Position numbers and translations under genes: made by a program
Notes under the pieces: generated by a model
The model's input: only the letters and a program-made list of their open reading frames with translations
Database searches by the model: none
What the model was told of the DNA's origin: nothing
Shown: positions 1 to 64,000 of the stretch, piece after piece
How the letters are laid out: every line of letters starts with the position of its first letter
How positions within the stretch are numbered: the stretch's first letter is position 1
NCBI GenBank assembly: GCA_045127455.1
Contig: JBGVQK010000077.1
Location: 2,370 to 66,369 of the forward strand
Direction of reading: 5' to 3'
Source of the DNA: Eubacteriales bacterium
Lineage (GTDB): Bacteria; Bacillota; Clostridia; Oscillospirales; CAG-272
Length of the DNA stretch: 64,000 bases

Positions 1-321
1 GAGCAAGGGCTTGCCTGCCGCTTTGGCGGCAAGATATTCGGGGTTATCCGCCCCAATGGCAACCGTGTAGACCACGGCATCGTAATCTTTGATATTTTTG
101 GCATCGTGAGAGGCGAAAACGGGAATGCCCATTTTGCACAGATGCGCGGTTTGTGCATTTTGTGAGCGATCCGAACCACCGACAGAGTAGCCGAGCGAGA
201 GCGAGATCTGCGCCAATGCCGACATACTGATGCCACCAATTCCAATAAAGAAAATACTGTGGCAGTCCTTTAGCATCTCGCCAATGCGCGCGTGCCCGTA
301 GTGTGTATTTTCTAAAGCCAT
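1..321 (-). CDS. murC: UDP-N-acetylmuramate--L-alanine ligase, N-terminal 107 codons (gene continues beyond window start)
   Basis: Own translation of the frame starting at ATG (complement of 319-321). It is absent from the ORF track because there is no stop in the window. Sequence: MALENTHYGHARIGEMLKDCHSIFFIGIGGISMSALAQISLSLGYSVGGSDRSQ... The FIGIGGxxMSALA...GSD motif is the MurC N-terminal nucleotide-binding signature. Confidence 0.8.
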   Translation of the reverse strand, partial: MALENTHYGHARIGEMLKDCHSIFFIGIGGISMSALAQISLSLGYSVGGSDRSQNAQTAHLCKMGIPVFASHDAKNIKDYDAVVYTVAIGADNPEYLAAKAAGKPLL

Positions 322-517
322 TTTTCGCTCTCCTTTCTAAGCACAACTGCGTGCCCTAATGTTTTATATGACAAATCCTGATATTTTGTGACAAAAACGC
401 CTTTTTTTGCAAAAACATTCGCGTGTCTTTCACAAAAACATACGACTTTGTTTGAATAACAATCACAAAAATGCTGTATAATAATGACAACAGTAAAGAC
501 CAACGGAGGATTTACAA

Positions 518-823
518 ATGCAAATTACAGATATTAAGGTTAGAAAATTGTTTGATGAAGGCCCCATGAAGGCAATCGTTTCGGTTACGTTTGACGGTCA
601 GCTTGCCGTTCACGACGTAAAGGTCATTTATGCACGTGAAAAGTATTTTATTGTAATGCCCAGCCGTAAAAACCCCGATGATACCTACCGTGACATCGTA
701 CATCCCATTAACGCACAGTTCCGTGGGATGCTGGAGTCCAGCGTTATCAGCGCTTACGAGGCAGCTGTTGCAGAGGCTGCAGAAAACGCAGAGACTGCCC
801 AAGAGGTTGGCGAACCCGTATAA
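518..823 (+). CDS. spoVG: Septation/sporulation regulator SpoVG
   Basis: MQITDIKVRKL...MKAIVSVTFDGQLAVHDVKVI...FIVMPSRK..D..YRDIVHPIN matches the conserved SpoVG core. RBS GGAGGA lies 8 nt upstream. Confidence 0.95.
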   Translation: MQITDIKVRKLFDEGPMKAIVSVTFDGQLAVHDVKVIYAREKYFIVMPSRKNPDDTYRDIVHPINAQFRGMLESSVISAYEAAVAEAAENAETAQEVGEPV

Positions 824-864
824 AAACACAAACGAAAAAGACTGCTTTGGCGGTCTTTTTTGTT

Positions 865-1383
865 TTATAGTCTGCCGTTGGCGAAAAGAACGGTATCGCC
901 GCGCAAGGTCAGCGTGCCAAAGGAGTACCCTTCCCCGTCCTCATTGTAGCCAATGCTGCCGGGATTGAAAAGATACATCAGGCGAGAGAGCACGGTTTTG
1001 CCGATTTGCGTGCCCGCGGCAACGGTCTCAAGGGTCGGCTTGTGCGTGTGCCCAAAAAGGACGATATCTGCGCCAACGTCTGCCGCGTGCGCGATGAGAG
1101 CTCCCAGACCCCCTTTTACGCCCCACTCGTGACCGTGGCAAAGGAGGATGGTGTGCCCTTCGAGGTATAAAAGCCGCTCGGTTCTGTCGGCAAAATCGGA
1201 CGAGGACCAATCGCAGTTACCGCGCACTGCCCAAAGAGGGACGTCGCAGAGGAAAATGCGATCGAGGTCGCGCGCACCGTCGCCCAAAAAGAGAACGGCA
1301 TCAGGGGCTTTGACCTGCCGCTCGAGCGCGACTTGGATATTTTCGGCACGACCGTGCGAATCCGAAAAGATCAAAAGCTCCAT
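865..1383 (-). CDS. YfcE/MJ0936-family metallophosphoesterase
   Basis: All calcineurin-type motifs are present: FSDSHG, LGDGARD, RGNCD, CHGH, FGHTH. Confidence 0.85.
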   Translation of the reverse strand: MELLIFSDSHGRAENIQVALERQVKAPDAVLFLGDGARDLDRIFLCDVPLWAVRGNCDWSSSDFADRTERLLYLEGHTILLCHGHEWGVKGGLGALIAHAADVGADIVLFGHTHKPTLETVAAGTQIGKTVLSRLMYLFNPGSIGYNEDGEGYSFGTLTLRGDTVLFANGRL

Positions 1384-1423
1384 AACGACCTCCCAAAAGC
1401 ATTCCTTACATACTATCTATTAT

Positions 1424-1452
1424 ATTATAGCACGCCACACCGCATTTGTCTA
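1424..1452 (-). promoter_or_regulatory. Sigma-A type promoter for the YfcE-like gene
   Basis: Minus strand reads TAGACA-17 nt-TATAAT, with TGC immediately upstream of the -10 (extended -10). About 40 nt upstream of ATG 1383. Confidence 0.55.
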
Positions 1453-1463
1453 CACAAAAGAGA

Positions 1464-1502
1464 GAAAAAAGGCGGAAAATGCTTTGCATTTCCGCCTTTT
1501 TC
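1464..1502 (-). terminator. Intrinsic terminator (bidirectional geometry)
   Basis: GGCGGAAAATGC-TTT-GCATTTCCGCC stem flanked by an A-run and a T-run. It ends the minus-strand transcript coming from the DUF1292 gene / 1503-1725 region. Confidence 0.75.
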
Positions 1503-1730
1503 TTAAAATCCCCGCCGAGCCGTGTGGTCGGGCAGTCGGAACCCTGTAGTTCAGGGCGGTGTCCGCGGGACGGCTTTACTGCTCCCAACGTCCGTTATGC
1601 TGCCGAGACAAGTCAATCGATGCACGCATACGGGAGGTCTGCAAACCACCGTCTGCCTTAGACTCCTTTAATCTCTTGTAGGTTCACAAATCACCGAACC
1701 ATCACGCACTAAGCAGGTTATAAATCTTTT

Positions 1731-2054
1731 TTAGTTGCCGTCGTAGTCGATCTCTTCGGAGAACATATCGTCAAATACGTCGGCTACGTTGTCGAACTCA
1801 TCGTCGTCGTCAACGCTAACAAGGGTATCCTCACCGTTCTCATCCTTTTCCAGACGGAGAACTACGTACTCGCAAAAGCCGCCGTCGTTTTGTGCTGCGT
1901 TCTCTGCTGCCTCTGCGGGAATCATTGCAAAGTAGACATTATCGTTCAGGGTAATTTCACCGATCTTTTCAAATTCGATCTCGCTGCCGTCTTCATCAAC
2001 CAGCGTGAAAAATTCGCGTTCGTTTTCGTTCATGTTTTTATCCTCTTTTTTCAA
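1731..2054 (-). CDS. DUF1292 family acidic protein
   Basis: The pattern ...FTLVDEDGSEIEFEKIGEITLNDNVYFAM...YVVLRLEKDENGEDTLVSVDDDDEFDNV is the typical DUF1292 pattern as I recall it. Confidence 0.8.
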   Translation of the reverse strand: MKKEDKNMNENEREFFTLVDEDGSEIEFEKIGEITLNDNVYFAMIPAEAAENAAQNDGGFCEYVVLRLEKDENGEDTLVSVDDDDEFDNVADVFDDMFSEEIDYDGN

Positions 2055-2108
2055 TAATAGTATGTGTCATTATTGTACACGAAATTCGCGCACTTGTCAA
2101 GTGCTTTT

Positions 2109-3248
2109 TTATTTTTGCGATGCAAAATCCAAAACATCGGAGAGAATGGCGTTGCTGACAAGCATCCCCTCGGGGGTAAGAAAATATCTGCCTGCCTCGC
2201 ATCGAACTAGCCCCGACGAGACATAAGGTGCAAGCTTTTTGCCATACGCCCCCTCAAACGAGATGCCAAAACGGCTCTCAAAAGCGGCTGCGTCCACGCC
2301 CTCGCACAGGCGGAAGCGGAGCATCACGTACTCGTTTATGCGCTCGGCTTTATCGGGAACGCTTCTCTCCTCGGTAATATCGCGGCCCGCGATATAAGCC
2401 TCGATGTCGCGCGAGTTGCCAAAGCGCGCACCGCCAAAATCGGAGTATGCAGCAACGCCAAAGCCGAGATATTGGTCACAGTTCCAATATTTGAGATTGT
2501 GGCGGGACTCGTACCCTGCGCGTGCAAAATTGCTGATTTCGTACTGCGCGTATCCCTTTCCTGCCAAAAAGGCAATGCCCTCAAGATACATTCGGCGTGC
2601 GGCTTCTTCATCGGGCAGCGAGAGCGTTGCCCGCTTGCGCGCAAAAGGCGTGCCCGTCTCGATGATGAGGTCGTAGGAAGAGATATGCTCGGGGCCAAGT
2701 GCCAAAACCATCTCAAGCGTCTTTTGGCGGCTCTCGGGGGTTTGGAACGGAATACCCGACATAACGTCCACGCTGATGTTATCAAATCCCGCCGCGCGTG
2801 CATCTGCAAAGCAAGCGGCAAAGATTTCAAAATTGTGCAGACGTCCAAGCGCTTTAAGCTCGTTTTCGTGCGCGCTCTGCAGCCCTATGCTGAGACGGTT
2901 GATGCCCGCCGCGCGCATACGCGCAAAAAGCTCACGCTCGCCCGTAACGGGGTTGCATTCGGCAGTGATCTCGGCATCGGGAGAAACGTTGTAATACTTG
3001 TAAATTTCGCCCATCAGCTCCTTTAAGAGATACGCAGGGAGCGTTGTGGGCGTTCCGCCGCCGAGAAAAACGGTGTCTACCACATACTCGCGGCAAGCGG
3101 GAGCGTGCGCCCTCAAATCGCGAAAAAGAGCCGAGACGTACTCCGCCATTTTTTCTTCATCCTGGCGCGGAAAGGAGCAAAAATCGCAATATAGGCATTT
3201 AGAGCGGCAGAACGGAATGTGAATGTAAAGTCCTAACGTTTTCATCAC
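2109..3248 (-). CDS. hemW: Radical SAM heme chaperone HemW (HemN-like, oxygen-independent coproporphyrinogen oxidase family)
   Basis: LYIHIPFCRSKCLYCDFCS contains the CxxxCxxC radical-SAM motif. GGGTPT motif present. Length 379 aa. Confidence 0.9.
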   Translation of the reverse strand: MMKTLGLYIHIPFCRSKCLYCDFCSFPRQDEEKMAEYVSALFRDLRAHAPACREYVVDTVFLGGGTPTTLPAYLLKELMGEIYKYYNVSPDAEITAECNPVTGERELFARMRAAGINRLSIGLQSAHENELKALGRLHNFEIFAACFADARAAGFDNISVDVMSGIPFQTPESRQKTLEMVLALGPEHISSYDLIIETGTPFARKRATLSLPDEEAARRMYLEGIAFLAGKGYAQYEISNFARAGYESRHNLKYWNCDQYLGFGVAAYSDFGGARFGNSRDIEAYIAGRDITEERSVPDKAERINEYVMLRFRLCEGVDAAAFESRFGISFEGAYGKKLAPYVSSGLVRCEAGRYFLTPEGMLVSNAILSDVLDFASQK

Positions 3249-3250
3249 AG

Positions 3251-5785
3251 TTACCTCCGTTCTTCGTGGCAGACCAAATACAAGATCTGATACTTTTTGG
3301 CAAGCGCCGCAAGCAGCTGCTTTGCCGCACTCAGACGACGCGCATCAAGATTGACGAAGGGATCGTCGAGGATGATAGGCGGCTTTTCTCCCTCAGCATA
3401 CAGTGCCTCGGCAAGAGAAAGGCGCACGCAAAGCTGCACGGCATCGCGCCAGCCTTGACTCAAGGATTCGGGGTGCTGGGTCTTGCCGCCCTCGCGGAGC
3501 TTGACCTTAAACGAGGTATCCATCACCGATTCGGGAGCAGCTCCATCCATTAAGGTGTTAAGCAAATTGGAAAAGCTCGTTTGCATATCGGCAAGATAGC
3601 GTGTCGAAAGCCCCGATTTTGCCTCTTCCAAAAACTGTGCGGTGTTGGCAATGGTCGTGCTATTGGCACGGGCTTGAACAAGCTCCTCCTCAAGTGCGCG
3701 GACCGTTGCCTCTACCTCGGGCAAGCGTTCCACGTCGGTCTCAAGTCGACCAATGTGGCTCTTCAGCTCTGCTTGACGGTTTTGTGCCTCGGTCACCTCC
3801 CTTTGCAATGCTCGCTCACGGGCGGTCAATGCCTCAACGTCGGGAAGTGGCGCCGTCGGCTCTTGCGTATTTGCAAGTCCTTTTTCGCTGACAAAGCGTG
3901 AAAGCTCTGCGCGCAGCTCGGGAATGCGACGGGTAAGGCGACGGTATTCGTTTTCCCATTCTTGCACGCTTGCAAGGCACTCCGATGGCTTCATTGTGCC
4001 GTCGGGGTCAAAGTGGCGTAAGAAGGGGGTCAGCTCTGCTTGCAGGCGTTTTTGCTCTGCAAGTGCCGCATCACGTCGACGCGCACGTTGCTCTGCCTCC
4101 AGCGCGGAGCGACCAATGCGAGAAAGGTCGCGGCGGAGCGCCTCGATATCGTCACGGTAATCGTTTTTGGGGGGCAGGATGATATTCCACGTGCGGAATT
4201 TCTCCTGCAAGCCACGCAACAGCTGCTGCTTTTGAGCGCGCAGAGCCCCAAGTGCCTTGAGGCGTTTTTGCTCGGCGGCTTCTCCCTCGCGCCATTGGCG
4301 AGATAGAAGCGAAAGCTCGGTTAAAGCATCACGCAAGTCGCCCTCGGTAGAAATACCATAGCAAGAGAGCATCTCGCGGGCGGCGGAAAGTGCAGAGTGC
4401 AGAGTGCAGGGTGCAGAGTTATCAGGTGTGCTTTTTTCTTTGCGTAAGAACAAAACCAATGAGAGGATGCCCAAAACAGTCGCGATGGCAAACAATATTG
4501 GCGTGGTGAAAAATGCGACAATCAAAGCTACGGCTGCAAGAACCGAGCATACGATGGCAGGTATGCGCTTTGTGCTTCCCTTTTGCGCTTTTTTTGCACC
4601 GCGTGTGCTTTCCTCGGCCGCAAGTGCATCCAAGAGTGCTTTGATCTCTGCCTCTGCGGGCGGTGCTTTGTGTGCAAAGTAACGCGCCGAGGGGCTTTGG
4701 GGGGCGGTGCTCAAGCTCGCCTCGCGGTGGGCAAGATTTTGCAGCTCGAGGTTTGAGGCAAGCATTGCCGCAAGATCCTCTTTTGTGGGAAGCGTTCCCG
4801 CAAAGTCGGGATTCAGAATTTCATATTTTTCGGTTTGCGAGCTGATGGATGCGATCTCGTTTGCGCGTGCCCGCGCTTCGCGAATGCCGTTCAGCAGCTG
4901 TCGCTTCGCTTCCATTTCCTCGGGTGTGGGATGCTTTCCCCTCATACGGACGTCAAGAGAGCGTGCCGATTCCTCCAGTGCGGAAAGCTCCTTTTGCATC
5001 CGTTCCTTTTGCGCCTGCAATGCGGCTTTTTCGCGAACGGTACCCGCATGGCGCAATGCCGCACGCACTTCTTCAATGGATGCGGTCGTCTCGCGTATGC
5101 GTTCGGTGAGCGAGGCAAGCTCATCTTCCTTTTGGTGCATCATTTCCTCGGAGCGGCAAAGCTGCTCGATCTGTGCACGCAGGGATGCGATCTCGCGTTC
5201 GATATCGGCAATGCGACCTCTCTCGCCCGTCATTTTATAATATTTTCTACGTTTTTCAAGTGCCGTCATAGCATCGTCAAAGCTACCGATATCGTCGACG
5301 TCGTCAAGCAGGTCACCAAGCTTTGCGGTGATGCTATTGTTATCTCCCTTGGCGATGATGGCGTGCTGAGAAAGATAGACCGTGCGCGCAAAACCGTCGG
5401 CATCAATGCCAAACAGCTCCTCTCCAATGCGAGAGGAATAACGGTGACTTTCGCAGTTGGTGGCAAGATCGTATAGCGTAAAGCTATCGCCGCTCTCCTT
5501 TGCGCCAAAGAAGCGCTCAATGCGGTATTTGCCCGTAGCGGTGGAAAACTCAAGGCTACCACCGTACGCGCCGCCCTGCCAAGGCATATATTTTTTGCGT
5601 TCGTTTTCGTCAAGCGATTGCTTGCTGCTTGCAGGCATACCGTAAAGCATTGCCTTGATAAATGCCGCCAGGGTGCTCTTGCCCCAGCCGTTTTCCTCAA
5701 GTAGAACATTAAGCCCTGCCTCAAAGGAAAAATCAAAGCTTTGTAGCTTGCCGAAATTCTCTATGTGTAATCTTAAGAGTTTCAT
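3251..5785 (-). CDS. YhaN/SbcE-like SMC-type AAA ATPase with central transmembrane hairpin
   Basis: Start moved to MKLLRLHIENFGKL (ATGA overlap with the upstream stop at 5782-5785). Walker A is ENGWGKST. Long coiled-coil-like Q/E/R/L-rich arms. Two hydrophobic helices (IPAIVCSVLAAVALIVAFFTTPILFAIATVLGILSLVLFL). C-terminal Walker B is PPIILDDPFVNLD. Confidence 0.75.
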   Translation of the reverse strand: MKLLRLHIENFGKLQSFDFSFEAGLNVLLEENGWGKSTLAAFIKAMLYGMPASSKQSLDENERKKYMPWQGGAYGGSLEFSTATGKYRIERFFGAKESGDSFTLYDLATNCESHRYSSRIGEELFGIDADGFARTVYLSQHAIIAKGDNNSITAKLGDLLDDVDDIGSFDDAMTALEKRRKYYKMTGERGRIADIEREIASLRAQIEQLCRSEEMMHQKEDELASLTERIRETTASIEEVRAALRHAGTVREKAALQAQKERMQKELSALEESARSLDVRMRGKHPTPEEMEAKRQLLNGIREARARANEIASISSQTEKYEILNPDFAGTLPTKEDLAAMLASNLELQNLAHREASLSTAPQSPSARYFAHKAPPAEAEIKALLDALAAEESTRGAKKAQKGSTKRIPAIVCSVLAAVALIVAFFTTPILFAIATVLGILSLVLFLRKEKSTPDNSAPCTLHSALSAAREMLSCYGISTEGDLRDALTELSLLSRQWREGEAAEQKRLKALGALRAQKQQLLRGLQEKFRTWNIILPPKNDYRDDIEALRRDLSRIGRSALEAEQRARRRDAALAEQKRLQAELTPFLRHFDPDGTMKPSECLASVQEWENEYRRLTRRIPELRAELSRFVSEKGLANTQEPTAPLPDVEALTARERALQREVTEAQNRQAELKSHIGRLETDVERLPEVEATVRALEEELVQARANSTTIANTAQFLEEAKSGLSTRYLADMQTSFSNLLNTLMDGAAPESVMDTSFKVKLREGGKTQHPESLSQGWRDAVQLCVRLSLAEALYAEGEKPPIILDDPFVNLDARRLSAAKQLLAALAKKYQILYLVCHEERR
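4390..4417 (-). repeat. Heptanucleotide tandem repeat x4 inside the yhaN-like CDS
   Basis: Plus strand reads GTGCAGA GTGCAGA GTGCAGG GTGCAGA. The coding strand reads TCTGCAC/CCTGCAC units encoding ..APCTLHSALS... Confidence 0.9.
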
Positions 5786-6846
5786 AAGCCAAGCTCCTCT
5801 CCCGACAATGCGCGAAATCCGCAAGCAATGACGCGTTCTTTTTCGTTTTCAGAGAGCGAGGAAGCCATTACGCGACGCACGAATTCACCCTTGAGCGAAA
5901 TATCGTGGGCATAATCGGCAGCGTTGATGGAAAGGCGGGTCTCATCCTTGACTTTTGCAAAATAGAATTTTTCGGCAAGTACGCCGCGCAGATGGCTCAA
6001 ATCGAGCATTGCCTCGGCAGAGCGTGCGCCCGTAAGGATGACCTTGACCATATCCTTTGCCGCAATATCGGCAACAGAGTCGAGCATTCTTTGCTCTGCG
6101 TCAAGCTCCGAGGTAAAACCCGTAACGTCACACTCTACGGTGTGGAGCGTGCGCATGGCAAACGGAACAAAGCGGTGCGAAACACGACCGCCCTCAACCT
6201 CAAGCAGCACGTAGCCCTTGGTGCCGCATTCGTCAAAGCCGCGCCCCTCAAGGCACCCGCTATAAGCGGCAACGCCACGCGCATCAAGGCGCAGAACGCG
6301 ATGCTCGTGAATGTGACCAAGTGCCGCGTAGTCGATATTTTTATTCTTGAATCTGCCAAGGTGGATAATATCCTCACCCGCCACGCCCGCACTTTTGCGT
6401 TCCTGACCGTGCAAAAGCAGAATGTTGACATCCTCGGGGTTCAGGGAAAGCGTGTCGGCATCAGGGACTGCCGCGCCCGTAATGGCAATGTTGCCACGGC
6501 GATAGGTAGACCACAGCTTGCCAAAGGTGTAAAGATTTGCAGGCAGCTGATTGGAATTTGCAAGTGCACTGCCCTTATCGTGGTTGCCAGAAAGATAATA
6601 AAAATCGATCATCGGGTAGGATGCGATCAGGTCAAGCACGTAATTTTCGGTGCTCTTGGTAACGCGCGCGCCATCAAACAGGTCGCCTGCAATAAGGATC
6701 GCTTCGACGCCCTCATCGGCAGCTGCACGCACCATACGAGAGAAGGTGGAGCGAATCTCCAGCTTGCGTTCTCTTGCTTTATCAGCCGACAAATTTGTTT
6801 CCATTGGTGAATCCAAGTGAATGTCGGCACAGTGTATTAACTTCAT
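5782..6846 (-). CDS. YhaO/SbcD-like DNA repair metallophosphoesterase
   Basis: Motifs HCADIHLD, AGDLFD, SGNHD, LLLHG, GHIHE. Translationally coupled to the downstream SMC-like ATPase. Confidence 0.85.
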   Translation of the reverse strand: MKLIHCADIHLDSPMETNLSADKARERKLEIRSTFSRMVRAAADEGVEAILIAGDLFDGARVTKSTENYVLDLIASYPMIDFYYLSGNHDKGSALANSNQLPANLYTFGKLWSTYRRGNIAITGAAVPDADTLSLNPEDVNILLLHGQERKSAGVAGEDIIHLGRFKNKNIDYAALGHIHEHRVLRLDARGVAAYSGCLEGRGFDECGTKGYVLLEVEGGRVSHRFVPFAMRTLHTVECDVTGFTSELDAEQRMLDSVADIAAKDMVKVILTGARSAEAMLDLSHLRGVLAEKFYFAKVKDETRLSINAADYAHDISLKGEFVRRVMASSLSENEKERVIACGFRALSGEELGL

Positions 6847-6882
6847 AAGTTCGCTCCTTTCTTATAGACTTTTAGGAAGATT

Positions 6883-6920
6883 GCGGGAAAACCTTTTTTG
6901 AGAAAAAAGCGTTTTCCCGC
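6883..6920 (-). terminator. Long near-perfect hairpin without U-tract (possible terminator or processing/stability element)
   Basis: GCGGGAAAAC(G)CTTTTTT-CTC-AAAAAAGGTTTTCCCGC forms a roughly 17-bp stem. It lies between the NUDIX stop (7011) and the yhaO-like start (6846). No T-run follows on either strand. Confidence 0.35.
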
Positions 6921-7010
6921 ACCCTTTCCAAAAAACTCTCTAACAAATGACTTTCATAATCGGGAATGTTCGCCAACGGTTTCCTTGTTTTGTTTTAAGC
7001 AATCGTGGTA

Positions 7011-7475
7011 TTAAAGGATCTTACCGTTCAGCACGGCTTCGGTAAGCTCATCTCCTTGGTAGGTGAGCTTGAGGGAGAAGAAGGGTGCGTCCTCTTCAAG
7101 CAGCTTCAAAAAGATGCGATCGCCCTGCCACAGGGTCAGGTCAAACAGCTTTTGCTTTTTGATCCACGCAAGCTCGCCCTCATCGCACTCGCGTGCCTCT
7201 CCCGTCCAGCCGGATACGGTAAAGAGGTGCATGTATTGAGGCTCGTAAATATCGGAAACAAAGGTCACGATGCCGCGGTAGCGGTAATCGGTAACCGTAA
7301 ATCCCGTTTCTTCAAAAATCTCGCGGCGCATGCAGTCCTCGGGGCTTTCGTTCGCCTCGAACTTGCCGCCAACGCCTATCCATTTATCGTGGTTTTCGTC
7401 GTTTTCTTTTTTTGTGCGGTGGAGCATCAGATATTCGTCACCGCGTTCAAGATAACAAAGGGTTGTCTGCTTCAT
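7011..7475 (-). CDS. NUDIX hydrolase (MutT/8-oxo-dGTPase-like)
   Basis: Nudix box GGKFEANESPEDCMRREIFEETG fits GX5EX7REUXEEXGU. Confidence 0.85.
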   Translation of the reverse strand: MKQTTLCYLERGDEYLMLHRTKKENDENHDKWIGVGGKFEANESPEDCMRREIFEETGFTVTDYRYRGIVTFVSDIYEPQYMHLFTVSGWTGEARECDEGELAWIKKQKLFDLTLWQGDRIFLKLLEEDAPFFSLKLTYQGDELTEAVLNGKIL

Positions 7476-8137
7476 ATCCGCTCTTCCCCCTGTCTCTTTA
7501 CTTGTGCGCCCGATTTGTAAATGCGGAACATATCAAGATGCGCTTCGTTTTGCATGGGCAGCAAAAGAATGAACACGACCGCGTTGACAACAGCAAAGAT
7601 GAGCACAAGGATCCAATCCGCCAAAAAGAAATTGTAAAGGCGAATATTCATGCCCTGCCATTGGTAAAGCCAAAGCATCAGTTGCGGAAAGAGTGCCGAG
7701 AAAAGCGGCAGAAGCGGCATTAAGAGATAGGTTGCGCGATTGGGGCAGATCAAATGCAAGATGCGCTTTGTGCGGTTTGCAATGCGCGTGGTAGGCTCAA
7801 AGGAGAATGCCACGATAGAGCAAACGGTGATCATCGCCACGACCAATGCATAAACGATGGGCAAGATCCAAAACAACGCGCTAACGATTGGCAAAAGCTG
7901 CTCGAACCAAACGACCGCCTCGTTGCTCTCAATTGCGCCCGATTGCACTTGCTCATAAAAATCCCACGCGTTTTCCTGCAGCTCAAACAGGTTCATAGTG
8001 GAATACGCCTCTCCGTTATACACAAACCAAAGGTGCGGAACGGCGGCATAAACAAATAGCAAAATGCCGAAAATTGCAGGCAAAAGGTAGCAAAAATGAA
8101 TCAGCGCGCGGTGGGTGGGGTTGACGTAATGCTTCAT
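7472..8137 (-). CDS. Polytopic membrane protein, unknown function
   Basis: About 5-6 hydrophobic helices. Start and stop overlap both neighbours by 4 nt, indicating an operon. Confidence 0.55.
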   Translation of the reverse strand: MKHYVNPTHRALIHFCYLLPAIFGILLFVYAAVPHLWFVYNGEAYSTMNLFELQENAWDFYEQVQSGAIESNEAVVWFEQLLPIVSALFWILPIVYALVVAMITVCSIVAFSFEPTTRIANRTKRILHLICPNRATYLLMPLLPLFSALFPQLMLWLYQWQGMNIRLYNFFLADWILVLIFAVVNAVVFILLLPMQNEAHLDMFRIYKSGAQVKRQGEERI

Positions 8138-8730
8138 TTATTCTCCCCCGCGAGCTTACCTTCCATCAGGAATGCGGCTTCCATATCGGCGCAGCAGGTG
8201 GCATACGCCAGAGGGAACATTTCAAGTGCACGACCTACGTTGCCGGGGTCCTCGGTGCCCGAAAATCCCATGTGATAGCGAATAGCAAACGCCTCGTCGC
8301 GCGTCAAGCGCATATAAGCGGAAACGATGTAAGCGGATTTTTCACCGTGACCGTAAGGGAGTGTATCCTCAATGGTATAATACGGCACGCTTTGCCATCT
8401 GCCGGTCTCATCCTTAACGTTGCGATAGCTTGTCTTATAGAAATTGACCTTGCAAACGTCGTGCAAAAGAGCGGCAATTGCAATGCTCTCTTCGGGGTAT
8501 TCGATGCCGTAAACCTCTTTCATGCGGGGGCGATCCATCATATCCTTGAGGCAATCATAGACGTTGAGACTGTGCTCAACAAGTCCGCCCTCGTGTGCAC
8601 CGTGATAGCGCGTGCTTGCAGGCGCGGTGAAAAAATCGCTGCCGTTGAGCAAAAAATCAAGCAGCTTGTCCGCGCCCTCGCGGGTGATATTTTGATTGTA
8701 AATTTCAATAAAGCGTTCCTTTGCGGTCAT
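8134..8730 (-). CDS. HD-domain phosphohydrolase resembling the HD module of 3'-5' exoribonuclease YhaM
   Basis: Motifs STRYHGAHEGGLVEHSL ... ALLHDVCK. No OB-fold N-terminus. Confidence 0.7.
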   Translation of the reverse strand: MTAKERFIEIYNQNITREGADKLLDFLLNGSDFFTAPASTRYHGAHEGGLVEHSLNVYDCLKDMMDRPRMKEVYGIEYPEESIAIAALLHDVCKVNFYKTSYRNVKDETGRWQSVPYYTIEDTLPYGHGEKSAYIVSAYMRLTRDEAFAIRYHMGFSGTEDPGNVGRALEMFPLAYATCCADMEAAFLMEGKLAGENK

Positions 8731-8773
8731 AAAAAGATACCTCTCTTTATAATAAATTATAATTCTTCACTTT

Positions 8774-8802
8774 ATTGTAACACGCCCGCGCAAAAAAGTA
8801 AA
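8774..8802 (-). promoter_or_regulatory. Sigma-A type promoter of the HD/membrane/NUDIX operon (cassette copy 1)
   Basis: Minus strand reads TTTACT-17 nt-TACAAT, with TGT giving an extended -10. Confidence 0.55.
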
Positions 8803-8945
8803 GATGTTTTCTGTCTTTTTTGAAAATTTTTCATTGGGTTTACAGAAACCGTTTCGATGAAAGGAATAACAAGCACCACAAATTAAGACAAGCGAGCTGC
8901 GCTCGCTCGCTTTTTACGGTTATATAGCCCAGCAAAACCACTGTA

Positions 8946-9211
8946 TGTCATTCTGAGCGGAGAAAAACGCTTGCGTTTTGCGTAGTCGAAGTTTTGCGAA
9001 GTGAATAACGGAGCAAAACCAAGGAGCGATAGCGACGAAGGGATATGGCACCGAGTTTGGGTGGCTTTTGAATCGATGTAACATCCCGTTAACAAGCCAC
9101 CAAAATTTTAAGCCATATCCCGCCGCGGCTACGCCTTGCGCTTCCGCTCGTTCGCTTCGCTCAACCCGCGGAAGTTCGACTACGAGCTTCGCTCTCCGCT
9201 CAGAATGACAG
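8946..9211. repeat. About 265-bp imperfect palindromic element with 17-bp perfect terminal inverted repeats
   Basis: TGTCATTCTGAGCGGAG (8946-8962) pairs with CTCCGCTCAGAATGACA (9195-9211). The arms also share CGTAGTCGAA, GCGAAG, GGGATATGGC and GGTGGCTT blocks in inverted order. Confidence 0.8.
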
Positions 9212-9314
9212 GTTGTTTTTTTATACACCTTTAGCGTTAATAGAACTTTCCCGACGCCCCGCTGCTAAAAATTTTAGAAAACGAAAAGCGGATAAACAGT
9301 AGTAACCCTCTTGC

Positions 9315-9350
9315 AAAAAATCAAACCGCCCGCCAAAATGGCGGGCGGGA
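9315..9350 (-). terminator. Intrinsic terminator of the 118-aa gene
   Basis: Minus strand reads CCGCCCGCC-ATTTT-GGCGGGCGG followed by TTTGATTTTTTG. Confidence 0.8.
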
Positions 9351-9369
9351 TATTTGAAACACTATTCGA

Positions 9370-9726
9370 TTACCATTCTCTCCACTCTTCTGTAATATCG
9401 TCCTCGGGATCGACCAAGCCGCACGCGACGGCAGAGGTTTGAATGATCTCCCAGATCGCTTCTCTTTCCTCGGTTTCCAAGAAGCAGTAATCGGTCTTCT
9501 CGTTTAGCTTGTTGAGAGACAGAACAAGTTTTTTAACGTGCTTCATAATCTCTGCGTTTGTTGGGGCTTTGATTTTTTCAAGAGCGGACAAATATTCTAA
9601 AATCAAAGCTTCACACTTTGCAACGTGCTTTTGCGTAAAGCCGCAATCGTCATACTCGTTCATAAATTCTGTCATAGGAGCAATCACGGTTTCTTGCAGT
9701 TGGTTTTTGTAAATTTGAATGTCCAT
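9370..9726 (-). CDS. Hypothetical acidic 118-aa protein
   Basis: ORF with RBS AAGGAAGG, its own promoter and its own terminator. No motif recognised. More A+T-rich than its surroundings. Confidence 0.55.
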   Translation of the reverse strand: MDIQIYKNQLQETVIAPMTEFMNEYDDCGFTQKHVAKCEALILEYLSALEKIKAPTNAEIMKHVKKLVLSLNKLNEKTDYCFLETEEREAIWEIIQTSAVACGLVDPEDDITEEWREW

Positions 9727-9757
9727 AGATTAAAACCTTCCTTTTTCTCTTTTCTTC

Positions 9758-9786
9758 ATTGTAACACGCCCGTGCGAAAAAGTAAA
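9758..9786 (-). promoter_or_regulatory. Sigma-A type promoter (cassette copy 2)
   Basis: Minus strand reads TTTACT-17 nt-TACAAT. About 60 nt are near-identical to the 8773-8832 cassette. Confidence 0.55.
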
Positions 9787-9963
9787 GGTGTTTTGATACT
9801 TTTTTGAAAAAAATTCAAAGATAAACGCCGAGTGCGAACTACTTATAGGCCTCCCTCCGGGAGGGAGGGGGACCACGATAGTGGTGGAAGGAGAACGCGG
9901 CATTGGCGTTTAGAACTCGCCCACCGAAATCGGCGGGCGGGGTATATTTCAATTATGTGGGTA

Positions 9964-10506
9964 TTATAACCGTTCTTTTTTCTCCTTTAGGGAATCTCTT
10001 ATTTTTTGAACTTGAATTTCCTTTTGTTCTGCCATTTTAACAACATACCACGCGTTTTCCATTTCTGTGTTAAAATCTATTACCCATTTGCCACTCATAT
10101 CGTATAGACAAATGGCAACCATTTTCTCATTGGTTTTTTCCAATACTCTTACGCAAGAAACATCAGACCATTGTATTCTCTTTTTGAAAAACCAAAGAGA
10201 CATTCTCAAAACTTCAATTTCATCAACAACGCATTTATAGGAAAAAGCTTCAACGGCAAACAGCAAAATTGATGTGCCTAACACTGCAAAAATCAAAAAC
10301 AGATACCGTGTTTCGTGCTCGATAAATATCCAAAGCAGTGCAAAAACAGCAACCCAAATCAATGAGGCGCAAATGTTCGCGAGTGTTTTTTTGCGAGGAT
10401 GCTGAATTAAAAAAGCCTCTTTGTATTCTATTTCGGGCATCTCTTCGGGTGCCTCTTTTGCCAAACCGAAAAGTGCTTCCATTACCAACTCAATAAAATG
10501 TCCCAC
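9964..10506 (-). CDS. Hypothetical membrane protein (2-3 TM helices plus a C-terminal soluble domain)
   Basis: Start reassigned to GTG 10506, preceded by AAAGGAGGA at 8-nt spacing. The ATG at 10530 has no RBS. No family motif recognised. Confidence 0.5.
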   Translation of the reverse strand: MGHFIELVMEALFGLAKEAPEEMPEIEYKEAFLIQHPRKKTLANICASLIWVAVFALLWIFIEHETRYLFLIFAVLGTSILLFAVEAFSYKCVVDEIEVLRMSLWFFKKRIQWSDVSCVRVLEKTNEKMVAICLYDMSGKWVIDFNTEMENAWYVVKMAEQKEIQVQKIRDSLKEKKERL

Positions 10507-10549
10507 GATACAGATCCTCCTTTGACACATTCATAAAAGCGTTTTTTTC

Positions 10550-10578
10550 ATTATACCACACCCCGTACCAAAAAGCAA
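10550..10578 (-). promoter_or_regulatory. Sigma-A type promoter (cassette-related copy 3)
   Basis: Minus strand reads TTGCTT-17 nt-TATAAT, with the same GGGGTGTGG-type GC-rich spacer. Confidence 0.5.
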
Positions 10579-10696
10579 GAGAAAAACGATTGCTTTTTGG
10601 CGCACGCTAATTCGTTTGTTTTTCGGGGCATCGAGGGCGCCGTCCCCTACCATAAAATCTTATTATTCACTGTAGGGGCAACCGATAACTCTACAT

Positions 10697-10741
10697 TCTG
10701 CACTTTTTTGCTCTGTGCTTTTCCACTCTGCACTTTTATCC
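10697..10741 (+). repeat. Three tandem 15-nt direct repeats
   Basis: Units are TCTGCACTTTTTTGC / TCTGTGCTTTTCCAC / TCTGCACTTTTATCC, about 110-150 nt upstream of pyk. Confidence 0.85.
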
Positions 10742-10848
10742 GTTGTTCCCCCTCTTTTTTTTAAAACTTTCGAATTGTACACAGTTTAGAAACAAATTCG
10801 TGGTAGGATATAGAATGAAAAATTATGTAGAAAGAGGAATCGACGATA

Positions 10849-12270
10849 ATGAGAAAAACCAAAATCGTTTGCACGCTTGGCCCCGCTTGCCTCAAGGAAG
10901 ATATTTTGCAGGAAATGCTGCAAAACGGCATGAACGTGGCTCGTTTTAACTTTTCGCACGGAACACACGAATATCATAAAAACGCAATTGCTATGCTGCG
11001 CCGCGTGCGCGACCGCTTGAACCTGCCTGTGTCGGTTCTGCTTGACACCAAGGGCCCCGAAATTCGCCTGCGTGATTTTGAGGGCGGCAAGGTCACGCTT
11101 AAGGTGGGCGACACCTTTACCCTGACCACCACCGATTGCATGGGCGACGCTTCTCGCGCGGCGATCACCTACCCCGATCTGCCCCGTCAGCTCTATGCGG
11201 GCGTTCGTATTCTTTTGGACGACGGCAAGGTTGCGCTGACCGTTTTGGAAACCAACGAGACCGACATTCGCTGCCGCGTAGACGTAGGCGGCCCGCTCTC
11301 CAACCACAAGAGCATCAATATTCCCAATTTTCACATCGATATGCCCTATCTCAGCGAGCAGGACAAGGCCGATCTTATTTTTGGAATTGAGCAGGACGTT
11401 GACTTTATTGCCGCATCCTTTGTTCGCTGTAAAGAGGACGTAATTGGGCTGCGCAAGTTCCTCGACTACCACGGCGGACACAATATTAAGATCATCTCCA
11501 AAATTGAAAACATTGAGGGCGTGAACAATTTTGATGCCATTTTGCGTCACTGCGACGGCATTATGGTGGCGCGTGGAGATATGGGCGTTGAGGTTGAATT
11601 TGAACGCCTGCCCGGACTCCAAAAGAGATTTATTCGCAAGTGCTACCAATCGGGTAAAATGGTTATTACCGCGACGCAAATGCTCGAGTCTATGATCCAT
11701 TCTTCCACGCCCACGCGTGCCGAGATTACCGACGTTGCAAACGCCGTTTTTGACGGTACGTCTGCCGTTATGCTTTCGGGCGAGACCGCCGCAGGCGACC
11801 ACCCTGCCCTTGTTGTTAAGGTTATGGCACAGATCGCCGAGCAAGCCGAACAGGATGCCTTTGATATGGATATGTATAGCGGCATCAAATATGACTCCGA
11901 TATTACCGACGTAACCAACGCCATTTGCGATGCCGCCGCGACCACCGCGCGCGACGTTGGTGCAAAGGTGATTATTGCGGTCACCACCTCGGGACTGACA
12001 GCAAGACGCGTATCAAAATTCCGCCCGCAGCAAATGATCGTTGCCGCAACCCCCGAGATCAAAACCTTCCACCAGCTCTCCCTTTCTTGGGGTGTCGTTC
12101 CCGTTCTGGCACTTCACCAAAACAACACCGATGCACTCTTTACCCACGCCATTGACTGTGCAAAACAAAACGACTTGGTTGTTCGTGGCGATAAAGCCGT
12201 TATTACTGCAGGTGTTCCCCTTGGCATTGAGGGTACGACCAATTTGCTAAAAGTACAGATCGTACAGTAA
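10849..12270 (+). CDS. pyk: Pyruvate kinase
   Basis: Motifs MRKTKIVCTLGPA, NFSHG, MVARGDMGVE, TQMLESM. Length 473 aa. Confidence 0.95.
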   Translation: MRKTKIVCTLGPACLKEDILQEMLQNGMNVARFNFSHGTHEYHKNAIAMLRRVRDRLNLPVSVLLDTKGPEIRLRDFEGGKVTLKVGDTFTLTTTDCMGDASRAAITYPDLPRQLYAGVRILLDDGKVALTVLETNETDIRCRVDVGGPLSNHKSINIPNFHIDMPYLSEQDKADLIFGIEQDVDFIAASFVRCKEDVIGLRKFLDYHGGHNIKIISKIENIEGVNNFDAILRHCDGIMVARGDMGVEVEFERLPGLQKRFIRKCYQSGKMVITATQMLESMIHSSTPTRAEITDVANAVFDGTSAVMLSGETAAGDHPALVVKVMAQIAEQAEQDAFDMDMYSGIKYDSDITDVTNAICDAAATTARDVGAKVIIAVTTSGLTARRVSKFRPQQMIVAATPEIKTFHQLSLSWGVVPVLALHQNNTDALFTHAIDCAKQNDLVVRGDKAVITAGVPLGIEGTTNLLKVQIVQ

Positions 12271-12275
12271 ATATC

Positions 12276-12309
12276 AAAAAAGACGATTGATTTCTCAATC
12301 GTCTTTTTT
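12276..12309. terminator. Bidirectional intrinsic terminator shared by pyk and the convergent PstS-like gene
   Basis: AAAAAAGACGATTGA-TTTC-TCAATCGTCTTTTTT. The 3' arm overlaps the last codons of the minus-strand gene. Confidence 0.8.
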
Positions 12310-13464
12310 CATGCCTACGTAGCCGTTTTTTTCAATGATGTACTGCCCCTCATCGGAAAGTATCCATTCAACAAGGCGTGCCACGTTGGGGTTTGGGTTG
12401 TTCTCATACGTTACAGCATAAACGGGAGTCACAATGGGATAAGTGTTATTTCGAATATTCTCTGCCGTAGGCGCAACACCCTCAACGGCAATCATTTTGA
12501 CCTCTGGGTTTTGCACGATGCCTTCGAGATAATAGCGGAAGGAATATCCGATAGAGCCTGCACGACTTTGATAGTCGACCACCTCTTCCACAACGGCACC
12601 CATGCCTTGAATGACCTTTGTTTCGGCTTGCATCAAGAGCGTGTCACCCATAAAACGGATCATCATGCTTTGGCTACCGCTATTGTTGTCACGTTGGAAC
12701 GGAATGATCTCCTCATCACTGCCGCCAACCTGACTCCAGTTTGTGATCTCACCTGAATAGATGCCCTTGATCTGCTCGGTGGTCAGGGAGTTGATGGGAT
12801 TATCTTTGTGAACGAAGAACACAAACGCTTCCCAACCAATTTGCGTGTAAACGAATTCTGTGTTGCACTTTTCGGCATAGGTGATTTGATCCTTTGAGGG
12901 ATATGCGCCAATAAAAATATCGGTGTTCTTTTTGGCAAGCTCAATATAGCCACCAACCGTGTTGTTATATTGGAACACATTGCCCCACAGCTCAGTCTCC
13001 TTTGTGTTGGGATACACCGCATTAATGAATGCCGAATATACGGGGAACGCCGCCGATGCACCGTCAATGCGCGGCAGTTCGTCATCCTCACTAAATTTGA
13101 GCGTTTTGCTATCAATCTTTACAATTTTAGAGTTTTCATCAAAGGGGAGATACTCATACACGTTGATGTTGGGCGCAACGTCAATGGTGATGCTTCTTTC
13201 ATACTCCGCAATGCCCCATTGCACACCGCAGCAAACAAGAACTGCCAAAAACAAGCAGACGTAAGTAATGAGATAGGGCTTTTTTCTCTTGATCCAAATA
13301 GCGGGAATGACAAACGGGAAAAAACAGAGTAAAATGCCCCATTGCGGCGCACCGAACGCAAACAGCACCAATGCAAACAATAATACCCACGGCGTTGCAA
13401 TGCAGATGGCTACGGTGAGCAGAATTTTGATGACCTTTTTAAACGTGCTCGATTTGGTTGACAT
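12295..13464 (-). CDS. Membrane-anchored PstS-family (PBP type 2) substrate-binding protein
   Basis: Three N-terminal hydrophobic helices. Then GASAAFPVY..., LTTEQIKGIYSGEITNWSQVGGSDEEI and RDNNSGSQ, which are typical of the phosphate-binding PBP_like_2 fold. No pstCAB genes are adjacent. Confidence 0.6.
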   Translation of the reverse strand: MSTKSSTFKKVIKILLTVAICIATPWVLLFALVLFAFGAPQWGILLCFFPFVIPAIWIKRKKPYLITYVCLFLAVLVCCGVQWGIAEYERSITIDVAPNINVYEYLPFDENSKIVKIDSKTLKFSEDDELPRIDGASAAFPVYSAFINAVYPNTKETELWGNVFQYNNTVGGYIELAKKNTDIFIGAYPSKDQITYAEKCNTEFVYTQIGWEAFVFFVHKDNPINSLTTEQIKGIYSGEITNWSQVGGSDEEIIPFQRDNNSGSQSMMIRFMGDTLLMQAETKVIQGMGAVVEEVVDYQSRAGSIGYSFRYYLEGIVQNPEVKMIAVEGVAPTAENIRNNTYPIVTPVYAVTYENNPNPNVARLVEWILSDEGQYIIEKNGYVGMKKDD

Positions 13465-13515
13465 AGCAAGGCTCCTTTCTGGGTATGAAATGAGTATGAA
13501 TAGAAACGTAAAAAT

Positions 13516-13932
13516 TTAGAAAATATCGTGCTTTCCTTCCATAGCAAACAAATTGCCAAAGCTGATCTTTTTAAAAAGCCCGACCTTATAGGGCTCGCCA
13601 ACGATCACCGAATAATTGTCCTTGTGCTCCAAGCTGACAATAATGGCGTCGATCGCTTTTCCGTCTGCAGAATTCACACCTGCATTCCAAACAATTCCAC
13701 TGGCTTTGATCTTCCCCTCGACTGCCAGCTTCTTGTGAATCTGCTTCAAATCCTCAAGAACGGCTTTCGATTCGGGATGCTCGTTTTCATCGTAGCTCGC
13801 AGTCAGCTCTACGGTGTCGTCCTCTAAAAGGACTGCTGCAAACGGATAAAACTCGCGGTACTTTTTCATTTGCTGCTCTGCGAATGGGAGCAATTTTTCA
13901 AGCAATATTTCGCATTGTTCTTTCGGTGTCAT
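13516..13932 (-). CDS. Hypothetical 138-aa protein
   Basis: Start set at MTPKEQ, preceded by AAAGGAGA at 7-nt spacing. No motif recognised. Confidence 0.5.
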   Translation of the reverse strand: MTPKEQCEILLEKLLPFAEQQMKKYREFYPFAAVLLEDDTVELTASYDENEHPESKAVLEDLKQIHKKLAVEGKIKASGIVWNAGVNSADGKAIDAIIVSLEHKDNYSVIVGEPYKVGLFKKISFGNLFAMEGKHDIF

Positions 13933-13975
13933 AGTGGTGTCTCCTTTTGAATCCTTTGTAATTGAATAAATCAAT

Positions 13976-14458
13976 TCAAATCAAGTTACTTGTTAATACA
14001 TCATAAATATTGAGCAAAAATGCGTCCTCATAATTTTCCTTTTGCCAAACGGCAAGTTGCTCTATTATTTCGTAGTCCTTTTTTACAGCATATTTTTTGC
14101 CGTTAGCGATTCTCTTTAGCAGACCTTTGTAGAAAGGCCAATATAGCCTTAAATCATTTGCTACTTTTTGATTGGTATTCAAATATTCATCAATCACATT
14201 CAAAATAAGCCGAGCCTGTTCTCTATAAAAATCGGTAACCGCTAATTCCTCTTTGCTTACTTTTTTTATGCCCTTATTTTCCTTTATGATAACAACGATT
14301 GTAAAAACAAAATATATCAGAGCACCTATAATAATGACCAACCAATTCCACAATTTGAAACCGTTTTCAAGCCCGTATACTATGGCAAAGGACAACGCAA
14401 TAATTTCCAAGATGCACAGAATTACGACCTTTTTTATATACTTCTCTAAATGGTTCAT
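13976..14458 (-). CDS. Hypothetical 160-aa membrane protein (2 TM)
   Basis: A+T-rich ORF with a GAGG RBS and the promoter at 14521-14549. No motif recognised. Confidence 0.5.
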   Translation of the reverse strand: MNHLEKYIKKVVILCILEIIALSFAIVYGLENGFKLWNWLVIIIGALIYFVFTIVVIIKENKGIKKVSKEELAVTDFYREQARLILNVIDEYLNTNQKVANDLRLYWPFYKGLLKRIANGKKYAVKKDYEIIEQLAVWQKENYEDAFLLNIYDVLTSNLI

Positions 14459-14520
14459 AATACAACCTCACATACTTGATTTTTCTGTTTTGATAGAAGT
14501 GCTTTCTCTTTCTTAATTTT

Positions 14521-14549
14521 ATTATAGCATACAACAGACTGTTTTGCAA
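14521..14549 (-). promoter_or_regulatory. Consensus sigma-A promoter
   Basis: Minus strand reads TTGCAA-17 nt-TATAAT with TGC giving an extended -10. Confidence 0.65.
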
Positions 14550-14561
14550 GCAAAATCATTT

Positions 14562-15446
14562 TTACCCCATCAGAGTCCAGGTGTTCTCCTCGGAGTATTC
14601 GAGCTCTTCGGAAATGATGCTTGCCAAGGTAGCAATCTCTTGCAAGGATCTTGCCCCTCGCTCAGCTATCAGCGATGCAAACAGTCGCTCGCAAAACAGG
14701 CAAAAAGATAGGCGCGTGCAAAATTCCGCTTCGTGAATAGACTCGGTGCAATGACGGTAAACGAAATACGCCAAAAAGCGTTTTAAATATTCGTCCGCTT
14801 CCCCACTCGCGGGGCGACGAGCCGATGTGTAACACATAAACAATTCCTTGTGGGAGGCATCAAGGTATTCCAGCGACACCAAGGTTTTTAACCATTGCTC
14901 ATCCTCGCCCGCGTCGATAGAATACGCACGGTAGATGTTTTCGAGCGCGGTTGTGTAATCATTTTCTTCGAGCATTGCATACAGCTCACCTCGCGCGGCG
15001 CATCCGTCAAACGGAACGTCGTCGGTAAAGTCGGCAACCGTCCCCACCTCTTCCATTTGCGCAAAGTCGGCAGAGGAAAGAATGAGCCTTGCAGCCTCGG
15101 GGCAGGACATTCCCACGCCAACCTCTGCAACGTTTGTATAATTATAAAACCTTGGATGCTCGCGGCAAATATCGCAGAGATAATCCTCGCCTACACCAAG
15201 AATAATTTTGCAAAGCCCACGCTCGTCAAGATGTGGGCATCGCTCACCCTCGCAAAGCCGAAAGTGCGGCGTATCTTCCATAGAAATACTCTCTTTAATG
15301 GCAGCCCCGTAGCCGCTTTTCAGCTGCTTGTATTTTTGGAGTGTGTTGTCGTCAATATCAATTTCCCATCCAATGCAGCAGCTGTGCTCGCACTTATCTG
15401 CTATGCATCGAAATTTTTTGTAATATGTAGGAGCGTAAAGTTTCAT
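14562..15446 (-). CDS. FliB-like lysine-N-methylase family / Cys-rich YkgJ-type domain protein
   Basis: Start moved to MKLYAPTYYKKFRCIADKCEHSCCIGWEIDID. This is the KFxCxxxxCxxxCC opening typical of the flagellin lysine methylase family. No flagellar genes nearby. Confidence 0.55.
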   Translation of the reverse strand: MKLYAPTYYKKFRCIADKCEHSCCIGWEIDIDDNTLQKYKQLKSGYGAAIKESISMEDTPHFRLCEGERCPHLDERGLCKIILGVGEDYLCDICREHPRFYNYTNVAEVGVGMSCPEAARLILSSADFAQMEEVGTVADFTDDVPFDGCAARGELYAMLEENDYTTALENIYRAYSIDAGEDEQWLKTLVSLEYLDASHKELFMCYTSARRPASGEADEYLKRFLAYFVYRHCTESIHEAEFCTRLSFCLFCERLFASLIAERGARSLQEIATLASIISEELEYSEENTWTLMG

Positions 15447-15482
15447 AGGGTTTCCTTTTGATGTGATAAAAATTCTGATTGT

Positions 15483-15511
15483 ATTATAGCACAAATGCAA
15501 AAGGATTGCAA
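15483..15511 (-). promoter_or_regulatory. Consensus sigma-A promoter of the FliB-like gene
   Basis: Minus strand reads TTGCAA-17 nt-TATAAT with a TGC extended -10. Confidence 0.65.
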
Positions 15512-15643
15512 GGGGCTCTTTGCAAAAGGACTCTGAACCAAGCCTCGTTCGCCTGCGGCTCTCTCGTCGCAAATTTGCTTTGCAAATTCGCCACGGCTCG
15601 GCTTTGCCTCGCGCGCGATTTTTCAAAACATTCTGCCCCTGCC

Positions 15644-15677
15644 AAAAGAAAAGGGAACGCGATTGCGTTCCCTTTTC
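15644..15677 (-). terminator. Intrinsic terminator after tRNA-Trp
   Basis: Minus strand reads GGGAACGC-AATC-GCGTTCCC followed by TTTTCTTTT. Confidence 0.8.
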
Positions 15678-15680
15678 TAT

Positions 15681-15756
15681 TGGCAGGGGCAGAAGGACTC
15701 GAACCCACGACCCATGGTTTTGGAGACCAGTACTCTACCAACTGAGCTATACCCCT
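15681..15756 (-). tRNA. trnW: tRNA-Trp (anticodon CCA), CCA-3' encoded
   Basis: Hand fold of AGGGGTATAGCTCAGTTGGTAGAGTACTGGTCTCCAAAACCATGGGTCGTGGGTTCGAGTCCTTCTGCCCCTGCCA. It has a 7-bp acceptor stem, anticodon loop CTCCAAA and T-loop TTCGAGT. There is one T-T mismatch at position 50:64 in the T stem. Confidence 0.9.
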
Positions 15757-15782
15757 GTGTGCAGTTTTCTGCAACGCTCAAT

Positions 15783-15811
15783 ATTATATCATAGATTTGA
15801 GCAAATTGCAA
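15783..15811 (-). promoter_or_regulatory. Consensus sigma-A promoter of tRNA-Trp
   Basis: Minus strand reads TTGCAA-17 nt-TATAAT, about 25 nt upstream of the mature 5' end. Confidence 0.65.
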
Positions 15812-15842
15812 GCCCTTTTGCAAAAAAAGATAAAGTTTTTTC

Positions 15843-15885
15843 AAAAAAAGAAATTCGACTCTCGTTGAGCCGAATTTCTTTTTTG
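15843..15885. terminator. Bidirectional intrinsic terminator
   Basis: AAAAAAGAAATTCG(A)CTC-TCGTT-GAG(C)CGAATTTCTTTTTT, downstream of the 232-aa membrane gene. Confidence 0.75.
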
Positions 15886-15914
15886 CGTGTTGCTTTTGTT
15901 CTGCGCAAATCGCA

Positions 15915-16613
15915 TCACCAAGCGTCGAATACGCGACGGATCTTTACTCTTCTGGGACCTTGGAACTTTTTGGATTCCTTTTTGGTTGCGCTAAATTGAA
16001 CGGACATAAAGATGAGAGCTGCGGAAATAGCCAAAATTTTGCCAATGAGACCACCCAGCTGCAACAGAGCTACCTGAGGAGCCATTGCCGAGATCATTGC
16101 CATCAGCACAGCACCGGCTGCGCAAGAAGTAATAATAACGAACGCATAGCGAACAAAATACATGGATACCATTGCTACAACTGCGCCAACTGCAATTGCA
16201 ATTACATAGTTAGGCAGGAACAGATACATCATAACAAAGCCTGCAAAGCAAGCTACGCCGAACATAGCAAATGCAATCTTTTTGAATGCCAAAAAGCCCA
16301 GCAAAGCGAACAGAACAACGCCTACAATGATACCTGCGTAGTCGGGAAGCTTCCAACCAAAGCTATTGCTTGCTGTTCTGAAGAGAGCCTCACCAATGCC
16401 GTAGCCGGCAACAGCAAAGCAAACGGTGGAAAGCAGCTTGATGTACTTATATCCCAATGTACCAACCAAAATTGCGATAATTGCGCCTACTACGAGCATA
16501 GCAATAGCAGGAAGCTTAATGGTTGTTGCAAGGAACGAAACCTTTTCGGCGATAAGATCCAGAGCGCGTGCATAGCCGCCCGCGTTGAGAATCTCAAAGA
16601 AAACAGAACCCAT
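15915..16613 (-). CDS. Polytopic membrane protein (about 7 TM), unknown function
   Basis: Continuous hydrophobic helices and a C-terminal basic tail. A TTGACA-18-TATAAT promoter lies at about 16655-16690. Confidence 0.55.
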   Translation of the reverse strand: MGSVFFEILNAGGYARALDLIAEKVSFLATTIKLPAIAMLVVGAIIAILVGTLGYKYIKLLSTVCFAVAGYGIGEALFRTASNSFGWKLPDYAGIIVGVVLFALLGFLAFKKIAFAMFGVACFAGFVMMYLFLPNYVIAIAVGAVVAMVSMYFVRYAFVIITSCAAGAVLMAMISAMAPQVALLQLGGLIGKILAISAALIFMSVQFSATKKESKKFQGPRRVKIRRVFDAW

Positions 16614-16839
16614 AACGGAACCCCTTTCAAAAATTCATCTTCTGTTTTATTATACAACGAAAGCTATGCTTTTGTCAAGTGCTCACACCAACTTTTTCTC
16701 GGACTTTTTCAATTTTCATTCTTTTTTTGCATTTTTTTGGAAGTTTTGTTGGCGAAAACAGAATATTTACATTTTTTTGTTGAATTCTCTGTGATTTGTT
16801 TGTATAATAATGGGTGATCATTATGGCGAGGAGTACTTT

Positions 16840-18234
16840 ATGACGCAAGCAGACCTTTATTACAAAAAGATGACCGAGACCCCTGTGGCTCGCTTGATCG
16901 TGGGGCTTGGCATTCCAACGACAATATCCATGCTCATTACGGGCATTTACAATTTGGCAGACACCTATTTTGTTGGCGCTCTTGGCGAAAGTCAACAAGC
17001 GGCAACCGGCATTTTGTTCACTCTGCAATCCATTATCCAAGCAATCGCATTTATGCTTGGTCACGGCTCGGGAACTTTTGTTTCCAAGGCTTTGGCAGAT
17101 AAGGACACCAAAAGCGCTACGCGCTTTGTTTCCACTGCTTTCTTTACGGGCATTGGCATCGGTTTGGTCTTCTCTGTGGGTGGACTTCTCTTCCTTGACC
17201 CTCTGCTCCGCCTTTTGGGCAGCACCAAGACCATTCTTCCCTATGCGCGCGACTACGGCTTTTGGGTGCTGACCGCCTGCCCCATTATGATCGGCTCCTT
17301 GATACTCAACAACAATTTGCGCTACGAGGGCAAAGCCTTTTATGCAATGATCGGACTGACTACGGGCGGCATTTTGAATATTTTTGGTGACTTCTTGCTC
17401 ATTCGCGTTTGCAATCTTGGCGTATTTGGCGCGGGAATGGCAACCGCAATTTCACAAGCCATCAGCTTCTCAATTCTTTTGTTCCTCTACCTGCGTATGG
17501 CGCAAAGCACGATCTCCATTCGATCTATCAGCCGCGACGTAAGAGAATACTTGAATATTTGCAAGGTCGGCTTCCCCTCTCTCATTCGTCAAGGACTCAA
17601 TTCCATTTCGGGCGGTATTTTGAACAATCTGACCAAGGCATTTGGCGATGCTGCCATTGCCGCAATGAGCGTTGTTAACCGTTTTTCTTCTCTTGTTATG
17701 TTTGTTGGCCTTGGCATCGGTCAAGGATTTCAGCCCGTGGCATCCTTTAACTATCAGGCAAAAAAATATCGCCGCGTAAAAAAAGGCTTGATTTTTACCA
17801 CCGTGTTTGGTTTTTGTCTGTTGAGCGTGCTCGCTTCTCTCGGCTTTATTTTTGCAGAGCCTATTGTTTATCTGTTTCAAGAGCATCCCGAGGTGCGCGT
17901 CATTGGCGTGCCTGCACTGCGCTATGCCACCGTCGGCATTTTGTTCCTTTCCCTTTCCGTTCCCGTGAATATGCTCTATCAAAGCATTCGTCGCGCGGGC
18001 ATTGCTTCGCTCCTCTCGCTCTTGCGCTCGGGCGCGATATTCATTCCCGTATTGCTGATCCTGCATCACCTTTTGGGGCTGACGGGTATTCAATTGGCGC
18101 AGCCCACCGCTGACGTTATTACGGGACTTGTATCAATCCCCTTTATGCTTTATTTCTTAAAAACCACTCCAAATGACGAGGACGTCCCCGCTGACGTTCC
18201 CGAGCATTTCCCAAATGAAAAGGAGACCGTATGA
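16840..18234 (+). CDS. MATE family efflux transporter
   Basis: Start set at MTQADL (RBS GAGGAG). The IPTTISMLITGIYNLADTYFVG motif and 12 predicted TM helices are typical of MATE. Confidence 0.85.
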   Translation: MTQADLYYKKMTETPVARLIVGLGIPTTISMLITGIYNLADTYFVGALGESQQAATGILFTLQSIIQAIAFMLGHGSGTFVSKALADKDTKSATRFVSTAFFTGIGIGLVFSVGGLLFLDPLLRLLGSTKTILPYARDYGFWVLTACPIMIGSLILNNNLRYEGKAFYAMIGLTTGGILNIFGDFLLIRVCNLGVFGAGMATAISQAISFSILLFLYLRMAQSTISIRSISRDVREYLNICKVGFPSLIRQGLNSISGGILNNLTKAFGDAAIAAMSVVNRFSSLVMFVGLGIGQGFQPVASFNYQAKKYRRVKKGLIFTTVFGFCLLSVLASLGFIFAEPIVYLFQEHPEVRVIGVPALRYATVGILFLSLSVPVNMLYQSIRRAGIASLLSLLRSGAIFIPVLLILHHLLGLTGIQLAQPTADVITGLVSIPFMLYFLKTTPNDEDVPADVPEHFPNEKETV

Positions 18235-18944
18235 AAATAACCACCGTACTCTTTGACCTTGACGGTACGCTGCTGCCAATGGATATGAACGAATTTATCA
18301 AGGCATATTTTGGCGGTCTTGCCCGTCGCTTAGCCCCCCACGGCTATGAGCCGCAAAAGCTGATCGATGCCATTTGGCAAGGCACTGCCGCTATGGTAAA
18401 GAATGATGGCAGCGTGATCAACGAGGAGCGTTTTTGGGCAGGCTTTGAGGCATCCTACGGAAGAGCGGCACGTCAGGACGAAGAACTTTTTGCCGCCTTT
18501 TATCGCGAGGATTTTGACAATGTCCGCACCTCTTGCGGCTACACACCTGCCGCACGCGAGGTCATTGACACCGTAAAGGCTTGCGGCTTGCGCACAGCAC
18601 TTGCCACCAACCCCATTTTTCCCGCAATGGCAACCGAGCGTCGCATTGCTTGGGCAGGGCTCTCCCCCTCGGATTTTGAGCTTTACACCACCTATGAAAA
18701 TTCCCGTTTTTGCAAGCCAAACCTCGATTATTACCGTGACGTGATGCAAAAAATGGGCGTTACCGCCGAGGAGTGCCTGATGGTTGGCAACGACGTTGGC
18801 GAAGATATGATCGCCCAACAACTCGGTTGCCGCGTATTCCTTTTGACCGATTGCATTATCAATCCCAAAAACCTTGATATTTCCGTTTATCCGCACGGAG
18901 ATTTTGATGATTTGATCGTATTTATTAAAACCTTAAACGCATAA
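18231..18944 (+). CDS. HAD-superfamily hydrolase
   Basis: Motif I is VLFDLDGTLL. Motif IV is GNDVGEDM. ATGA start/stop overlap with the MATE gene. Confidence 0.8.
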   Translation: MKITTVLFDLDGTLLPMDMNEFIKAYFGGLARRLAPHGYEPQKLIDAIWQGTAAMVKNDGSVINEERFWAGFEASYGRAARQDEELFAAFYREDFDNVRTSCGYTPAAREVIDTVKACGLRTALATNPIFPAMATERRIAWAGLSPSDFELYTTYENSRFCKPNLDYYRDVMQKMGVTAEECLMVGNDVGEDMIAQQLGCRVFLLTDCIINPKNLDISVYPHGDFDDLIVFIKTLNA

Positions 18945-18987
18945 AAACAGCCGAAGAAGCAAGATTTGCTTCTTCGGCTGTTTTTTT
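18944..18987. terminator. Bidirectional intrinsic terminator
   Basis: AAAAACAGCCGAAGAAGCAA-GAT-TTGCTTCTTCGGCTGTTTTT. Confidence 0.85.
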
Positions 18988-18989
18988 AT

Positions 18990-21782
18990 TTAGTGTTTGC
19001 TACTGCTATCGATCAACTCCGCATTGAGGAGACGGTCGATATCCTTGACGAGCTTGTTCAAAAGAGAGGTGGAAGCGTAGAATTTGCCAACCACGCCATC
19101 GGGAGAGGTGGTAACAAATTCGCCGTTCTCGTTCTTTTCAAACAGCTCTACGGTTACAAGAACCTTCCAATCGGAATATTGATAGAATTTGTATTCCAGA
19201 TATTGCGAGAGATTTTCGTCATAGTGGCGGATCTCTTCACCGTTCTTATCGTAATAGGTGTAGCCGTTGAGTGCTCTTGCGTAGTCCTCAACGTGGGTGG
19301 AAATGGTTGCAATGGGCTTTTTATCGGCGCTTGCGAGATAGTCCTCAACGCTCATTCCCATAGCCGCTTCAAACTCAACGGGATCTACGTCACCCATCAG
19401 CGAGAAGTAGAGCAATTGCAGATGCAGCTTGCGGAAGTTGTCGGTTGCCGTAACGGTTCCGTACTTCTCTTGTCCGTCGTCGCCTATGCCCGTATCGGAA
19501 ATGTTGTATTCCAGCAGCTCTCCGTTGCAGGAGACCAAAAGGCCAGAGGCATTCACACCGAGGGTCGCCTCGTATGTTTTGCCCTTGTAGGTGTAGCGGT
19601 AAACGGGATCGTTCAAACTGCGGTTCACGAGAATACGCTCGTTGCGATCCAAGTCAACGTAGTAATAATGTCCGCCAAGATATTTGCCGTTTTCGTCGCG
19701 GTCGATATCGAACTCGATAATCTTTGTAACGTAATCGGGAGAGACGGTTACGTTTTCACCTGCCGCGTTTGTGTAATAGAAGCTCTCCTGCACGTAAGCA
19801 ACGTCGGTAAGCGTGGGATCGAGAATAATATCCTTGTTGCTGACGACCTTTACCGTATCGAGATCGACTTCGGCTACAATGTCATAGGATTTGTTGCCTA
19901 CCTTGTAGACTTTTTTGTCGCCCTCGATATAGACCTTGCCCTCGGAGAGGTTGATGCCCTTAAATTCGCCTTTTTCGTTTACGTAGTACGCATAGCTGAG
20001 CGAATTGTCAAGATCAAAATCAAAGGTCTTGTCGGTGGGAAGATTGAACGCCTCGCCGTTGAATTCAAATTTGATATCGCGAACGTAGGCAACGTTGTGG
20101 AAAATAAATGCTTCGCTGTACCACTTCATATAGTCCCATTCGAGGAAGGAAAGGTAGTATTGGTCTACCTCTACGATCATATTGAAAGGAACTGCCGCCA
20201 CGTAGTAGGTTCCCTGCGGCGTTTTTTGGCTGATGAAAAGCTCGTTTGTAGCATAAAGCTTATCACCGTTTTCATCTACGTTGCCCGAGAAGGTGGAGTA
20301 CGTGAGATAGTAAACGTCTTTATCCAAGCCAAACTCCGCCATGGTTTCGGCAGTCAAGCCAATGCGCTTGCAGGCAATGCATTCAATGGAGTAAAAGGCT
20401 TCAAACACCGAAATGGCACTGTTTTCGTTGATGTGGTAGCCCGACATAACGCTGATGCCCGGCAGATAGGGGCGCGTGGAATTCATTGTGTTGATGCGCT
20501 CCTCAAGCTCGGAGTAGGTAAAGGAAACGATGGTTTCGAGCTCATAGTCGCCTTCCTGCCAGGTGGGAAGGTGCCCAAGGAGAAAATCCTTGCCCATGCT
20601 GTGGTAAGTGACCGATACGGGGAAAACCGCACGCGGAACCACAAGCTCCTCGATGGGCTGCAGAATAGTTGCTTCAATATAGTCGGTGGTAACGATATAT
20701 ACCGAGCCTCTGCCCTCAAGGCGAACGTAATAGCCCGCTCCCGAGAGAATGGGGTCGCCAATGTGAACGGTGTAGGTCTTTTTGGGGTCGGGCTGCGGGT
20801 TGCCGTCCTCATCGTAATCAAGAACGTATTTGCCGTTTTTGATCATATCGCTGCCATCGGCATTCTTTTTGTAAAGCAGACCGCTGATGGTGTAGGTCGC
20901 CTGCGGAGTATCAAGACCGTAAACCGAATAGTCGATCGTTCCGTCGGGCAAGCGAGGAATGAGCGGATCGCTCGAATTGGCTCCCATTTTGCGGTTGGCA
21001 AGCATATAACCGCAGGAGAAGCAAAGCTGTGCAAAAAGATCCTGGTCGAATTCCAAATTCGATTTTTCAAACTCCTTGATCTTAATGCCGCCCGCGGTGC
21101 GATAAACCGTGTAATCACCGCCCTGCTCGTTCTTCATTGTAATGGAATAAAAATCGCTTGAAAGAATTTGCGGGAACATCAAAAGCGTAGTACCCGTGGT
21201 GTATTCGCCATCCTCTGCGTCAACCGTTGCACGCAGGGTATGTGCACCTGTTTCGGGGTCTATTCTGTATTGATTTCCGCTTCCCTTTGCAATAAAGACG
21301 GTTGCCAACACACCGTTGGTATCCATCAGATTGCCGTCGGCATCAAAAAGCTTATATACGCCATCCTGGCGCTTGATATAGTATTTGTCGCTGTACTCCA
21401 CGCCGTCCACCGTGTAGTTATCCACAAAGGTGTAAACGGAGATCAGCTGCGAAACGATAACAAAGGTGATGATCAGGGCAATTGCAACCGCCGCAAGTGC
21501 AACAATGGCAATTTTTTGGCGCTTTATCATCGAGCGCTTTTTATCCTTTTGGGGTGCGGCTTTTTCCCAACGGGCAACCAGAAGAATGTCCTCATCCGCT
21601 TCAATGAGCGCATCGGGGGTAACAAGCACGTCACCGTGATACCAACCGCCAAAGGTGTACCCGCGGCGAGTGGGGGTCGGAAGTGCACCAAACGGCTCTC
21701 CAACAATACCCTCTCGGCTCAGCTGCGAGACGTTACCTCGGTTGGCATCAAATATTAGGTTGATAATGGTTCCTGTTTTCAT
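18990..21782 (-). CDS. Large single-pass membrane protein: N-terminal Listeria/Bacteroides-type (InlB B-repeat-like) module, TM helix, and a roughly 800-aa extracytoplasmic DUF4340-like region
   Basis: The GYTFGGWYHG...LVARW repeat signature is followed by KKRSMIKRQK and a TM helix. It is the last gene of the ABC-2/GldG-like operon, the position where DUF4340 proteins usually sit. That assignment comes from remembered gene order, not a search. Confidence 0.55.
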   Translation of the reverse strand: MKTGTIINLIFDANRGNVSQLSREGIVGEPFGALPTPTRRGYTFGGWYHGDVLVTPDALIEADEDILLVARWEKAAPQKDKKRSMIKRQKIAIVALAAVAIALIITFVIVSQLISVYTFVDNYTVDGVEYSDKYYIKRQDGVYKLFDADGNLMDTNGVLATVFIAKGSGNQYRIDPETGAHTLRATVDAEDGEYTTGTTLLMFPQILSSDFYSITMKNEQGGDYTVYRTAGGIKIKEFEKSNLEFDQDLFAQLCFSCGYMLANRKMGANSSDPLIPRLPDGTIDYSVYGLDTPQATYTISGLLYKKNADGSDMIKNGKYVLDYDEDGNPQPDPKKTYTVHIGDPILSGAGYYVRLEGRGSVYIVTTDYIEATILQPIEELVVPRAVFPVSVTYHSMGKDFLLGHLPTWQEGDYELETIVSFTYSELEERINTMNSTRPYLPGISVMSGYHINENSAISVFEAFYSIECIACKRIGLTAETMAEFGLDKDVYYLTYSTFSGNVDENGDKLYATNELFISQKTPQGTYYVAAVPFNMIVEVDQYYLSFLEWDYMKWYSEAFIFHNVAYVRDIKFEFNGEAFNLPTDKTFDFDLDNSLSYAYYVNEKGEFKGINLSEGKVYIEGDKKVYKVGNKSYDIVAEVDLDTVKVVSNKDIILDPTLTDVAYVQESFYYTNAAGENVTVSPDYVTKIIEFDIDRDENGKYLGGHYYYVDLDRNERILVNRSLNDPVYRYTYKGKTYEATLGVNASGLLVSCNGELLEYNISDTGIGDDGQEKYGTVTATDNFRKLHLQLLYFSLMGDVDPVEFEAAMGMSVEDYLASADKKPIATISTHVEDYARALNGYTYYDKNGEEIRHYDENLSQYLEYKFYQYSDWKVLVTVELFEKNENGEFVTTSPDGVVGKFYASTSLLNKLVKDIDRLLNAELIDSSSKH

Positions 21783-21830
21783 TGGTTAGTTGTTTCCCTT
21801 TCTTTGAAAACCTACTTCAAAATCTCAAAT

Positions 21831-23642
21831 TTATGCACCGCGGCGTGTTTTTCTTTTAACCAAAACAACAACGCCTGTCACCGTCATGGTAAGAGCGGGC
21901 AAAACGGCGAGAACGACCGTCCATGTGATAATACCGGGAGCGATAGAGGTTGCCCCTGTGGTGCTATCGGTTTGCATATGCTGCTCGGTATCGATCTGCA
22001 TATCGTAAAGCGCGAGGAAGCTCAGTCCTACGGGATTGACCTCTCTGCCAACGTAACGCAAAATAGAAAGGAGCGCATCGGTGTTGCCGTAAGAGGTGCT
22101 GCCAAGAAGTGCATTTTTTGCAAAGTCGGTAGAGCCGACGGCACATACAAAGGAGGGTTGATTAACGGTCGTATATCCCATGCCCTCGCTTACCGTGCGA
22201 GGCTCGGCAGAAAGCGTCATCACGTTAAAGATACCCGAGCCGCCCATGGGTACGCCGTGCTCATCCGTCAACGCCTCTCCGTTTGCTTTCACGGAGTAGT
22301 TTGCAGGTGCCTCGGAGGTTCCCGCACGGAAGATGTCGTAGATCATACGGTTCCAACCGTCTCTACTCGCATAGGCGTAGGTGTATGCGGGAGTACCGTT
22401 TTTCTCGTCAGCCATTACGTAGCCACGATCGTAGGTGGAGGAATATGCCACGGGGATTGCATTGCCGAAGATGACCTTGGGTTCACTTCCCGAGGAGATG
22501 ATGTCGCTTATAGAAGCGGCACCAATGCCTCTGCCAACGGGATACTGTGCAATAAAGGAGTTGCCCGTGCCGTCGAGTGCGTTTGCGGAATCCACAATTG
22601 CATAATTGCCCTTGACCGTTTCTCCTGCTGCGTTTTGACCGTTGGCGCGTTGATATTCAATGCCCCAAAAGTTCAAATACTCCTCAAGGTTGGGCAGGTG
22701 CGGTGTATCGGCATCCATAAATACCATAAAGGAATACGCCTTATCCAAAAACGCATCCAGCTTTTTGGTTTCGGAGACCGTTACGCTTTCATTGCCAAAC
22801 GCCGATACAAAATCGGTTTGCGGATCAAAGGTCAAGATCAAGCGGCAGTTTTCGGGAATTTCACCGTTTGCCAGATCCAAAAATTGAATTTCATATCCCG
22901 CGCCCTCAATAACGTTCATAAACTCGCTGTATTCGGGCCAATTTTCGCGATCGTTCAGATCCCAATCGGCAAAGGGCTCGCCGTGGTTAACGGTCAGGCA
23001 GCAAATGGGAGCCTCGGCACCCGTAACGTCAAGGATCTGCTTGACGAACTGCTTTTGTCCGTTATAACCGATCGGCACGTCAGAGGCGCTATCGGAGTCG
23101 TAGGTATAAAAGGCACGCGCCGAGCTGACGCGGAATTCGGTGCCGCTGGCTACGATGATATTGGAGGGATAAATAGTGGAATAAGAGGTACTGCGGTACA
23201 TATCCACCGAGGAGGGGTTGCTCCAAACGTCGCGCCAAGAAACCGTAATGGTTTTGGGGAACTGCTTTTGCAGCGCCAGCGCGGTGTAATAGATATAGCG
23301 CATAGACTCTGTTCCGATCAGCTGGTCGGGCTCGGCACAAAAGATGATCTCTACCTCTACGGGCTCTTCCCGATCGCTGTTGGCTTGGTCAATGATATAT
23401 CCTAAATATCCGACGGTCTCATCCATCAGCGTGTAAAGTCCGCACTGCTTTTGCAGATTGCTGAACTCCTGATAGACGGTATATGTGGACTGCGGTGTCA
23501 GATCGATAAACCAATGCTGGGTGGTGCAAAGTGCCGTCATACCAACGTTGAGGAGCAGAACGGCAACAAGCACGATGATGCACAGTCCCAATGAGGCGGA
23601 GCCGTGACGGAGCTTGCGCTCCCATCCGTTTCCGAGTTTCAT
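21831..23642 (-). CDS. GldG-like auxiliary component of an ABC-2 system (paralog 2)
   Basis: Start set at MKLGNGW. N- and C-terminal TM helices flank a large external domain. The C-terminus ends TM+KRKTRRGA. It shares IIFC...YIYYTALAL with the upstream paralog. Confidence 0.6.
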   Translation of the reverse strand: MKLGNGWERKLRHGSASLGLCIIVLVAVLLLNVGMTALCTTQHWFIDLTPQSTYTVYQEFSNLQKQCGLYTLMDETVGYLGYIIDQANSDREEPVEVEIIFCAEPDQLIGTESMRYIYYTALALQKQFPKTITVSWRDVWSNPSSVDMYRSTSYSTIYPSNIIVASGTEFRVSSARAFYTYDSDSASDVPIGYNGQKQFVKQILDVTGAEAPICCLTVNHGEPFADWDLNDRENWPEYSEFMNVIEGAGYEIQFLDLANGEIPENCRLILTFDPQTDFVSAFGNESVTVSETKKLDAFLDKAYSFMVFMDADTPHLPNLEEYLNFWGIEYQRANGQNAAGETVKGNYAIVDSANALDGTGNSFIAQYPVGRGIGAASISDIISSGSEPKVIFGNAIPVAYSSTYDRGYVMADEKNGTPAYTYAYASRDGWNRMIYDIFRAGTSEAPANYSVKANGEALTDEHGVPMGGSGIFNVMTLSAEPRTVSEGMGYTTVNQPSFVCAVGSTDFAKNALLGSTSYGNTDALLSILRYVGREVNPVGLSFLALYDMQIDTEQHMQTDSTTGATSIAPGIITWTVVLAVLPALTMTVTGVVVLVKRKTRRGA

Positions 23643-23671
23643 ATCTGTTTTTTCCTTTCTTCGGGGTTTTC

Positions 23672-25219
23672 TTATGCGCGGCGGCGACGGACAAGCACGA
23701 TTACTGCAACCGCCAGCGAGGTGATTGCGGGGATCAATGCCAAAGTAACCGTCCAACGCAGCATTTGCGCGGTGGTAATGGTGCTGATATCATAGGATGC
23801 AAAGGGCTTGATGGTAAGCCCTACGGGAGAGGAGCGCTCACCGATCTCTTCAAAAAGAGTAAGCAATACGTCACCGTTATCGTAAACGGCGGATTGCAGG
23901 TATTCGCGCGTGCCAAAGTTGACCGACGATACCACACCAACGTGAGAGGTGCCCGCGGCATTTTGTTGCTCGGTCAGGCTCATCAAAATGCAGGAGCCGC
24001 CGTCAACAACCTGTCCGTTTGCCCAATGCAGGGTCTTATCGCTGCTGCGATACAAGGGATAGAGCGTGCGCTCACCGTTCATACTGACGTAGGTGCCGTC
24101 CTCGCGTGCGGTATACCCTTCTCCCGTTACCGAGAGAGCGGTTGCGTTGCCAAACACAACGTACTCGTTTGCGGGGTCAACAAAACGGCTATCCTCGGCG
24201 TGACCGTAAATGGTGTAGCCGTCGGAGGTCAGAGAGCCCGAGGTATCCTGCACCATATAGCGATGGGAAACGCCCGTGGTCGTATTCTTTGCATATTCTG
24301 TCTCAATGCCCCACTCCTTAATGTAGCTTTCAAAGTTGGGCATATGCGGTGTTCCGTTCTCCAAAAAGAGGAAGAAGGAGTGTCCGTCCTGTGCCAAAAA
24401 GGCATCCAGAATTTCTTTTTCGGAAATATCGGAAAGATCATCCGATACAAGATCGGTGTTGGGATTGTAGCTGATAATGACGTCGCAGGTTGCGGGAATG
24501 GGGTCCTTATAAAGGTCCATATAAACCACCGTGTAGCCTGCATCGTCAAGAATGGTCAAAAGCTCGTAATCGTAGGCAATCTCGCCGTGGTTTGTAAGCA
24601 AGCAAGCAATGCGCGGGTCGTCGTCGATGGCGTGCATCAGGGCGGAGCTCAATTTGCGCTCGCCGCTGTAAGCCCACGGCTCCACGCTTGTATCATCGGC
24701 AAACACATAAAAATCTGTCCACTTGTAAACGCGGTGGTAATTGTTGCAAACAACAATAACGCTGGAGCTGTTGAGCTGTGTAACAAGCTCCTCACCGGTT
24801 AAGGGATGGATGCTGACCGTATAAGGCTTTACAGGCGTGGGATCAATATAGATATCGTAAAACTTGAGCTTGATGTTCTCAAAGCGTTCTGCCAAAGCGC
24901 GTGCTGTGTAGTAGAGATAATAGTTTTCGTGTCCCTCTGCCTTTACGGAATCCTCGAGGTCGCAGAACAAGATCTCAATATCGGGCAACGTCCCGTTCGC
25001 GCTTTTGTGGGCATTGAAGCTTTCCTCCAAAACCGTGTAGCAATCCTCGGTGACGTCAAATGCCAGCGTGGGCGTTAAAGAGGTGTAAAGCGCATACCGC
25101 TCCACCAGCGAGGACACCACAACGTTGACAAGCACGGCAACCAGAATAACCATAGCAGTCAAAACTGCCGCTACTGTGGCATAACGCACTTTTTTGTTGC
25201 GTATGAATCGTTTTTTCAT
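23672..25219 (-). CDS. GldG-like auxiliary component of an ABC-2 system (paralog 1)
   Basis: Same architecture as the downstream paralog: N-terminal TM, ILFC...YLYYTARAL, C-terminal TM+RRRRA. Confidence 0.6.
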   Translation of the reverse strand: MKKRFIRNKKVRYATVAAVLTAMVILVAVLVNVVVSSLVERYALYTSLTPTLAFDVTEDCYTVLEESFNAHKSANGTLPDIEILFCDLEDSVKAEGHENYYLYYTARALAERFENIKLKFYDIYIDPTPVKPYTVSIHPLTGEELVTQLNSSSVIVVCNNYHRVYKWTDFYVFADDTSVEPWAYSGERKLSSALMHAIDDDPRIACLLTNHGEIAYDYELLTILDDAGYTVVYMDLYKDPIPATCDVIISYNPNTDLVSDDLSDISEKEILDAFLAQDGHSFFLFLENGTPHMPNFESYIKEWGIETEYAKNTTTGVSHRYMVQDTSGSLTSDGYTIYGHAEDSRFVDPANEYVVFGNATALSVTGEGYTAREDGTYVSMNGERTLYPLYRSSDKTLHWANGQVVDGGSCILMSLTEQQNAAGTSHVGVVSSVNFGTREYLQSAVYDNGDVLLTLFEEIGERSSPVGLTIKPFASYDISTITTAQMLRWTVTLALIPAITSLAVAVIVLVRRRRA

Positions 25220-25240
25220 AAAGGTGCTTCCTCCCGGGCA

Positions 25241-26011
25241 TTAACCCCAACGACGTTTTTCGTAAACGCGCACGGTCAAGAAGAGAAATACAAACGACAG
25301 CGATGCGTAATACAGGAGCGCTGCGTAATCGAACACACCTGCGCTGAAGTTGGAATAGCGGCTAAGCACCGACACCCAATCAATAACAAAACGAACAGCG
25401 TAGCTACCGATGATAGGTTGTCCGGCAGCATCGGTAAGCATATTAAACACGTTGAGCAGCACCATAACGGCAATAACGCCAATGGTGATGACCGCAGCGG
25501 AAAGCTGGTTTTCGGTCAGGGCGGAAATGAAGGTTCCAATGGCGATCAGTGCCGCACCCAAAAGGATGAGAGCGATCAGAGAGCCAACGATCTGTCCCGT
25601 TACGGGGCCGATATGCGTGAGCGAATAATCCGCCCCCGCACGCTCAGCACTTGCGATAACGTACAGAGGAATGAAGTTGATGCAGGAAAGCAGAACGCCA
25701 CCAACAAACAACGTAAGAGCGGCAAAATACTTGCCAAGCACCATGCCCGTAATGGTAACGGGTGCGGTGAGCAGCATTTGCTCGGTGCGCATCTTTTTCT
25801 CCTCTGCAAACAGTCTCATCGTCAAAAGCGGAATGAGAACGACAAAGGAAATGATGAGGTAAAAGAAATATTGGCTCGTGTTATAGGTGCCTGCAATAAT
25901 GGTGGTGTAGCAGCAAAGCAGAGCCGAGAACACCAAAAAGATACCCAAATAAATGTATCCTATGGGGTTGATAAAGTAAGAGGATAACTCTTTACGATAA
26001 ATGGCAAACAT
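25241..26011 (-). CDS. ABC-2 type transporter permease
   Basis: 256 aa with 6 TM helices. Opens MFAIYRKELSSYFINPIGYIYL, typical of GldF/ABC-2 permeases. Confidence 0.7.
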   Translation of the reverse strand: MFAIYRKELSSYFINPIGYIYLGIFLVFSALLCCYTTIIAGTYNTSQYFFYLIISFVVLIPLLTMRLFAEEKKMRTEQMLLTAPVTITGMVLGKYFAALTLFVGGVLLSCINFIPLYVIASAERAGADYSLTHIGPVTGQIVGSLIALILLGAALIAIGTFISALTENQLSAAVITIGVIAVMVLLNVFNMLTDAAGQPIIGSYAVRFVIDWVSVLSRYSNFSAGVFDYAALLYYASLSFVFLFLTVRVYEKRRWG

Positions 26012-26059
26012 AAAACAGAAATTCCTTTCTTAATGAGTAGATCCGAGCACGGATAAGGT

Positions 26060-27157
26060 TTACTCGTCGTCAACATCCTCGCTGATGTTTTTGGCGGCTT
26101 CGGCTCTTTGACGCTCTGCGTCGGCAACAAGGGCGGCTCCCACTTCTTTTTCTTGGTTAGCAGCCTGCGAGCGACGGTTCTTGCGGGCTACACGCTCACG
26201 CGTAGCTCCCAGCGTCTTCTTTTCTTCCGAATGGTCGACAACCGAAATGAAGATATCCTCAAGGCTCATGCCCATGGATTCAATACCGACCAGCGGCCAG
26301 TTGCGCTCCACAAGCTGATAGAACAGCTTTTTGCGAATGTCGATGCCCGCATCGCTCTCGATCATATAAGAGTACGCATCACCGTCGCGCTCTGCCAAGC
26401 CCTCGGCATAGCTGATGCCGGGCATGGAGCGAAGCATTGCAAGCACATCCTTTTGAGGACCTACGATCTTAACGTTAAAGCGGCGGTTTTGGCTCATAAC
26501 GTTTGCAATGTTCTCGGTCTTTTCGTTTGCAACGATCTTGCCCTTGTTGATAATAACGATGCGGTCGCAAACAGCTTGTACCTCTTGCAGAATGTGGGTG
26601 GAAAGAATGACCGTGTGCGATTTGCCCAAGCTGCGGATCAGGTTGCGGATCTCAATGATCTGCTTGGGGTCAAGACCTACCGTGGGTTCATCAAAAATGA
26701 TGACCTTGGGATTGCCGATCAACGCCTGCGCAATGCCTACTCTTTGGCGGTAGCCCTTGGAAAGCGTGCGAATGACCTTGTGGTACATATCGCTGATCTT
26801 TACCGTTTCGCAGATCTTTTCGATGTGCTCGGCGCGCTCCAGCTTGCAGCACTTGAGGTCGTATGCAAAGTTGAGGTATTCCCCAACGGTCATATCCAAA
26901 TAGAGGGGAGGCTGCTCGGGGAGATATCCGATCAGCTTTTTTGCGCCAATGGGGTCACTGAGAATATCAATGCCCGCAATGCAAGCCTTGCCGGAGGTGG
27001 AAGAAAGATATCCGGTAAGAATATTCATCGTGGTACTCTTGCCCGCACCGTTGGGGCCCAAGAAGCCAACGATCTCGCCTTCTTCAACCGAAAAGCTGAT
27101 GTCGTCCACAGCACAGGTGGTGCCGTAATTTTTTACAAGATGCTCAATTTTTATCAT
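26060..27157 (-). CDS. ABC transporter ATP-binding protein (with charged C-terminal extension)
   Basis: Start set at MIKIEHLVKNYG. Walker A is GPNGAGKST, signature is LSKGYRQR, Walker B is VIIFDEP. Confidence 0.85.
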   Translation of the reverse strand: MIKIEHLVKNYGTTCAVDDISFSVEEGEIVGFLGPNGAGKSTTMNILTGYLSSTSGKACIAGIDILSDPIGAKKLIGYLPEQPPLYLDMTVGEYLNFAYDLKCCKLERAEHIEKICETVKISDMYHKVIRTLSKGYRQRVGIAQALIGNPKVIIFDEPTVGLDPKQIIEIRNLIRSLGKSHTVILSTHILQEVQAVCDRIVIINKGKIVANEKTENIANVMSQNRRFNVKIVGPQKDVLAMLRSMPGISYAEGLAERDGDAYSYMIESDAGIDIRKKLFYQLVERNWPLVGIESMGMSLEDIFISVVDHSEEKKTLGATRERVARKNRRSQAANQEKEVGAALVADAERQRAEAAKNISEDVDDE

Positions 27158-27447
27158 GAGAGGGTACGATCCTTTCTGACTCATTCGGGAGAAAAAACAC
27201 TCCCACATTTATAATTCAAATTATATTTTAACATACATATATGACAAAACAATGAACAAGCGCAAAGAAATGTCACACTCCCCTATGATTTTCTTGTGAA
27301 AATTGCGTGTCTTTTTGCAAAAAAATTACACGCGCTGCATAAAACGCCCACAAAAGGCAAAAATAAAGACAGCAAGACGCGCGAGTGGGATATTTTTCGC
27401 ATCCAACCCCGCGGGCGCAATATCATCATACCAAAAGGAGTATCAAA

Positions 27448-28170
27448 ATGCAAAAGAACTGGAAAGATTCTCAATTCTTCAAAAAGCTGAAGCACATTCG
27501 CGTAAACCGTGCAGTTTACCTTTGTGCTATTATCGTGCTTCTCTCCATCTCCGTTGTGCTCATCATCACTGCCGTTAACAACCGTGCCAACAAGCTCCCC
27601 GAAGGCACCACACCTCCCCCCGTTACCACCCCCGAGCCCGAAGGTACTACCCCTCCCCCCGAAACAGGAAACACAGACAAGCCTACCCTGAACAATACCA
27701 TTCCCGAGTTTGCTCTGCCTGTGAGCGGTGTGCTTTCCAAAAAGCATAGCGTGGATACGCAGGTGTTTTCCCCTACGTTGAACGAATACCGCGTACACTT
27801 GGGCATTGACATTGCCACCGAGGAGGCCGCTCCCGTTTGCGCTATGGCGGCAGGAACCGTGGCACAGATTTGGGAAGACCCTATGATGGGCTGGAGCGTG
27901 GCGATCTCTCACACGGGAGATGCGGTAACGGTTTATAAAAACCTTTCCAAGCAGCTTGCCGAGGGCATCAGCGTTGGTGCTGAGGTAGAAGCAGGTCAGC
28001 TTTTGGGCTGCGTAGGAGACAGCGCTATGATCGAAATTGCCGAAGAGCCTCACCTGCACATGGAAATGACCGTAAAGGGCATTCAGGTAGATCCTTTGGA
28101 ATATTTCAGCAAGGAAGTGCTCTCCGCCATTACCGAGGACTCCATTTACGAATCCGAGACCGACAAATAA
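27448..28170 (+). CDS. Membrane-anchored M23/LytM family metallopeptidase (possibly SpoIIQ-like)
   Basis: Start set at MQKNWKD (RBS AAAGGAG). TM helix, then a P/T-rich linker, then HLGIDI (HxxxD) and HLHMEM (HxH). The SpoIIQ idea rests only on architecture. Confidence 0.8.
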   Translation: MQKNWKDSQFFKKLKHIRVNRAVYLCAIIVLLSISVVLIITAVNNRANKLPEGTTPPPVTTPEPEGTTPPPETGNTDKPTLNNTIPEFALPVSGVLSKKHSVDTQVFSPTLNEYRVHLGIDIATEEAAPVCAMAAGTVAQIWEDPMMGWSVAISHTGDAVTVYKNLSKQLAEGISVGAEVEAGQLLGCVGDSAMIEIAEEPHLHMEMTVKGIQVDPLEYFSKEVLSAITEDSIYESETDK

Positions 28171-28183
28171 CAATGCAAAATCC

Positions 28184-28213
28184 AAGCGGATGCCACACAG
28201 CATCCGCTTTTTG
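28184..28213 (+). terminator. Intrinsic terminator after the M23 gene
   Basis: AAGCGGATG-N8-CATCCGCTT followed by TTTT. Confidence 0.7.
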
Positions 28214-28289
28214 TGTCCCCTTTTTCTCTGTTTTGCATACACTGTAGTGAGGTTATACAACCTCAAATAATGAGAAAAAAGGAGAAATT

Positions 28290-29144
28290 ATGGCGCAATT
28301 TACAAATCAGGCGCAGTTATCATATAACAACGCAACCATCAACTCCAACGTTGCGGTAGGCGAGGTTTTGGAGGTGCTTTCCGCCAACAAAACCGCCGTA
28401 ACCACCACCTATACCCCCGGCGGTGACGTCACCTACGTCATCAGCGCAGTCAACGCAGGAGCTACTCCCATAGGCGGCATCACCGTGAGCGACAACCTCG
28501 GTGCCTACACGTTTGGCGAGACCACGCTCTATCCCCTGACCTATAAGGATGGCTCTGTTCGCCTCTATATCAACGGGGTTCTGCAAGCAGCCCCCACCGT
28601 TGAGGCAGGTCCTCCCCTCGTAGTCAGCGATATCACACTCCCCGCAAACAGCAATATGGTGCTCATTTATGAGGCAAACGTCAACGCCTTTGCACCCCTT
28701 GGTGAGACAGACAGTATTGTAAACACTGCAACCGTCTCGGGCGGTGGCATCTCCACCCCTTTGGTCGTAACCGAAACCGTTACCCCCATTGCCGAGCCCG
28801 TGCTTGATATTACCAAGAGCATCAGTCCCGTGCCCGTAGCGGAGAACGGTGTTGTGACCTATACGTTTATCATTCGCAATAGCGGAAACGCCCCTGCAGA
28901 TGCCTCGGCAAACGTGACCCTGAGGGACACCTTTTTGCCTGTTCTTTCGGATCTGACCGTCCTTTTGAACGGTGCAGAGCTCGCACAGGGTACCGGCTAC
29001 ACCTACGCTATTACCGAAGGTGAATTTGCAACCGTGCCCGGTGTGATCACCGTTCCTGCGGCAACCTATACGCAAGATCCCGCAACCGGCGTTTGGTCGG
29101 TAACCCCCGGTGTAACAACGCTTACCGTTAGTGGCACAATTTAA
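28290..29144 (+). CDS. DUF11 (conserved repeat domain) protein, two tandem beta-sandwich-type repeats, no signal peptide, no Cys
   Basis: GGDVTYVISAVNAGATPIGGITVSDNLG and NGVVTYTFIIRNSGNAPADASANVTLRDTF fit the DUF11/TIGR01451 pattern. RBS is AAGGAGA. Confidence 0.7.
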   Translation: MAQFTNQAQLSYNNATINSNVAVGEVLEVLSANKTAVTTTYTPGGDVTYVISAVNAGATPIGGITVSDNLGAYTFGETTLYPLTYKDGSVRLYINGVLQAAPTVEAGPPLVVSDITLPANSNMVLIYEANVNAFAPLGETDSIVNTATVSGGGISTPLVVTETVTPIAEPVLDITKSISPVPVAENGVVTYTFIIRNSGNAPADASANVTLRDTFLPVLSDLTVLLNGAELAQGTGYTYAITEGEFATVPGVITVPAATYTQDPATGVWSVTPGVTTLTVSGTI

Positions 29145-29165
29145 GCGAAAAAGCACCACGTCCAA

Positions 29166-29212
29166 CAAAAAACGGACCGGACAACGCCCTCGTTGTCCGG
29201 TCTTTCGTTTTA
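29166..29212. terminator. Bidirectional intrinsic terminator
   Basis: GACCGGACAACG-CCCT-CGTTGTCCGGTC with an A-run upstream and a T-rich tail downstream. Confidence 0.8.
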
Positions 29213-29878
29213 TTCTTCTTTGATTTCTTCTTGGATCTCTTCTTCGATCTCTTCTTGGGTTTCTTCCTCGGGCTCTTCTTTCGCTTCTTCTACGGGCTCT
29301 TCACCGCGCTGTGCTATCAGATCCTCTTGATAGACGTAATAGCGCTTTTTGAAGGTGAAGATTGTTGCAAAGCAGCAAAGTGCGCAAAGCAGAGCAAACA
29401 ACAAAACGCTGGGATTGAACTCCCACGCGGCGGTGCTGTTGGCAAGCAACTGACGTTCGCCGTTGATAACGACACTTACCGAGTGAATGCGGTCAAAATC
29501 AAAGCTTGTTTTCCATTCGTGGCGGATCTCCTCGGCAAGACGCGGATAAAGCGTCAATCCCTCAAGCTCGATCTCGTCGCGCTCGCGACCGTTGCCAACC
29601 ACGATGATAATGCGCTCAATCTCTGCTTTTTTATCCTCATAGTTGATAAGATATCCGTTCAGCTGCGAAACAAAATTTTGATTTGTTGTATCAAGAGGAG
29701 ACGAGGAAACGTCAAACGCCTCTTTTACGGCGATCTCCTTGCCACCCCCTGTTGAAAACAAGGATATCAGCGTCAGCACCAAAAAAGCAAGTGCCAAAGC
29801 ACCGCTGAGCGCCACGAGCAGATTTTTGCCAATGTGCTTTTTGCATTGCGTTTTTAATTCTATCCAATCTATTTTCAT
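29210..29878 (-). CDS. Two-TM membrane protein with highly acidic EE-repeat C-terminal tail
   Basis: Start set at MKIDWIEL (GGGAGGA RBS). The tail reads EEPVEEAKEEPEEETQEEIEEEIQEEIKEE. Confidence 0.5.
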   Translation of the reverse strand: MKIDWIELKTQCKKHIGKNLLVALSGALALAFLVLTLISLFSTGGGKEIAVKEAFDVSSSPLDTTNQNFVSQLNGYLINYEDKKAEIERIIIVVGNGRERDEIELEGLTLYPRLAEEIRHEWKTSFDFDRIHSVSVVINGERQLLANSTAAWEFNPSVLLFALLCALCCFATIFTFKKRYYVYQEDLIAQRGEEPVEEAKEEPEEETQEEIEEEIQEEIKEE

Positions 29879-29966
29879 TTCAAAAGGTCCTCCCTTCGTC
29901 ATTCTTTTTTATTATAACATACTGCCAAGCGTTGTGCAATATTTTTTCAAAATCTTTTCAAATATG

Positions 29967-29995
29967 TTGCAAAATATTCGCGATTGTGCTATAAT
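29967..29995 (+). promoter_or_regulatory. Consensus sigma-A promoter of the ABC exporter pair
   Basis: TTGCAA-17 nt-TATAAT with a TGC extended -10. Confidence 0.65.
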
Positions 29996-30031
29996 AAGGC
30001 ATCATTCACCAATGAAAGGAACGATTTTATA

Positions 30032-30778
30032 ATGCTACACGTTTCGCACGTCACCAAAAAATACGGAAAGGTCATTGCCTGCAACGACGTCAGCTTTGAT
30101 CTCGCCCCCGGCAGCGTGACCGTTCTTTTAGGTCCCAACGGCGCCGGCAAAAGCACCTTGATGAAGGCTGCTATCGGCTTTTTGCGTTACGACGGTGATA
30201 TTTTTGTAGGCGGTATTCCCAACAAGACCACCGATGCGCGACGCCTTTTGGGCTATATTCCCGAGCTTCCCTCGCTCTATCCCAACCTCACGGTTTCGGA
30301 GCATATGGAATTTGTTGCACGCGCTTATCGCCTGACCGATTACAAGGCATACGCAGATGAGCTTTTGGAAAGATTTGAGCTTAGCGATAAAAAGCGCAAA
30401 TTTGGAGATGAGCTCTCAAAGGGTATGCAGCAAAAGCTGAATATTTGTCTCGGCCTTTTGCCCCGCCCCAAGATGCTGCTGCTCGACGAGCCGATGATCG
30501 GTCTTGACCCGCACGCTATTAAGGAGCTAAAGCAAATGCTTGCCGAAATGCGTGCCGCGGGATGCACTCTGCTCATCAGCACGCATATTATCGACAGCGT
30601 GGATATGCTATGGGACAGAACCATTATTATGCAAAACGGAACGTTGCGTGCAAACGTCACCCGTGAGGAGCTGGAGGCGCAAAGCAAGACGCTTGAGGAT
30701 CTCTTTTTTGAGGTGACCGAGGGGATCGCAAGAGAGACGGAGGCTTCTACCCCCGATGCAAAGGAGCAAGCACAATGA
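30032..30778 (+). CDS. ABC transporter ATP-binding protein
   Basis: Start set at MLHVSHVTKKYG. Walker A is GPNGAGKST, signature is LSKGMQQK, Walker B is LLLLDEP. Confidence 0.85.
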   Translation: MLHVSHVTKKYGKVIACNDVSFDLAPGSVTVLLGPNGAGKSTLMKAAIGFLRYDGDIFVGGIPNKTTDARRLLGYIPELPSLYPNLTVSEHMEFVARAYRLTDYKAYADELLERFELSDKKRKFGDELSKGMQQKLNICLGLLPRPKMLLLDEPMIGLDPHAIKELKQMLAEMRAAGCTLLISTHIIDSVDMLWDRTIIMQNGTLRANVTREELEAQSKTLEDLFFEVTEGIARETEASTPDAKEQAQ

Positions 30779-32430
30779 AGCTGTTTTTCTATTACGCCTT
30801 TTGCTCGGTAAAGAATCAGCTGCGCAAGCTATTTAAAACTTGGGTTGCCGTGTTCTTTGCAATATGCATACTCTTTGGCGTAGTGATCGGTCTCGGTGCA
30901 GCTTTTATTGAGGACCTTGCCGACATTCCGGATGAAGAAATGCCACCTGAGGAAGAGGTTTTGCCCGATGAAGAGCTTTACCCCGAGGAGGAAATGACCG
31001 AAGAGGACATTGCCCAAATGATGCAGGTTATTGAATTGATCGCCGGCGGTGTTATTTTGCTGGTGTTCGTCTTCAATTCCCTTTCGGCAGACAAAAACGG
31101 CTGTGCCGTCTTTTTGCAGGCAGACGTGAACCTGTTGTTTGCTTCCCCCATGAAGCCGCAATCGGTGCTTCTGTTCCGCCTTATGACACAGATCGGCACG
31201 TCGCTCGTTTTGAGCATTTATTTGTTATTCCAGGTACCCAATCTCGTTTTCAACCTTGGCGTACCGCTGCTTGGAGCCGTCGCCGTTATTTTTACTTGGG
31301 GACTTGTGCTGATACTGAGCAAGCTCCTTCAGGTACTGCTCTACACCCTCAGCTCTACCTATCCGCACGTCAAAAAATATATCCGTCCTGCCGTTTTTGC
31401 ACTTGTTGGAATCATTGGTGCAGCCTTTGTGATCTATTGGAAGAGCTCCGATGCTGACCCGCTGACGGCTGCTATGCAATTCTTTAACGCCCCCATCACA
31501 CGATGGATCCCTGTTTGGGGATGGCTCAAGGGCTTTTGTATGTTTGCTATTGAAGGCAACGTTTTGTTCCTGATCATCTCCCTGCTGTTATTGGTTTTGA
31601 CCACCGTGGCACTCGTTTGGGGGATTTGGACGATGCGCGTTGATTTTTATGAGGATGCGATGGCAAAATCGGAGGAGACCGCAGAGCTGCAGCGTGCAGC
31701 GGATAGCGGCAATACCGTTGTAATAAAGAAGAAAAAAGATCGCAATGAAAAACTCCGCCGTGACGGACTCAACCACGGTTGGGGAGCAAGCGTTTACTTT
31801 TTTAAAACGATGTATAACCGTTTTCGCTTTGCACCGCTCGGTATATTTACCAAAACGACCGTTACCTATTTGGTAGCAGGTGTTGGCACGGCATACGTTT
31901 TGCGCTTTATGATGGGGGTGGCAAGCTTTATCCCCGTTGCGCTCGTGCTGGCAGTTTGCGCATTCTTCCGTTCGCTCGGCAATCCCTTGTCGCAGGATAC
32001 GGGAATGGATAGCTTTATTATGATACCGGAAAGTCCGTGGGCAAAAATGTTCTATTCCCTTTTGGGTGGCTCGGTTTCTTGCTTACTCGACCTGCTCCCC
32101 GCTATGCTCGTAGCCACAGTGCTAATGCAATCAAATCCCTTAGAAACGGTTGCATGGACCCTCTTTATTGTAACGCTTGACTTTTATTCCACCTCTGTGG
32201 CAACCTTTATTGATCTTTCTATCCCCACCGCAACGGCAAAGCAGATCAAAAGCGTTATACAAGTTATGTTCGTTTACTTTGGCATATTGCCCGACGTTGC
32301 TATATTGATTATTGGCGGCATCTTTTCCGCGCTCCCGATCGCTGCCGTAATTGCCGCATTGGCAAATATGTGCATCGGTGCCGTATTTTTTGCACTGTCT
32401 CCCTTGTTTTTAACAAACGGAAGAAAATAA
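30775..32430 (+). CDS. Polytopic membrane protein, putative ABC exporter permease partner
   Basis: ATGA overlap with the ATPase gene. About 10-12 TM helices, with an acidic PEEE-rich loop after TM1. Confidence 0.6.
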   Translation: MKLFFYYAFCSVKNQLRKLFKTWVAVFFAICILFGVVIGLGAAFIEDLADIPDEEMPPEEEVLPDEELYPEEEMTEEDIAQMMQVIELIAGGVILLVFVFNSLSADKNGCAVFLQADVNLLFASPMKPQSVLLFRLMTQIGTSLVLSIYLLFQVPNLVFNLGVPLLGAVAVIFTWGLVLILSKLLQVLLYTLSSTYPHVKKYIRPAVFALVGIIGAAFVIYWKSSDADPLTAAMQFFNAPITRWIPVWGWLKGFCMFAIEGNVLFLIISLLLLVLTTVALVWGIWTMRVDFYEDAMAKSEETAELQRAADSGNTVVIKKKKDRNEKLRRDGLNHGWGASVYFFKTMYNRFRFAPLGIFTKTTVTYLVAGVGTAYVLRFMMGVASFIPVALVLAVCAFFRSLGNPLSQDTGMDSFIMIPESPWAKMFYSLLGGSVSCLLDLLPAMLVATVLMQSNPLETVAWTLFIVTLDFYSTSVATFIDLSIPTATAKQIKSVIQVMFVYFGILPDVAILIIGGIFSALPIAAVIAALANMCIGAVFFALSPLFLTNGRK

Positions 32431-32437
32431 TAAATAA

Positions 32438-32473
32438 TAAAGCAGAACGTACCGCGATACGTTCTGCTTTTTG
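32438..32473. terminator. Bidirectional intrinsic terminator
   Basis: AGCAGAACGTA-CCGCGA-TACGTTCTGCT followed by TTTT. Confidence 0.8.
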
Positions 32474-32486
32474 ATTTATGATTGAT

Positions 32487-33326
32487 TTACACCTGTTTTT
32501 TAACGTAAGGGGTATCAAAAACGGGTTGCCCTTTCATTCTGTCTTGCACCAAAGGAGTGGGGGTTGCGAGTGTGCCCGCCTCAAGAATGATTTGTGCGGC
32601 GGCGGCAGTCCACTCGGTAACGCGCAGGTCTCCGCCCACGATATCGTTCATCACAAGAGATGCTCCCTCACCAAAGCCGCGACCGCAGTTGTGGTAAGCG
32701 AACGCCCCCTGGAAGATGCTCATATCGTTTGTGAGCACCAAGCCGCTCATGCCAACGTCAATGGCAGAGCCCTTGCCAAGCGAAAAGATGGCGGCATCGC
32801 AAAAATCGGTCAGGGGCTTGCCTTCGTGGCGTGCACCGATATATCCGCCCACGTTGAGGATGAGCGGAATCTTTCTCGCGCGGCAAATTTCATATACGCG
32901 AGAGAGCTTGTAATCGTCTTTTCTGCCAACCAAATAATCGAGCACAACGGCACGGATCGGCAATTCAATGCTCTCTAAAAATGCTTCAAGATTTTTGGGG
33001 CGGATCATGCCGCAATTTTCGCACACGTCGGCAAAAACAGGGGTGGAGCCAACGCAAACGGCAACGAGCGAATCGGCAGGTGCCGAGACCTCGCCAACAA
33101 CGGTTGCATCACTTGTTTGACCCTCGCCAAAGCGCGCTCCAAAGTGGCGCAGAGCAGCCTCGTAAGCTGCATCGTAGCTGTGACAGAGAAGTCCGTATTT
33201 TGCACCGCTATACTCTGCCAGCGCCTTTGCGGCAGAAACGGAATAGGTACCAATGGTGCCCCAAACACCGCTTTCAAGAACGGAAAGCTCGGTTTCGATC
33301 AATTTCTTTTGCATATCCATTTCCAT
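32487..33326 (-). CDS. Truncated/divergent DegT/DnrJ/EryC1-like aminotransferase-fold protein
   Basis: 279 aa. FSLGKGSAIDVGMSGLVLTND resembles the PLP-lysine region, but the GEGG element is not conserved. The start may be the 3rd Met (33320). Confidence 0.5.
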   Translation of the reverse strand: MEMDMQKKLIETELSVLESGVWGTIGTYSVSAAKALAEYSGAKYGLLCHSYDAAYEAALRHFGARFGEGQTSDATVVGEVSAPADSLVAVCVGSTPVFADVCENCGMIRPKNLEAFLESIELPIRAVVLDYLVGRKDDYKLSRVYEICRARKIPLILNVGGYIGARHEGKPLTDFCDAAIFSLGKGSAIDVGMSGLVLTNDMSIFQGAFAYHNCGRGFGEGASLVMNDIVGGDLRVTEWTAAAAQIILEAGTLATPTPLVQDRMKGQPVFDTPYVKKQV

Positions 33327-33332
33327 TCCTCC

Positions 33333-34529
33333 TTACACGGTTTTGAGTTCATCAGCGTGCTCCCACACCTTAACGATGGCGTCTACAATGGCATCAAGGG
33401 TCTTTCTGTCGGAGAGAAGGACTGCTTGACCCATCCAAGAGCCTTCAAGGAAGGATGCCTTATCGCACGCGGGAAGCGGTGTGACGTCGATCTTGCCACC
33501 GATCATTCTTTCGGTATCGCGAGAGGTCACGCAGGGGAAGGTGTAAAGAGGCGCGTAGCCCGAGCAGATCGGCACGCCCTCTGCCACCAAAGCCTTGATG
33601 AATTGGTCGCGCGTGATGCCCTTTTCTTTCAATGCGTCCTTTTTAAAGCGCATCAAAAAGAGGTGATATGCGTGTGTTGTGATGCGCTCGTCATAGGCAA
33701 GATGCTCAACAAAGCCAAGCCCCTTGAGTCTACCTGCAAGGTATGCGGCATTCTTATCGCGCAAAACGACCTCGCGCGCAAGCTTGCTATATTGAGAAAG
33801 CAGAATGGAAGCCTGCAGCTCGGTGATGCGGTGATCCTGTGCGACACTGACGTATTGACCGTCCTCTTTGCCGCCCGAGAGCATCAATTCAAGCTTTTTT
33901 GCAAGGACGTCATCGTTTGTTGTAATAATTCCGCCCTCGCCGCTCGTCAAATTTTTAGAGTTTTGGCAAGAGATAGAAGCTGCATCGCCATAGGCGCAAA
34001 TGTTCTTCCCTTTCCACTCGGCTCCAACACCTTGCGCGGCATCAACAATGAGTTTGATGCCCTTACGGTGTGCGATCTCTTCAAGCGCGTCAAGATTGGG
34101 CGGACATCCGCCAACGGCAACCGCAACGATGGCGCGGGTCTTGTCGGTGATCTTCTCTTCAACCGAGGCGGGAGAGATAAGGTAGTTCGCGTCGTCGATA
34201 TCGGCAAACACAGGCTTTGCACCTGCGAAAACAATAGACGAAAGCGTTGCGATAAATGTGTAGGGGGGCAGAATGACCTCGTCACCTCTGCCAATGCCAA
34301 AGCCGCGCAAAAGCAGCTCGAGAGATACGGTGCCGTTGGCTACGGCAAAGCAATGTGCCACGCCACAGTCCTTGGCAAAAGTCTCTTCAAACTGTTTGCG
34401 GAGTTTGCCGCTGCCATAATTGCCCGAAAGAAGCGTATCTTTGAGCATTTCGCGGTCAATATCGGTGACCTGCGGCCAAGCAGGTATATTTTGTTTTAGA
34501 ACAGGTGTGCCGCCGTGAATTGCAAGCAT
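33333..34529 (-). CDS. DegT/DnrJ/EryC1/StrS family sugar aminotransferase
   Basis: SCQNSKNLTSGEGGIITTND carries the PLP-Lys motif. 398 aa. RBS is AAAGGAGA. Confidence 0.85.
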   Translation of the reverse strand: MLAIHGGTPVLKQNIPAWPQVTDIDREMLKDTLLSGNYGSGKLRKQFEETFAKDCGVAHCFAVANGTVSLELLLRGFGIGRGDEVILPPYTFIATLSSIVFAGAKPVFADIDDANYLISPASVEEKITDKTRAIVAVAVGGCPPNLDALEEIAHRKGIKLIVDAAQGVGAEWKGKNICAYGDAASISCQNSKNLTSGEGGIITTNDDVLAKKLELMLSGGKEDGQYVSVAQDHRITELQASILLSQYSKLAREVVLRDKNAAYLAGRLKGLGFVEHLAYDERITTHAYHLFLMRFKKDALKEKGITRDQFIKALVAEGVPICSGYAPLYTFPCVTSRDTERMIGGKIDVTPLPACDKASFLEGSWMGQAVLLSDRKTLDAIVDAIVKVWEHADELKTV

Positions 34530-34557
34530 AGTGTTTCTCCTTTATGTATGATGTCGC

Positions 34558-35298
34558 TCAAAGTGAGCGAATAGTTCCTTTGTATTTTGCGATGTATTTT
34601 TCGTTCGCCTCATCACCGCCAACGGTGTTGGCAGATTGGAAGACCTCGGGACTTGTTTTGCGTTCTTGCGCGATCTCAATGCCGCGACAAACCGCCGCCT
34701 GCAGGATCATAGAGCCGATAACGGTTGAGGTTGCACCCGTGGTGGCATCTCCCACCTCGATCGCCGCGTCTCCGTAGCAGCCCTTGTTGTCGATCACAAC
34801 GTCGCACACCTCGCAAAGCTTGCGGCCCGCGGGGTGACGGGAGCGAGAGCGTGCCGCGTGGGTCAGGTTGGTGATACAGACAGTTTTGAGTCCGCGTGCG
34901 CGTGCTTCCTCTGCCATTTCAACGGCTACGGTGTTGCAGCCCGAATTGGAAAAGAGGAACATCACACCGCCCTCTTTGATGGCGTCTACGTCGTCAAGAA
35001 GCACGGATGCCAAGCCCGTAACGCGTTCCAGCTGACTGCTTGCCGCCGCCGCGCGATGGAGCATCAGGGAGTCCTCAAAAATAGGACAAACGCGTACAAG
35101 ACCGCCTGCGCGATAGAAGATCTCCTCGGCAAGAATGTGGGAGTGCCCCGTGCCAAAAGTAAAAACGTATCCACCGTTGCAAAGCGCATCCGCGATCAGC
35201 TCAGCCGCGCTTTCGATGTTCTTCTCTTGAGTGCTTTCAACCGCCTCGATAAGGCGTTTGATCTCGTTGATATAACGTTGTGCAGAGTTCATTTGCAT
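34558..35298 (-). CDS. SIS-domain protein, UPF0309 family
   Basis: FTFGTGHSHILAEEIFYRAGGL is the UPF0309 hallmark as I recall it. Confidence 0.7.
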   Translation of the reverse strand: MQMNSAQRYINEIKRLIEAVESTQEKNIESAAELIADALCNGGYVFTFGTGHSHILAEEIFYRAGGLVRVCPIFEDSLMLHRAAAASSQLERVTGLASVLLDDVDAIKEGGVMFLFSNSGCNTVAVEMAEEARARGLKTVCITNLTHAARSRSRHPAGRKLCEVCDVVIDNKGCYGDAAIEVGDATTGATSTVIGSMILQAAVCRGIEIAQERKTSPEVFQSANTVGGDEANEKYIAKYKGTIRSL

Positions 35299-36209
35299 TC
35301 ACTCTCCTTTTCTTTTTGTGCGGCATAAAGAGCAGCCGCAAGCTCGGCGTGGATGTCAGGCTCACAAATTTGTACGTTCGGGAGTTCTTGGCGTACGCCA
35401 TCCTCAAACGCTTGCCGTACGGTTTGGTTTTTGCAAAGCACGCTGCCCCAAACGCCAAGCAGATCGGCGTGGCAGCGCTTGAGAAGCACTGTCGCATAAC
35501 GCGAAAGATGCGCGGCGGCATCCAAAAGAATACCCCTTGCCACAGCATCGCCCCGGTTTGCGCACTCTGCTACACAGCGGGCAAATCCAGCAACGTCGGG
35601 CTCCTCACCGCCGTAAAAAGCAGAGATCAGGTCACGCGGAGCATTCACACCAAAATGCGTAAGTGCTGCGTTTGTTAAAGACGTATCCCTTGCAACGCCA
35701 TCAAAGGCGCGCAGGGCGGCACAAATGCCCTCACGACCGATGTAGTAGCCGCTGCCCTCATCGCCCGAGAGTCTGCCCCACCCGCCAACGACCGAGATCT
35801 CGTGGGCATCGTTCTCGCCGATTGCCATAGCGCCCGTGCCCGAAATGAGAAGCACACCCGCCTTTTTGCCACCCGTAAGCGCAAAAAGCGTGATGTACGC
35901 ATCGCTGCGAATATATACGGGAGCCTCCAACAAAGCTGCGGCGCGCGCGGTAAATTCCTTTGCTGCAGGGCTTTCTGCCTCATCGTCGATGGAAGGGTCT
36001 CCAATGCCGACGGCGGCAATGCTGCCCTTGGGAAGCTTGAGCGCGGCAATGCCTTTGCCAAGATTGTTCAGCGCGGCATCAATACCTATAAAGTTGTAAT
36101 TGAGCGGACCGCACACAGCCGAGGCGATCTCGCGCCCATCGGGCGTACAGGCAACCAGCGCGGTCTTGGTTCCGCCACCGTCAACGCCCACAAAATAACG
36201 CGCTTCCAT
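35289..36209 (-). CDS. BadF/BadG/BcrA/BcrD-type ATPase (N-acetylglucosamine-kinase-like sugar kinase)
   Basis: YFVGVDGGGTKT phosphate-1 motif and ISGTGAMA. Confidence 0.8.
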   Translation of the reverse strand: MEARYFVGVDGGGTKTALVACTPDGREIASAVCGPLNYNFIGIDAALNNLGKGIAALKLPKGSIAAVGIGDPSIDDEAESPAAKEFTARAAALLEAPVYIRSDAYITLFALTGGKKAGVLLISGTGAMAIGENDAHEISVVGGWGRLSGDEGSGYYIGREGICAALRAFDGVARDTSLTNAALTHFGVNAPRDLISAFYGGEEPDVAGFARCVAECANRGDAVARGILLDAAAHLSRYATVLLKRCHADLLGVWGSVLCKNQTVRQAFEDGVRQELPNVQICEPDIHAELAAALYAAQKEKESECK

Positions 36210-36340
36210 CTCGCACCTCCCTTTTATACTTTCTTTCCCTTATTATATATGATTTTTGGCTCTCTGTCAACGAAATTTTGATGAAAAGAAATAGGAATTT
36301 GTTTTTTTCTTCTTTTTGCAACCAAAATTTTGCGCAAGTG

Positions 36341-36369
36341 TTGACTTTTTGGGCGCGATTTTGTATAAT
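36341..36369 (+). promoter_or_regulatory. Consensus sigma-A promoter of the ceramidase-like gene
   Basis: TTGACT-17 nt-TATAAT. Confidence 0.65.
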
Positions 36370-36409
36370 GATTTTAGAAATACTCCGAAAGAGCAAAGGA
36401 GGAGCCCCT

Positions 36410-37711
36410 ATGAAAAACACTCTGCGCCTCGGCTTTGCCGATGCCATTATTACACCGCAGCACCCCGAATACATCTATCTTGACGGCTACGGCTTTCGCC
36501 TTTCCCCCGCCACCGAGGGCGTGCGCGACGATCTGCACGCAAAGGTGTGCGCAATGGTAGAGGGAGAGAGAATCTTTCTTTTGTTCTCGCTCGATCTCAT
36601 TGGGCTACGCGAGGATACTTATCGCCTTGTGACCTCGCAAATCAGCGATTTGACGGGTGTTGCGCGCGAGAATATGGCGCTCTCTTGTATTCACACCCAC
36701 GCCGCTCCCGCCTCGGGAATTCTTGACGAGCTCCCCATCGACACCGATTATTTCGCCTACGTGGGCGAGATTTGCGGACGTGCCGCTCTGCGCGCGATCG
36801 AACGCGCTTGCCCTGTAAGCGCATCCTTTTCTATTCTGCCGCAAACGCTGCAAACCAATCACAACCGCCGCGAGGGGCGCGACGTCATTGACCGCTCCAT
36901 CCGTGCCGTAGCGTTTCACAACGAGGAAGGCAAGCTGTGCGGTGTGCTTTGCTCTGCCGCTTGCCATGCCGTTGTTAACACCGCATATTCGATTTCTGCC
37001 GACTGGCTGGCAGAGCTCAACAAGCTCTCAACCGACGAGGTTCCCTACCTCTTTTTGCAGGGACGTGCCGCAGATATCAATCCGCAGCTCTACCTCAAGC
37101 TCCCCATCGACGAGCTGATCGAGCGACTTGGGCGCGAATTATCAGTACCCGTTGCGCAATTTGCTACTCATTCGCAAGCAGGAAAACCTCTTTCGGGTGC
37201 GCTGACAAGACGCTATGAGATGGTCCGCATCCCGATGAAAAAGATGACCGATCTTGCATCGGTTCGCGAAGCGATCGCTCGCGAGTCCGAGGCTTATCGC
37301 GCGTTGACTCCCGACAATATTCAAAAGCATTTTGTGCTGCGCCAGCTGCAATGGTGGCGTCATATGGAAAAAATGATTGAGAACGGCGAGGATTTTGCCC
37401 TGCGCGTTCCCTTGCAGGTCCTGGCAATTGGAAAGGCTTGCGTGTTCCTGTTTGTTCCCTTTGAGCTTTTAACGCTCACCGGCAACAAGCTTGAGGATAT
37501 GTACGCCAACGCCGGCTTTGCGCGCGAAACGGTATACGTATGCGGTTATTCCAATATGACCGAGGGATATCTTGCCCCCGTTGAAGAGTTCCCCTTTGGC
37601 GGCTATGAGGTGGCAGGTGCCGCGCATTGGTATAACATTCTCGAGGCATCGCCCGAGAGCGAGCCTGCGCTTCTTGATTGGTTCCAACGCGTTAGCGAGG
37701 AATTGAAATAA
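36410..37711 (+). CDS. Neutral/alkaline ceramidase-N-terminal-domain-like hydrolase (uncertain)
   Basis: Start set at MKNTLRLGFADAIITP (RBS AAGGAGGA). The LDGYGFR and CIHTHAAP motifs resemble the ceramidase-like family. Confidence 0.45.
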   Translation: MKNTLRLGFADAIITPQHPEYIYLDGYGFRLSPATEGVRDDLHAKVCAMVEGERIFLLFSLDLIGLREDTYRLVTSQISDLTGVARENMALSCIHTHAAPASGILDELPIDTDYFAYVGEICGRAALRAIERACPVSASFSILPQTLQTNHNRREGRDVIDRSIRAVAFHNEEGKLCGVLCSAACHAVVNTAYSISADWLAELNKLSTDEVPYLFLQGRAADINPQLYLKLPIDELIERLGRELSVPVAQFATHSQAGKPLSGALTRRYEMVRIPMKKMTDLASVREAIARESEAYRALTPDNIQKHFVLRQLQWWRHMEKMIENGEDFALRVPLQVLAIGKACVFLFVPFELLTLTGNKLEDMYANAGFARETVYVCGYSNMTEGYLAPVEEFPFGGYEVAGAAHWYNILEASPESEPALLDWFQRVSEELK

Positions 37712-37773
37712 GCCTTTGTAGGGACCGGCGTCCCCGGCGGTCCGTTGCCAAAATAAACATCATAGCAAAAACA

Positions 37774-37806
37774 CCCCGCGCCCTTCGATGATCGAAGGGC
37801 GCGGGG
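37774..37806. terminator. Bidirectional intrinsic terminator
   Basis: CCCCGCGCCCTTCGAT-G-ATCGAAGGGCGCGGGG is a perfect palindrome with T-rich tails on both strands. Confidence 0.85.
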
Positions 37807-37834
37807 CTTTTATTGCTTATTTGTGTTTTTTGAA

Positions 37835-40078
37835 TTAGTGGTAGAACTCAAGAACTACCGAGAGACCGCCTTGGGTCAGAACAACTCTTTCAGCTGCCTG
37901 GAATGCCATAATGGTTGCCAAGTGTTCAGCGTTTGCAGGATTGAGAGCGTTGCCTGCAAGGTCAACAAAGGTGGTACCATTGAAGTAAATGGTGTGTGCG
38001 TTGCCTTGTGCATCGTATGCGGTGAGGAAAGGAGGCAGCATGGTGGGACCACCGTTTGCAAGAGCGTAATCGGAGATCTGCTTAATGATTCCCCATTGTA
38101 CGTTCTCTGCACTTTGGTTTCTATCCATACCTACACCGTCAATAAAGAGCGAGCCTTGTGCATCGGTACCTGTAATAACTGCAGCAGCATCACTACCCTC
38201 GGGCATCAGCAAGCCTTGAATGTTCATCTTGCCGTTGTTATCAAACAAGCTGCCAAGGGTTGCTTGCTTCATACCCTCGCTCAACGCCTTAATAGATGCA
38301 ACAATGGAGTTGCCGTTAACAGCGGTGAACCAGATCTCTTCGCCACTTACGTGGGTCTCAAATACGGTGTTGGTTGCTACAAACATGGGCTTTTGATATA
38401 CGTTATCAACCTTGGGGCTGGCTGCAATTGCCATAGGACCGCCGGCACCGTTGAAGAAGGAATCTACAAAGGTTGCCTTGGAATTGGACCACATATGAAT
38501 TGCGTTTTGGTAAGAGTCGTAGCACTTAACCTTGTTAACGTTCATAATAGAGCCTTGGTCTGCAAAATAGGTGATAAAGAAGGAGTTGCCAAGCATATTG
38601 TTGAACTCAGCCTTTACTTGGTAGGTTGCCTTGAAGAAGATCAAGCCGCCCGCGGAAACAAGGTTACCGTCAGCGTCAACGGTGTTGTTTCTTGCTGCGT
38701 TACCAATGATGCTGAGGTTTTGGATGGTAACTGTGGGGTAATTCTCAACAGCGGTATCGTTGTCGTTGAGGAATTGGAAAAGGGTGGAGTTGGAGAAATC
38801 GGAGCCGTAATCGTCAAGGGTTCCCTCTTCGCCGAAAACTGCGGGAGATGCAATCAGCGGGAATTGGCTTACGTTGAGCGAGAAGAGATTGCCTTCAACT
38901 ACAAAGGTTTCGTCAGCAACCATCAAACGGCGGTAGATGAAAGACCAATCCTTGAGGAACTTGGTGCCTGCGGGAATGGTGATGGTCTCCTCGGGATTGA
39001 GCGCGTTCTTATAAACGATGTCCTTTTCGGTGGTTCTGAAGAATACTGCGGGAACGTCGTCAGCGGTCAGGGTAAGGTCAGCGTGCAAAACGATGCCGGA
39101 AACGGTAACGTTGCCGATGCCCTTTTCGTTCTTGAATGCATCCCATGCGTGAGCATCCCAATCCTCTTCACGGTTATCGGTGTTGTCGTTATCTACAACG
39201 GCAAGCTCCCATGCCTCGTAAATGTTGTATGCCTTAATAACCTTTGCTTCAAGCACAACAGGGTTGAAGGAATCGAAAATGTAGTGCTCATCGGAAGGAA
39301 GAACAGAGATCTGAACGGTCAGGCCCTCTGCATCTGCCGAGAAGGTGTAAACGCCCTTGTAGGTATCAACGGTAGCGATCAGCGTTTCGCCATTGTAGAA
39401 GGAAACAAGGTTGCCCTCTCCTGCGGTTTCGGTGAGTGCTACGTATCCATCCTCGGTGAGAACAGACATTTTAACAACTGCATAGAAGTTTTCAAGTGCC
39501 TCAATGGTATCGTCATCGTTAAGAACTGCGAGCTTGGGAATGAAACGGAATGCGTTTTCGTTACCAACAACGTAGGTCTTGTTGCCAACTGCAAATTCGC
39601 CTGCAAAGCCTGCATCACCGTACTTGAGCTCGGTGTTTACGTTGTTTGCGCTATCAAAGCTGACAAGAGAGTCGGGCTTTTCAAATTGAACCGCAATAGA
39701 AACGTCGGATGTGCCGGAGTTCTCGTCGGTTACCTTAATGGTAACAACTGCCTCTTGCTTTACGTTCAGGTGAGGATCCATAAAGGATACCTTAACCTCC
39801 TTTTCACCTACGGTAGCGGTGATATCCTGCGCGTAGGTAATGGTAAGCTCATTAAAAGTATAAACTTTGTTCAAGGATTTGTCGGAATAGGTAGCGGTTG
39901 CTTTAATACCGGAGAAATCAATTTCCTCACCAACCAAATAATTGGTCTTAACAGAGGAACGGTCTACGGTAAAGGATTCCAATTTGAGGGTGCCCTTCAG
40001 CAGAAAATCACAGGCTGCAAGGGTAAAAACCATAGCCAATGCTGCTACAAATGCGATAAACTTAAACGTCTTTTTCAT
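37835..40078 (-). CDS. 747-aa surface lipoprotein (Ig-like N-terminal domain plus large beta-rich region)
   Basis: Signal peptide with lipobox (VFTLAAC). LVGEEIDFSGIKATATYSD is a bacterial Ig-like pattern. The remainder is N/T/G/V-rich with no catalytic motif recognised. Confidence 0.65.
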   Translation of the reverse strand: MKKTFKFIAFVAALAMVFTLAACDFLLKGTLKLESFTVDRSSVKTNYLVGEEIDFSGIKATATYSDKSLNKVYTFNELTITYAQDITATVGEKEVKVSFMDPHLNVKQEAVVTIKVTDENSGTSDVSIAVQFEKPDSLVSFDSANNVNTELKYGDAGFAGEFAVGNKTYVVGNENAFRFIPKLAVLNDDDTIEALENFYAVVKMSVLTEDGYVALTETAGEGNLVSFYNGETLIATVDTYKGVYTFSADAEGLTVQISVLPSDEHYIFDSFNPVVLEAKVIKAYNIYEAWELAVVDNDNTDNREEDWDAHAWDAFKNEKGIGNVTVSGIVLHADLTLTADDVPAVFFRTTEKDIVYKNALNPEETITIPAGTKFLKDWSFIYRRLMVADETFVVEGNLFSLNVSQFPLIASPAVFGEEGTLDDYGSDFSNSTLFQFLNDNDTAVENYPTVTIQNLSIIGNAARNNTVDADGNLVSAGGLIFFKATYQVKAEFNNMLGNSFFITYFADQGSIMNVNKVKCYDSYQNAIHMWSNSKATFVDSFFNGAGGPMAIAASPKVDNVYQKPMFVATNTVFETHVSGEEIWFTAVNGNSIVASIKALSEGMKQATLGSLFDNNGKMNIQGLLMPEGSDAAAVITGTDAQGSLFIDGVGMDRNQSAENVQWGIIKQISDYALANGGPTMLPPFLTAYDAQGNAHTIYFNGTTFVDLAGNALNPANAEHLATIMAFQAAERVVLTQGGLSVVLEFYH

Positions 40079-40100
40079 TTTTTTGCCTCCTTTAAATGGG

Positions 40101-40607
40101 TTAGGAATTGGTATCTTTAGGGACTCTGCCCATAAGAACGATTTGGGTGCTGACGTTAGAGCCGTCAGTTGCGCGAATGGTAACCGTTATAGCACGGTTA
40201 GGCTTGAGAAATACGAAGGTACGCGACGTTTCGTGGAACACGACCACGCCTGCGTTGGTCTCCTTATCGAATTCAAATTTTACGTTTGTGCTGTCAGCCA
40301 AGTGCGGCAGGACCTCGTAGTTGATCTGAATGGCGTTGGGGTTGTTGATAATGCTTTCGTCCTCTTCGGTGTAGGGGTTTTCTTCGCTTGCGGGAATAAA
40401 ATCAAAGAGGAATAACGGCTTACCACCCAGGTTCTGCTTGGATTCAATGGTTACGGGGTCCTCGTTTTGCACGGTTACGCTATTGCATTGAATCTCTTGC
40501 ACGTAGGTAATTCCGTCAAAAACCTTAACCTCGAGGCCAAAGAAGTTAACCACCGCAATGGATGCGATATACACCACAAGAAGAACGATAACTATTGTTT
40601 TTTTCAT
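40101..40607 (-). CDS. 168-aa N-terminally anchored extracytoplasmic protein
   Basis: MKKTIVIVLLVVYIASIAVVNFF forms the TM anchor. TAATG overlap with the upstream gene. Confidence 0.55.
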   Translation of the reverse strand: MKKTIVIVLLVVYIASIAVVNFFGLEVKVFDGITYVQEIQCNSVTVQNEDPVTIESKQNLGGKPLFLFDFIPASEENPYTEEDESIINNPNAIQINYEVLPHLADSTNVKFEFDKETNAGVVVFHETSRTFVFLKPNRAITVTIRATDGSNVSTQIVLMGRVPKDTNS

Positions 40608-42310
40608 TACTGTTTCTCCCTGTAAAATGCTTTAATTTTGGAAATATAGGTGAACACCTTGTACCCTGCAAGTGCTGCGGCAACCGCTGCAAGCTTGATC
40701 CAGGTTGCGGGGTCGTTGCGCGAGGAGAAGAAGAGTGCCAAGATAAACACCACAGCCGAAATGATAATGGCGCTAACGCCCGAGCCAACCTCGTTGGGGT
40801 TGTTTGCTTGCTCGTTAAAGGTTGCGTACTGCTCGTATTGCGGATTCATAATGTCCTTTTCTGCGCTGGAGAACAGATGTGCCGCATAAATGCAGTAGAT
40901 CATAATACCGATCATACACGCATCCATAGGCGCCATCGAGGATTCAATGGCAAAAATGTTCACCGTCAGTATGCATCCCACAAGCGCTAAGATCATAGGA
41001 AAGATCAGCTTGGAAAACAGCAGAGTCGCGTAAGGCGTGGGCTGCACCTTGTTGAGATAAGAGCTGGAGCCGTCGCGGCTGTAGACCGATGCAATATCGA
41101 TGTTTGTCATCATCATCATTAAAAGAATAACGATGATGTTGAAGCAAACGGTCATTTGTGTGCCCAAAAAGCGCGTGTTCATTGCGGAATAGAGCTTGTT
41201 GAGCAAATAGACTGCCATTGGCATAATGACGATCAGCACACCGCCAAGCTTGATGAATGCGTTGGAGCGTAGCCCGATGACGAATTCCTTTTTCATAGCC
41301 GAAAGGAAGGGCGGCATTCTGTGGTTCGCTTTTTTTCTTAACTTGTCATTCTTTTTGAACTCAAATGGCGTGGATGCCATGCGGCAGAACAACGGCTTGG
41401 AGCACAAGAAGCAAAGCACCAAAAGCACGCAGCCAACACCGATCAGGATCAAAAGATTGATAAGCGTATCGGAGTGGAAGATGACGTTGGAAAGACCTAC
41501 GGTTTTACCAACGATCAGCTCGGTAAAGGAGTATATGGGAGCAAACATTCTCGTATAATCGGCAAGAAATTCTTGAATCTCCCAATAGGTGTTGCCCCAG
41601 GTTTCAATAAAGTTGATGTTTTCCGGCACAAGACCGATCAACCACCACACAAGCAGGATCGCTCCAAGGCCGACTGCGCTGTACAAAACGTACTGCAGGA
41701 TCTTAACACGGTTAAGGAAGATATAAACGAACATTGCGGGAATGGAGAATAGAGCCGCCAAAAGAACGGGCACGCTCGATATCAGCAAAAACATCAGGAT
41801 CAGCCACGGGTAATACAGGAAGGCGTATCCCTTGATGATACCGTACGCAATGAACATGGGAATGGTGAACATAAAGCTCTTTCTCAGCTCGTAAACGTAA
41901 TAGGTTGCAAGCTTTGAAAAGAAAATGAGCGAGGGCGTTGCGGGGAAGGTTAAAAGAACTGTGTTGTCCTTGGAAAAATACAAGGACTTCATCAGGCCTA
42001 TCGTATCGGTGACCAGCGAAAGCGCAAGCATAACGCCAAAAATAAGCGAGACGACCGACACGGGAATATCGTGAACGAGCGAGAAAAGACTGAGCAGCTT
42101 GACAAAATAGAACACCACCGCGATAACCGCCGTAATGGCTGCAAACTCAATTAAGAGCCACGTCAATTTAAAAATCAGTTTTCTCTTGGAGCGGATATAG
42201 CCAAGGTCCATTTTTTCCTTGAGCTGCATTTTTACCAGCGTGGTAAGCTTTCTCCACTTTTCAAGGAAGGACTTAACAAAGCCGCTCTTTTTCAGCTTTG
42301 TTTTGGTCAT
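40607..42310 (-). CDS. 567-aa polytopic membrane protein (putative permease partner)
   Basis: At least 10 TM helices. ATGA overlap with the upstream ATPase fusion. Confidence 0.6.
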   Translation of the reverse strand: MTKTKLKKSGFVKSFLEKWRKLTTLVKMQLKEKMDLGYIRSKRKLIFKLTWLLIEFAAITAVIAVVFYFVKLLSLFSLVHDIPVSVVSLIFGVMLALSLVTDTIGLMKSLYFSKDNTVLLTFPATPSLIFFSKLATYYVYELRKSFMFTIPMFIAYGIIKGYAFLYYPWLILMFLLISSVPVLLAALFSIPAMFVYIFLNRVKILQYVLYSAVGLGAILLVWWLIGLVPENINFIETWGNTYWEIQEFLADYTRMFAPIYSFTELIVGKTVGLSNVIFHSDTLINLLILIGVGCVLLVLCFLCSKPLFCRMASTPFEFKKNDKLRKKANHRMPPFLSAMKKEFVIGLRSNAFIKLGGVLIVIMPMAVYLLNKLYSAMNTRFLGTQMTVCFNIIVILLMMMMTNIDIASVYSRDGSSSYLNKVQPTPYATLLFSKLIFPMILALVGCILTVNIFAIESSMAPMDACMIGIMIYCIYAAHLFSSAEKDIMNPQYEQYATFNEQANNPNEVGSGVSAIIISAVVFILALFFSSRNDPATWIKLAAVAAALAGYKVFTYISKIKAFYREKQ

Positions 42311-44562
42311 ACCGTTTCTCCTTGGGGTTGATTCTCGGTTGCCTCCTTAACAGATACGGGGGCTTGCGTGTTGCCGTCGATCATGCTCATATAGAACTGC
42401 TCGAGCGGAATGCCGCTCTCCTTGATCTCGGCAATGGTCTTTGTGCAAAGGATCTGTCCCTTGCGAATAATGGCAATGCGGTCGCAAATATTTTCCACAA
42501 CGTCGATGATGTGGCTGGAGAAGAAGACGATGTTGCCGCGTGCGGCGTGCTCCTTCATACATTCTTTAACCTGGAAAATGGATTCGGGGTCAAGACCCGT
42601 CAAGGGCTCGTCCAAGATCCAGATCTTGGGGTTGTGCACAAGCGCCGACATAATGGTGATCTTTTGCTTCATGCCGTGGGAGTAGGTCTTCATCGGGTTG
42701 TCGATGGCGGTCTCCAAGCGGAATCTCTTAATGTATTCTGCCATACGCTCGTCGCGATCCTCGCGCGAAACGTCGTAAAGGTCGGCAATGTAGTTGATAT
42801 ATTCTCTACCTGTCAGGTTCTCATAAAGCGCGTAGTGGTCGGGCACAAAGCCGATCTGCATTTTTGCCTCAACCGCTTGCTTTTCGGCATCGTAGCCCGA
42901 AATCTCAATGCTACCTGAGGTGATGGTTTGAATGCCGACAATGGATTTGATGATGGTAGATTTGCCCGCACCGTTGGGGCCGAGGAAGCCAAAAATCTGG
43001 CCGCCGTCAATTTCAAGATTTGCTTTATAAACCGCATAGACGTCACTGGTGGAGTAACGCTTTGAGAAATCGCGAAGGATCAATTTTCCCTCGTTTTGCG
43101 GATTCATAGGTTCTTGCATACTTCTTCCGGCAAGATGCGCCTCCAGCGCCAGCTGATCGGCCTTGATCTTGCGGTTCCTTTCCATAATGATTTTGTAGGT
43201 ATCAACAACCTCAAACGCCTGCTCGTAGAGGAACCACATAGCAAACGAAAGTGCAATGTAAACCACAAAGTAAAGCGTTTGATAAACGGGATAGAGCACA
43301 AACGTCAGATCCTTATAGTGGAACACTGCCTTGATGTCGCGCAGATCCTCTGCCCACTTACCAAGCTTTTCGGCAATAAAATCGGAGTTGATAAAGAAAA
43401 AGTCAACACCCGCATCGTAGTTGGTAAGCCATGCGTTCATAACCAAAACGAGAACGTAATATCCAAAGAACGCCACAAGAGAGTAGATAAACTGCTTCAT
43501 TTTGGGGCGTTGGAAAATGCGCAAGCTCATCAACAAAACAGGCAACAGCATTGCCATATAGTGGTTAGACCAGAACTGTATAGAACCGGCCGCGAGCCAG
43601 TTGAGCCCCTCGGTATCGGGCATAACCATTGCAAAGAATGCGCCCAACACGTTGATAAAGATGGTGAAGTAATAGAGCTTTTCCATCTTGAAGATCAGTA
43701 CCAGGGGAATGATGAACATTGCCGTGTTACAAAGGTGCAACGGCCATGCCGTCAAGTCGGTAAAGATGGAAAAATCGTAATTGTAGCAGAAGGATATCAT
43801 GGTTGCCATGCTGATGTAAAGCAGGGCGAATCTTCTCTGTTCATACTCGTATTTGGTAAAGAGAAAATGCACGCCAAAGCCAAATACCACAGAACCGTAG
43901 ATGAACAGACGGTGGATCAGGTTGAAATCCTGAACGTAAACACCGGAGTCCCCAAGACCAACAAAGGCTTGCGGTACCCAGTGAGGCATGGAAATGAGGA
44001 ACATTCCAACAAAGATCGCAACCGTTGTCAAAAGCTTTTTCCATTGGAATTGTCCGCGCTTTTGTCGGGTAATTTGGAAGATTGCCAAACCAAGTCCCAC
44101 ACCAAGCTCAAGCGCAAAGGCAAGCAGTCGGTAGTGGAAGCCCTCTGCCCCATCTCCGTTTTGCGCACGGTTGAGCATAGGAATTGCCACAATAGAGGCG
44201 GCATAAACCACGGCGGCTACGTAACGAACGATAGGCGCTACAAGCGGAATGTGCTTTTCGAAGAAGGGGTACGTGATTGCCGCGAGCTGAACCGCGTAGA
44301 TAAGCCAAAACAGCACCGTTGACAAAACAACCAGTCCCGCGCCCTGCGGACCAAAAGGCGAAGAAATGTTAAGACCGATGGTCTCCTGAATCAAAGGCGT
44401 TCCGCCAAGAAAGCGGACAAAAAAGAGTACAGAGTAAACAAGCGCAACAACGCGCGTATTGTTAAAGCGCTCTCCAAATACGTTCTTGTTTCGCAAAAAG
44501 AACAAAAACGCAAAGGTAAGCAAACAAGATGCCACCGCGGCACCGTAGTAAAGATAGTTCAA
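42307..44562 (-). CDS. Fusion protein: polytopic YwaF/TIGR02206 (TMEM164-like) membrane domain plus C-terminal ABC ATPase domain
   Basis: N-terminal roughly 450 aa are hydrophobic and contain the TAWPLHLCN motif (family hallmark LPLHLC). The C-terminus has Walker A GPNGAGKST, signature YSHGMKQK, Walker B IWILDEP and H-loop SSHI. Confidence 0.75.
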   Translation of the reverse strand: MNYLYYGAAVASCLLTFAFLFFLRNKNVFGERFNNTRVVALVYSVLFFVRFLGGTPLIQETIGLNISSPFGPQGAGLVVLSTVLFWLIYAVQLAAITYPFFEKHIPLVAPIVRYVAAVVYAASIVAIPMLNRAQNGDGAEGFHYRLLAFALELGVGLGLAIFQITRQKRGQFQWKKLLTTVAIFVGMFLISMPHWVPQAFVGLGDSGVYVQDFNLIHRLFIYGSVVFGFGVHFLFTKYEYEQRRFALLYISMATMISFCYNYDFSIFTDLTAWPLHLCNTAMFIIPLVLIFKMEKLYYFTIFINVLGAFFAMVMPDTEGLNWLAAGSIQFWSNHYMAMLLPVLLMSLRIFQRPKMKQFIYSLVAFFGYYVLVLVMNAWLTNYDAGVDFFFINSDFIAEKLGKWAEDLRDIKAVFHYKDLTFVLYPVYQTLYFVVYIALSFAMWFLYEQAFEVVDTYKIIMERNRKIKADQLALEAHLAGRSMQEPMNPQNEGKLILRDFSKRYSTSDVYAVYKANLEIDGGQIFGFLGPNGAGKSTIIKSIVGIQTITSGSIEISGYDAEKQAVEAKMQIGFVPDHYALYENLTGREYINYIADLYDVSREDRDERMAEYIKRFRLETAIDNPMKTYSHGMKQKITIMSALVHNPKIWILDEPLTGLDPESIFQVKECMKEHAARGNIVFFSSHIIDVVENICDRIAIIRKGQILCTKTIAEIKESGIPLEQFYMSMIDGNTQAPVSVKEATENQPQGETV

Positions 44563-44699
44563 AATCAGTTCCTCCCGTAAAGGATTTGGATGGGTCGATA
44601 TCGAATATACAAAATAGATACTCCGTTCAAGAAATATCTCGTCAATTGCTTCAAAAGGTTACACGCATTTGCTTTATAAAAGCAAAAAACAAAAATTTC

Positions 44700-44738
44700 C
44701 AAAAAATCAGCCCCTGTTTTGTTAAAAAAGGACTGATC
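44700..44738 (-). terminator. Probable terminator after tRNA-Pro
   Basis: Minus strand reads ATCAGTCC-N16-GGGCTGAT (one G-U pair) followed by TTTTTT. The large loop lowers confidence. Confidence 0.4.
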
Positions 44739-44756
44739 TTTTGAGATTTTTGACTG

Positions 44757-44833
44757 TGGTCGGAGTGACAGGATTCGAACCTGCGGCCTCTTGGTCCCGA
44801 ACCAAGCGCACTACCAAACTGTGCCACACCCCG
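44757..44833 (-). tRNA. trnP: tRNA-Pro (anticodon CGG), CCA-3' encoded
   Basis: Hand fold of CGGGGTGTGGCACAGTTTGGTAGTGCGCTTGGTTCGGGACCAAGAGGCCGCAGGTTCGAATCCTGTCACTCCGACCA. Anticodon arm is CTTGG-TTCGGGA-CCAAG. T-loop is TTCGAAT. Confidence 0.95.
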
Positions 44834-45020
44834 ATTTAAAATTTGTTTTGTCGTTTTCCGCTTACTGCTTTGCTCCCCCTTGTGCGATTGGTGAGGGGAC
44901 CGAACCGCCGAATGCCGTTTTGCGGCTGAGGCTTCGCACATACCAAACTGTGCCACACCCCGAGAAAATTGATTTTGTTTTTTGCTTTCTTTGTGCGATT
45001 GGTGAGGGGACCGAATCGCC
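44834..45020 (-). repeat. Tandem duplication in the tRNA-Pro leader: two C-rich-loop hairpins plus a duplicated 5' fragment of tRNA-Pro
   Basis: GTGCGATTGGTGAGGGGACCGAA(C/T)CGCC occurs at 44882-44909 and 44993-45020. TACCAAACTGTGCCACACCCCG occurs at 44812-44833 (the real tRNA) and 44941-44962 (a fragment). Confidence 0.85.
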
Positions 45021-45096
45021 ATGTAACCATTCTTTGCTCTCAATGTGATGGCAATTTGTTGGGAATGTGAACTTTCCTTCACTTAGTTACTACGAC

Positions 45097-45125
45097 ATTA
45101 TAACACAACATCGCGCTTTTGTCAA
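45097..45125 (-). promoter_or_regulatory. Perfect-consensus sigma-A promoter driving the tRNA-Pro leader
   Basis: Minus strand reads TTGACA-17 nt-TATAAT (TGT extended -10), about 255 nt upstream of the mature tRNA 5' end. Confidence 0.7.
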
Positions 45126-45187
45126 CCTTTTTTTCAAAAATACTTCACTATATATTATAGAAAATCGTTCTAAAACGAGAAAAACAC

Positions 45188-45231
45188 CGCAAAAATGGGA
45201 ATTGAGCCCTTTGTGAACGCAATTCCCATTC
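45188..45231 (-). terminator. Intrinsic terminator of the lipoprotein phosphoesterase gene
   Basis: Minus strand reads AATGGGAATT-N17-AATTCCCATT followed by TTTTGC. Confidence 0.6.
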
Positions 45232-45249
45232 GGTTTTTTTAATTTTTGG

Positions 45250-47469
45250 TTATTTTTCAATGATAAAGGTGGCATAAGCAAAGGTTTCACCTTTTACAAA
45301 TTCATATCCCTCGAACACAATAAAATCACCATAAACACGCACAATATACCCCTCGGAGCGGCCATCACCGCTGCCAACCAATACGCGGGGTGTGGAGCAC
45401 GCGGGAATGTGTACCATCGTTGCATAGGTTCCGTCCTTATTGTCAATGTTCTTATCATCGTTGGTCTTTCCGGGCTTGGCTTCTACAAGTTGCGAATCCA
45501 ACGCCCAGTGTGAGTGTCCGCTAAAGTAAACTACGTTGGTGTATTTTTTGAAGAGCTCATCAAACTTCTTGTACTCTACGGTAGAACTAATCAAAGGAAG
45601 TCCGTATTCGTTGCCAGATGAGGTTGCGTCGCCCACTTGTTCATCCATAAAGGTGTGGAAGAAGAGGAAGACGGTTCTATCTTTATACTCTTCCAATCTT
45701 TCTTCAAGCCACTTGAGCTGATGGTCATCCAAAAGGCGAGAGGAAGAAGAGCCGTAATCGTAATAAATTTGATGCAAATAAACCATCACGCTACCATCGG
45801 GAAGCTCAACCACATAGTCGAGATTATCTTTGCCAAAGTTGGAGTAAGTGAGCTCGCTGTCATAGTCTACCACTCCGCGTGTATATTCCATATACCAGTC
45901 ATAAGAAAATCCCGTATATTTGGACTCGTGATTGCCCGTCGTAGTAAAGATAGGCATATCGGGAGCATGCTTGTAAATTTCTTGAATAGCTTGTGCGTGC
46001 AGAACGTATTCACTTTTGATATTGTCATAAGAGAAATCTCCGCAAATACCAATGGTGATTGCCCCCTTTTCGTAGAGCACCTTTGCAGCGTTGATAAAAT
46101 GGTTATACGGAATATCCGTAGAGCCGTAGCGCGTGCCTTGGTGAGTATCCGAAAGCGCACCAAAAACGTAAAGTTCATCTTCGATCAGCAGGCGCTCTGC
46201 AGGAATGGTGTAGGAATACGTCATCTGCTTATTGCCGCTAACGGCAATAAGATGGGTTGCTCCCTTGGGGATTGCGGTAAAGGATTGAATGGTTATCTCG
46301 GATTCTGCGCCCGCAGCAAACTCGTCGGAATAAAGCATTGAGTAGTCCTTGAGCTTTCCGTTGGCATCTGCCCAATAAAACGTATAAACGTCCGAGGTTT
46401 CGGGCAAGAACGTCAACGTTCCACCTGCAAAACCGGGGGTATCGTACAGAAAATTGTAGTCGATGATTCCTGCGGGAACGTAAGCCTTGCCACACCCTGT
46501 GCAAACGTTGTTTTCATAAGTATGATTTTGGGTCTCCGGAATCGTTACGGATCGAGTCCTTCCGCAAGAGCATGTGCTTATTTTTTCGCCGGGCGTTGAA
46601 CAAGTTGCCTCTTTGAGAACCGTCTCATTTTTGTAAATATGTGCTTGATATTCCCCTACCTTTACAAAATAGAAATCGCGGTAGTGCTGCGATTTTTTAC
46701 AGGAAAAGGTATGCTCGATTCTGAGAGTGTTCTCGCCTGCAACAAGGTTTACGGTAATGCCGTACATATACACGCCGTTCGTTTCGTTGCGCATACTCGC
46801 ATAATTCATATTGGCGTAGCCGTAGGAGGTTTGGAAGACCTGCTCGTTGGCAGTTCCGCCATTGAAAATGTATTTTGCCCCGCGAACCTGATCGTCCTTC
46901 AATCTCAAATGAACGATCATTTCGTAAACACCCGCCTGCTCAACGTCAAACGTGTAGATCAGGTGATCGCTCGTATACTCTTCAACATACCAATGCTGAT
47001 AGCCTCCCTCCTCAACGGGACCCGCCTCTTGGGAAAGCTTCTTATCAAAATCTCCTGCCCAAAGGTGAATCCCCTCTTCGTATCCTTGCAGCAAGGTAGG
47101 AGAAAAATGATACGAATCGGTTTCTCCGTCGCCATCGGCATCATAAATAGACGGTACGGAATAGAGTGTAACGGTACTTGCACCGCAAACAGTACATTCG
47201 GCATTGAAATAAACGTGGTGTCCAATCGCGGGAACAGCTTCTTCTTTGGTGTCACCGCAAGCAGAACAAGTCAAAACTCTCTGCCCATCCTCAATACAGG
47301 TGGGCTCTTTAGTGATAACAGGCTCTCCATAGGTATGCGTATGTGGGGCGGTTTCTTGCGGTGTGGTAATCTCCGGATTCGTTAACGTAGTTTGCGATTC
47401 GGAATTATAAGGATAACACGCAGATAAAAACAACGTTAAAAAAGCCAACAAAAAACATAATTTCTTCAT
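45250..47469 (-). CDS. Secreted lipoprotein: Cys4 modules, carbohydrate-binding-like middle region, and a C-terminal calcineurin-like metallophosphoesterase
   Basis: Start set at MKKLCFLLAFLTLFLSAC (lipobox). Phosphoesterase motifs are ALSDTHQG, CGDFSYD, TGNHES and GHSH. Confidence 0.75.
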   Translation of the reverse strand: MKKLCFLLAFLTLFLSACYPYNSESQTTLTNPEITTPQETAPHTHTYGEPVITKEPTCIEDGQRVLTCSACGDTKEEAVPAIGHHVYFNAECTVCGASTVTLYSVPSIYDADGDGETDSYHFSPTLLQGYEEGIHLWAGDFDKKLSQEAGPVEEGGYQHWYVEEYTSDHLIYTFDVEQAGVYEMIVHLRLKDDQVRGAKYIFNGGTANEQVFQTSYGYANMNYASMRNETNGVYMYGITVNLVAGENTLRIEHTFSCKKSQHYRDFYFVKVGEYQAHIYKNETVLKEATCSTPGEKISTCSCGRTRSVTIPETQNHTYENNVCTGCGKAYVPAGIIDYNFLYDTPGFAGGTLTFLPETSDVYTFYWADANGKLKDYSMLYSDEFAAGAESEITIQSFTAIPKGATHLIAVSGNKQMTYSYTIPAERLLIEDELYVFGALSDTHQGTRYGSTDIPYNHFINAAKVLYEKGAITIGICGDFSYDNIKSEYVLHAQAIQEIYKHAPDMPIFTTTGNHESKYTGFSYDWYMEYTRGVVDYDSELTYSNFGKDNLDYVVELPDGSVMVYLHQIYYDYGSSSSRLLDDHQLKWLEERLEEYKDRTVFLFFHTFMDEQVGDATSSGNEYGLPLISSTVEYKKFDELFKKYTNVVYFSGHSHWALDSQLVEAKPGKTNDDKNIDNKDGTYATMVHIPACSTPRVLVGSGDGRSEGYIVRVYGDFIVFEGYEFVKGETFAYATFIIEK

Positions 47470-47587
47470 AACAATCCTCCTTGTGCAAAATACGCACACA
47501 GTATGCTTTTGCCATTTGATTATATCATTTTTTTCGTTTCTTTTCAACATCTGTGGTTAAATTATTTTCATCTGTGCTTAAAAAATA

Positions 47588-47616
47588 TTGCATTTCGTGT
47601 GCCACCGTGGTATAAT
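47588..47616 (+). promoter_or_regulatory. Consensus sigma-A promoter of the GTPase-NYN gene
   Basis: TTGCAT-17 nt-TATAAT with a TGG extended -10. Confidence 0.65.
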
Positions 47617-47648
47617 AATACCAAAGACTGACAGAAAGGAGACGGAAC

Positions 47649-50225
47649 GTGAAGAAAAAGCTTACCATTGGCATTCTTGCGCACGTTGATGCGGGCAAAA
47701 CAACGCTTTCGGAAGCGATGCTCTACCTGTGCGGCAAAATTCGTTCGATCGGTCGCGTGGACCATCGCAACACCTATCTTGATACCAACGTTGTGGAACG
47801 CGAGCGTGGAATTACCGTTTTTTCAAAGCAAGCGCGGTTTTCCACACCCGTGTGCGATTTTATTCTGCTTGACACTCCCGGCCACGTGGATTTTTCGGCT
47901 GAAGCCGAGCGCACGCTCACACTGCTTGACTACGCCATTTTGGTGGTGAGTGCCGCCGACGGTGTGCAAAATCACACCCGCACGCTTTGGCAACTGTTGG
48001 AGTATTACAACGTTCCCACCTTCCTTTTTGTCAACAAGACCGACATTTCCATCAAGCTTGCCGAGGAGATGGAAGAAGAGCTCTCTCGCACGCTCTCCCC
48101 TCGTTGCGTCGCCTTTCACGAGGCGCAAAACGATGCCGAGCGCGACGAAAAATTGGCAATGGCAGACGAGGAATTTTTAGAAGCCTTCTCCGCAGGTGAA
48201 GCCATTGGCGACGGGGAGCTTGCAGAGGCGGTTGCCGAGCGTCGACTCTTCCCCGCTCTGTTCGGCTCTGCTTTGCGCTTGACGGGCGTTGATCATCTGT
48301 TGCATACGCTTGACCGCCTTACCCTGCCACCCCTTTACGAAAATACCGAATTTGGCGCACGTGTATATAAAATTGCACGCGACGGCAACACGCGCCTGAC
48401 CTATCTCAAGGTGACGGGCGGCACGCTCCGCGCACGCGATGAGATCACGTATCTTTCAGCCGACGGGCAAAAAATGCGCGAAAAGGTCAATCAGTTGCGC
48501 CTCTACTCGGGCGAAAAATATGAGCAGGTCGACTCTGCCGCGGCGGGCGAGATTTGTGCCGTTGTCGGGCTTTCCGCCACCTTTATTGGAGAGGGACTCG
48601 GCTTTGAGAGCGACGCAGGTCACCCCGTGCTGGAGCCCGTTCTTTCCTATCGCATCGCACTCCCCGACGGGTGCGATCCTATGGTATACTTCCCCAAACT
48701 CAAGGAGCTGGAGGAGGAAGAGCCTTCCCTACATCTGTATTGGAACAGCGAGCTTTGCCAAATTGAGGCAAGACTCATGGGAGAGGTGCAGATCGAGCTT
48801 TTGCGCCGCCTGATCCTTGACCGTTTTGGCATCGAATGCGAGCTTGATGCAGGCAAAATTCTTTACAAAGAAAAACCCGCGGCACGTTCGCTTGGCATTG
48901 GTCACTTTGAGCCGCTCCGCCACTATGCCGAGGTGCAGCTGCTCATTGAGCCTCGCCCCAGAGGCTCGGGGCTTTCCTTTGACGTGCATCTGCCGCCAAA
49001 CGCGCTCGACCTCAATTGGCAACGCCTCATTCTTTTTAATCTTTACGAAAAGGTACACAGAGGAACGCTCACAGGTGCAATGCTGACCGATGCAAAAATC
49101 ACGCTTGTTGCAGCACGTGCACACCTAAAGCACACCGAAGGTGGCGATTTCCGCGAAGCGACCCTGCGCGCGGTACGGCAAGGATTGATGCAATCAGGCT
49201 GTATTTTACTTGAGCCCTATTACAAATTCCGCCTTGAGCTTCCCTCTGCTTTTGTGGGGCGCGCAATGTCGGACTTGCAAATGCGTGCGGCTACCTTTGA
49301 GGTAGAAAGCGCCGTGGGCGACAGAACAGTGATCGTTGGTCGCGCTCCCGTTTCAACGCTTCACGATTATGCACGCGAGCTCATTTCCTATACACGCGGC
49401 GAGGGGCATATTGCCTGCACGTCTGACGGTTACGAGCCCTGCCACAACCAGGAAGAGGTAGTGGCTGCCGCAAATTATGACCCCGTTGCCGACCTTGAAA
49501 ACACGCCCCACTCGGTATTTTGCGAGCATGGCGCAGGCGTTGTCGTTCCTTGGGACGAGGTGGAGAATTGGAAGCATCTTGAAGCTGACGTTTCCCCGAG
49601 CGATGCCGCCGCAAGCATTCTCCCCGCTCCGCGCAAGCTGGCAAACAAATATCAGTTGAGCGATGACGAAATTGAAGCCTTGATGCTGCGCTCCTTTGGT
49701 CCCATTCGCCGCAAGCAGTATAGCGAAAAACGCATCAATGCCGCCAAAGAAGAGAAAAAACGCCCCCACCGAAAGCCCCTGCCCGAGCGCCATATGACAA
49801 TTGTAGACGGCTACAACGTGATTTGGGCGTGGGATTCCTTGCGCGAGATTGCAGAATATAGCTTGGAAAAGGCGCGAGAGACGCTGATGGACATTTTGAG
49901 CAACTACGTCGCCTTTACCAAAACCGAGCTAACGCTTGTGTTTGACGCCTACCTTGTGCCCGATGGCGCAGGCTCGGAGATCACGCACGACGGCTACCGC
50001 ATCGTCTACACAAAAGAAAATCAAACCGCCGATGCCTATATTGAACGAATGATGCACGAGCTTGGTCCCAACTACAACGTGCGTATGGTATCGGGCGATA
50101 AGCTTTTGCAGTTCTCGGCAGTCCATTCGGGCATTTTGCGCGTCACCGCCGCCGAATTTGAAGCCGAGGTCACATCGGTTGGCGAAGAGATTAACGAATT
50201 TATTAAAAAGCTTTCGCAAAAGTAA
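47649..50225 (+). CDS. TetM/TetO-like (EF-G family) translational GTPase fused to a C-terminal YacP/Rae1-type NYN domain
   Basis: GTG start with AAAGGAGA RBS. G1 is AHVDAGKTT, G3 is DTPGH, G4 is NKTD. Overall collinearity with Tet(M) runs to about residue 640. Residues 716-858 (nt 49794-50222) read MTIVDGYNVIWAW...LVFDAYLV...VYTKENQTADAYIE, matching B. subtilis YacP motifs (VDGYNMIGAW, VFDAHLV, FTKENETAD). Confidence 0.8.
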   Translation: MKKKLTIGILAHVDAGKTTLSEAMLYLCGKIRSIGRVDHRNTYLDTNVVERERGITVFSKQARFSTPVCDFILLDTPGHVDFSAEAERTLTLLDYAILVVSAADGVQNHTRTLWQLLEYYNVPTFLFVNKTDISIKLAEEMEEELSRTLSPRCVAFHEAQNDAERDEKLAMADEEFLEAFSAGEAIGDGELAEAVAERRLFPALFGSALRLTGVDHLLHTLDRLTLPPLYENTEFGARVYKIARDGNTRLTYLKVTGGTLRARDEITYLSADGQKMREKVNQLRLYSGEKYEQVDSAAAGEICAVVGLSATFIGEGLGFESDAGHPVLEPVLSYRIALPDGCDPMVYFPKLKELEEEEPSLHLYWNSELCQIEARLMGEVQIELLRRLILDRFGIECELDAGKILYKEKPAARSLGIGHFEPLRHYAEVQLLIEPRPRGSGLSFDVHLPPNALDLNWQRLILFNLYEKVHRGTLTGAMLTDAKITLVAARAHLKHTEGGDFREATLRAVRQGLMQSGCILLEPYYKFRLELPSAFVGRAMSDLQMRAATFEVESAVGDRTVIVGRAPVSTLHDYARELISYTRGEGHIACTSDGYEPCHNQEEVVAAANYDPVADLENTPHSVFCEHGAGVVVPWDEVENWKHLEADVSPSDAAASILPAPRKLANKYQLSDDEIEALMLRSFGPIRRKQYSEKRINAAKEEKKRPHRKPLPERHMTIVDGYNVIWAWDSLREIAEYSLEKARETLMDILSNYVAFTKTELTLVFDAYLVPDGAGSEITHDGYRIVYTKENQTADAYIERMMHELGPNYNVRMVSGDKLLQFSAVHSGILRVTAAEFEAEVTSVGEEINEFIKKLSQK

Positions 50226-50228
50226 TAA

Positions 50229-50272
50229 AACAGAAACAAGGAGACACCCGAGGGTGTCTCCTTGTTTCTGTT
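50229..50272. terminator. Bidirectional intrinsic terminator
   Basis: AACAGAAACAAGGAGACACCC-GA-GGGTGTCTCCTTGTTTCTGTT. Confidence 0.85.
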
Positions 50273-50275
50273 GGT

Positions 50276-53200
50276 TCATGATTTTACGAGAGTACCGTCA
50301 ATGCAAACAATATAGTAATTTGGAGTGTTAAGGTTCCACGCTCCAAACTTATTTATCTCATCCCATTCGGATTGAGTCCCACAAAAAATGATGTTTTTGA
50401 GAGAAGTACACCCGCTAAGTATCTCGTTTTGAATCTTTGTGATGTTTTCGGATAACGTAACCTCTGTCAAGCTTATGCAGCCGCAAAATGTTTTAAACTC
50501 TATCACCGTAACACCCTTGCCAATGATAGCCTTTTCGAGAGCAGTACAGTCAAAGAATGCGAAATAGCCAAGCCTTTGGACATTATCCGGAATGACGATT
50601 TCTGAAAGACTGGTACAATTACTAAATGCGTATTCACCAATCTCGGTAATGCTTTCAGGAAAGTGAATACTCTTGAGAGATTGGCAAGACGCGAATGCAC
50701 TCTCCCCGATGATTTCAACGTTTTCACTCAACACAACATTTTCTAAATTTGTACATCCGGCAAACGTTGATGTGCCAATGGATTTGATACTTGCGGGAAT
50801 GGTAATGTTCACCAATCCAAGGCAAGCCTTAAACATACCATCCGCAAGATGCTCAATTCCGGCTACAAAATCAATATTTGTCAAGCCATGACAGCCGGCA
50901 AACGCATTCTTGCCCACACTAATAACACCCTTGGGGAGTGTGAACGAAGTCAAGCCTATACACCCTGTAAAAGCAAAATCCCCTATGGAGGTTACCGTTT
51001 CCGGAATAATAAATTCTGTGACCGATTCACATTTATACAACAAGCCTTCAGGCAGATATGTAATGCCCTCGCATAGAACAACTTGTGTCAAATTTTCGCA
51101 ATAGGAAAGCACATAACCACCAATCTCTAAAACGCTATCCGGAAATGCGAATTTAGTAAAAGATACGCATTCGGAAAACGCGTATTCCCCAATATATTCA
51201 ATCCCGTTGGGAAGCGTAACATCTTTTAACACAGTACACTCCGAAAACGCGTGGGCACCAATGCTTTTGAGAGTAGAGGGTAGGTCAATCGACGGCAAAC
51301 TTGTGCACCCGGAAAAGGCGTATTCATCAATGCTAACAAGTCCCTCTGGCAACGTAACGGAGATAAGAGAGTTGCATCCCGAGAATATATGGTCGCCAAG
51401 CAAGAGAGTATTCTCACGAAATACGACAGACGTAAGCGTTTTATCACACTGAATTGCAATACGGTCAACATAGGTAACACCGTTTTCCATCTGTAAAAGC
51501 AACTCACAAGTTGAAAATGCATTTTCGCCAACGTGTTTCAAGTTGTTGGGGGTATTGATTTTGGTTAGCGCATGACAATTTTGAAACGCTATACGACCAA
51601 TCTTCGTTAGTCCCTCTCCAAACGTAACACTCTCAAGAGATGTGCATTCGCGGAAAGCACCCATTTCAATTTCTACAACGCTATCCGGAATGACAATACT
51701 CGTAAGCCCTGTACACCACAAGAAAGCCTCGGGATAAATGATTTCAATGCCCTCGCAAAGCGTTATAGAAGTCAAATTCTCCCAATAATGGGCAAAAGCC
51801 ATTTGGCCAACATGTTTACTGTTAGAAAGCGTTACTTCGCGCAATGATTTATTCTCTTTTTCTACAAGATACTCCAAGTTTGCATCGCTCCAAACGTATT
51901 TATCAACGGTAGACCCCAAAAAAGGGACAGAGAGGCGTACAAGATTATCGCATCCGTACAAAAGAGAACCGCCTATGTAGGTAACACTTTTGGGGATGGT
52001 TATCTCAGTCAAACTCAAGCATTTTTTAAATGCACCGGCCCCAATACTTTCAACACCGTTTGCAATAGATATATCGGCAAGATTCTCACATTCTGCAAAA
52101 GCGTATTTACCAATGGTTTGAACACTGGATGGAATGGTAACATTAACAATATCTTTGCATCCATAAAAAGCATGGCCACCAATAGAGGTGGTGCCCTCTG
52201 GAATGTCCACATTGACCAAAAGCTCACCGTTAAGGTAGATCCTTCTTATACGGTTGCTACTCAAACTAGCCAAACCGGAATTAGATACACCCGTATCGAT
52301 CTGACACCAACGGGCAAGATCGGTAATGTGGAAATCCGTCAAATCGTGGCAATTCTTAAAGGCATCGCGATCCATCTTTTCTACACTTTCGGGAATGGCA
52401 ATACTCGCAATAAGGCGACAACCGCGGAATGCTTCCTCGCCAATAATCTTCAAATTTTGAGAGAGTGTAATCGTTTGCACATTCTCGCACTCGCTAAACG
52501 CACCTGCGCCCAGGGCAATCACGGAATCGGGCAAAACAATATTCGTCAGTGCCGAGCATTTACTGAATGCGTAATCTCCAATGCTTGCAAGCGACTTTGA
52601 AAAGGTGATCTCGCTCAAATTCGTGCAGCCGCTGAAAGCATTTGTACCGATACTCTCAACCGAATCGGGAATGACTACCTCGGTAAGTCCCGTGCAACCG
52701 CTGAAGGCATAATCACCAATGGTGATGAGCGTATCGGGCAGGGTAACGGATGTGATATCGGTTTTGTTTTGGAACGCATTGTTTTCTATTTTGGTCACGT
52801 GATAGCCGCAGAAATTAGGAGGAATGATGATATCGGTATCAATACAGTTTCCTATGCCCACCACGGTACAGGTCTTTCCGTCAAGGTTAACTGCATAGGC
52901 AAGACCCAGAGAACCGATTGCGGGGATGACCTCTTCGTCAAGCTTTGCTCCGCAATAATGGCAGAATTGACACATCAAGCCCGGCTCTCTTGCATCGGGA
53001 TCCTCGGGGGTGGGTTCTCGAATAACAGGTTCTTTCTCAATAACCCATTCTCCTGCAAAGTGTTGCAGAAGAGATGTGTAGCGCGTTTCCTTTTCACCAC
53101 AGCTGCAAAAACGAACCTCTTCGCCGGGGTCGGCACAGGTAGCATCCTTTGCGGTTTGCCACTCTCCAAATGTGTGCTCGTGCGGAAGCGTGGGCTCCGG

Positions 53201-53398
53201 GGGAACGGGCTCATCGTAGCGCAACCAAAGCACAGCACCGATAACTACCGATACAACAAAGCAGAGGCATGCGGCAAGGGCTCCCCATTTTACCCATCCT
53301 TTGTTTGCATGTGTCTTTTTCCACTCTCCGGGGGCTGCATCAAGGATTAGCTGCGTGTCAATTTGACGCAACGCCTTAAAAAGTTTTTTTCCACTCAT
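50276..53398 (-). CDS. 1040-aa single-pass membrane protein: short cytoplasmic anti-sigma-like N-terminus, TM helix, two Cys4 modules, and a very large BspA-type leucine-rich-repeat ectodomain
   Basis: ATGA overlap with the upstream ECF sigma gene. TM helix is WGALAACLCFVVSVVIGAVLWL. There are dozens of roughly 23-aa repeats of the form IP.SV..IG..AF..C..L..I (LRR_5/BspA type). Confidence 0.8.
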   Translation of the reverse strand: MSGKKLFKALRQIDTQLILDAAPGEWKKTHANKGWVKWGALAACLCFVVSVVIGAVLWLRYDEPVPPEPTLPHEHTFGEWQTAKDATCADPGEEVRFCSCGEKETRYTSLLQHFAGEWVIEKEPVIREPTPEDPDAREPGLMCQFCHYCGAKLDEEVIPAIGSLGLAYAVNLDGKTCTVVGIGNCIDTDIIIPPNFCGYHVTKIENNAFQNKTDITSVTLPDTLITIGDYAFSGCTGLTEVVIPDSVESIGTNAFSGCTNLSEITFSKSLASIGDYAFSKCSALTNIVLPDSVIALGAGAFSECENVQTITLSQNLKIIGEEAFRGCRLIASIAIPESVEKMDRDAFKNCHDLTDFHITDLARWCQIDTGVSNSGLASLSSNRIRRIYLNGELLVNVDIPEGTTSIGGHAFYGCKDIVNVTIPSSVQTIGKYAFAECENLADISIANGVESIGAGAFKKCLSLTEITIPKSVTYIGGSLLYGCDNLVRLSVPFLGSTVDKYVWSDANLEYLVEKENKSLREVTLSNSKHVGQMAFAHYWENLTSITLCEGIEIIYPEAFLWCTGLTSIVIPDSVVEIEMGAFRECTSLESVTFGEGLTKIGRIAFQNCHALTKINTPNNLKHVGENAFSTCELLLQMENGVTYVDRIAIQCDKTLTSVVFRENTLLLGDHIFSGCNSLISVTLPEGLVSIDEYAFSGCTSLPSIDLPSTLKSIGAHAFSECTVLKDVTLPNGIEYIGEYAFSECVSFTKFAFPDSVLEIGGYVLSYCENLTQVVLCEGITYLPEGLLYKCESVTEFIIPETVTSIGDFAFTGCIGLTSFTLPKGVISVGKNAFAGCHGLTNIDFVAGIEHLADGMFKACLGLVNITIPASIKSIGTSTFAGCTNLENVVLSENVEIIGESAFASCQSLKSIHFPESITEIGEYAFSNCTSLSEIVIPDNVQRLGYFAFFDCTALEKAIIGKGVTVIEFKTFCGCISLTEVTLSENITKIQNEILSGCTSLKNIIFCGTQSEWDEINKFGAWNLNTPNYYIVCIDGTLVKS

Positions 53399-53955
53399 CC
53401 TTCAAAGCCCTCCTTTGCCAAAAAATCCTTTAGCTTTTGTCTTGTGCGGAACATCAGCATTGCCACGGCATTTTCTTTCATATCAAACTCTTCGGCTATC
53501 TCTGCCATAGATGAAGCATACCAATACCGACGGACAAAGATGTTTCTTGTCTTTTTGGGCAGCGACCATATAAAACGGTTCAATGCATCGCGTAAGGCAA
53601 AGTTCTCTGCCATATCCTCACTCTCATTTACATCCGCAATACATTCATCAAGCTCGTGATAAATGAGGGGCATCTTTCCCCCGCCGCGCTTCTCTGCCGT
53701 TTGTTCCTCATAGCGGTTGATGGCTAACTGATTGCTGATCATACCGACGTATGCTTTGAGCGGGTCGGGGCGGTTGGGTGGTACGGTGTTCCACGTTTTG
53801 AGATATGTATCGTTTACGATCTCCTCGGCATCGCTATCGTCCGACAAAATTTGATAGGCGATATAATGACAGTAACGCCCATACTTTTTGTCCGTTTCCG
53901 TAATAGCCTCCTCGGATCGAGCCCAATACAGATCTACGATTTGGTTATCTTCCAT
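53395..53955 (-). CDS. ECF-type sigma-70 family RNA polymerase sigma factor
   Basis: Start set at MEDNQIVDLYW (RBS AAAGGAGA). Region 2 is DAEEIVNDTYLKTW. Region 4 HTH is SMAEIAEEFDMKENAVAMLMFRTRQKLK. Confidence 0.85.
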   Translation of the reverse strand: MEDNQIVDLYWARSEEAITETDKKYGRYCHYIAYQILSDDSDAEEIVNDTYLKTWNTVPPNRPDPLKAYVGMISNQLAINRYEEQTAEKRGGGKMPLIYHELDECIADVNESEDMAENFALRDALNRFIWSLPKKTRNIFVRRYWYASSMAEIAEEFDMKENAVAMLMFRTRQKLKDFLAKEGFEG

Positions 53956-54091
53956 AATCTGTCTCCTTTGCTTTTTACTCGGTGGTTTTCCCTTCACCAA
54001 TCTAAACAGAAAAAACCATGGTTATATCACTCATTTTTTTCATTTTTTTCTTGATAACATCAATTTTATCATATTTTTTGCCGTTTGTATA

Positions 54092-54135
54092 TAGAAAACA
54101 GACAAACGCTATTATTTGGATAGCGTTTGTCTGTA
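54092..54135 (-). terminator. Intrinsic terminator of the PTS operon
   Basis: ACAGACAAACGCTAT-N7-ATAGCGTTTGTCTGT with a T-rich tail on the minus strand. Confidence 0.8.
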
Positions 54136-54143
54136 AAAATATA

Positions 54144-55778
54144 TTATGAGAGATTTTTTATATAATCCTCAAGCTCGCTCTTTATGACCGAGACCTGTGG
54201 ACCGTAAACGACCTGCACGCCGCCGCCGCGACGAATAACGCCGCGCGCACCGCTCGCCTTGAGCAGATCGTCCGAAACGAGGCTCTCATCCTTGACCGTT
54301 ACGCGCAAGCGCGTTGCACAGCAATCAAGCGTGATGACGTTCTCGCGACCGCCAAGTCCTTCGAGGATCATCTGCGAGACGGTGTGGTCTTCCCCACTCT
54401 TTTTTGCGTTCTTCTTTTCGTTGTAGTCGGCACGGGTGTAAAGCTTGACCTCTTCTTCTCCCTCCTCGCGCCCGGGCGTTGCATAGTTGCGACGGCGAAT
54501 AAGGAAGCGGAACAAGAAGAAATAAACGATAAAATACGCCGCGCCTACCAAGGGGATCATCAGCCAATTTGTTTTTTCGTTGCCTTGCAGAATACCAAAA
54601 AGGGTCAGGTCGATAAGACCGCCAGAAAAGGTCATTCCCACGCCAACGTTCAAAAGGTGCATCAGCATATAGGCAAGCCCTGCCAGCACCGAGTGGATGA
54701 CGTAAAGCACGGGCGCAACAAATAAGAAGGTGAACTCGATGGGCTCGGTAATGCCCGTGAGCATTGAGGTGAGTGCGGCAGAAAGCAAAAGTCCGCCTGC
54801 TACCTTTCTTTTTTCCGCTTTTGCACAGGTATACATTGCGAGCGCCGCGCCGGGCAAACCAAAGATCATAAGCGGGAATTTACCGCTCATAAAACGGCAC
54901 GCCTCAACCGAAAATCGCGTGGTATTGGGAGACGCGAGTTCGGCAAAGAAGATGTTTTGCGCACCGTAGACCATCACACCGTCGATCATTGCCGAGCCGC
55001 CCACGCCCGTTTGCCAGAACGGCAGATAGAACACGTGGTGCAATCCGAAAGGAATCAGGATGCGCTCGATAAAGCCGTAAATGAGCGTTCCCGCGTACCC
55101 CGAGCGCAAAACAAGGTCGCCAAGGGCGTAAATGCCCGTTTGCACAAAGGGCCAAAGAAAGAACATCAAGACACCTACCAGAATATAGGCGAGCGTGGAG
55201 ATGATGGGCACAAAGCGCGTGCCGCCAAAAAAGGAAATGACGGTGGGCAGCTTGATCTTATAAAATCGGTTGTGCAGCCACGCCACGCCAAGACCGACGA
55301 TGATACCGCCAAACACGCCCATTTGCAAGGACTCGATACCAACCACGTTTGCCACAGTTCCCTCGGGCATTGCTCCTTCGGCAAGCTTGCCGCTGACAGA
55401 AAGCAGCGTGCTGATGGTTTTGTGCATAACAAAGAAGGCAATGGCTGCCGAAAGCGTTGCGGTTGCTTTTTCGTTCTCCGCCATACCAAGCGCTACACCC
55501 ATGGCAAACAGGAGCGGCAGGTTATCAAAAATGACCGTTCCCACCGATGCCAAGAGTGAGAAAATGGTATACGGAATTGTGCCCGGGCCCATAATTTCCA
55601 AAAGTTTATATGCTTCCAGCGTTGCCTCATTGGTAAAGGATGCGCCCACGCCCAAGAGAAGCCCCGCTATGGGCAAAAGGGCGATGGGGAGCATAAATGC
55701 GCGCCCTACGCGCTGCAAGACCTCAAAAAAGCCGCTGCCAAATTTTCGTTTTTTATCAACCGTTGGTGTGTTTGTCAT
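54144..55778 (-). CDS. PTS glucose/N-acetylglucosamine-family EIICB component
   Basis: Start set at MTNTPTVDKKRKFG. Polytopic EIIC region. The C-terminal EIIB has LDCCATRLRV (phospho-Cys motif). Confidence 0.85.
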   Translation of the reverse strand: MTNTPTVDKKRKFGSGFFEVLQRVGRAFMLPIALLPIAGLLLGVGASFTNEATLEAYKLLEIMGPGTIPYTIFSLLASVGTVIFDNLPLLFAMGVALGMAENEKATATLSAAIAFFVMHKTISTLLSVSGKLAEGAMPEGTVANVVGIESLQMGVFGGIIVGLGVAWLHNRFYKIKLPTVISFFGGTRFVPIISTLAYILVGVLMFFLWPFVQTGIYALGDLVLRSGYAGTLIYGFIERILIPFGLHHVFYLPFWQTGVGGSAMIDGVMVYGAQNIFFAELASPNTTRFSVEACRFMSGKFPLMIFGLPGAALAMYTCAKAEKRKVAGGLLLSAALTSMLTGITEPIEFTFLFVAPVLYVIHSVLAGLAYMLMHLLNVGVGMTFSGGLIDLTLFGILQGNEKTNWLMIPLVGAAYFIVYFFLFRFLIRRRNYATPGREEGEEEVKLYTRADYNEKKNAKKSGEDHTVSQMILEGLGGRENVITLDCCATRLRVTVKDESLVSDDLLKASGARGVIRRGGGVQVVYGPQVSVIKSELEDYIKNLS

Positions 55779-56256
55779 AACGATCCTTTCCCTGCAAGCT
55801 GTAGCACATAAGGGCATCCTTGCCGCCTGTGCAAGCCCCGAGCTTGTAATCTATATTTTGAATTTTGTCGGGCTCGGTGACGACCACCGAGCAAATGGCA
55901 GAAAGACCGCGCGAGCGAATGAGGTCAAGGTCGGCTTCTGCCATCAATTGCCCTGCGTGCACGTAGTCCCCGGGGGAAACGTGCGACACAAAGCCCTCGC
56001 CCGAAAGGCTGACCGTATCCACCCCAATGTGCACCAAAATGTCGGTGCCGTCCTCGCTCATCAGGGTAAATGCGTGGCGTGAATCGGTTATCGAGGTCAC
56101 GGTGGCGTCTATGGGGGCAAAGATCTTCCCCTCTACGGGCTCTACGGCAACTCCCTTGCCCAAAAGCTCACCCGAGAACACCTCGTCGGGAACCTCTGAA
56201 AGCGGTATCGCCTTGCCTGTGCAAATCGCAATCAAGCATTCTGTTTTTGTTTCCAT
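55756..56256 (-). CDS. crr: PTS glucose-family EIIA component
   Basis: DEVFSGELLGKGVAVEP and LVHIGVDTVSL (active-site His region). Confidence 0.85.
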   Translation of the reverse strand: METKTECLIAICTGKAIPLSEVPDEVFSGELLGKGVAVEPVEGKIFAPIDATVTSITDSRHAFTLMSEDGTDILVHIGVDTVSLSGEGFVSHVSPGDYVHAGQLMAEADLDLIRSRGLSAICSVVVTEPDKIQNIDYKLGACTGGKDALMCYSLQGKDRYDKHTNG

Positions 56257-56274
56257 TATTTCATCCTCCCAAAA

Positions 56275-57918
56275 TTATTGACATTCGAGCACACGCTCGC
56301 GCAATTCCAAAAGATACGGCGCCGCGACCGATAATTCATCCACACGCATATCGCAAAAGCGTTGGGTGAGCGAAAGATCGGCGGCAAGCTCACCGCAAAT
56401 GCCGATCCATCCGCCTGCGGCGTGAATTGCCTCTGCTGCCGATGCGATCAGGCGCAAAACCGGCTCGCGATTGGATCTGCAAAGCGCCTCGACGTGTGGA
56501 TTTTGGCGGTCTGCCGCCAAGGTGTATTGCAAAAGATCGTTTGTGCCCACCGAGAAAAAGTCGACCTCGGCGGCAAGCTCGCGGCACATAATGGCGGCGG
56601 CAGGTGTTTCGATCATAATGCCGACCTCGAGGTCTTTATCGTAGCGCTCGCCCTTTGCCGAAAGCGCTTGCATACATTCCGTGATCAGCTCGCGGCAGGC
56701 ACGGACCTCGTCGACACTCACGATCATAGGGAGCATCAAGGCGACCTTTCCGTGCGCGGAAGCGCGCAGAATGGCACGTATCTGCTCGCAAAAAAGGGTT
56801 CGTTCACGCAAGCAAAGGCGCACACCGCGCAGCCCGAGAGCGGGATTTTCCTCGCGGGGCAAGGAAAGATAGGACACCTGCTTATCCGCCCCCACGTCGA
56901 GCGTGCGAATGACCACGCGCCGCCCCGACATTCGCTCGGCAACCGTACGGTAGCTTTGATAAAGCTGTTCCTCTTCGGGCTCGTGATCGAGTGAAAGATA
57001 TAAAAATTCGCTGCGCAAAAGCCCGATGCCGTCGGCACCGCCCGAAAGAACTGCGTCTATCTCCTCTTCCCCACCAACGTTTGCGTAAATGAGGATGCGG
57101 TGTCCCCCCTTGGTAGTGGCGGGTTTGTTTAAAAGCGTGTGCAAAGCAAGCTCACGCTCGGTTGCTTTCTTTGCGTTTTTTGCGCAACGTGTAGAGAATT
57201 TCGCCTTTTCATCCTCGCTCGGCGAGAGGGTGAGCGTTCCAACCTCGGCATCGAGAAGCGCAACCGTTCCGTCGTAATCTGCCGAGATCTCTCCCGCACA
57301 GACCAATGCGGGAATGCCCATAGCGCGCGCCAAAATAGCGGTGTGCGAGTTGGGCGAGCCCTCAAAGGTGACAAAGCCGAGCAGCGCGGAACGGTCAAGC
57401 CCCACCGTTTGCGAGGGTGTCAAGTCGCGCGCAACCAAAATATACGGCTCGCCCGTTTCTTCCCCGTTGGCTCTCTCTGTGCCCGACAGATGGGAAAGGA
57501 TCTGCCCACAGACGTCCTCAACGTCCGCCGCGCGCGCGCAGAGATACGGATCATCAAGCATTGACAGCTCGGCGGAAAGTGCATCCCTTGCCGCACTCAC
57601 CGCCGCCTCGGCAGAAAGTCCGCACGAAAGAGAAAGCTCTATTCGCTCAAGCAGATCCTCGTCCTCAAGAAACATTGCGTGAATGGCAAAAATTTCGGCA
57701 GCCTCTGCCCCAATGTCTCGCTCGGCTGTTTTTTGCAAATTGGAAAGAGAACGCTTCACGCCCTCGATCGCATCCAACAAGCGGATGCGTTCCTCTCCTA
57801 TTCCGCGCCCTTTGGTGGCTTCTGCTTGCCTGCGTGTGTGCAAAAAGCGCAGCTTGCCAACGGCACACCGAGAGCCTATGCCCGTGCCGCGCACGACCTT
57901 AGTTTTCGACGTCATCAT
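56275..57918 (-). CDS. ptsI: Phosphoenolpyruvate-protein phosphotransferase (Enzyme I)
   Basis: Start set at MMTSKTKVV. Active-site region is GSPNSHTAILARAMGIPALV. C-terminal PEP-utilising domain has GTNDL. The exact start (57918 or 57915) is uncertain. Confidence 0.9.
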   Translation of the reverse strand: MMTSKTKVVRGTGIGSRCAVGKLRFLHTRRQAEATKGRGIGEERIRLLDAIEGVKRSLSNLQKTAERDIGAEAAEIFAIHAMFLEDEDLLERIELSLSCGLSAEAAVSAARDALSAELSMLDDPYLCARAADVEDVCGQILSHLSGTERANGEETGEPYILVARDLTPSQTVGLDRSALLGFVTFEGSPNSHTAILARAMGIPALVCAGEISADYDGTVALLDAEVGTLTLSPSEDEKAKFSTRCAKNAKKATERELALHTLLNKPATTKGGHRILIYANVGGEEEIDAVLSGGADGIGLLRSEFLYLSLDHEPEEEQLYQSYRTVAERMSGRRVVIRTLDVGADKQVSYLSLPREENPALGLRGVRLCLRERTLFCEQIRAILRASAHGKVALMLPMIVSVDEVRACRELITECMQALSAKGERYDKDLEVGIMIETPAAAIMCRELAAEVDFFSVGTNDLLQYTLAADRQNPHVEALCRSNREPVLRLIASAAEAIHAAGGWIGICGELAADLSLTQRFCDMRVDELSVAAPYLLELRERVLECQ

Positions 57919-58198
57919 CCCGCAAAACCGTCCCCGTTGGATTCCAATGCTTGTGACAAAAATTTTCGAGTTCGAGAGCCGCGCGCTCTTCATCCTCACC
58001 ATTTAGTGAAAAGGTCAAGGTCGTGCCGCAAACAGCTCCCAGCATCATAAGCGCGATCAGACGCTTGGCGTCCGCCGTTTTGCCGTTTGCCCTGACGCTG
58101 ATATCGGAAGCAAATTTTTTGGCGGTAGCTGCAAGTCTGCCAGCGGGGCGCGCGTGCATACCGTCTTTATCGACAATGGTATAGGTAAATTCTTTCAT
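57899..58198 (-). CDS. ptsH: Phosphocarrier protein HPr (His15 present, Ser46 replaced)
   Basis: Start set at MKEFTYTIVDKDGMHARPAG (His15 motif). The Ser46 region reads GKTADAKRLIALMMLG, whereas canonical HPr has KSIMGVMSLG. Confidence 0.85.
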   Translation of the reverse strand: MKEFTYTIVDKDGMHARPAGRLAATAKKFASDISVRANGKTADAKRLIALMMLGAVCGTTLTFSLNGEDEERAALELENFCHKHWNPTGTVLRDDDVEN

Positions 58199-58336
58199 TT
58201 TCTCACTCCTGTGCGGCAAATTGCCCTTTGACAACCGCCGATTTTTGCCTTTGCTTCTATTTTGCCGATTTACGGGCGGATTATACCGATTACGAGTGTA
58301 AAATTCGAATCGCTCAACGAATAATGATAAAGCAAA

Positions 58337-58365
58337 TTGCATTTTTCATACTTTTATGTTATAAT
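58337..58365 (+). promoter_or_regulatory. Consensus sigma-A promoter of the sigma-fusion gene
   Basis: TTGCAT-17 nt-TATAAT with a TGT extended -10. Confidence 0.65.
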
Positions 58366-58449
58366 TTTTTGTCGGTTGAACCTTTTGATACTTTTCTTCG
58401 ACTATATAAGTGAAATCGATTTCAAAATCATTTACAAGGAGGTGATAAT

Positions 58450-59718
58450 GTGAGTGAATTTGAAAAGCTATTGCAAGAAAATCTCGTGCCTCTTCAACGT
58501 TATGTGAAATTTAAGATTAGCAATAAACACGATGCTGAAGATATTATTCAAGAGGTCTGCCTTACCGCAACAGTAAAGTTTGAATCCATAAAAAATGTAT
58601 CTGCTTTTAAGGCATGGCTTATTGGTATTGCACACAACAAGTGTAACGACTACTACAGACAGAAAGCAAAGAATATGGATATTTCTTTGGAATCCTTGTC
58701 AGAATCAGCGTTGAGCACCGGTAGATTTGGAATCACCGAGCAAAGCATTGTAAGAGATACTTTAGATGTAATTGGTGATAAAGAAAAACAAATTCTATAT
58801 CTCTATTTCTTTAAAAATCATTCGCAAGAAGACATTGCAAAACAGCTTGAAATTCCAATCGGCACAGTAAAAAGCCGTTTGCATTACGCAAAAGAAAAAT
58901 TCAAACAACATTACCCTCACAAAGAAACACCAAAAGGAGAAACGACTATGAAAAAATTACCTGAATATTTACCAAAATATAAAATTGAAACAAGTACCGA
59001 AGCCCCCTTCTCTGTAAAATGGGAAGAACTTATGGGATGGTTCTTGATTCCCAAACTTGGTGAAAAAATGTCTTGGGGTATGTACTATATTCCTTCCCGC
59101 AAATGCAGCCACGTTTATGATATGCAAGTTACAGGCAAAGCCAAAGTTCACGGCATTGAGGGTGTGGAGCTTACCGCAAGAGAAGCATCCTACTCAAACA
59201 AGAATGAAGTAATCAATCGTACTTTTGTCGCACAACTCACAGATACGCATTGTCGTTACCTTGCAACACTCCGAAACGACGGAGACGTTCGCAATTACAT
59301 TACTTTCCTTGACGGCGATGAATTTATGCCGAACTGGGGATTTGGAGAAGATAATTGCGGAAACGAAACAAACCTGTCTGTTAAAGGCGATATCCAGAGA
59401 ATTGGAAATTCTGTTACAAGTGTAGATAAAGATTTTCTGCTCGATATTGTCGGCAGATATACCGTTACCATCAGCGGCAAAAGCTATGATACCGTATGCG
59501 TGATGGATATTGAAACCTATAACTGCGGTGTTGTTTCCGAACAATTTTTGGACAAAAACGGAAAGACTATTCTGTGGCGCAGATATAACAAAAACGATTG
59601 GGCAAACAAGCATTACAAAAAGTTGTGGACAGAAATGCTTCCTGAAAACGAACGGCTCATCATCAATGGCGAAACCTACGTGCATTGGTATGATTGCGTA
59701 ACCGATTATATTTTCTAA
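58450..59718 (+). CDS. ECF-type sigma-70 factor fused in frame to a roughly 255-aa soluble C-terminal domain of unknown function
   Basis: GTG start after AAGGAGGTG. Region 2 is DAEDIIQEVCLTA. Region 4 is SQEDIAKQLEIPIGTVKSRLHYAKEKFK. There is an internal AAAGGAGA-N7-ATG at 58933-58950 in the same frame. No TM segment. Confidence 0.75.
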   Translation: MSEFEKLLQENLVPLQRYVKFKISNKHDAEDIIQEVCLTATVKFESIKNVSAFKAWLIGIAHNKCNDYYRQKAKNMDISLESLSESALSTGRFGITEQSIVRDTLDVIGDKEKQILYLYFFKNHSQEDIAKQLEIPIGTVKSRLHYAKEKFKQHYPHKETPKGETTMKKLPEYLPKYKIETSTEAPFSVKWEELMGWFLIPKLGEKMSWGMYYIPSRKCSHVYDMQVTGKAKVHGIEGVELTAREASYSNKNEVINRTFVAQLTDTHCRYLATLRNDGDVRNYITFLDGDEFMPNWGFGEDNCGNETNLSVKGDIQRIGNSVTSVDKDFLLDIVGRYTVTISGKSYDTVCVMDIETYNCGVVSEQFLDKNGKTILWRRYNKNDWANKHYKKLWTEMLPENERLIINGETYVHWYDCVTDYIF

Positions 59719-59740
59719 TCTGCGTTGAATTTACAATAAT

Positions 59741-59777
59741 AAAATGGCACCTTCCAAACGGAAAGTGCCATTTTTTA
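59741..59777. terminator. Bidirectional intrinsic terminator
   Basis: AAAATGGCAC(C)TTCC-AAAC-GGAA(A)GTGCCATTTTTT. Confidence 0.85.
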
Positions 59778-59785
59778 ATTATGCA

Positions 59786-60112
59786 TTATCGATAGTACAC
59801 ATAGAAAACAATAATTGTGCGTTCTTTGCCGCCGTGCTCAAGGTCGGGGGCGGTGATGACTACGCCATCCTTGGAGAGTAGCTCCCAGGCTTGCATCTGG
59901 TCGATCTTGCAACGAAAAATAACATCTGCCGAGGCAAACACGATCATTTCATCGTTGCGAATGTTCAGTCCGCCGTTGCGCCCGATGACCTCGTCCACAC
60001 CGTTCACCTTTTCGGTTACGTAGCGGATGTGGTGGTTTGCCATTTGCTTTGCCATTTCCCAACGATATGCCTTGCTGTTGGGGTCCTTTTTGCGAGAAAA
60101 GAGTTTGAACAT
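59786..60112 (-). CDS. Hypothetical 108-aa protein
   Basis: ORF in an operon-like position downstream of the methyltransferase gene. No motif recognised. Confidence 0.5.
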   Translation of the reverse strand: MFKLFSRKKDPNSKAYRWEMAKQMANHHIRYVTEKVNGVDEVIGRNGGLNIRNDEMIVFASADVIFRCKIDQMQAWELLSKDGVVITAPDLEHGGKERTIIVFYVYYR

Positions 60113-60139
60113 AGTCTATCTCCTTTTATCCTTCAATCA

Positions 60140-61324
60140 TCAAAACGAGACTTTTTTGTCGCCCACCAAAAACGCCTTTGCCGCAAGGTATTCCTCGCGC
60201 AGCTTTTGGGCTTCGGGGGATGCGGGATCAAAATTGCGACGCCTCAGGGCGCGCAGCATAACGTTCTTTGGGGTCTCCTCGGGGTCGATGAGCTCAAGTG
60301 CGCACACAGAATAACCGCAAGCCTCAAGTCTTTTCAGGCGCAAGGCATCGGTTGCCGCATCGCAGAGCTTTTGGCGCAGCATAGAGTGCTTTGCAATAAA
60401 GGAGAGCGCCTCACACTCGAGCGTGTGGTTCATTTCGTGGTGGCAGCAGGGGGTGGAAAGAATGACGTCAGCTTGCCACTCGGTGGCTTTATTCAGCACA
60501 AAATCGGTGGCAATATCGCAGGCGTGCAAGGAGATTACCAAATGCACGTGCTCGTCGCACTCGTATTTGTTGACGTCACCGCAAAGGAATTCCAAGCCGT
60601 CAAAGTGCAGCTTTTTTGCAACCTCGTTGCAGTATGCCACAACGTCGGGCTTGAGGTCAACGCCCGTCATTTTGACGTCTCTGTGCAAAACCTCGGTAAA
60701 ATAGTGATACGCCGCAAAGGAAAGATAGCTTTTTCCGCAGCAGAGGTCGCAAATGCGGAGCGTTCCCTCGGTGGGAAGATGCCCGATGCAATCGCGAATG
60801 AGCTCGAGAAAGCGGTTGATCTGACGGAACTTTGATTGCCTTTTGTCGCGCACGCGTCCGTTTTCGTCGCTGACATCGAGAAGCTTGAGAAAGGGCTCGC
60901 TGCCCAAAAGAATATAATTCTTTTCGCGGTTGTTGCTCTCAATTTTGGCGCACGGTGCATCGTTCTCGGCAAGCGCGCGAGCGAGCTTGTCGCCACCCAA
61001 AAGCGTGACCTTTCCCTTTTTTGAGGAGCGCAATTCCGCATCTCCCTGCGTGGTGATGAGATTGATCTGCGCCCAAGCAGATGCGACCTCGCCAAGGCGT
61101 GCGGTATCGTCGGTTGCAACGTTTTCGTGCATCGCTTTGTTATCGGCGCGCATCGTTTCGGCTTGCAAAACGGTCTTGCCGCCCATGCGTCGCAAGGTCA
61201 AGGTGCACTTGACGTTGGCGGGATCGGCAGGCTTGGAGAGCACCGCTTTTTTCAGGCTTCCCTTTTTTGCCGCTGCCGAGATCAATTCAACGATTTTTAG
61301 GTATACCTCATTCATCGTCCTCAT
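60140..61324 (-). CDS. Class I SAM-dependent methyltransferase
   Basis: RICDLCCGKSYLS (motif I-like) and ISLHACDIATD. The start could be M1 (61324) or M4 (61315). Confidence 0.65.
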   Translation of the reverse strand: MRTMNEVYLKIVELISAAAKKGSLKKAVLSKPADPANVKCTLTLRRMGGKTVLQAETMRADNKAMHENVATDDTARLGEVASAWAQINLITTQGDAELRSSKKGKVTLLGGDKLARALAENDAPCAKIESNNREKNYILLGSEPFLKLLDVSDENGRVRDKRQSKFRQINRFLELIRDCIGHLPTEGTLRICDLCCGKSYLSFAAYHYFTEVLHRDVKMTGVDLKPDVVAYCNEVAKKLHFDGLEFLCGDVNKYECDEHVHLVISLHACDIATDFVLNKATEWQADVILSTPCCHHEMNHTLECEALSFIAKHSMLRQKLCDAATDALRLKRLEACGYSVCALELIDPEETPKNVMLRALRRRNFDPASPEAQKLREEYLAAKAFLVGDKKVSF

Positions 61325-62063
61325 CCTCGGCTTTCTTTTTGCGTTTTAGGTGAATATATTGACTGATATAGAATTTTTCTTCCTCGCCTTCTTGCACGCG
61401 ACGGAAATCCGGCCAATGCACGATCAGCAAAACACCGGTTACAAACACCGCCATTGCCAGCTGCAAGCCGCTATTGGCAAAGCTTTTGACAAACAGAGCG
61501 AACAAAAGCGTAATGGCAACCGAGCCGAACGCCACAAGCTTGGAGCTGATTACGGCAAGCAAAAAGATGCCAACCAAAAGAATTGTAATAATAGGGTTCA
61601 GCGCAGCAGAAGCACCGATCATTGTGACAATGCCCTTGCCCCCCGACATACGGTGAAAAACGGGAAAGAGATTGCCAAACACGACCATAAACAAGGCAAG
61701 TCCCGCTCCGTTGGCTTCCCAGATCAATCTGCCGACCCAAATAGCCGCAAAGCCGATGCAAAACTCACACACGGCATTGATCGCCGCCGGCTTGCTACCG
61801 CAGGAAAGCAACACATTGTAGGTGGATGCTTTCTTTTTGCCTACGGTGCGAATGTCAATATCGCAAACGTGACGGCAGATGAGAATGGCGGGTGAGATGC
61901 TGCCCATAAGATAAGGAATGGCAATGCACAAAATGGCGCCCACAATGTTTGCGGCAATGCTGCCACCAACCGAAAGCTCAAAATTTGTAATGAACCAGTC
62001 AACCAAGTTCCAAAATTTTGTAATCACCGGAGCTTCCCCCGCGGCGGTTAAAAAAACGTTCAT
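61308..62063 (-). CDS. plsY: Glycerol-3-phosphate acyltransferase PlsY-like (with N-terminal extension and acidic tail)
   Basis: Start set at MNVFLTAAG, just after the upstream stop. Motifs GSISPAIL...DIRTVGKKKAS...FPVFHRMSGGKGIVT resemble the PlsY signature (FPVF..FKGGKGVAT). Confidence 0.7.
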   Translation of the reverse strand: MNVFLTAAGEAPVITKFWNLVDWFITNFELSVGGSIAANIVGAILCIAIPYLMGSISPAILICRHVCDIDIRTVGKKKASTYNVLLSCGSKPAAINAVCEFCIGFAAIWVGRLIWEANGAGLALFMVVFGNLFPVFHRMSGGKGIVTMIGASAALNPIITILLVGIFLLAVISSKLVAFGSVAITLLFALFVKSFANSGLQLAMAVFVTGVLLIVHWPDFRRVQEGEEEKFYISQYIHLKRKKKAEDEDDE

Positions 62064-62073
62064 GTATCCTCCA

Positions 62074-63153
62074 TTAGAAGAGCTCGATGAGTTCCTTCGG
62101 GCTCTTTGTAAAGTTGCGGATCGTGCCGTCGTTGCAAACGGCAACCATATCCTCAATGCGGCAACCGTATTTGCCTTCGATGTAAATGCCGGGCTCAAAG
62201 GTTACAACGTGTCCGCGCTCAAGCACGCTTGCGTTATCTGCCTTGGGCGAGAGACGGGGCTCCTCGTGAATGAACATTCCCACACCGTGGCCGAGGGAGT
62301 GACCGAAGCAGCCCTTATATCCCGCGCCGTGAATGACGTTGCGTGCGGCAGTATCCAGCGCGTGGCAGGATACTCCCTCGGCAGCGGCCTCAAGCGCTAC
62401 GGTCTGCGCCAGAAGAACGGTGTTATAAACCTTTTTGATCTCCTCGTCGGCACGGCCGAGAACGACCGTACGCGTCATATCCGAGCAGTAACCGTCAACA
62501 CGTGCGCCAAAGTCCATGGTCAAAAAGCCTCGCTCAAGCTTAACGGGGCGCGGCACACCGTGGGGGCGAGAGGAATTGGTGCCCGAGACGGCAATGGTCT
62601 CAAATGCCAAGCCCTGCGCACCCTGGCGGCGCATAAACATTTCAAGCTCAAGGGCAACGTCGATCTCGGTCATTTCGGGAGTGAGGACCTTGAGGATGTG
62701 TGCGAAAGCCGCATCGGTAACACTTTGTGCGCGCGCGATGATCTCCAATTCTTCGTCGCTCTTGTGCAGGCGCAGCTGTGCCAGGAGTGCGGATGCGCCC
62801 CCTTCAAGGGTAACGCCAACAAACAAGCTACTGTATCGCTGATAGGATGCGTAAGAAAGTGCGTCCTCTTCGATCAGCACGCGTGTGCAGTTGTGTTCGC
62901 CAAGCAGCGTACGAATGGCATCGGTCGCGCCCTTTTCGGGGGTGAGCACTTGCATATCGGCGCACACATTTTCTTTTGCAGCTTCCACGTAGCGGAAGTC
63001 GGTTAAGAGATACGCATCCTTTTGCAAAACGAGAACGGCACCGTCCTGGAACTCAAAGCCCGAAAGATACTGCTGGCTGAGTTCATTGGTAATAATGGCG
63101 GCATCATAGCCTTTTTCTATTAGTAATGCTTGAAAATTCTTTAAATTTGACAT
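62074..63153 (-). CDS. M24-family Xaa-Pro aminopeptidase
   Basis: Start set at MSNLKNFQ (RBS AAGAGGA). Motifs DFGARVDGYCSDMTRT, HSLGHGVGMFIHEEP, FEPGIY, IEDMV. Confidence 0.85.
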   Translation of the reverse strand: MSNLKNFQALLIEKGYDAAIITNELSQQYLSGFEFQDGAVLVLQKDAYLLTDFRYVEAAKENVCADMQVLTPEKGATDAIRTLLGEHNCTRVLIEEDALSYASYQRYSSLFVGVTLEGGASALLAQLRLHKSDEELEIIARAQSVTDAAFAHILKVLTPEMTEIDVALELEMFMRRQGAQGLAFETIAVSGTNSSRPHGVPRPVKLERGFLTMDFGARVDGYCSDMTRTVVLGRADEEIKKVYNTVLLAQTVALEAAAEGVSCHALDTAARNVIHGAGYKGCFGHSLGHGVGMFIHEEPRLSPKADNASVLERGHVVTFEPGIYIEGKYGCRIEDMVAVCNDGTIRNFTKSPKELIELF

Positions 63154-63244
63154 ATTCAAATCCTCTTTCCTATTGCTTTTCTTCATTATATCACAAAAAT
63201 AGCAAAAAGTATAGTCCCTGCAAAAATTTTTTTCGCTTCTCTTT

Positions 63245-63278
63245 TGCGACAAATTTATCGGTGGTGCGGCAGTATAAT
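63245..63278 (+). promoter_or_regulatory. spoIIG-type promoter with 0A-box-like element and over-long spacer
   Basis: TGCGACA (compare the reverse 0A box TTCGACA) ends 21 nt upstream of TATAAT (63273-63278). This geometry resembles the Spo0A-dependent B. subtilis spoIIG promoter, which has a 22-bp spacer. Confidence 0.45.
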
Positions 63279-63306
63279 AAGAGTGATGGTAAAAGGAGGC
63301 TTTTTT

Positions 63307-64000
63307 ATGGAACAAGAAGTTTACGTAGATCTGTATTTTCTCATCAACACCTGTATGAATCTTTTGGCATTGATAATCAGCGCAACGCTCCTTCACCGCA
63401 AAATCAGTCGATGGCGCGCGTGGCTTGCCGCCGCTGCGGGAGGGCTTTGGGCGGTAATGGCGCTCTTTTTGGGGATGGAAGGCTTTTGGGGGCTTTTGTG
63501 CGATGCGGCTGTTATTTTTTTGATGTGTACCGCGGTATTTGCCACCAAAAAAACGTCGTTTGGAGCGCTTTTGAAATGTACGCTCGTTGGCGTGCTGACC
63601 TCTATGATCCTTGGCGGTGTAATGACCGCGCTCTATGCGCTCTTCAATCGCATCAAGCTTCCATTAGGGGAATCACAGGAAAATAGTAGTTCTCTTTTGA
63701 TTTTCGTTCTGATTGCCGCTCTTGCGGGACTCGCCACTGTACACGGGGGACGCTTTTTGGGGCTTTCCAAAAAGAGCAAATACGTAACGGTGAATGCTGT
63801 GTTGTTTGGCAAGGCGGTAACCCTGCGCGCAATGGTGGATACGGGAAACCGCCTGCGCGAGCCAATTAGTGGCCGTAGCGTGATCGTAGCCGATAGGGCG
63901 CGTATTCTTGAGGCTTTACCCCCATCGCTCTCTGCGGCGCTCAAAAGCCCCTCTCCCGATAGGTGGCTCTCAAACGGGCAATACGCTACGCACATCCGTC
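63307..64000 (+). CDS. spoIIGA: Sigma-E processing peptidase SpoIIGA, N-terminal about 231 codons (continues past window end)
   Basis: Own translation (no stop in the window, so absent from the ORF track): MEQEVYVDLYFLINTCMNLLALIISATLL... It has five hydrophobic helices, then GKAVTLRAMVDTGNRLREPISGRSVIV (DTGN aspartic protease motif). RBS is AAAGGAGG. Confidence 0.8.
   Translation, partial: MEQEVYVDLYFLINTCMNLLALIISATLLHRKISRWRAWLAAAAGGLWAVMALFLGMEGFWGLLCDAAVIFLMCTAVFATKKTSFGALLKCTLVGVLTSMILGGVMTALYALFNRIKLPLGESQENSSSLLIFVLIAALAGLATVHGGRFLGLSKKSKYVTVNAVLFGKAVTLRAMVDTGNRLREPISGRSVIVADRARILEALPPSLSAALKSPSPDRWLSNGQYATHIR

Follow-up and report, generated by a model that had tools for sequence, protein, structure and literature searches.

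What an operon might do for the cell envelope when its leading gene joins a YwaF/TMEM164-like membrane domain to an ABC ATPase is the question raised by a locus in the window, the 64,000-nucleotide stretch of contig JBGVQK010000077.1 (assembly GCA_045127455.1) that was analysed. The preliminary description presented it as a candidate undescribed system, and in the literature searched no prior description of the operon was found. Four minus-strand genes, called G1 to G4 here, occupy positions 37835-44562; they overlap or nearly touch one another and are followed by a strong terminator. The features are the following:

44563-44756, minus: leader and presumed promoter region, from tRNA-Pro to G1 (sequence reading)
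42307-44562, minus: G1, open reading frame of 751 aa, TTG start, ribosome-binding site GGGAGG 8 nt upstream
43948-44562, minus: G1 residues 1-205, N-terminal 6-TM bundle (AF2 model, pLDDT 90.7)
43222-43947, minus: G1 residues 206-447, 7-TM TMEM164/YwaF-like core (PF14808, TIGR02206)
43729-43731, minus: codon of Cys278, within WPLHLCN (codon checked)
43561-43563, minus: codon of His334 (codon checked)
43087-43221, minus: G1 residues 448-492, cytoplasmic connector (AF2 model, conservation)
42310-43086, minus: G1 residues 493-751, ABC nucleotide-binding domain of the DrrA/GldA (ABC-2) class, motifs intact
40607-42310, minus: G2, open reading frame of 567 aa
40101-40607, minus: G3, open reading frame of 168 aa
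37835-40078, minus: G4, open reading frame of 747 aa
37773-37807, both strands: bidirectional intrinsic terminator, a hairpin closing the operon and a convergent ceramidase-like gene

All four open reading frames lie where they had been placed, and the translational coupling claimed for them is borne out at every junction, these being an ATGA overlap (G1/G2), a TAATG overlap (G2/G3) and a spacing of 22 nt between G3 and G4, with AAGGAGG preceding the latter. The two-way terminator was likewise seen, as a GC-rich hairpin whose stem has 15-16 bp, 12 of them GC, with a T-run on either strand. The promoter region proposed below tRNA-Pro stands in part: the promoter scan between tRNA-Pro and G1 gave none above threshold, but weak -35/-10-like hexamers can be made out there, by eye only. 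No Rfam element was found in the leader. A hairpin with a T-run is located in it directly past tRNA-Pro.

The fusion is real, since PF14808 (TMEM164) and PF00005 (ABC_tran) occur in one open reading frame, and G1 is composed of a 13-helix membrane domain, a conserved long helix and a complete ABC ATPase, an architecture common to more than 240 database clusters. Of the polytopic domain of about 450 residues that had been described, the TMEM164-like core (approximately 206-447) was recovered, while residues 1-205 proved to be a separate 6-TM bundle. For this bundle no recognisable family or relative was found, and its alignment with the 7-TM core by hhalign was not significant; R50, W86 and R145 are conserved in it, and E152 is invariant. 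In the core, PF14808 matched residues 217-438 with 63.9 bits against a cut-off of 25 (E 1.9e-17), and TIGR02206, which is described as a TMEM164-related integral membrane acyltransferase, matched with a score of 60 (E 1.8e-16), below the NCBI cut-off of 75. By these profiles, the N-terminal domain is not an ordinary ABC-2/type V transmembrane domain. The profiles also support the proposed YwaF/TMEM164 fold, whereas Foldseek of the G1 membrane model against solved structures gave a best E of 0.66 and did not match TMEM164 (9LW1); PDB sequence and profile searches with the membrane domain gave no match either.

The WPLHLCN motif occupies residues 273-279, and in the AF2 model its Cys278 lies on the third helix of the 7-TM core, 56 residues away from His334 on the fifth. 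In human TMEM164, C123 on TM3 and H181 on TM5 are 58 apart, and an acyl-Cys123 thioester has been seen by cryo-EM (PMC12830759; bioRxiv 10.1101/2022.07.06.498872). Since the fold comparison gave no TMEM164 match, the putative equivalence of C278/H334 to C123/H181 rests on motif, helix position and spacing. Both residues are invariant in 128 G1 orthologs, with identity down to 33%, and still so in remote relatives of 22-37% identity; H217, H276 and E152 are invariant over the same orthologs and relatives, which argues for catalysis. The density of K+R in the G1 loops is 0.295 per residue on the predicted cytoplasmic side vs 0.047 on the external one, which would place the C278/H334 site, and with it H276, H217 and E152 according to the predicted topology, in the outer half of the membrane. 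An external loop of 45 residues (380-424) is also conserved.

The last TM helix runs on through residues 448-477 of the connector as a single model helix (425-477), so that the connector joins it to the ATPase, and R462, D469, L471-L473, R480 and E484 are the conserved residues of this connector. PF00005 covers residues 514-654, and the nucleotide-binding domain scored 208 bits with TIGR01188 DrrA and 196 bits with GldA. The ATPase motifs, near-invariant across the G1 family, were all located as claimed, as was WPLHLCN: Walker A GPNGAGKS(T) at 528, signature YSHGM at 627, Walker B IWILDEP at 647 and the H-loop SSH at 682.

G2 had been recorded as a membrane protein, which is correct, but its class had been overlooked: it belongs to PF16949, an ABC-2-like permease family also found in 39 of 44 G2 orthologs. 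In its AF2 model (pLDDT 72, from a shallow alignment) a single chain holds a pair of membrane domains of type V (ABC-2), with the paired motifs YFSKDN (111-116) and YSRDG (410-414) at the expected positions of coupling helices. The top Foldseek matches, CcmB, Rv1217c, NosY and PmtCD, are type V permeases, none of them at an E of 0.001 or better; with Rv1217c the alignments were full-length, at TMq 0.35-0.44 and about 10% sequence identity. Judging from this model, G2 supplies the type V double membrane domain, i.e. the actual ABC permease, and therefore the acyltransferase-like domain would be something added to an ABC machine already complete. It does not support the implication that a TMEM164-like fold had replaced the transporter membrane domain.

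At least 147 species-level genomes, all from uncultured gut Clostridia, have kept the operon. The four genes are strongly co-conserved, their order being retained in 72-81 of 81 loci, with conserved gene overlaps of 1-4 nt, and the flanking genes are unrelated between loci, differing in every lineage. Across the loci examined, neither lipid or polysaccharide biosynthesis genes nor regulator, bacteriocin or immunity genes were co-conserved. Two independent split forms (L081, L088) carry a 13-TM gene, an ATPase gene, G2, G3 and a lipoprotein, in that order. In the remote loci L082 and L086, the 13-TM gene is still adjoined by a G4-like protein, and in L086 no ABC genes follow these two. Wherever the N-terminus was available among the loci sampled, the last gene has a lipobox-like motif ending in Cys; even in L088, where a different Ig-rich protein takes the place of G4, the motif is retained. 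Solitary 13-TM relatives with neither ABC nor G4 neighbours also occur (L083, L089), so the enzyme is evidently able to work without either. As far as gene neighbourhoods tell, the G4-like surface protein is the oldest conserved partner of the 13-TM membrane enzyme.

As had been proposed, G3 is an N-anchored ectoprotein, with an N-terminal TM anchor and one Ig-like (Big_2-like) ectodomain; the TM helix is its most conserved part in an alignment of 43 orthologs, three of which gave Big_2 matches, all weak. The assignment of G4 as a lipoprotein with an Ig-like module was equally confirmed by its lipobox LAAC, with Cys23 (codon 40010-40012, minus), and by a Big_3 domain at about 37-117, present in 27 of 34 orthologs (best E 2.9e-21). 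Each of the 70 G4 orthologs has, within its first 70 residues, a lipobox-like motif with Cys at its end. Beyond Big_3, a large domain bears beta-helix signatures (Beta_helix or Pectate_lyase_5, weak, in 4 of 34 orthologs) and is likely, from such profiles, to be a beta-helix; the PDB profile match of G4 was 2l7y (5.5e-10), and its orthologs gave no match to NosD (PF05048).

Very probably, the products of the operon form a single envelope complex with a type V (ABC-2) engine at its centre. Both membrane domains would come from a single G2 chain and the ATPase dimer from two copies of G1, each bringing a 13-TM module, attached by the conserved rigid helix and with a core that would have the TMEM164/YwaF-class acyltransferase fold, with G3 and G4 as obligate extracytoplasmic partners. 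That G3 and G4 touch G1 and G2 is suggested by co-conservation only; the TM helix of G3 may pack into the assembly within the membrane, with its Ig domain in contact with G4. From the outer-leaflet site and the precedent of LhaT/YpjA we infer an outward-facing transacylation machine. Its Cys/His site, in the outer-leaflet half, would operate by ping-pong via an acyl-Cys thioester, as in TMEM164, with a membrane lipid or a lipid-linked compound as acyl donor and, at the outer face, a lipid-anchored molecule as acceptor. Of the possible acceptors, the lipoprotein G4 from the same operon would be the best candidate, for instance at its N-terminal cysteine, with LhaT/YpjA (same superfamily) and Lnt as precedents. 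The G1 ATPases would bind and hydrolyse ATP, the effect would be transmitted through G2, and the step driven might be the flipping or presentation of the lipid donor, or the extraction and positioning of the lipid-anchored acceptor or product. Hydrolysis instead of transfer is possible, because superfamily members of the AIG1 type are hydrolases. That an active outward-facing acyl-transfer enzyme is coupled to the ABC cycle could equally well prove right or wrong; that the acceptor is G4, or lipoproteins, is a tentative and rather doubtful proposal; and the explanation as a whole, an ATP-driven, outward-facing transacylation machine acting most likely on G4, is preferred here at slightly short of an even chance.

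The original reading was a machine for ATP-coupled remodelling or export of lipids or lipid-linked polymers. In that case the TMEM164-like domain would transacylate membrane lipids such as a lysolipid or glycolipid, or the anchor of a lipid-linked polymer, which the type V engine would flip or export, G3 and G4 merely receiving or scaffolding the lipid at the surface. In fact, TMEM164 transfers acyl chains among phospholipids (bioRxiv 10.1101/2022.07.06.498872), lipids and lipid-linked polymers are common type V cargo, with cavities that bind lipids (PMC11406275), the class of the nucleotide-binding domain fits DrrA, GldA, NodI and LptB-like exporters, and solitary 13-TM relatives lacking G4 do exist. 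Nevertheless, this leaves unexplained both the persistence of a lipoboxed protein as neighbour of the 13-TM gene, even without ABC genes, and the last gene remaining a lipoprotein after the fold swap in L088; nor are biosynthesis genes co-conserved, and the flanks vary by lineage. Moreover, the LhaT/YpjA precedent makes a lipid-anchored surface protein the likelier substrate, in place of lipid or polymer exported in bulk, and we consider the original reading unlikely.

It is less probable still that nothing is transported and that ATP serves to reshape, extract or shed the beta-helix lipoprotein G4, after the models of NosDFY-NosD/NosL, LolCDE and LptB2FGC, with the Cys/His domain as a hydrolase like AIG1/ADTRP deacylating G4 for its release or remodelling. 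NosY is indeed among the top matches of G2, G3 resembles a single-TM accessory such as LptC or CcmD, its TM helix being its most conserved part, and hydrolases exist in the ATGY superfamily (bioRxiv 10.1101/2022.07.06.498872); but G4 orthologs lack a NosD match, a Cys nucleophile is the state of the transferase TMEM164/GPC1, AIG1 hydrolases using Thr, and nothing points to G4 release. The operon might also be no more than a common ABC-2 pump, serving efflux of, or immunity to, a drug, peptide or bacteriocin; its N-terminal domain would then anchor or regulate without catalysing, and G3 and G4 would be unrelated passengers. This would agree with a rifampicin efflux pump being the closest full-length structural match of G2 (PMC11406275) and with the ATPase also matching lantibiotic-protection and PSM-export ATPases. 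The five invariant residues, the order and translational overlap of G3 and G4 kept despite differing flanks, and the absence of co-conserved regulator, bacteriocin or immunity genes make it very improbable. The most reasonable reading remains that the operon serves the envelope in a lipid-linked function coupled to ATP, with surface partners of its own.

Among known systems, PCAT exporters have a soluble cytoplasmic C39 Cys/His peptidase fused to a type IV ABC exporter; by analogy, a Cys/His enzyme domain would again be fused to an ABC protein and processing coupled to the ATP cycle, although the enzyme of G1 would be a polytopic membrane acyltransferase fold on the ATPase of a type V system. 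NosDFY(L) pairs a type V ABC with the periplasmic beta-helix NosD and the lipoprotein NosL, a likeness in ABC-2 engine and in extracytoplasmic beta-helix and lipoprotein partners, with NosY near the top for G2; however, G4 falls outside the NosD family, copper/N2O context is absent here, and NosDFY has no acyltransferase domain. The type V exporter Rv1217c-Rv1218c of M. tuberculosis (PDB 8K1M/N/O; PMC11406275) has both membrane domains in one chain, as G2, its ATPase being a separate protein present in two copies, as G1 would be with G2, and both ABC-2-class ATPases have a non-canonical signature (YSKGN there, YSHGM in G1). Its ATPase, in contrast, has no enzyme domain, there are no G3- or G4-like partners, and it serves drug efflux, the match to G2 being of about 10% identity with Foldseek E-values that are not significant.

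Closer to the proposed chemistry is LhaT (YpjA, DUF1405) of Bacillus subtilis, which shares the ATGY superfamily with G1 and N-acetylates lipoproteins at the extracytoplasmic face; the donor it uses is lipid-linked, and no flippase is known for it (PMC12345273). It is, as would be proposed for G1, a bacterial integral-membrane acyl transferase acting extracytoplasmically, on lipoprotein N-termini, and dependent on an acyl donor carried by a lipid, which has to be brought across the membrane; it differs in Pfam family (the Pfam search of G1 gave no DUF1405 match), in being a standalone 6-TM protein with no known ABC partner, and in its scattered genes, whereas G1 lies in an operon with a cognate lipoprotein. 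TMEM164 (PF14808; PDB 9LW1) and YwaF (TIGR02206) share the Pfam family with G1, which differs from them in its extra 6-TM N-terminal bundle and C-terminal ABC ATPase, a typical YwaF being a standalone protein of about 240 aa and G1 a 751-aa fusion. The motif is H-L-C-N in G1 and P-C-H in human TMEM164, and the active site of G1, unlike that of TMEM164, would face the outside of the bacterial membrane. With TMEM164, G1 has in common a 7-TM core whose third helix bears the nucleophile Cys and whose fifth bears the His (56 residues apart in G1, 58 in TMEM164) and, presumably, the acyl-Cys ping-pong chemistry; TMEM164 is, moreover, dimeric, which would suit the ATPase dimer of G1.

The operon at 37835-44562 of the window consists of four minus-strand open reading frames, here called G1 to G4 in order of transcription, in exact agreement with the preliminary description.

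Features of the operon and its borders in the window
42307-44562, minus strand: G1, 751 aa, start codon TTG placed 8 nt after GGGAGG
40607-42310, minus strand: G2, open reading frame of 567 aa
40101-40607, minus strand: G3, open reading frame of 168 aa
37835-40078, minus strand: G4, open reading frame of 747 aa
37773-37807, both strands: two-way terminator, a GC-rich hairpin of 15-16 bp common to the operon and a convergent ceramidase-like gene
44757-44833: tRNA-Pro, upstream of the operon, with a hairpin and a T-run after the tRNA

G1 and G2 overlap at ATGA and G2 and G3 at TAATG, and a 22-nt gap containing AAGGAGG lies ahead of G4. The operon had been proposed to be bracketed by a promoter region below tRNA-Pro and by a terminator. 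The hairpin at 37773-37807 confirms the latter, but the promoter is the weakest part of the proposal, since a scan from tRNA-Pro to G1 gave nothing above the scan threshold. The Rfam search for an RNA leader or riboswitch upstream of G1 returned tRNA-Pro only.

G1 combines a large membrane domain with an ABC ATPase. Its residues 217-438 match the Pfam family PF14808 (TMEM164) with 63.9 bits (cut-off 25, E 1.9e-17, model positions 6-212 of 217), while TIGR02206, an NCBIfam model described as a TMEM164-related integral membrane acyltransferase, scores 60.1 bits, under its stricter cut-off of 75 (E 1.8e-16). By these profile matches, G1 is a divergent member of the TMEM164/YwaF family, and the possibility that its N-terminal domain was an ordinary ABC-2 transmembrane domain, raised earlier, can be set aside in view of the PF14808 match. 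The AlphaFold2 model of residues 1-490 (pLDDT 90.7, pTM 0.87) comprises 13 TM helices. Six of them form an N-terminal bundle (residues 1-205) without detectable relative, and the other seven make up a core (about 206-447) whose last helix reaches the ATPase through a long cytoplasmic extension that is conserved. The bundle was also considered as a degenerate copy of the core, an idea which was rejected for want of evidence (hhalign E 0.048, probability 1%). In loci L058, L068, L071 and L075 the alignment with G1 begins only at about residue 140-190, the proteins being longer (up to 885 aa, and 1062 aa in L090); therefore, the N-terminal bundle seems to be replaced or extended in some lineages, with core and ATPase conserved.

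C278, within the WPLHLCN motif, and H334 are invariant in 128 of 128 G1 orthologs, down to 33% identity, as are H217, R218, Y222, H276, N304 and N392, together with E152 of the N-terminal bundle. Even in nine remote relatives (22-37% identity), P274, C278, N279 and H334 do not vary. In the model, C278 is located on core helix 3 and H334 on core helix 5, 56 residues apart. In human TMEM164, Cys123 and His181 are found on TM3 and TM5 of a 7-TM dimer, with a spacing of 58, and an acyl-Cys123 thioester has been caught (bioRxiv 10.1101/2022.07.06.498872; PMC12830759). In YwaF proteins, the nucleophile is reportedly retained as Ser, Thr or Cys, along with the invariant His. The equivalence of C278/H334 to the human pair is nevertheless drawn indirectly, since searches of the PDB with the sequence (phmmer, residues 1-490), with a profile of 45 orthologs and with a broad 9-sequence core profile were empty, and Foldseek with the confident G1 model gave no PDB match better than E 0.66, so that no link in fold to the solved TMEM164 structure (9LW1) was obtained. 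As far as these sequences tell, the TMEM164/YwaF-type domain is apparently catalytically competent.

The orientation of this domain follows from its architecture: as the ATPase is necessarily cytoplasmic and 13 TM helices precede it, the N-terminus of G1 must be outside. The positive-inside rule agrees strongly with this topology, the density of K+R per residue over 128 sequences being 0.295 in the cytoplasmic loops versus 0.047 in the external ones. C278, H276, H217, H334 and E152 are therefore placed in the outer-leaflet half of the membrane, and a conserved 45-residue external loop adjoins these site residues.

In the ATPase part of G1, residues 514-654 match PF00005 (ABC_tran) with 98 bits. 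The motifs of an ABC ATPase were all located: Walker A, Q-loop, signature, Walker B with its catalytic Glu and H-loop are present, and near-invariant across orthologs. The best NCBIfam models were DrrA (208 bits) and GldA (196 bits), each under its equivalog cut-off, so that only the class (DrrA/GldA, ABC-2) can be assigned.

G2 had been listed merely as a membrane protein, a view that missed both a family match and a type V-like model. In fact, it scores 30.5 bits against PF16949 (ABC_tran_2; cut-off 25.7), the match covering positions 8-485 of the 542 in the model, and 39 of 44 orthologs also match this family (best E 7.5e-16). Sequence searches of G2 against the PDB gave only noise. Its AlphaFold2 model is moderate (pLDDT 72), and the top Foldseek matches were consistently to type V (ABC-2) permeases, namely CcmB (TMt 0.56-0.58, prob 1.0), Rv1217c (prob 0.92-0.97), NosY, PmtCD and ABCG5/8, none with E <=0.001. 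The match to Rv1217c spans the full length; this is the permease chain of about 510 residues in 8K1N/8K1O/8K1P, entries of a mycobacterial efflux pump (PMC11406275). In the Rv1217c-1218c system, a type V exporter, one chain provides both membrane domains and is served by two copies of a separate ATPase (PMC11406275). The type V fold has two 6-TM domains without domain swapping, and connecting helices ahead of TM1 and TM7. Within the limits of the moderate model, G2 fits this fold in its pattern of helices and in its paired S-[KR]-D-[NG] motifs, with the conserved YFSKDN and YSRDG lying between TM2/3 and TM8/9, at the positions of type V coupling helices. There is also a suggestion of internal duplication, since local alignment pairs the two motifs, but the hhalign E value of 0.17 is not significant. 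As G2 probably completes the transporter, the TMEM164-like domain is best read as an add-on to the ATPase subunit and not as a substitute membrane domain.

The remaining two genes encode surface proteins. In G3, a highly conserved TM helix at the N-terminus is combined with a single Ig-like (Big_2-like) domain. G4 carries the lipobox LAAC, with Cys23 of the window protein forming an invariant column, and a simple pattern search found a lipobox-like motif ending in Cys within the first 70 residues of 70 out of 70 orthologs; G4 is, by this motif, a lipoprotein. The window protein scores 19.6 bits against Big_3, just below the cut-off of 21.2, a family matched by 27 of 34 G4 orthologs (best E 2.9e-21), and the G4 family profile matches PDB entry 2l7y at 5.5e-10. 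Its large C-terminal region shows weak beta-helix signatures. G4 length varies from 704 to 1293 aa across lineages, longer forms occurring in L016-L019, L021, L026, L027, L031, L036, L042, L064 and L079. The extra length must be N-terminal, because the part matching the window protein begins about 1.7-2 kb downstream of G3, and our guess is that it consists of additional Ig-like repeats. A 765-aa open reading frame antisense to the whole of G4 (37823-40120, plus strand), longer than G4 itself, was rejected as a gene: it is a codon-aligned shadow, kept open solely by the absence of the codons TTA, CTA and TCA from G4 (0, 0 and 3, respectively, in G1), an effect found in 12 of 71 G4 orthologs.

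The membrane part of G1 retrieved 773 database clusters, and the best 120 of these are fusions of about 750 aa except for two entries (498 and 529 aa), which lie on contigs of just 1.6-3.2 kb. When a distant ortholog was the query, another 120 matches were obtained, nearly all of them fusions, with four shorter proteins (366-579 aa) on contigs of 1.3-2.2 kb. The fusion is present in at least 147 species-level genomes, all of uncultured gut Clostridia. These bear labels such as Eubacteriales, Oscillospiraceae, Christensenellaceae and Borkfalkia, include Christensenellaceae-like lineages and come from the guts of humans, ruminants and other hosts. Gene order was surveyed by tblastn and ORF clustering in 80 fetched loci plus the window. 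The co-conservation of the four genes holds in this set: order and strand were constant in the 80 loci wherever enough DNA was present, and the overlaps are kept, the modal junction being -4 nt between G1 and G2 and -1 nt between G2 and G3. G1 was present in all 81 loci, G2 and G3 in 76 each and G4 in 72.

An exhaustive search with the core domain, covering 1.84 billion representatives, yielded just 196 relatives, which on sequence form a narrow clade with two length classes, one of about 700-830 aa (fusions) and another of about 450-510 aa (the 13-TM unit without ATPase). Alternative layouts were read from locus context and from HMMs of the G1 N-terminal part, G2, G3 and G4. Two independent split operons (L081 and L088) comprise a 13-TM gene, an ATPase gene, G2, G3 and a lipoprotein gene; in L088, the last gene does not encode G4 but another, Big_2-rich protein, which has 844 aa and a lipobox. 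L090 has a 1062-aa fusion followed by G2, G3 and G4. In the remote lineage of L082, a G4-like gene is found with a 13-TM gene and an ATPase gene; in L086, a G4-like gene lies immediately upstream of the 13-TM gene, with no ABC genes downstream; and in L083 and L089 the 13-TM copies are solitary. The alternation between fused and split forms indicates that enzyme and ATPase are functionally linked, and, judging by these layouts, the G4-like surface protein is the oldest recurring partner of the 13-TM enzyme.

The operon flanks are lineage-specific and unrelated between lineages, for which reason the neighbouring genes were discarded as a functional hint. In the window they encode a metallophosphoesterase lipoprotein, a ceramidase-like protein, a BadF-type ATPase, a SIS-domain protein, an EF-G-like/NYN protein and a BspA LRR protein. 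The first of these (45250-47550, minus strand, upstream of tRNA-Pro) has 766 aa and a likely lipobox, LSAC; in the close loci L001-L006, L014, L024 and L031, members of its family (770-1040 aa) stand just upstream of the operon, singly or in tandem arrays of up to three, an association not conserved in other lineages. The convergent gene sharing the terminator (36278-37711, plus strand) has a marginal match, over the C-terminal part only, to PF04734 (neutral/alkaline ceramidase; 33.7 bits vs cut-off 32.1), and this lipid-related neighbour is conserved only in the closest loci. In the 858-aa product of 47649-50225 (plus strand), a complete EF-G/Tet(M)-like translational GTPase (GTP_EFTU, EF-G domains 2 and IV, EFG_C) is followed at the C-terminus by a YacP-like NYN nuclease domain, which looks like an unusual fusion. 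The 1040-aa protein at 50276-53398 (minus strand; LRR_5, 854 bits, 9 stretches) is a BspA-type leucine-rich-repeat surface protein, of a kind that gut Clostridia typically have, and bears no relation to the operon. About 260 nt ahead of tRNA-Pro, a perfect sigma-70 promoter (45125-45097, minus strand) consists of TTGACA, 17 nt and TATAAT, with a TG. In the leader between them, 23 nt of the tRNA-Pro 5' end are repeated without mismatch (44941-44963, matching 44812-44834), and a 30-nt motif is present twice (44880-44909 and 44991-45020, 97% identical). ARAGORN and Rfam call one tRNA only in this region, and the copy could be what is left of a duplicated tRNA after decay, or else the scar of an old integration.

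The operon thus encodes an apparently complete type V ABC engine, whose ATPase carries, on a rigid tether, a TMEM164/YwaF-type domain that is apparently competent for catalysis. Its obligate partners outside the cytoplasm are G3 and G4, one of which is always lipid-anchored. By analogy, we infer that the system performs transacylation on the outer side of the membrane, coupled to ATP. The acceptor of the acyl group from the G1 enzyme would be lipid-anchored, as it is for LhaT and Lnt, and G4 would be the prime candidate. Lnt works by acyl-Cys chemistry. The ABC engine might flip or present the donor, or else extract and position the acceptor or the product, and G3 would bridge membrane and ectodomain. 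A more specific and speculative form, which we regard as unlikely as it stands, is that monoderm gut Clostridia have in this operon a dedicated machine, powered by ATP, for the tailoring of lipoproteins. The type V engine would flip or present a lipid-linked acyl donor, or present the lipoprotein anchor, to the covalently attached, outward-facing transacylase, which would N- or O-acylate G4 and perhaps other lipoproteins.

Other arrangements of the same parts have to be weighed. The enzyme and engine could remodel lipids and export them, with G3 and G4 as receivers, a scheme that is on the doubtful side but to be taken seriously. It is quite improbable that the operon is a mechanotransmission or release machine like NosDFY, Lol or Lpt, with a hydrolytic Cys/His domain: NosY is among the structural matches of G2, but against the NosDFY-like form none of 34 G4 orthologs matched NosD (PF05048), so that G4 was rejected as NosD-like. 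An ordinary efflux pump with a non-catalytic anchor, to which the Rv1217c likeness of G2 might lead, is very improbable; C278 and H334 are invariant in all 128 orthologs.

In the papers covered, the full-text literature search found no description of the G1 fusion or of the four-gene operon, in line with the earlier claim of a candidate undescribed system, and source annotations are generic ("ATP-binding cassette domain-containing protein", "YwaF family protein", "hypothetical protein"). Nevertheless, this is not a categorically new system, because every part belongs to a known family; what is new is the combination, which is conserved, occurs widely in abundant gut lineages and is suggestive as to mechanism. 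To our knowledge, no function has been assigned to YwaF, the bacterial branch of the TMEM164 superfamily. The operon places this branch in a setting that is concrete and widely conserved, together with an ABC engine, a cognate lipoprotein and an Ig protein anchored by a TM helix, so that its function becomes directly testable. Moreover, a polytopic enzyme fused to the ATPase subunit, of which a split form also occurs, is an unusual architecture and suggests a new coupling of ATP hydrolysis to outer-leaflet chemistry. If the lipoprotein-tailoring reading were true, the operon would represent a pathway to a new lipoprotein chemotype and the first ABC transporter of which we are aware to be physically fused to a membrane acyltransferase. 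The acylation state of lipoproteins is a known determinant of TLR2 signalling, and such a pathway would change the TLR2 perception of abundant commensals, e.g. Christensenellaceae- or Oscillospiraceae-like bacteria.

Among known systems, NosDFY has the NosD beta-helix partner and a nos context, but 34 G4 orthologs gave no NosD match and the operon flanks no nos genes. Rv1217c-1218c shares with G1 a non-canonical ATPase signature, YSKGN there (PMC11406275) versus YSHGM here. The superfamily ATGY, which takes in TMEM164, YwaF and LhaT/YpjA, has one characterised bacterial member, LhaT/YpjA of B. subtilis, which N-acetylates the alpha-amino group of the lipoprotein cysteine at the outer face; its donor, acetyl-heptaprenylglycerol, is made in the cytoplasm, and the route by which it crosses the membrane was left open (PMC12345273). 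A transacylase welded to a type V ABC transporter could fill this gap. LhaT is a standalone 6-TM protein, whereas G1 has 13 TM helices and an ATPase; DUF1405 (PF07187) was not found in G1, for which the Pfam scan gave PF14808 as the sole membrane family. The relation between them is at superfamily level only, and therefore G1, though not itself an LhaT, may work in a similar way.

Follow-up and report, generated by a model that had tools for sequence, protein, structure and literature searches.

Fusions of a TetM-like GTPase to an NYN_YacP domain have already been described in Clostridia (Atkinson 2015, PMC4342817; Matelska 2017, PMC5499597), and the fusion itself is not a new discovery. Those reports went no further than the architecture ('ten species', 'some Clostridia') and did not assign a function, and we found no functional study of any member of the fusion family in the literature. 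Rae1 (YacP) has been shown experimentally to be a ribosome- and translation-dependent mRNA endonuclease that acts on stalled ribosomes, and Cue2 and SmrB are mRNA endonucleases that are triggered by collisions or stalling and have separate sensors (PMC12407103). In Tet(M), the key element is loop III of domain IV, which reaches the tetracycline site and whose P509 lies against C1054 (PMC4750697, PMC8161019). The protein analyzed here is a member of the set described by Atkinson and Matelska, with identical domain architecture and taxonomic class. What differs from their account is the family, which is far larger, has domain IV and post-domain-V motifs of its own, includes an NYN-less sister clade, and does not qualify as Tet. 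New here are the occurrence of the fusion in at least 80 species, widespread in Clostridia, the large sister clade itself (~650 aa), which has domain IV motifs in common with the fusion, and the gain or loss of the nuclease tail between near-identical GTPases.

The gene lies in a 64,000-nt window of DNA from a gut Eubacteriales bacterium as a single complete open reading frame of 858 codons plus stop (47,649–50,225; this and all features below that are tied to the gene, the terminator hairpin apart, are on the plus strand). An AGGAG ribosome-binding site (47,637–47,641) stands 7 nt 5′ of the GTG start, and the N-terminus, MKKKLTIGILAHVDAGKT, agrees with the family consensus, supporting this choice of start and ribosome-binding site. 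A putative promoter of its own (47,588–47,616) consists of a −35 element TTGCAT (47,588–47,593), a 17-nt spacer, and a TG-extended −10 element TGgTATAAT (47,608–47,616). It was picked out by eye and is weak evidence: a consensus scanner left it unlisted because the −35 element matches at just three of six positions. No leader or attenuator of the tet(M) kind was matched by Rfam between the putative promoter and the start. A perfect 20-bp hairpin (50,229–50,272) would act as a bidirectional terminator common to this gene and the convergent downstream gene. Overall, the gene appears to have a promoter, ribosome-binding site, and terminator of its own.

The preliminary description proposed a covalent GTPase–NYN fusion, a claim that would fall if a frameshift concealed two separate genes. 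The fusion is real: both domain profiles match above their curated thresholds within the one frame, and a frameshift or assembly artefact is ruled out by thousands of homologs with the same length and architecture (among the matches listed, at least 240 full-length homologs, 47–98% identical and 850–933 aa long, have the same domains) and by four independent bovine-gut assemblies whose contigs span the gene and its junction with zero indels. Metatranscriptome contigs also span the gene including the linker/NYN junction, which is weak evidence of expression, as these are contigs only, at low depth and with possible DNA carry-over. One apparent natural split into two genes (L088; 689 aa + 188 aa) proved to be a 13-N scaffold gap inside the linker.

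The GTPase body follows EF-G through five domains. The G domain with its G′ insert (residues 1–232; 47,649–48,344) matches Pfam GTP_EFTU at 164 bits over residues 4–224, and domains II and III (residues 233–402; 48,345–48,854) are assigned from a match to EF-G_D2, a weak match to EFG_III, AF2 secondary structure, and Foldseek. Domain IV (residues 403–517; 48,855–49,199) matches EFG_IV over residues 404–516, and domain V (residues 518–600; 49,200–49,448) matches EFG_C over residues 520–601 (68 bits), with an AF2 pLDDT of 83–93. The G1 (AHVDAGKTT, 11–19), G3 (DTPGH, 75–79, with the catalytic His79), and G4 (NKTD, 129–132) motifs lie where the preliminary description had put them; switch-I T56 and G5 (GSAL, 206–209) complete the set. 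D14, G16, K17, T18, T56, D75–H79, K130, and D132 are invariant in 29 members of 32–73% identity. The defining features of the trGTPase superfamily (G1–G5 motifs, a catalytic His after DxxG, and domain II) are all present, and the GTPase part is a translational GTPase predicted from these residues to be catalytically intact.

AF2 models an EF-G fold of five domains, a disordered linker, and a folded NYN domain, and the best Foldseek matches are ribosome-bound EF-G chains (about 690 aligned columns, E about 1e-50). In matches to the GTPase part, E is about 1e-71 to 1e-66 for Tet(O) and Tet(M) and about 1e-60 for EF-G. The likeness to EF-G extends to the overall fold and the G motifs including the catalytic His, whereas the TIGR00484 score of 226.8 bits is below the cut-off of 659.4, the tip of domain IV is different, and the G′ region is closer to that of Tet proteins. 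Collinearity with Tet and EF-G proteins, at first drawn to about residue 640, holds to about residue 600; residues 601–641 are a family-specific module.

Several observations invite a reading as a tetracycline-resistance determinant. Tet(M) and Tet(O) are five-domain EF-G-like GTPases of similar length with intact G motifs and are the closest solved relatives, tet_protect (NF012153) is the best NCBIfam model, RefSeq names several members as TetM/TetW/TetO/TetS family, and a ribosomal-protection protein with an accessory RNase, amounting to a new resistance mechanism, was suggested by Atkinson 2015 (PMC4342817). We consider this very unlikely. The protein falls below every NCBIfam Tet cut-off: 393 bits against 775 for NF012153, 260 against 1100 for the TetM/W/O/S model NF033148, 314 against 900 for NF000120, and 242 against 1425 for NF012154. 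At the tip of domain IV, loops I and III are both unlike those of Tet(M)/Tet(O): where Tet(M) has EVPPNPFWA and LYYSPVSTPADFR, the aligned counterparts are the family-specific motifs GIGHFEPLRHYAEV (residues 416–429; 48,894–48,935) and ARAHLKHTEGGDFR (residues 489–502; 49,113–49,154). Loop III is equal in length, with Tet(M) Y506/Y507/S508/P509 aligning to A491/H492/L493/K494, but it carries a different conserved motif (family-wide, G(R/K)AHxKHTEGGDFR) in which P509 is replaced by K494 and Y506/Y507 by A491/H492. Across 85 non-redundant members, both tip motifs show little or no variation; few parts of the protein are as well conserved, which argues for a specific contact with the decoding centre.

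The Tet C-terminal extension, too, is replaced by an unrelated module. While Tet ribosomal protection proteins show a patchy, horizontal, and often mobile distribution, the fusion gene is chromosomal and vertically inherited, bears a nuclease, sits in housekeeping contexts without mobile or attenuator sequences, and is found across common gut commensal genera. The earlier caution against reading it as a tetracycline-resistance gene stands: judged from its sequence, the fusion protein is not a bona fide Tet protein. RefSeq labels many members TetM/TetW/TetO/TetS resistance proteins, among them proteins from Agathobacter rectalis and other abundant commensals of the human gut; since the sequence evidence argues against these labels, resistome surveys may over-count.

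The NYN_YacP (Rae1-type) endoribonuclease domain forms the C-terminus (residues 714–858; 49,788–50,222). The match to YacP recognized earlier for residues 716–858 is borne out by PF05991 (132.6 bits against a cut-off of 24.6, residues 718–856), which also matches 29 of 29 diverse members, and by the B. subtilis YacP/Rae1 structures 5MQ8 and 5MQ9 (E=1.5e-19 over 140 residues); the quoted motifs VDGYNVIWAW (719–728), LVFDAYLV (763–770), and VYTKENQTADAYIE (786–799) are all in place. The family is recognized by GYN directly after the first catalytic Asp and by at least four conserved active-site Asp residues (Matelska 2017, PMC5499597). Here, the predicted catalytic residues D720, D766, D795, and D817 and the GYN at 721–723 are invariant in members down to 32% identity and align to B. 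subtilis Rae1 D7, D53, D81, and D104, with D720-GYN corresponding to D7-GYN. AF2 models alternating strands and helices (pLDDT 74–89), and the NYN part is a Rae1-type domain predicted to be catalytically intact. The invariance of these four Asp residues and GYN, alongside that of G1–G5 and His79 in the GTPase, suggests that both activities are under selection.

The fusion NYN domain shares with B. subtilis Rae1 its fold family, DGYN motif, and four catalytic Asp residues, at 31% identity in the alignment and 34% in a tblastn local match. However, Rae1 is a separate protein of 170 aa whose gene follows rlmB, whereas the domain here ends an 858-aa GTPase and lacks the last ~25 residues of Rae1. 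It belongs to a distinct NYN subclade, scoring 73 bits to Rae1 versus at least 105 bits to each of the 150 best family matches. The preliminary description had Rae1 acting in the A site, where EF-G and TetM dock; this part has to be given up, as the A-site model was withdrawn by its own authors in 2025, and domain IV and a 16-kDa NYN domain could not fit the A site together. The current position of Rae1 is a tail-end one (PMC12407103).

Two segments separate domain V from the NYN domain. The post-domain-V module (residues 601–641; 49,449–49,571) is modeled as helix, β-hairpin, and helix (AF2 pLDDT about 73–87). Its conserved sequence, PCHN..EV....YDP..D.ENTP.SVFC.HGAG..VPW.EV...H, is kept in fused members and in 110 of 117 unfused members and has no Pfam or PDB match. 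The tether (residues 642–713; 49,572–49,787), which showed no similarity to anything known, comprises a variable low-complexity segment, the conserved 17-residue motif DDEIEALMLRSFGPIRR (residues 672–688; 49,662–49,712), and a C-terminal Lys/Arg/Pro-rich segment, the basic linker correctly quoted earlier (residues 689–715). In similarity searches with the module and tether, a Rieske-like CxH..G.VVPW likeness was not significant (E=1). The AF2 pLDDT is below 50 at residues 652–661 and 684–712, with short helices at 661–683. Across the family, the region 602–717 spans 93 to 185 residues: its length is free, yet a linker is always present, as expected of a tether. The DDEIEALMLRSFGPIRR motif is kept throughout and is restricted to NYN-bearing proteins, and its travelling with the NYN domain suggests an element with a specific role in docking or regulation and not just a passive string.

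Tentatively, and giving it somewhat less than an even chance, we favor a reading in which the protein is a GTP-dependent ribosome sensor coupled to a tethered Rae1-type mRNA endonuclease that would be GTP-gated at stalled ribosomes. The EF-G/Tet-like body in its GTP form would dock at the factor site of a stalled or collided 70S ribosome, one with an empty or blocked A site, and the conserved His/Lys/Arg-rich tip of domain IV would insert at the decoding centre. With the body docked, the flexible, basic tether of ~70 residues could let the NYN domain reach and cut mRNA at the ribosome edge or the disome interface, in parallel to Rae1, whose cut on stalled ribosomes falls 12 nt upstream of the codon in the A site. 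The sarcin-ricin loop would trigger GTP hydrolysis through His79 and so release the protein; the cut mRNA would be degraded and the trailing ribosomes rescued, for example by tmRNA. As part of this explanation, we propose that the gene is chromosomal and constitutively expressed and encodes a stand-alone translation factor of Clostridia.

A counterpoint to this geometry is the long distance between the factor-binding site and the side of mRNA exit, on which Rae1 is presently supposed to act. The tether may bridge that distance, or the cut may instead fall at the entry side or the disome interface.

The closest genomes are Clostridia MAGs (67–72% identity), followed by Oscillospiraceae and Lachnospiraceae. 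The NYN-less sister clade comprises proteins of about 640–665 aa with common domain IV motifs in Clostridia and Lactobacillaceae, for example LSL_RS10690 on pMP118 of L. salivarius UCC118 and a 658-aa protein of Subdoligranulum variabile. These 'translation factor GTPase family' proteins are 44–49% identical to the fusion over residues 1–645 and have the post-V module, the GHFEPLRHY motif, and, in most cases, H.KHTEGGDFR, but they end about 17 residues past that module, without tether or NYN domain. Since these ~650-aa proteins keep the same domain IV motifs, the GTPase is not a mere delivery vehicle, as had first been supposed, and it presumably has a nuclease-independent job that the favored reading does not explain.

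The nuclease tail has been gained or lost between GTPases that are 89–98% identical, so the coupling may be loose. Taken to its end, this would mean that the fusion merely co-expresses or co-localizes a Tet-like housekeeping GTPase and a self-sufficient Rae1, with no GTP gating. The long, disordered, and length-variable tether, the commonness of the GTPase without a tail, the swapping of tails between near-identical bodies, and the ability of B. subtilis Rae1 to function without a fused GTPase are all consistent with such an arrangement. We nonetheless regard it as improbable, if realistic: the fused clade is an old one, widely spread and stable (fused bodies group together at 61% mean identity, and in 191 of 194 cases a protein's nearest neighbor is of its own type), the 17-residue tether motif accompanies the NYN domain, no natural two-gene split was found, and no yacP gene adjoins the unfused GTPases on three long contigs.

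Inheritance of the fusion gene is vertical, its tree following taxonomy with the nearest neighbor in the same order in 42 of 44 cases. Its contexts are housekeeping, with no conserved mobile neighbor, and no neighbor or operon partner is conserved in 67 loci; in these loci, the HTH neighbors mentioned in Matelska 2017 did not emerge as conserved. Records suggesting plasmid carriage are chromosome-like, and two 'phage' records with the gene ('Bacteriophage sp.') are bacterial DNA. The window holds no second trGTPase or NYN gene and no rlmB, mrnC, cysS, or sigH, and the canonical Rae1 setting, a stand-alone protein of ~170 aa encoded in a cysS-mrnC-rlmB-rae1 operon, is not found here. In a handful of records from very few genomes, a fusion-bearing Monoglobus has the canonical rlmB locus without a stand-alone rae1, and lineages with rlmB-rae1 show no fusion in the records searched, which fits the fusion standing in for Rae1.

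Because the stand-alone yacP shares its operon with rRNA and tRNA enzymes, earlier authors proposed a role in rRNA/tRNA processing. In the fusion, the target could similarly be rRNA or tRNA rather than mRNA, and the protein a maturation, quality-control, or turnover factor: the GTPase would check the state of a subunit or the 70S ribosome and license an NYN cut either in a bound tRNA or in rRNA, where the 16S 3′ end close to the platform is one candidate site. The eIF5B-stimulated cleavage by Nob1 in eukaryotic 40S maturation is an analogy, and the tail-end position of Rae1 presumably adjoins the 16S 3′ end. One fused locus adjoins rsmH and a Glu/Gln-tRNA synthetase, and one unfused member adjoins rpsN. 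Still, we judge this reading unlikely, though credible: every substrate defined by experiment for a YacP-family enzyme is an mRNA, the 67 loci show no conserved association with rRNA or tRNA genes, and the rlmB/mrnC context is lost in the fused gene.

Many toxins are PIN-like or NYN nucleases or ribosome-dependent RNases, and a BrnT/CopG pair lies next door in A. rectalis, which could point to a toxin or anti-phage abortive-infection effector that halts translation by cutting RNA on ribosomes. This is extremely unlikely: no PADLOC-DB model matches the whole protein or its NYN part, an antitoxin or immunity neighbor is not conserved in the 67 loci, the gene appears to be single-copy in each locus retrieved and is vertically inherited in housekeeping contexts, and both 'phage' records are of bacterial origin.

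Returning to stall-triggered cleavage, the closest functional analogs are SmrB/Cue2 and the no-go decay linked to Pelota-Hbs1, in which an mRNA cut beside a stalled ribosome starts rescue; however, SMR and NYN are unrelated nuclease folds, and no GTPase is covalently joined to the nuclease in those systems. The view of Rae1-type recruitment to stalled ribosomes, and of its position there, was revised as late as 2025, and a natural fusion to a factor of known docking site, with tail-less variants, is a ready-made test system. It is possible, if on the doubtful side, that the protein combines a bacterial 'no-go decay' machine in a single polypeptide, in which a housekeeping Tet/EF-G-like GTPase senses stalled or collided ribosomes through its domain IV tip and a GTP-gated Rae1 domain cuts at the ribosome edge, with the NYN-less clade being the same sensor without cleavage. 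The fused and unfused clades make up a large uncharacterized housekeeping branch beside the Tet proteins, which bears on the origin of ribosomal-protection resistance: if the 'no-go decay' reading is true, Tet ribosomal-protection proteins would descend from a widespread Firmicutes family of ribosome-rescue GTPases.

The GTPase-NYN protein is a real fusion and no artefact. A single GTG-initiated open reading frame of 858 codons runs without interruption from 47649 to 50225 (+) of the window, and Pfam matches uphold the GTPase and NYN_YacP domain calls of the preliminary description, whose quoted motifs all sit at the residues it gave: GTP_EFTU (residues 4–224, 164 bits), EF-G_D2, EFG_III (a weak match), EFG_IV (404–516), EFG_C (520–601) and NYN_YacP (718–856, 132.6 bits versus a cut-off of 24.6). 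A frameshift or assembly error is excluded by at least 240 full-length homologs (850–933 aa, 47–98% identical) with the same Pfam set, recovered in two large homolog searches, and by the absence of indels over the gene or its linker/NYN junction in contigs of four independent bovine-gut assemblies. Both halves are carried by 29/29 members of a diverse alignment, and the best 150 matches to the NYN part alone among representative proteins held 26 more long proteins (846–960 aa), most of the remainder being C-terminal fragments. One apparently natural two-gene split (L088; GCA_002315315.1, contig DCGT01000046.1) proved artefactual: a scaffold gap of 13 N at 5939–5951, within the linker, led gene callers to divide the fusion into a 689-aa protein without a Pfam match on record and a seemingly "stand-alone" 188-aa NYN protein. 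Gaps of this kind can give rise to short NYN entries in protein databases.

The novelty implied in the preliminary description does not hold, as TetM-NYN_YacP fusions in some Clostridia were noted in 2017 by Matelska et al., who called their role unclear (PMC5499597); full-text literature searches found no functional study of the GTPase-NYN fusion. The feature is real and well formed, and belongs to an already-reported, uncharacterized family. To this our analysis adds NYN-less bodies, two clades, a movable tail, rae1 co-occurrence and metatranscriptome contigs.

Both catalytic centers are intact and conserved when compared across members down to 32% identity. In the GTPase, the G1 residues D14, G16, K17 and T18, switch I T56, G3 D75-T-P-G-H79 (catalytic His included) and G4 K130 and D132 are invariant, as are D720-G-Y-N723, D766, D795 and D817 in the nuclease. 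These four aspartates align with D7, D53, D81 and D104 of Bacillus subtilis Rae1 (sequence drawn from a PLSDB record), and the NYN part matches Rae1 crystal structures (E=1.5e-19). Four aligned aspartates plus GYN agree with the published NYN_YacP active site of at least four Asp and a GYN motif (PMC5499597).

The protein is Tet-like by descent, yet it fails Tet tests. The solved structures nearest its GTPase are Tet(O) (244 bits) and Tet(M) (227 bits), with EF-G barely behind (207 bits). It scores 393 against the NCBIfam tet_protect equivalog cut-off of 775, and lies far under the NCBIfam cut-offs of the TetM/W/O/S, Otr(A), Tet(Q) and EF-G models. In Tet(M), loop III of domain IV is functionally key, with Pro-509 contacting drug-site C1054 (PMC4750697, PMC8161019). 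The loop is equally long in the fusion but reads R490-A-H-L-K-H-T-E-G498 instead of L505-Y-Y-S-P-V-S-T-P513, and the domain IV motifs G(R/K)AHxKHTEGGDFR and GxGH(F/Y)EPLRHYAEV show complete or almost complete conservation among 85 non-redundant family members. In RefSeq, some members go under "translation factor GTPase family protein" and others under [quoted passage not shown]. True tetracycline protection is disfavored by the tested features, and the earlier statement that this is not a tetracycline-resistance gene stands.

An AF2 model built from an 85-sequence alignment (mean pLDDT 79.6, pTM 0.54) comprises a five-domain EF-G-like body (residues 1–597), a small helix/hairpin/helix module after domain V (601–641), a region of low confidence that holds two short helices (661–683) and a stretch below 50 pLDDT (684–712), and a confidently modeled NYN domain (714–857). 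Foldseek matched it best to EF-G chains, many in ribosome-bound structures, over ~690 aligned columns. The 602–717 region is 93–185 residues long across the family, but every member carries the tether motif D-ELE-I(F/M)-R-(F/Y)G-I(K/R)R (residues 672–688 here), flanked by two low-complexity segments, the second Lys/Arg/Pro-rich. Pfam and PDB sequence searches returned nothing resembling the post-V module or tether, and a Rieske-like resemblance of the module was not significant. Within residues 598–627 (window 49440–49529), the 85-sequence set keeps C598 and C625 without exception and H627 almost always, although the most divergent members do not; these residues could form a lineage-specific metal or disulfide site.

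GTPase bodies also occur without the nuclease. L. salivarius UCC118 plasmid pMP118 encodes a 644-aa NYN-less protein, LSL_RS10690 (L089, 2271–4662; labeled a Tet protein), 44% identical to the fusion over residues 3–645. It is divergent to the adjoining rpsN, an S14 paralogue, and also adjoins a "putative metal homeostasis protein", a setting that may point to some connection with alternative ribosomal proteins or zinc limitation. The 658-aa Subdoligranulum variabile protein is a second example: by sequence test, 117/119 full-length proteins among its 120 best relatives lack NYN. These span ~636–690 aa, two longer outliers excepted, and end ~17 residues past the post-V module, which 110/117 retain, while loops I and III keep their motifs in 116/117 and 113/117. 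Mean body identity is 61% among fused, 55% among unfused and 46% between fused and unfused proteins, and the nearest neighbor is of the same type in 191/194 cases: the bodies form two clades, with exceptions. Two homologs, P0409 (896 aa) and the N-truncated P0411, match the unfused S. variabile protein at 89% and 98% identity but have the whole tail of linker, conserved motif, basic segment and NYN domain, which behaves as a single movable module. Three long contigs with unfused GTPases showed no yacP next to them.

Scanning a single genome for each species gave >595 relatives, of which the best 80 were all full-length fusions (43–72% identical), from Oscillospiraceae, Lachnospiraceae, Ruminococcaceae, Acutalibacteraceae, Faecalibacterium, Intestinimonas, Flavonifractor, Dysosmobacter, Blautia, Dorea, Herbinix, Fusibacter, Anaerovorax and others. 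The nearest neighbor in the gene tree is from the same order in 42/44 cases. Across 67 loci no conserved neighbor gene was found; housekeeping genes surround annotated copies in Agathobacter rectalis and Monoglobus. No PADLOC defense model matches the protein, and a toxin or defense role is disfavored, the tested features speaking against it. Records from Bacilli, C. difficile and Acetoanaerobium, which have no fusion, hold the canonical rlmB-rae1 pair. Other genes follow rlmB in Vescimonas and in fusion-bearing Monoglobus; these few genomes hint at complementary distribution.

Phage carriage was rejected: the "UNVERIFIED: Bacteriophage sp." record L087 (GenBank MT835514, 43.8 kb), which encodes an 869-aa fusion with FeoB, RsmH, Glu/Gln-tRNA synthetase, a RelA/SpoT-type synthetase and glycerol kinase, is plainly bacterial chromosome, and MT835563 is probably bacterial DNA too. 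Large PLSDB "plasmids" from A. rectalis, Monoglobus, Vescimonas and Subdoligranulum (L082, L083, L085, L086, L090), which hold core housekeeping genes (map, secA, ssb, rlmB, ftsH, rsmI), resemble chromids or fragments of a chromosome, and counts of "tet-like" genes drawn from plasmids are therefore inflated.

In the window, which comes from an uncultured member of the Clostridia living in ruminant guts, the gene has an AGGAG ribosome-binding site 7 nt before its start (+), a putative TG-extended -10 promoter (TTGCAT, 17 nt, TGgTATAAT; 47588–47616) read by eye and absent from the scanner's list, and a 20-bp hairpin (50229–50272) shared with the convergent downstream gene. Rfam found no leader or attenuator RNA. 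Metatranscriptome contigs map within the gene, linker/NYN junction included, which is weak evidence of expression. GC is ~55% in the gene (bin 48001–50000) versus 43–46% in flanking 2-kb bins; the neighbors are large surface or secreted proteins, and may themselves account for the contrast. At 50276–54000 (-), an ECF-type sigma factor comes after a 1040-aa leucine-rich-repeat (BspA-like) protein, and ECF-sigma/LRR_5 pairs recur in the syntenic relative L001 (12655–18883). A 751-aa protein (42307–44562, -) has a TMEM164-like membrane domain and C-terminal ABC ATPase (Pfam assignment from its syntenic ortholog). Near tRNA-Pro(cgg) (44757–44833, -), whose 5' end is copied exactly over 23 nt (44812–44834 = 44941–44963), lies a 30-nt pair (44880–44909 / 44991–45020, 97% identical); these repeats at 44757–45020 are partial tRNA duplications and may mark an old integration scar.

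The preliminary description argued chiefly from Rae1 action in the A site, a rationale that fails because the Rae1 model has since changed. Anatomy, conservation and distribution are documented here; ribosome binding, the ribosome state recognized, substrate, cut site and gating are inferred. Rival readings are an rRNA- or tRNA-directed role, or loose coupling of GTPase and nuclease with no GTP gating. The reading that assumes least is that of a housekeeping factor directed at the ribosome: the GTPase body would dock in the manner of EF-G or Tet(M), its family-specific domain IV tip would probe the decoding center, and the flexible basic tether would allow the Rae1-type nuclease to cut RNA nearby, before GTP hydrolysis released the factor; the RNA would most likely be mRNA at the edge of a ribosome that has stalled or collided.
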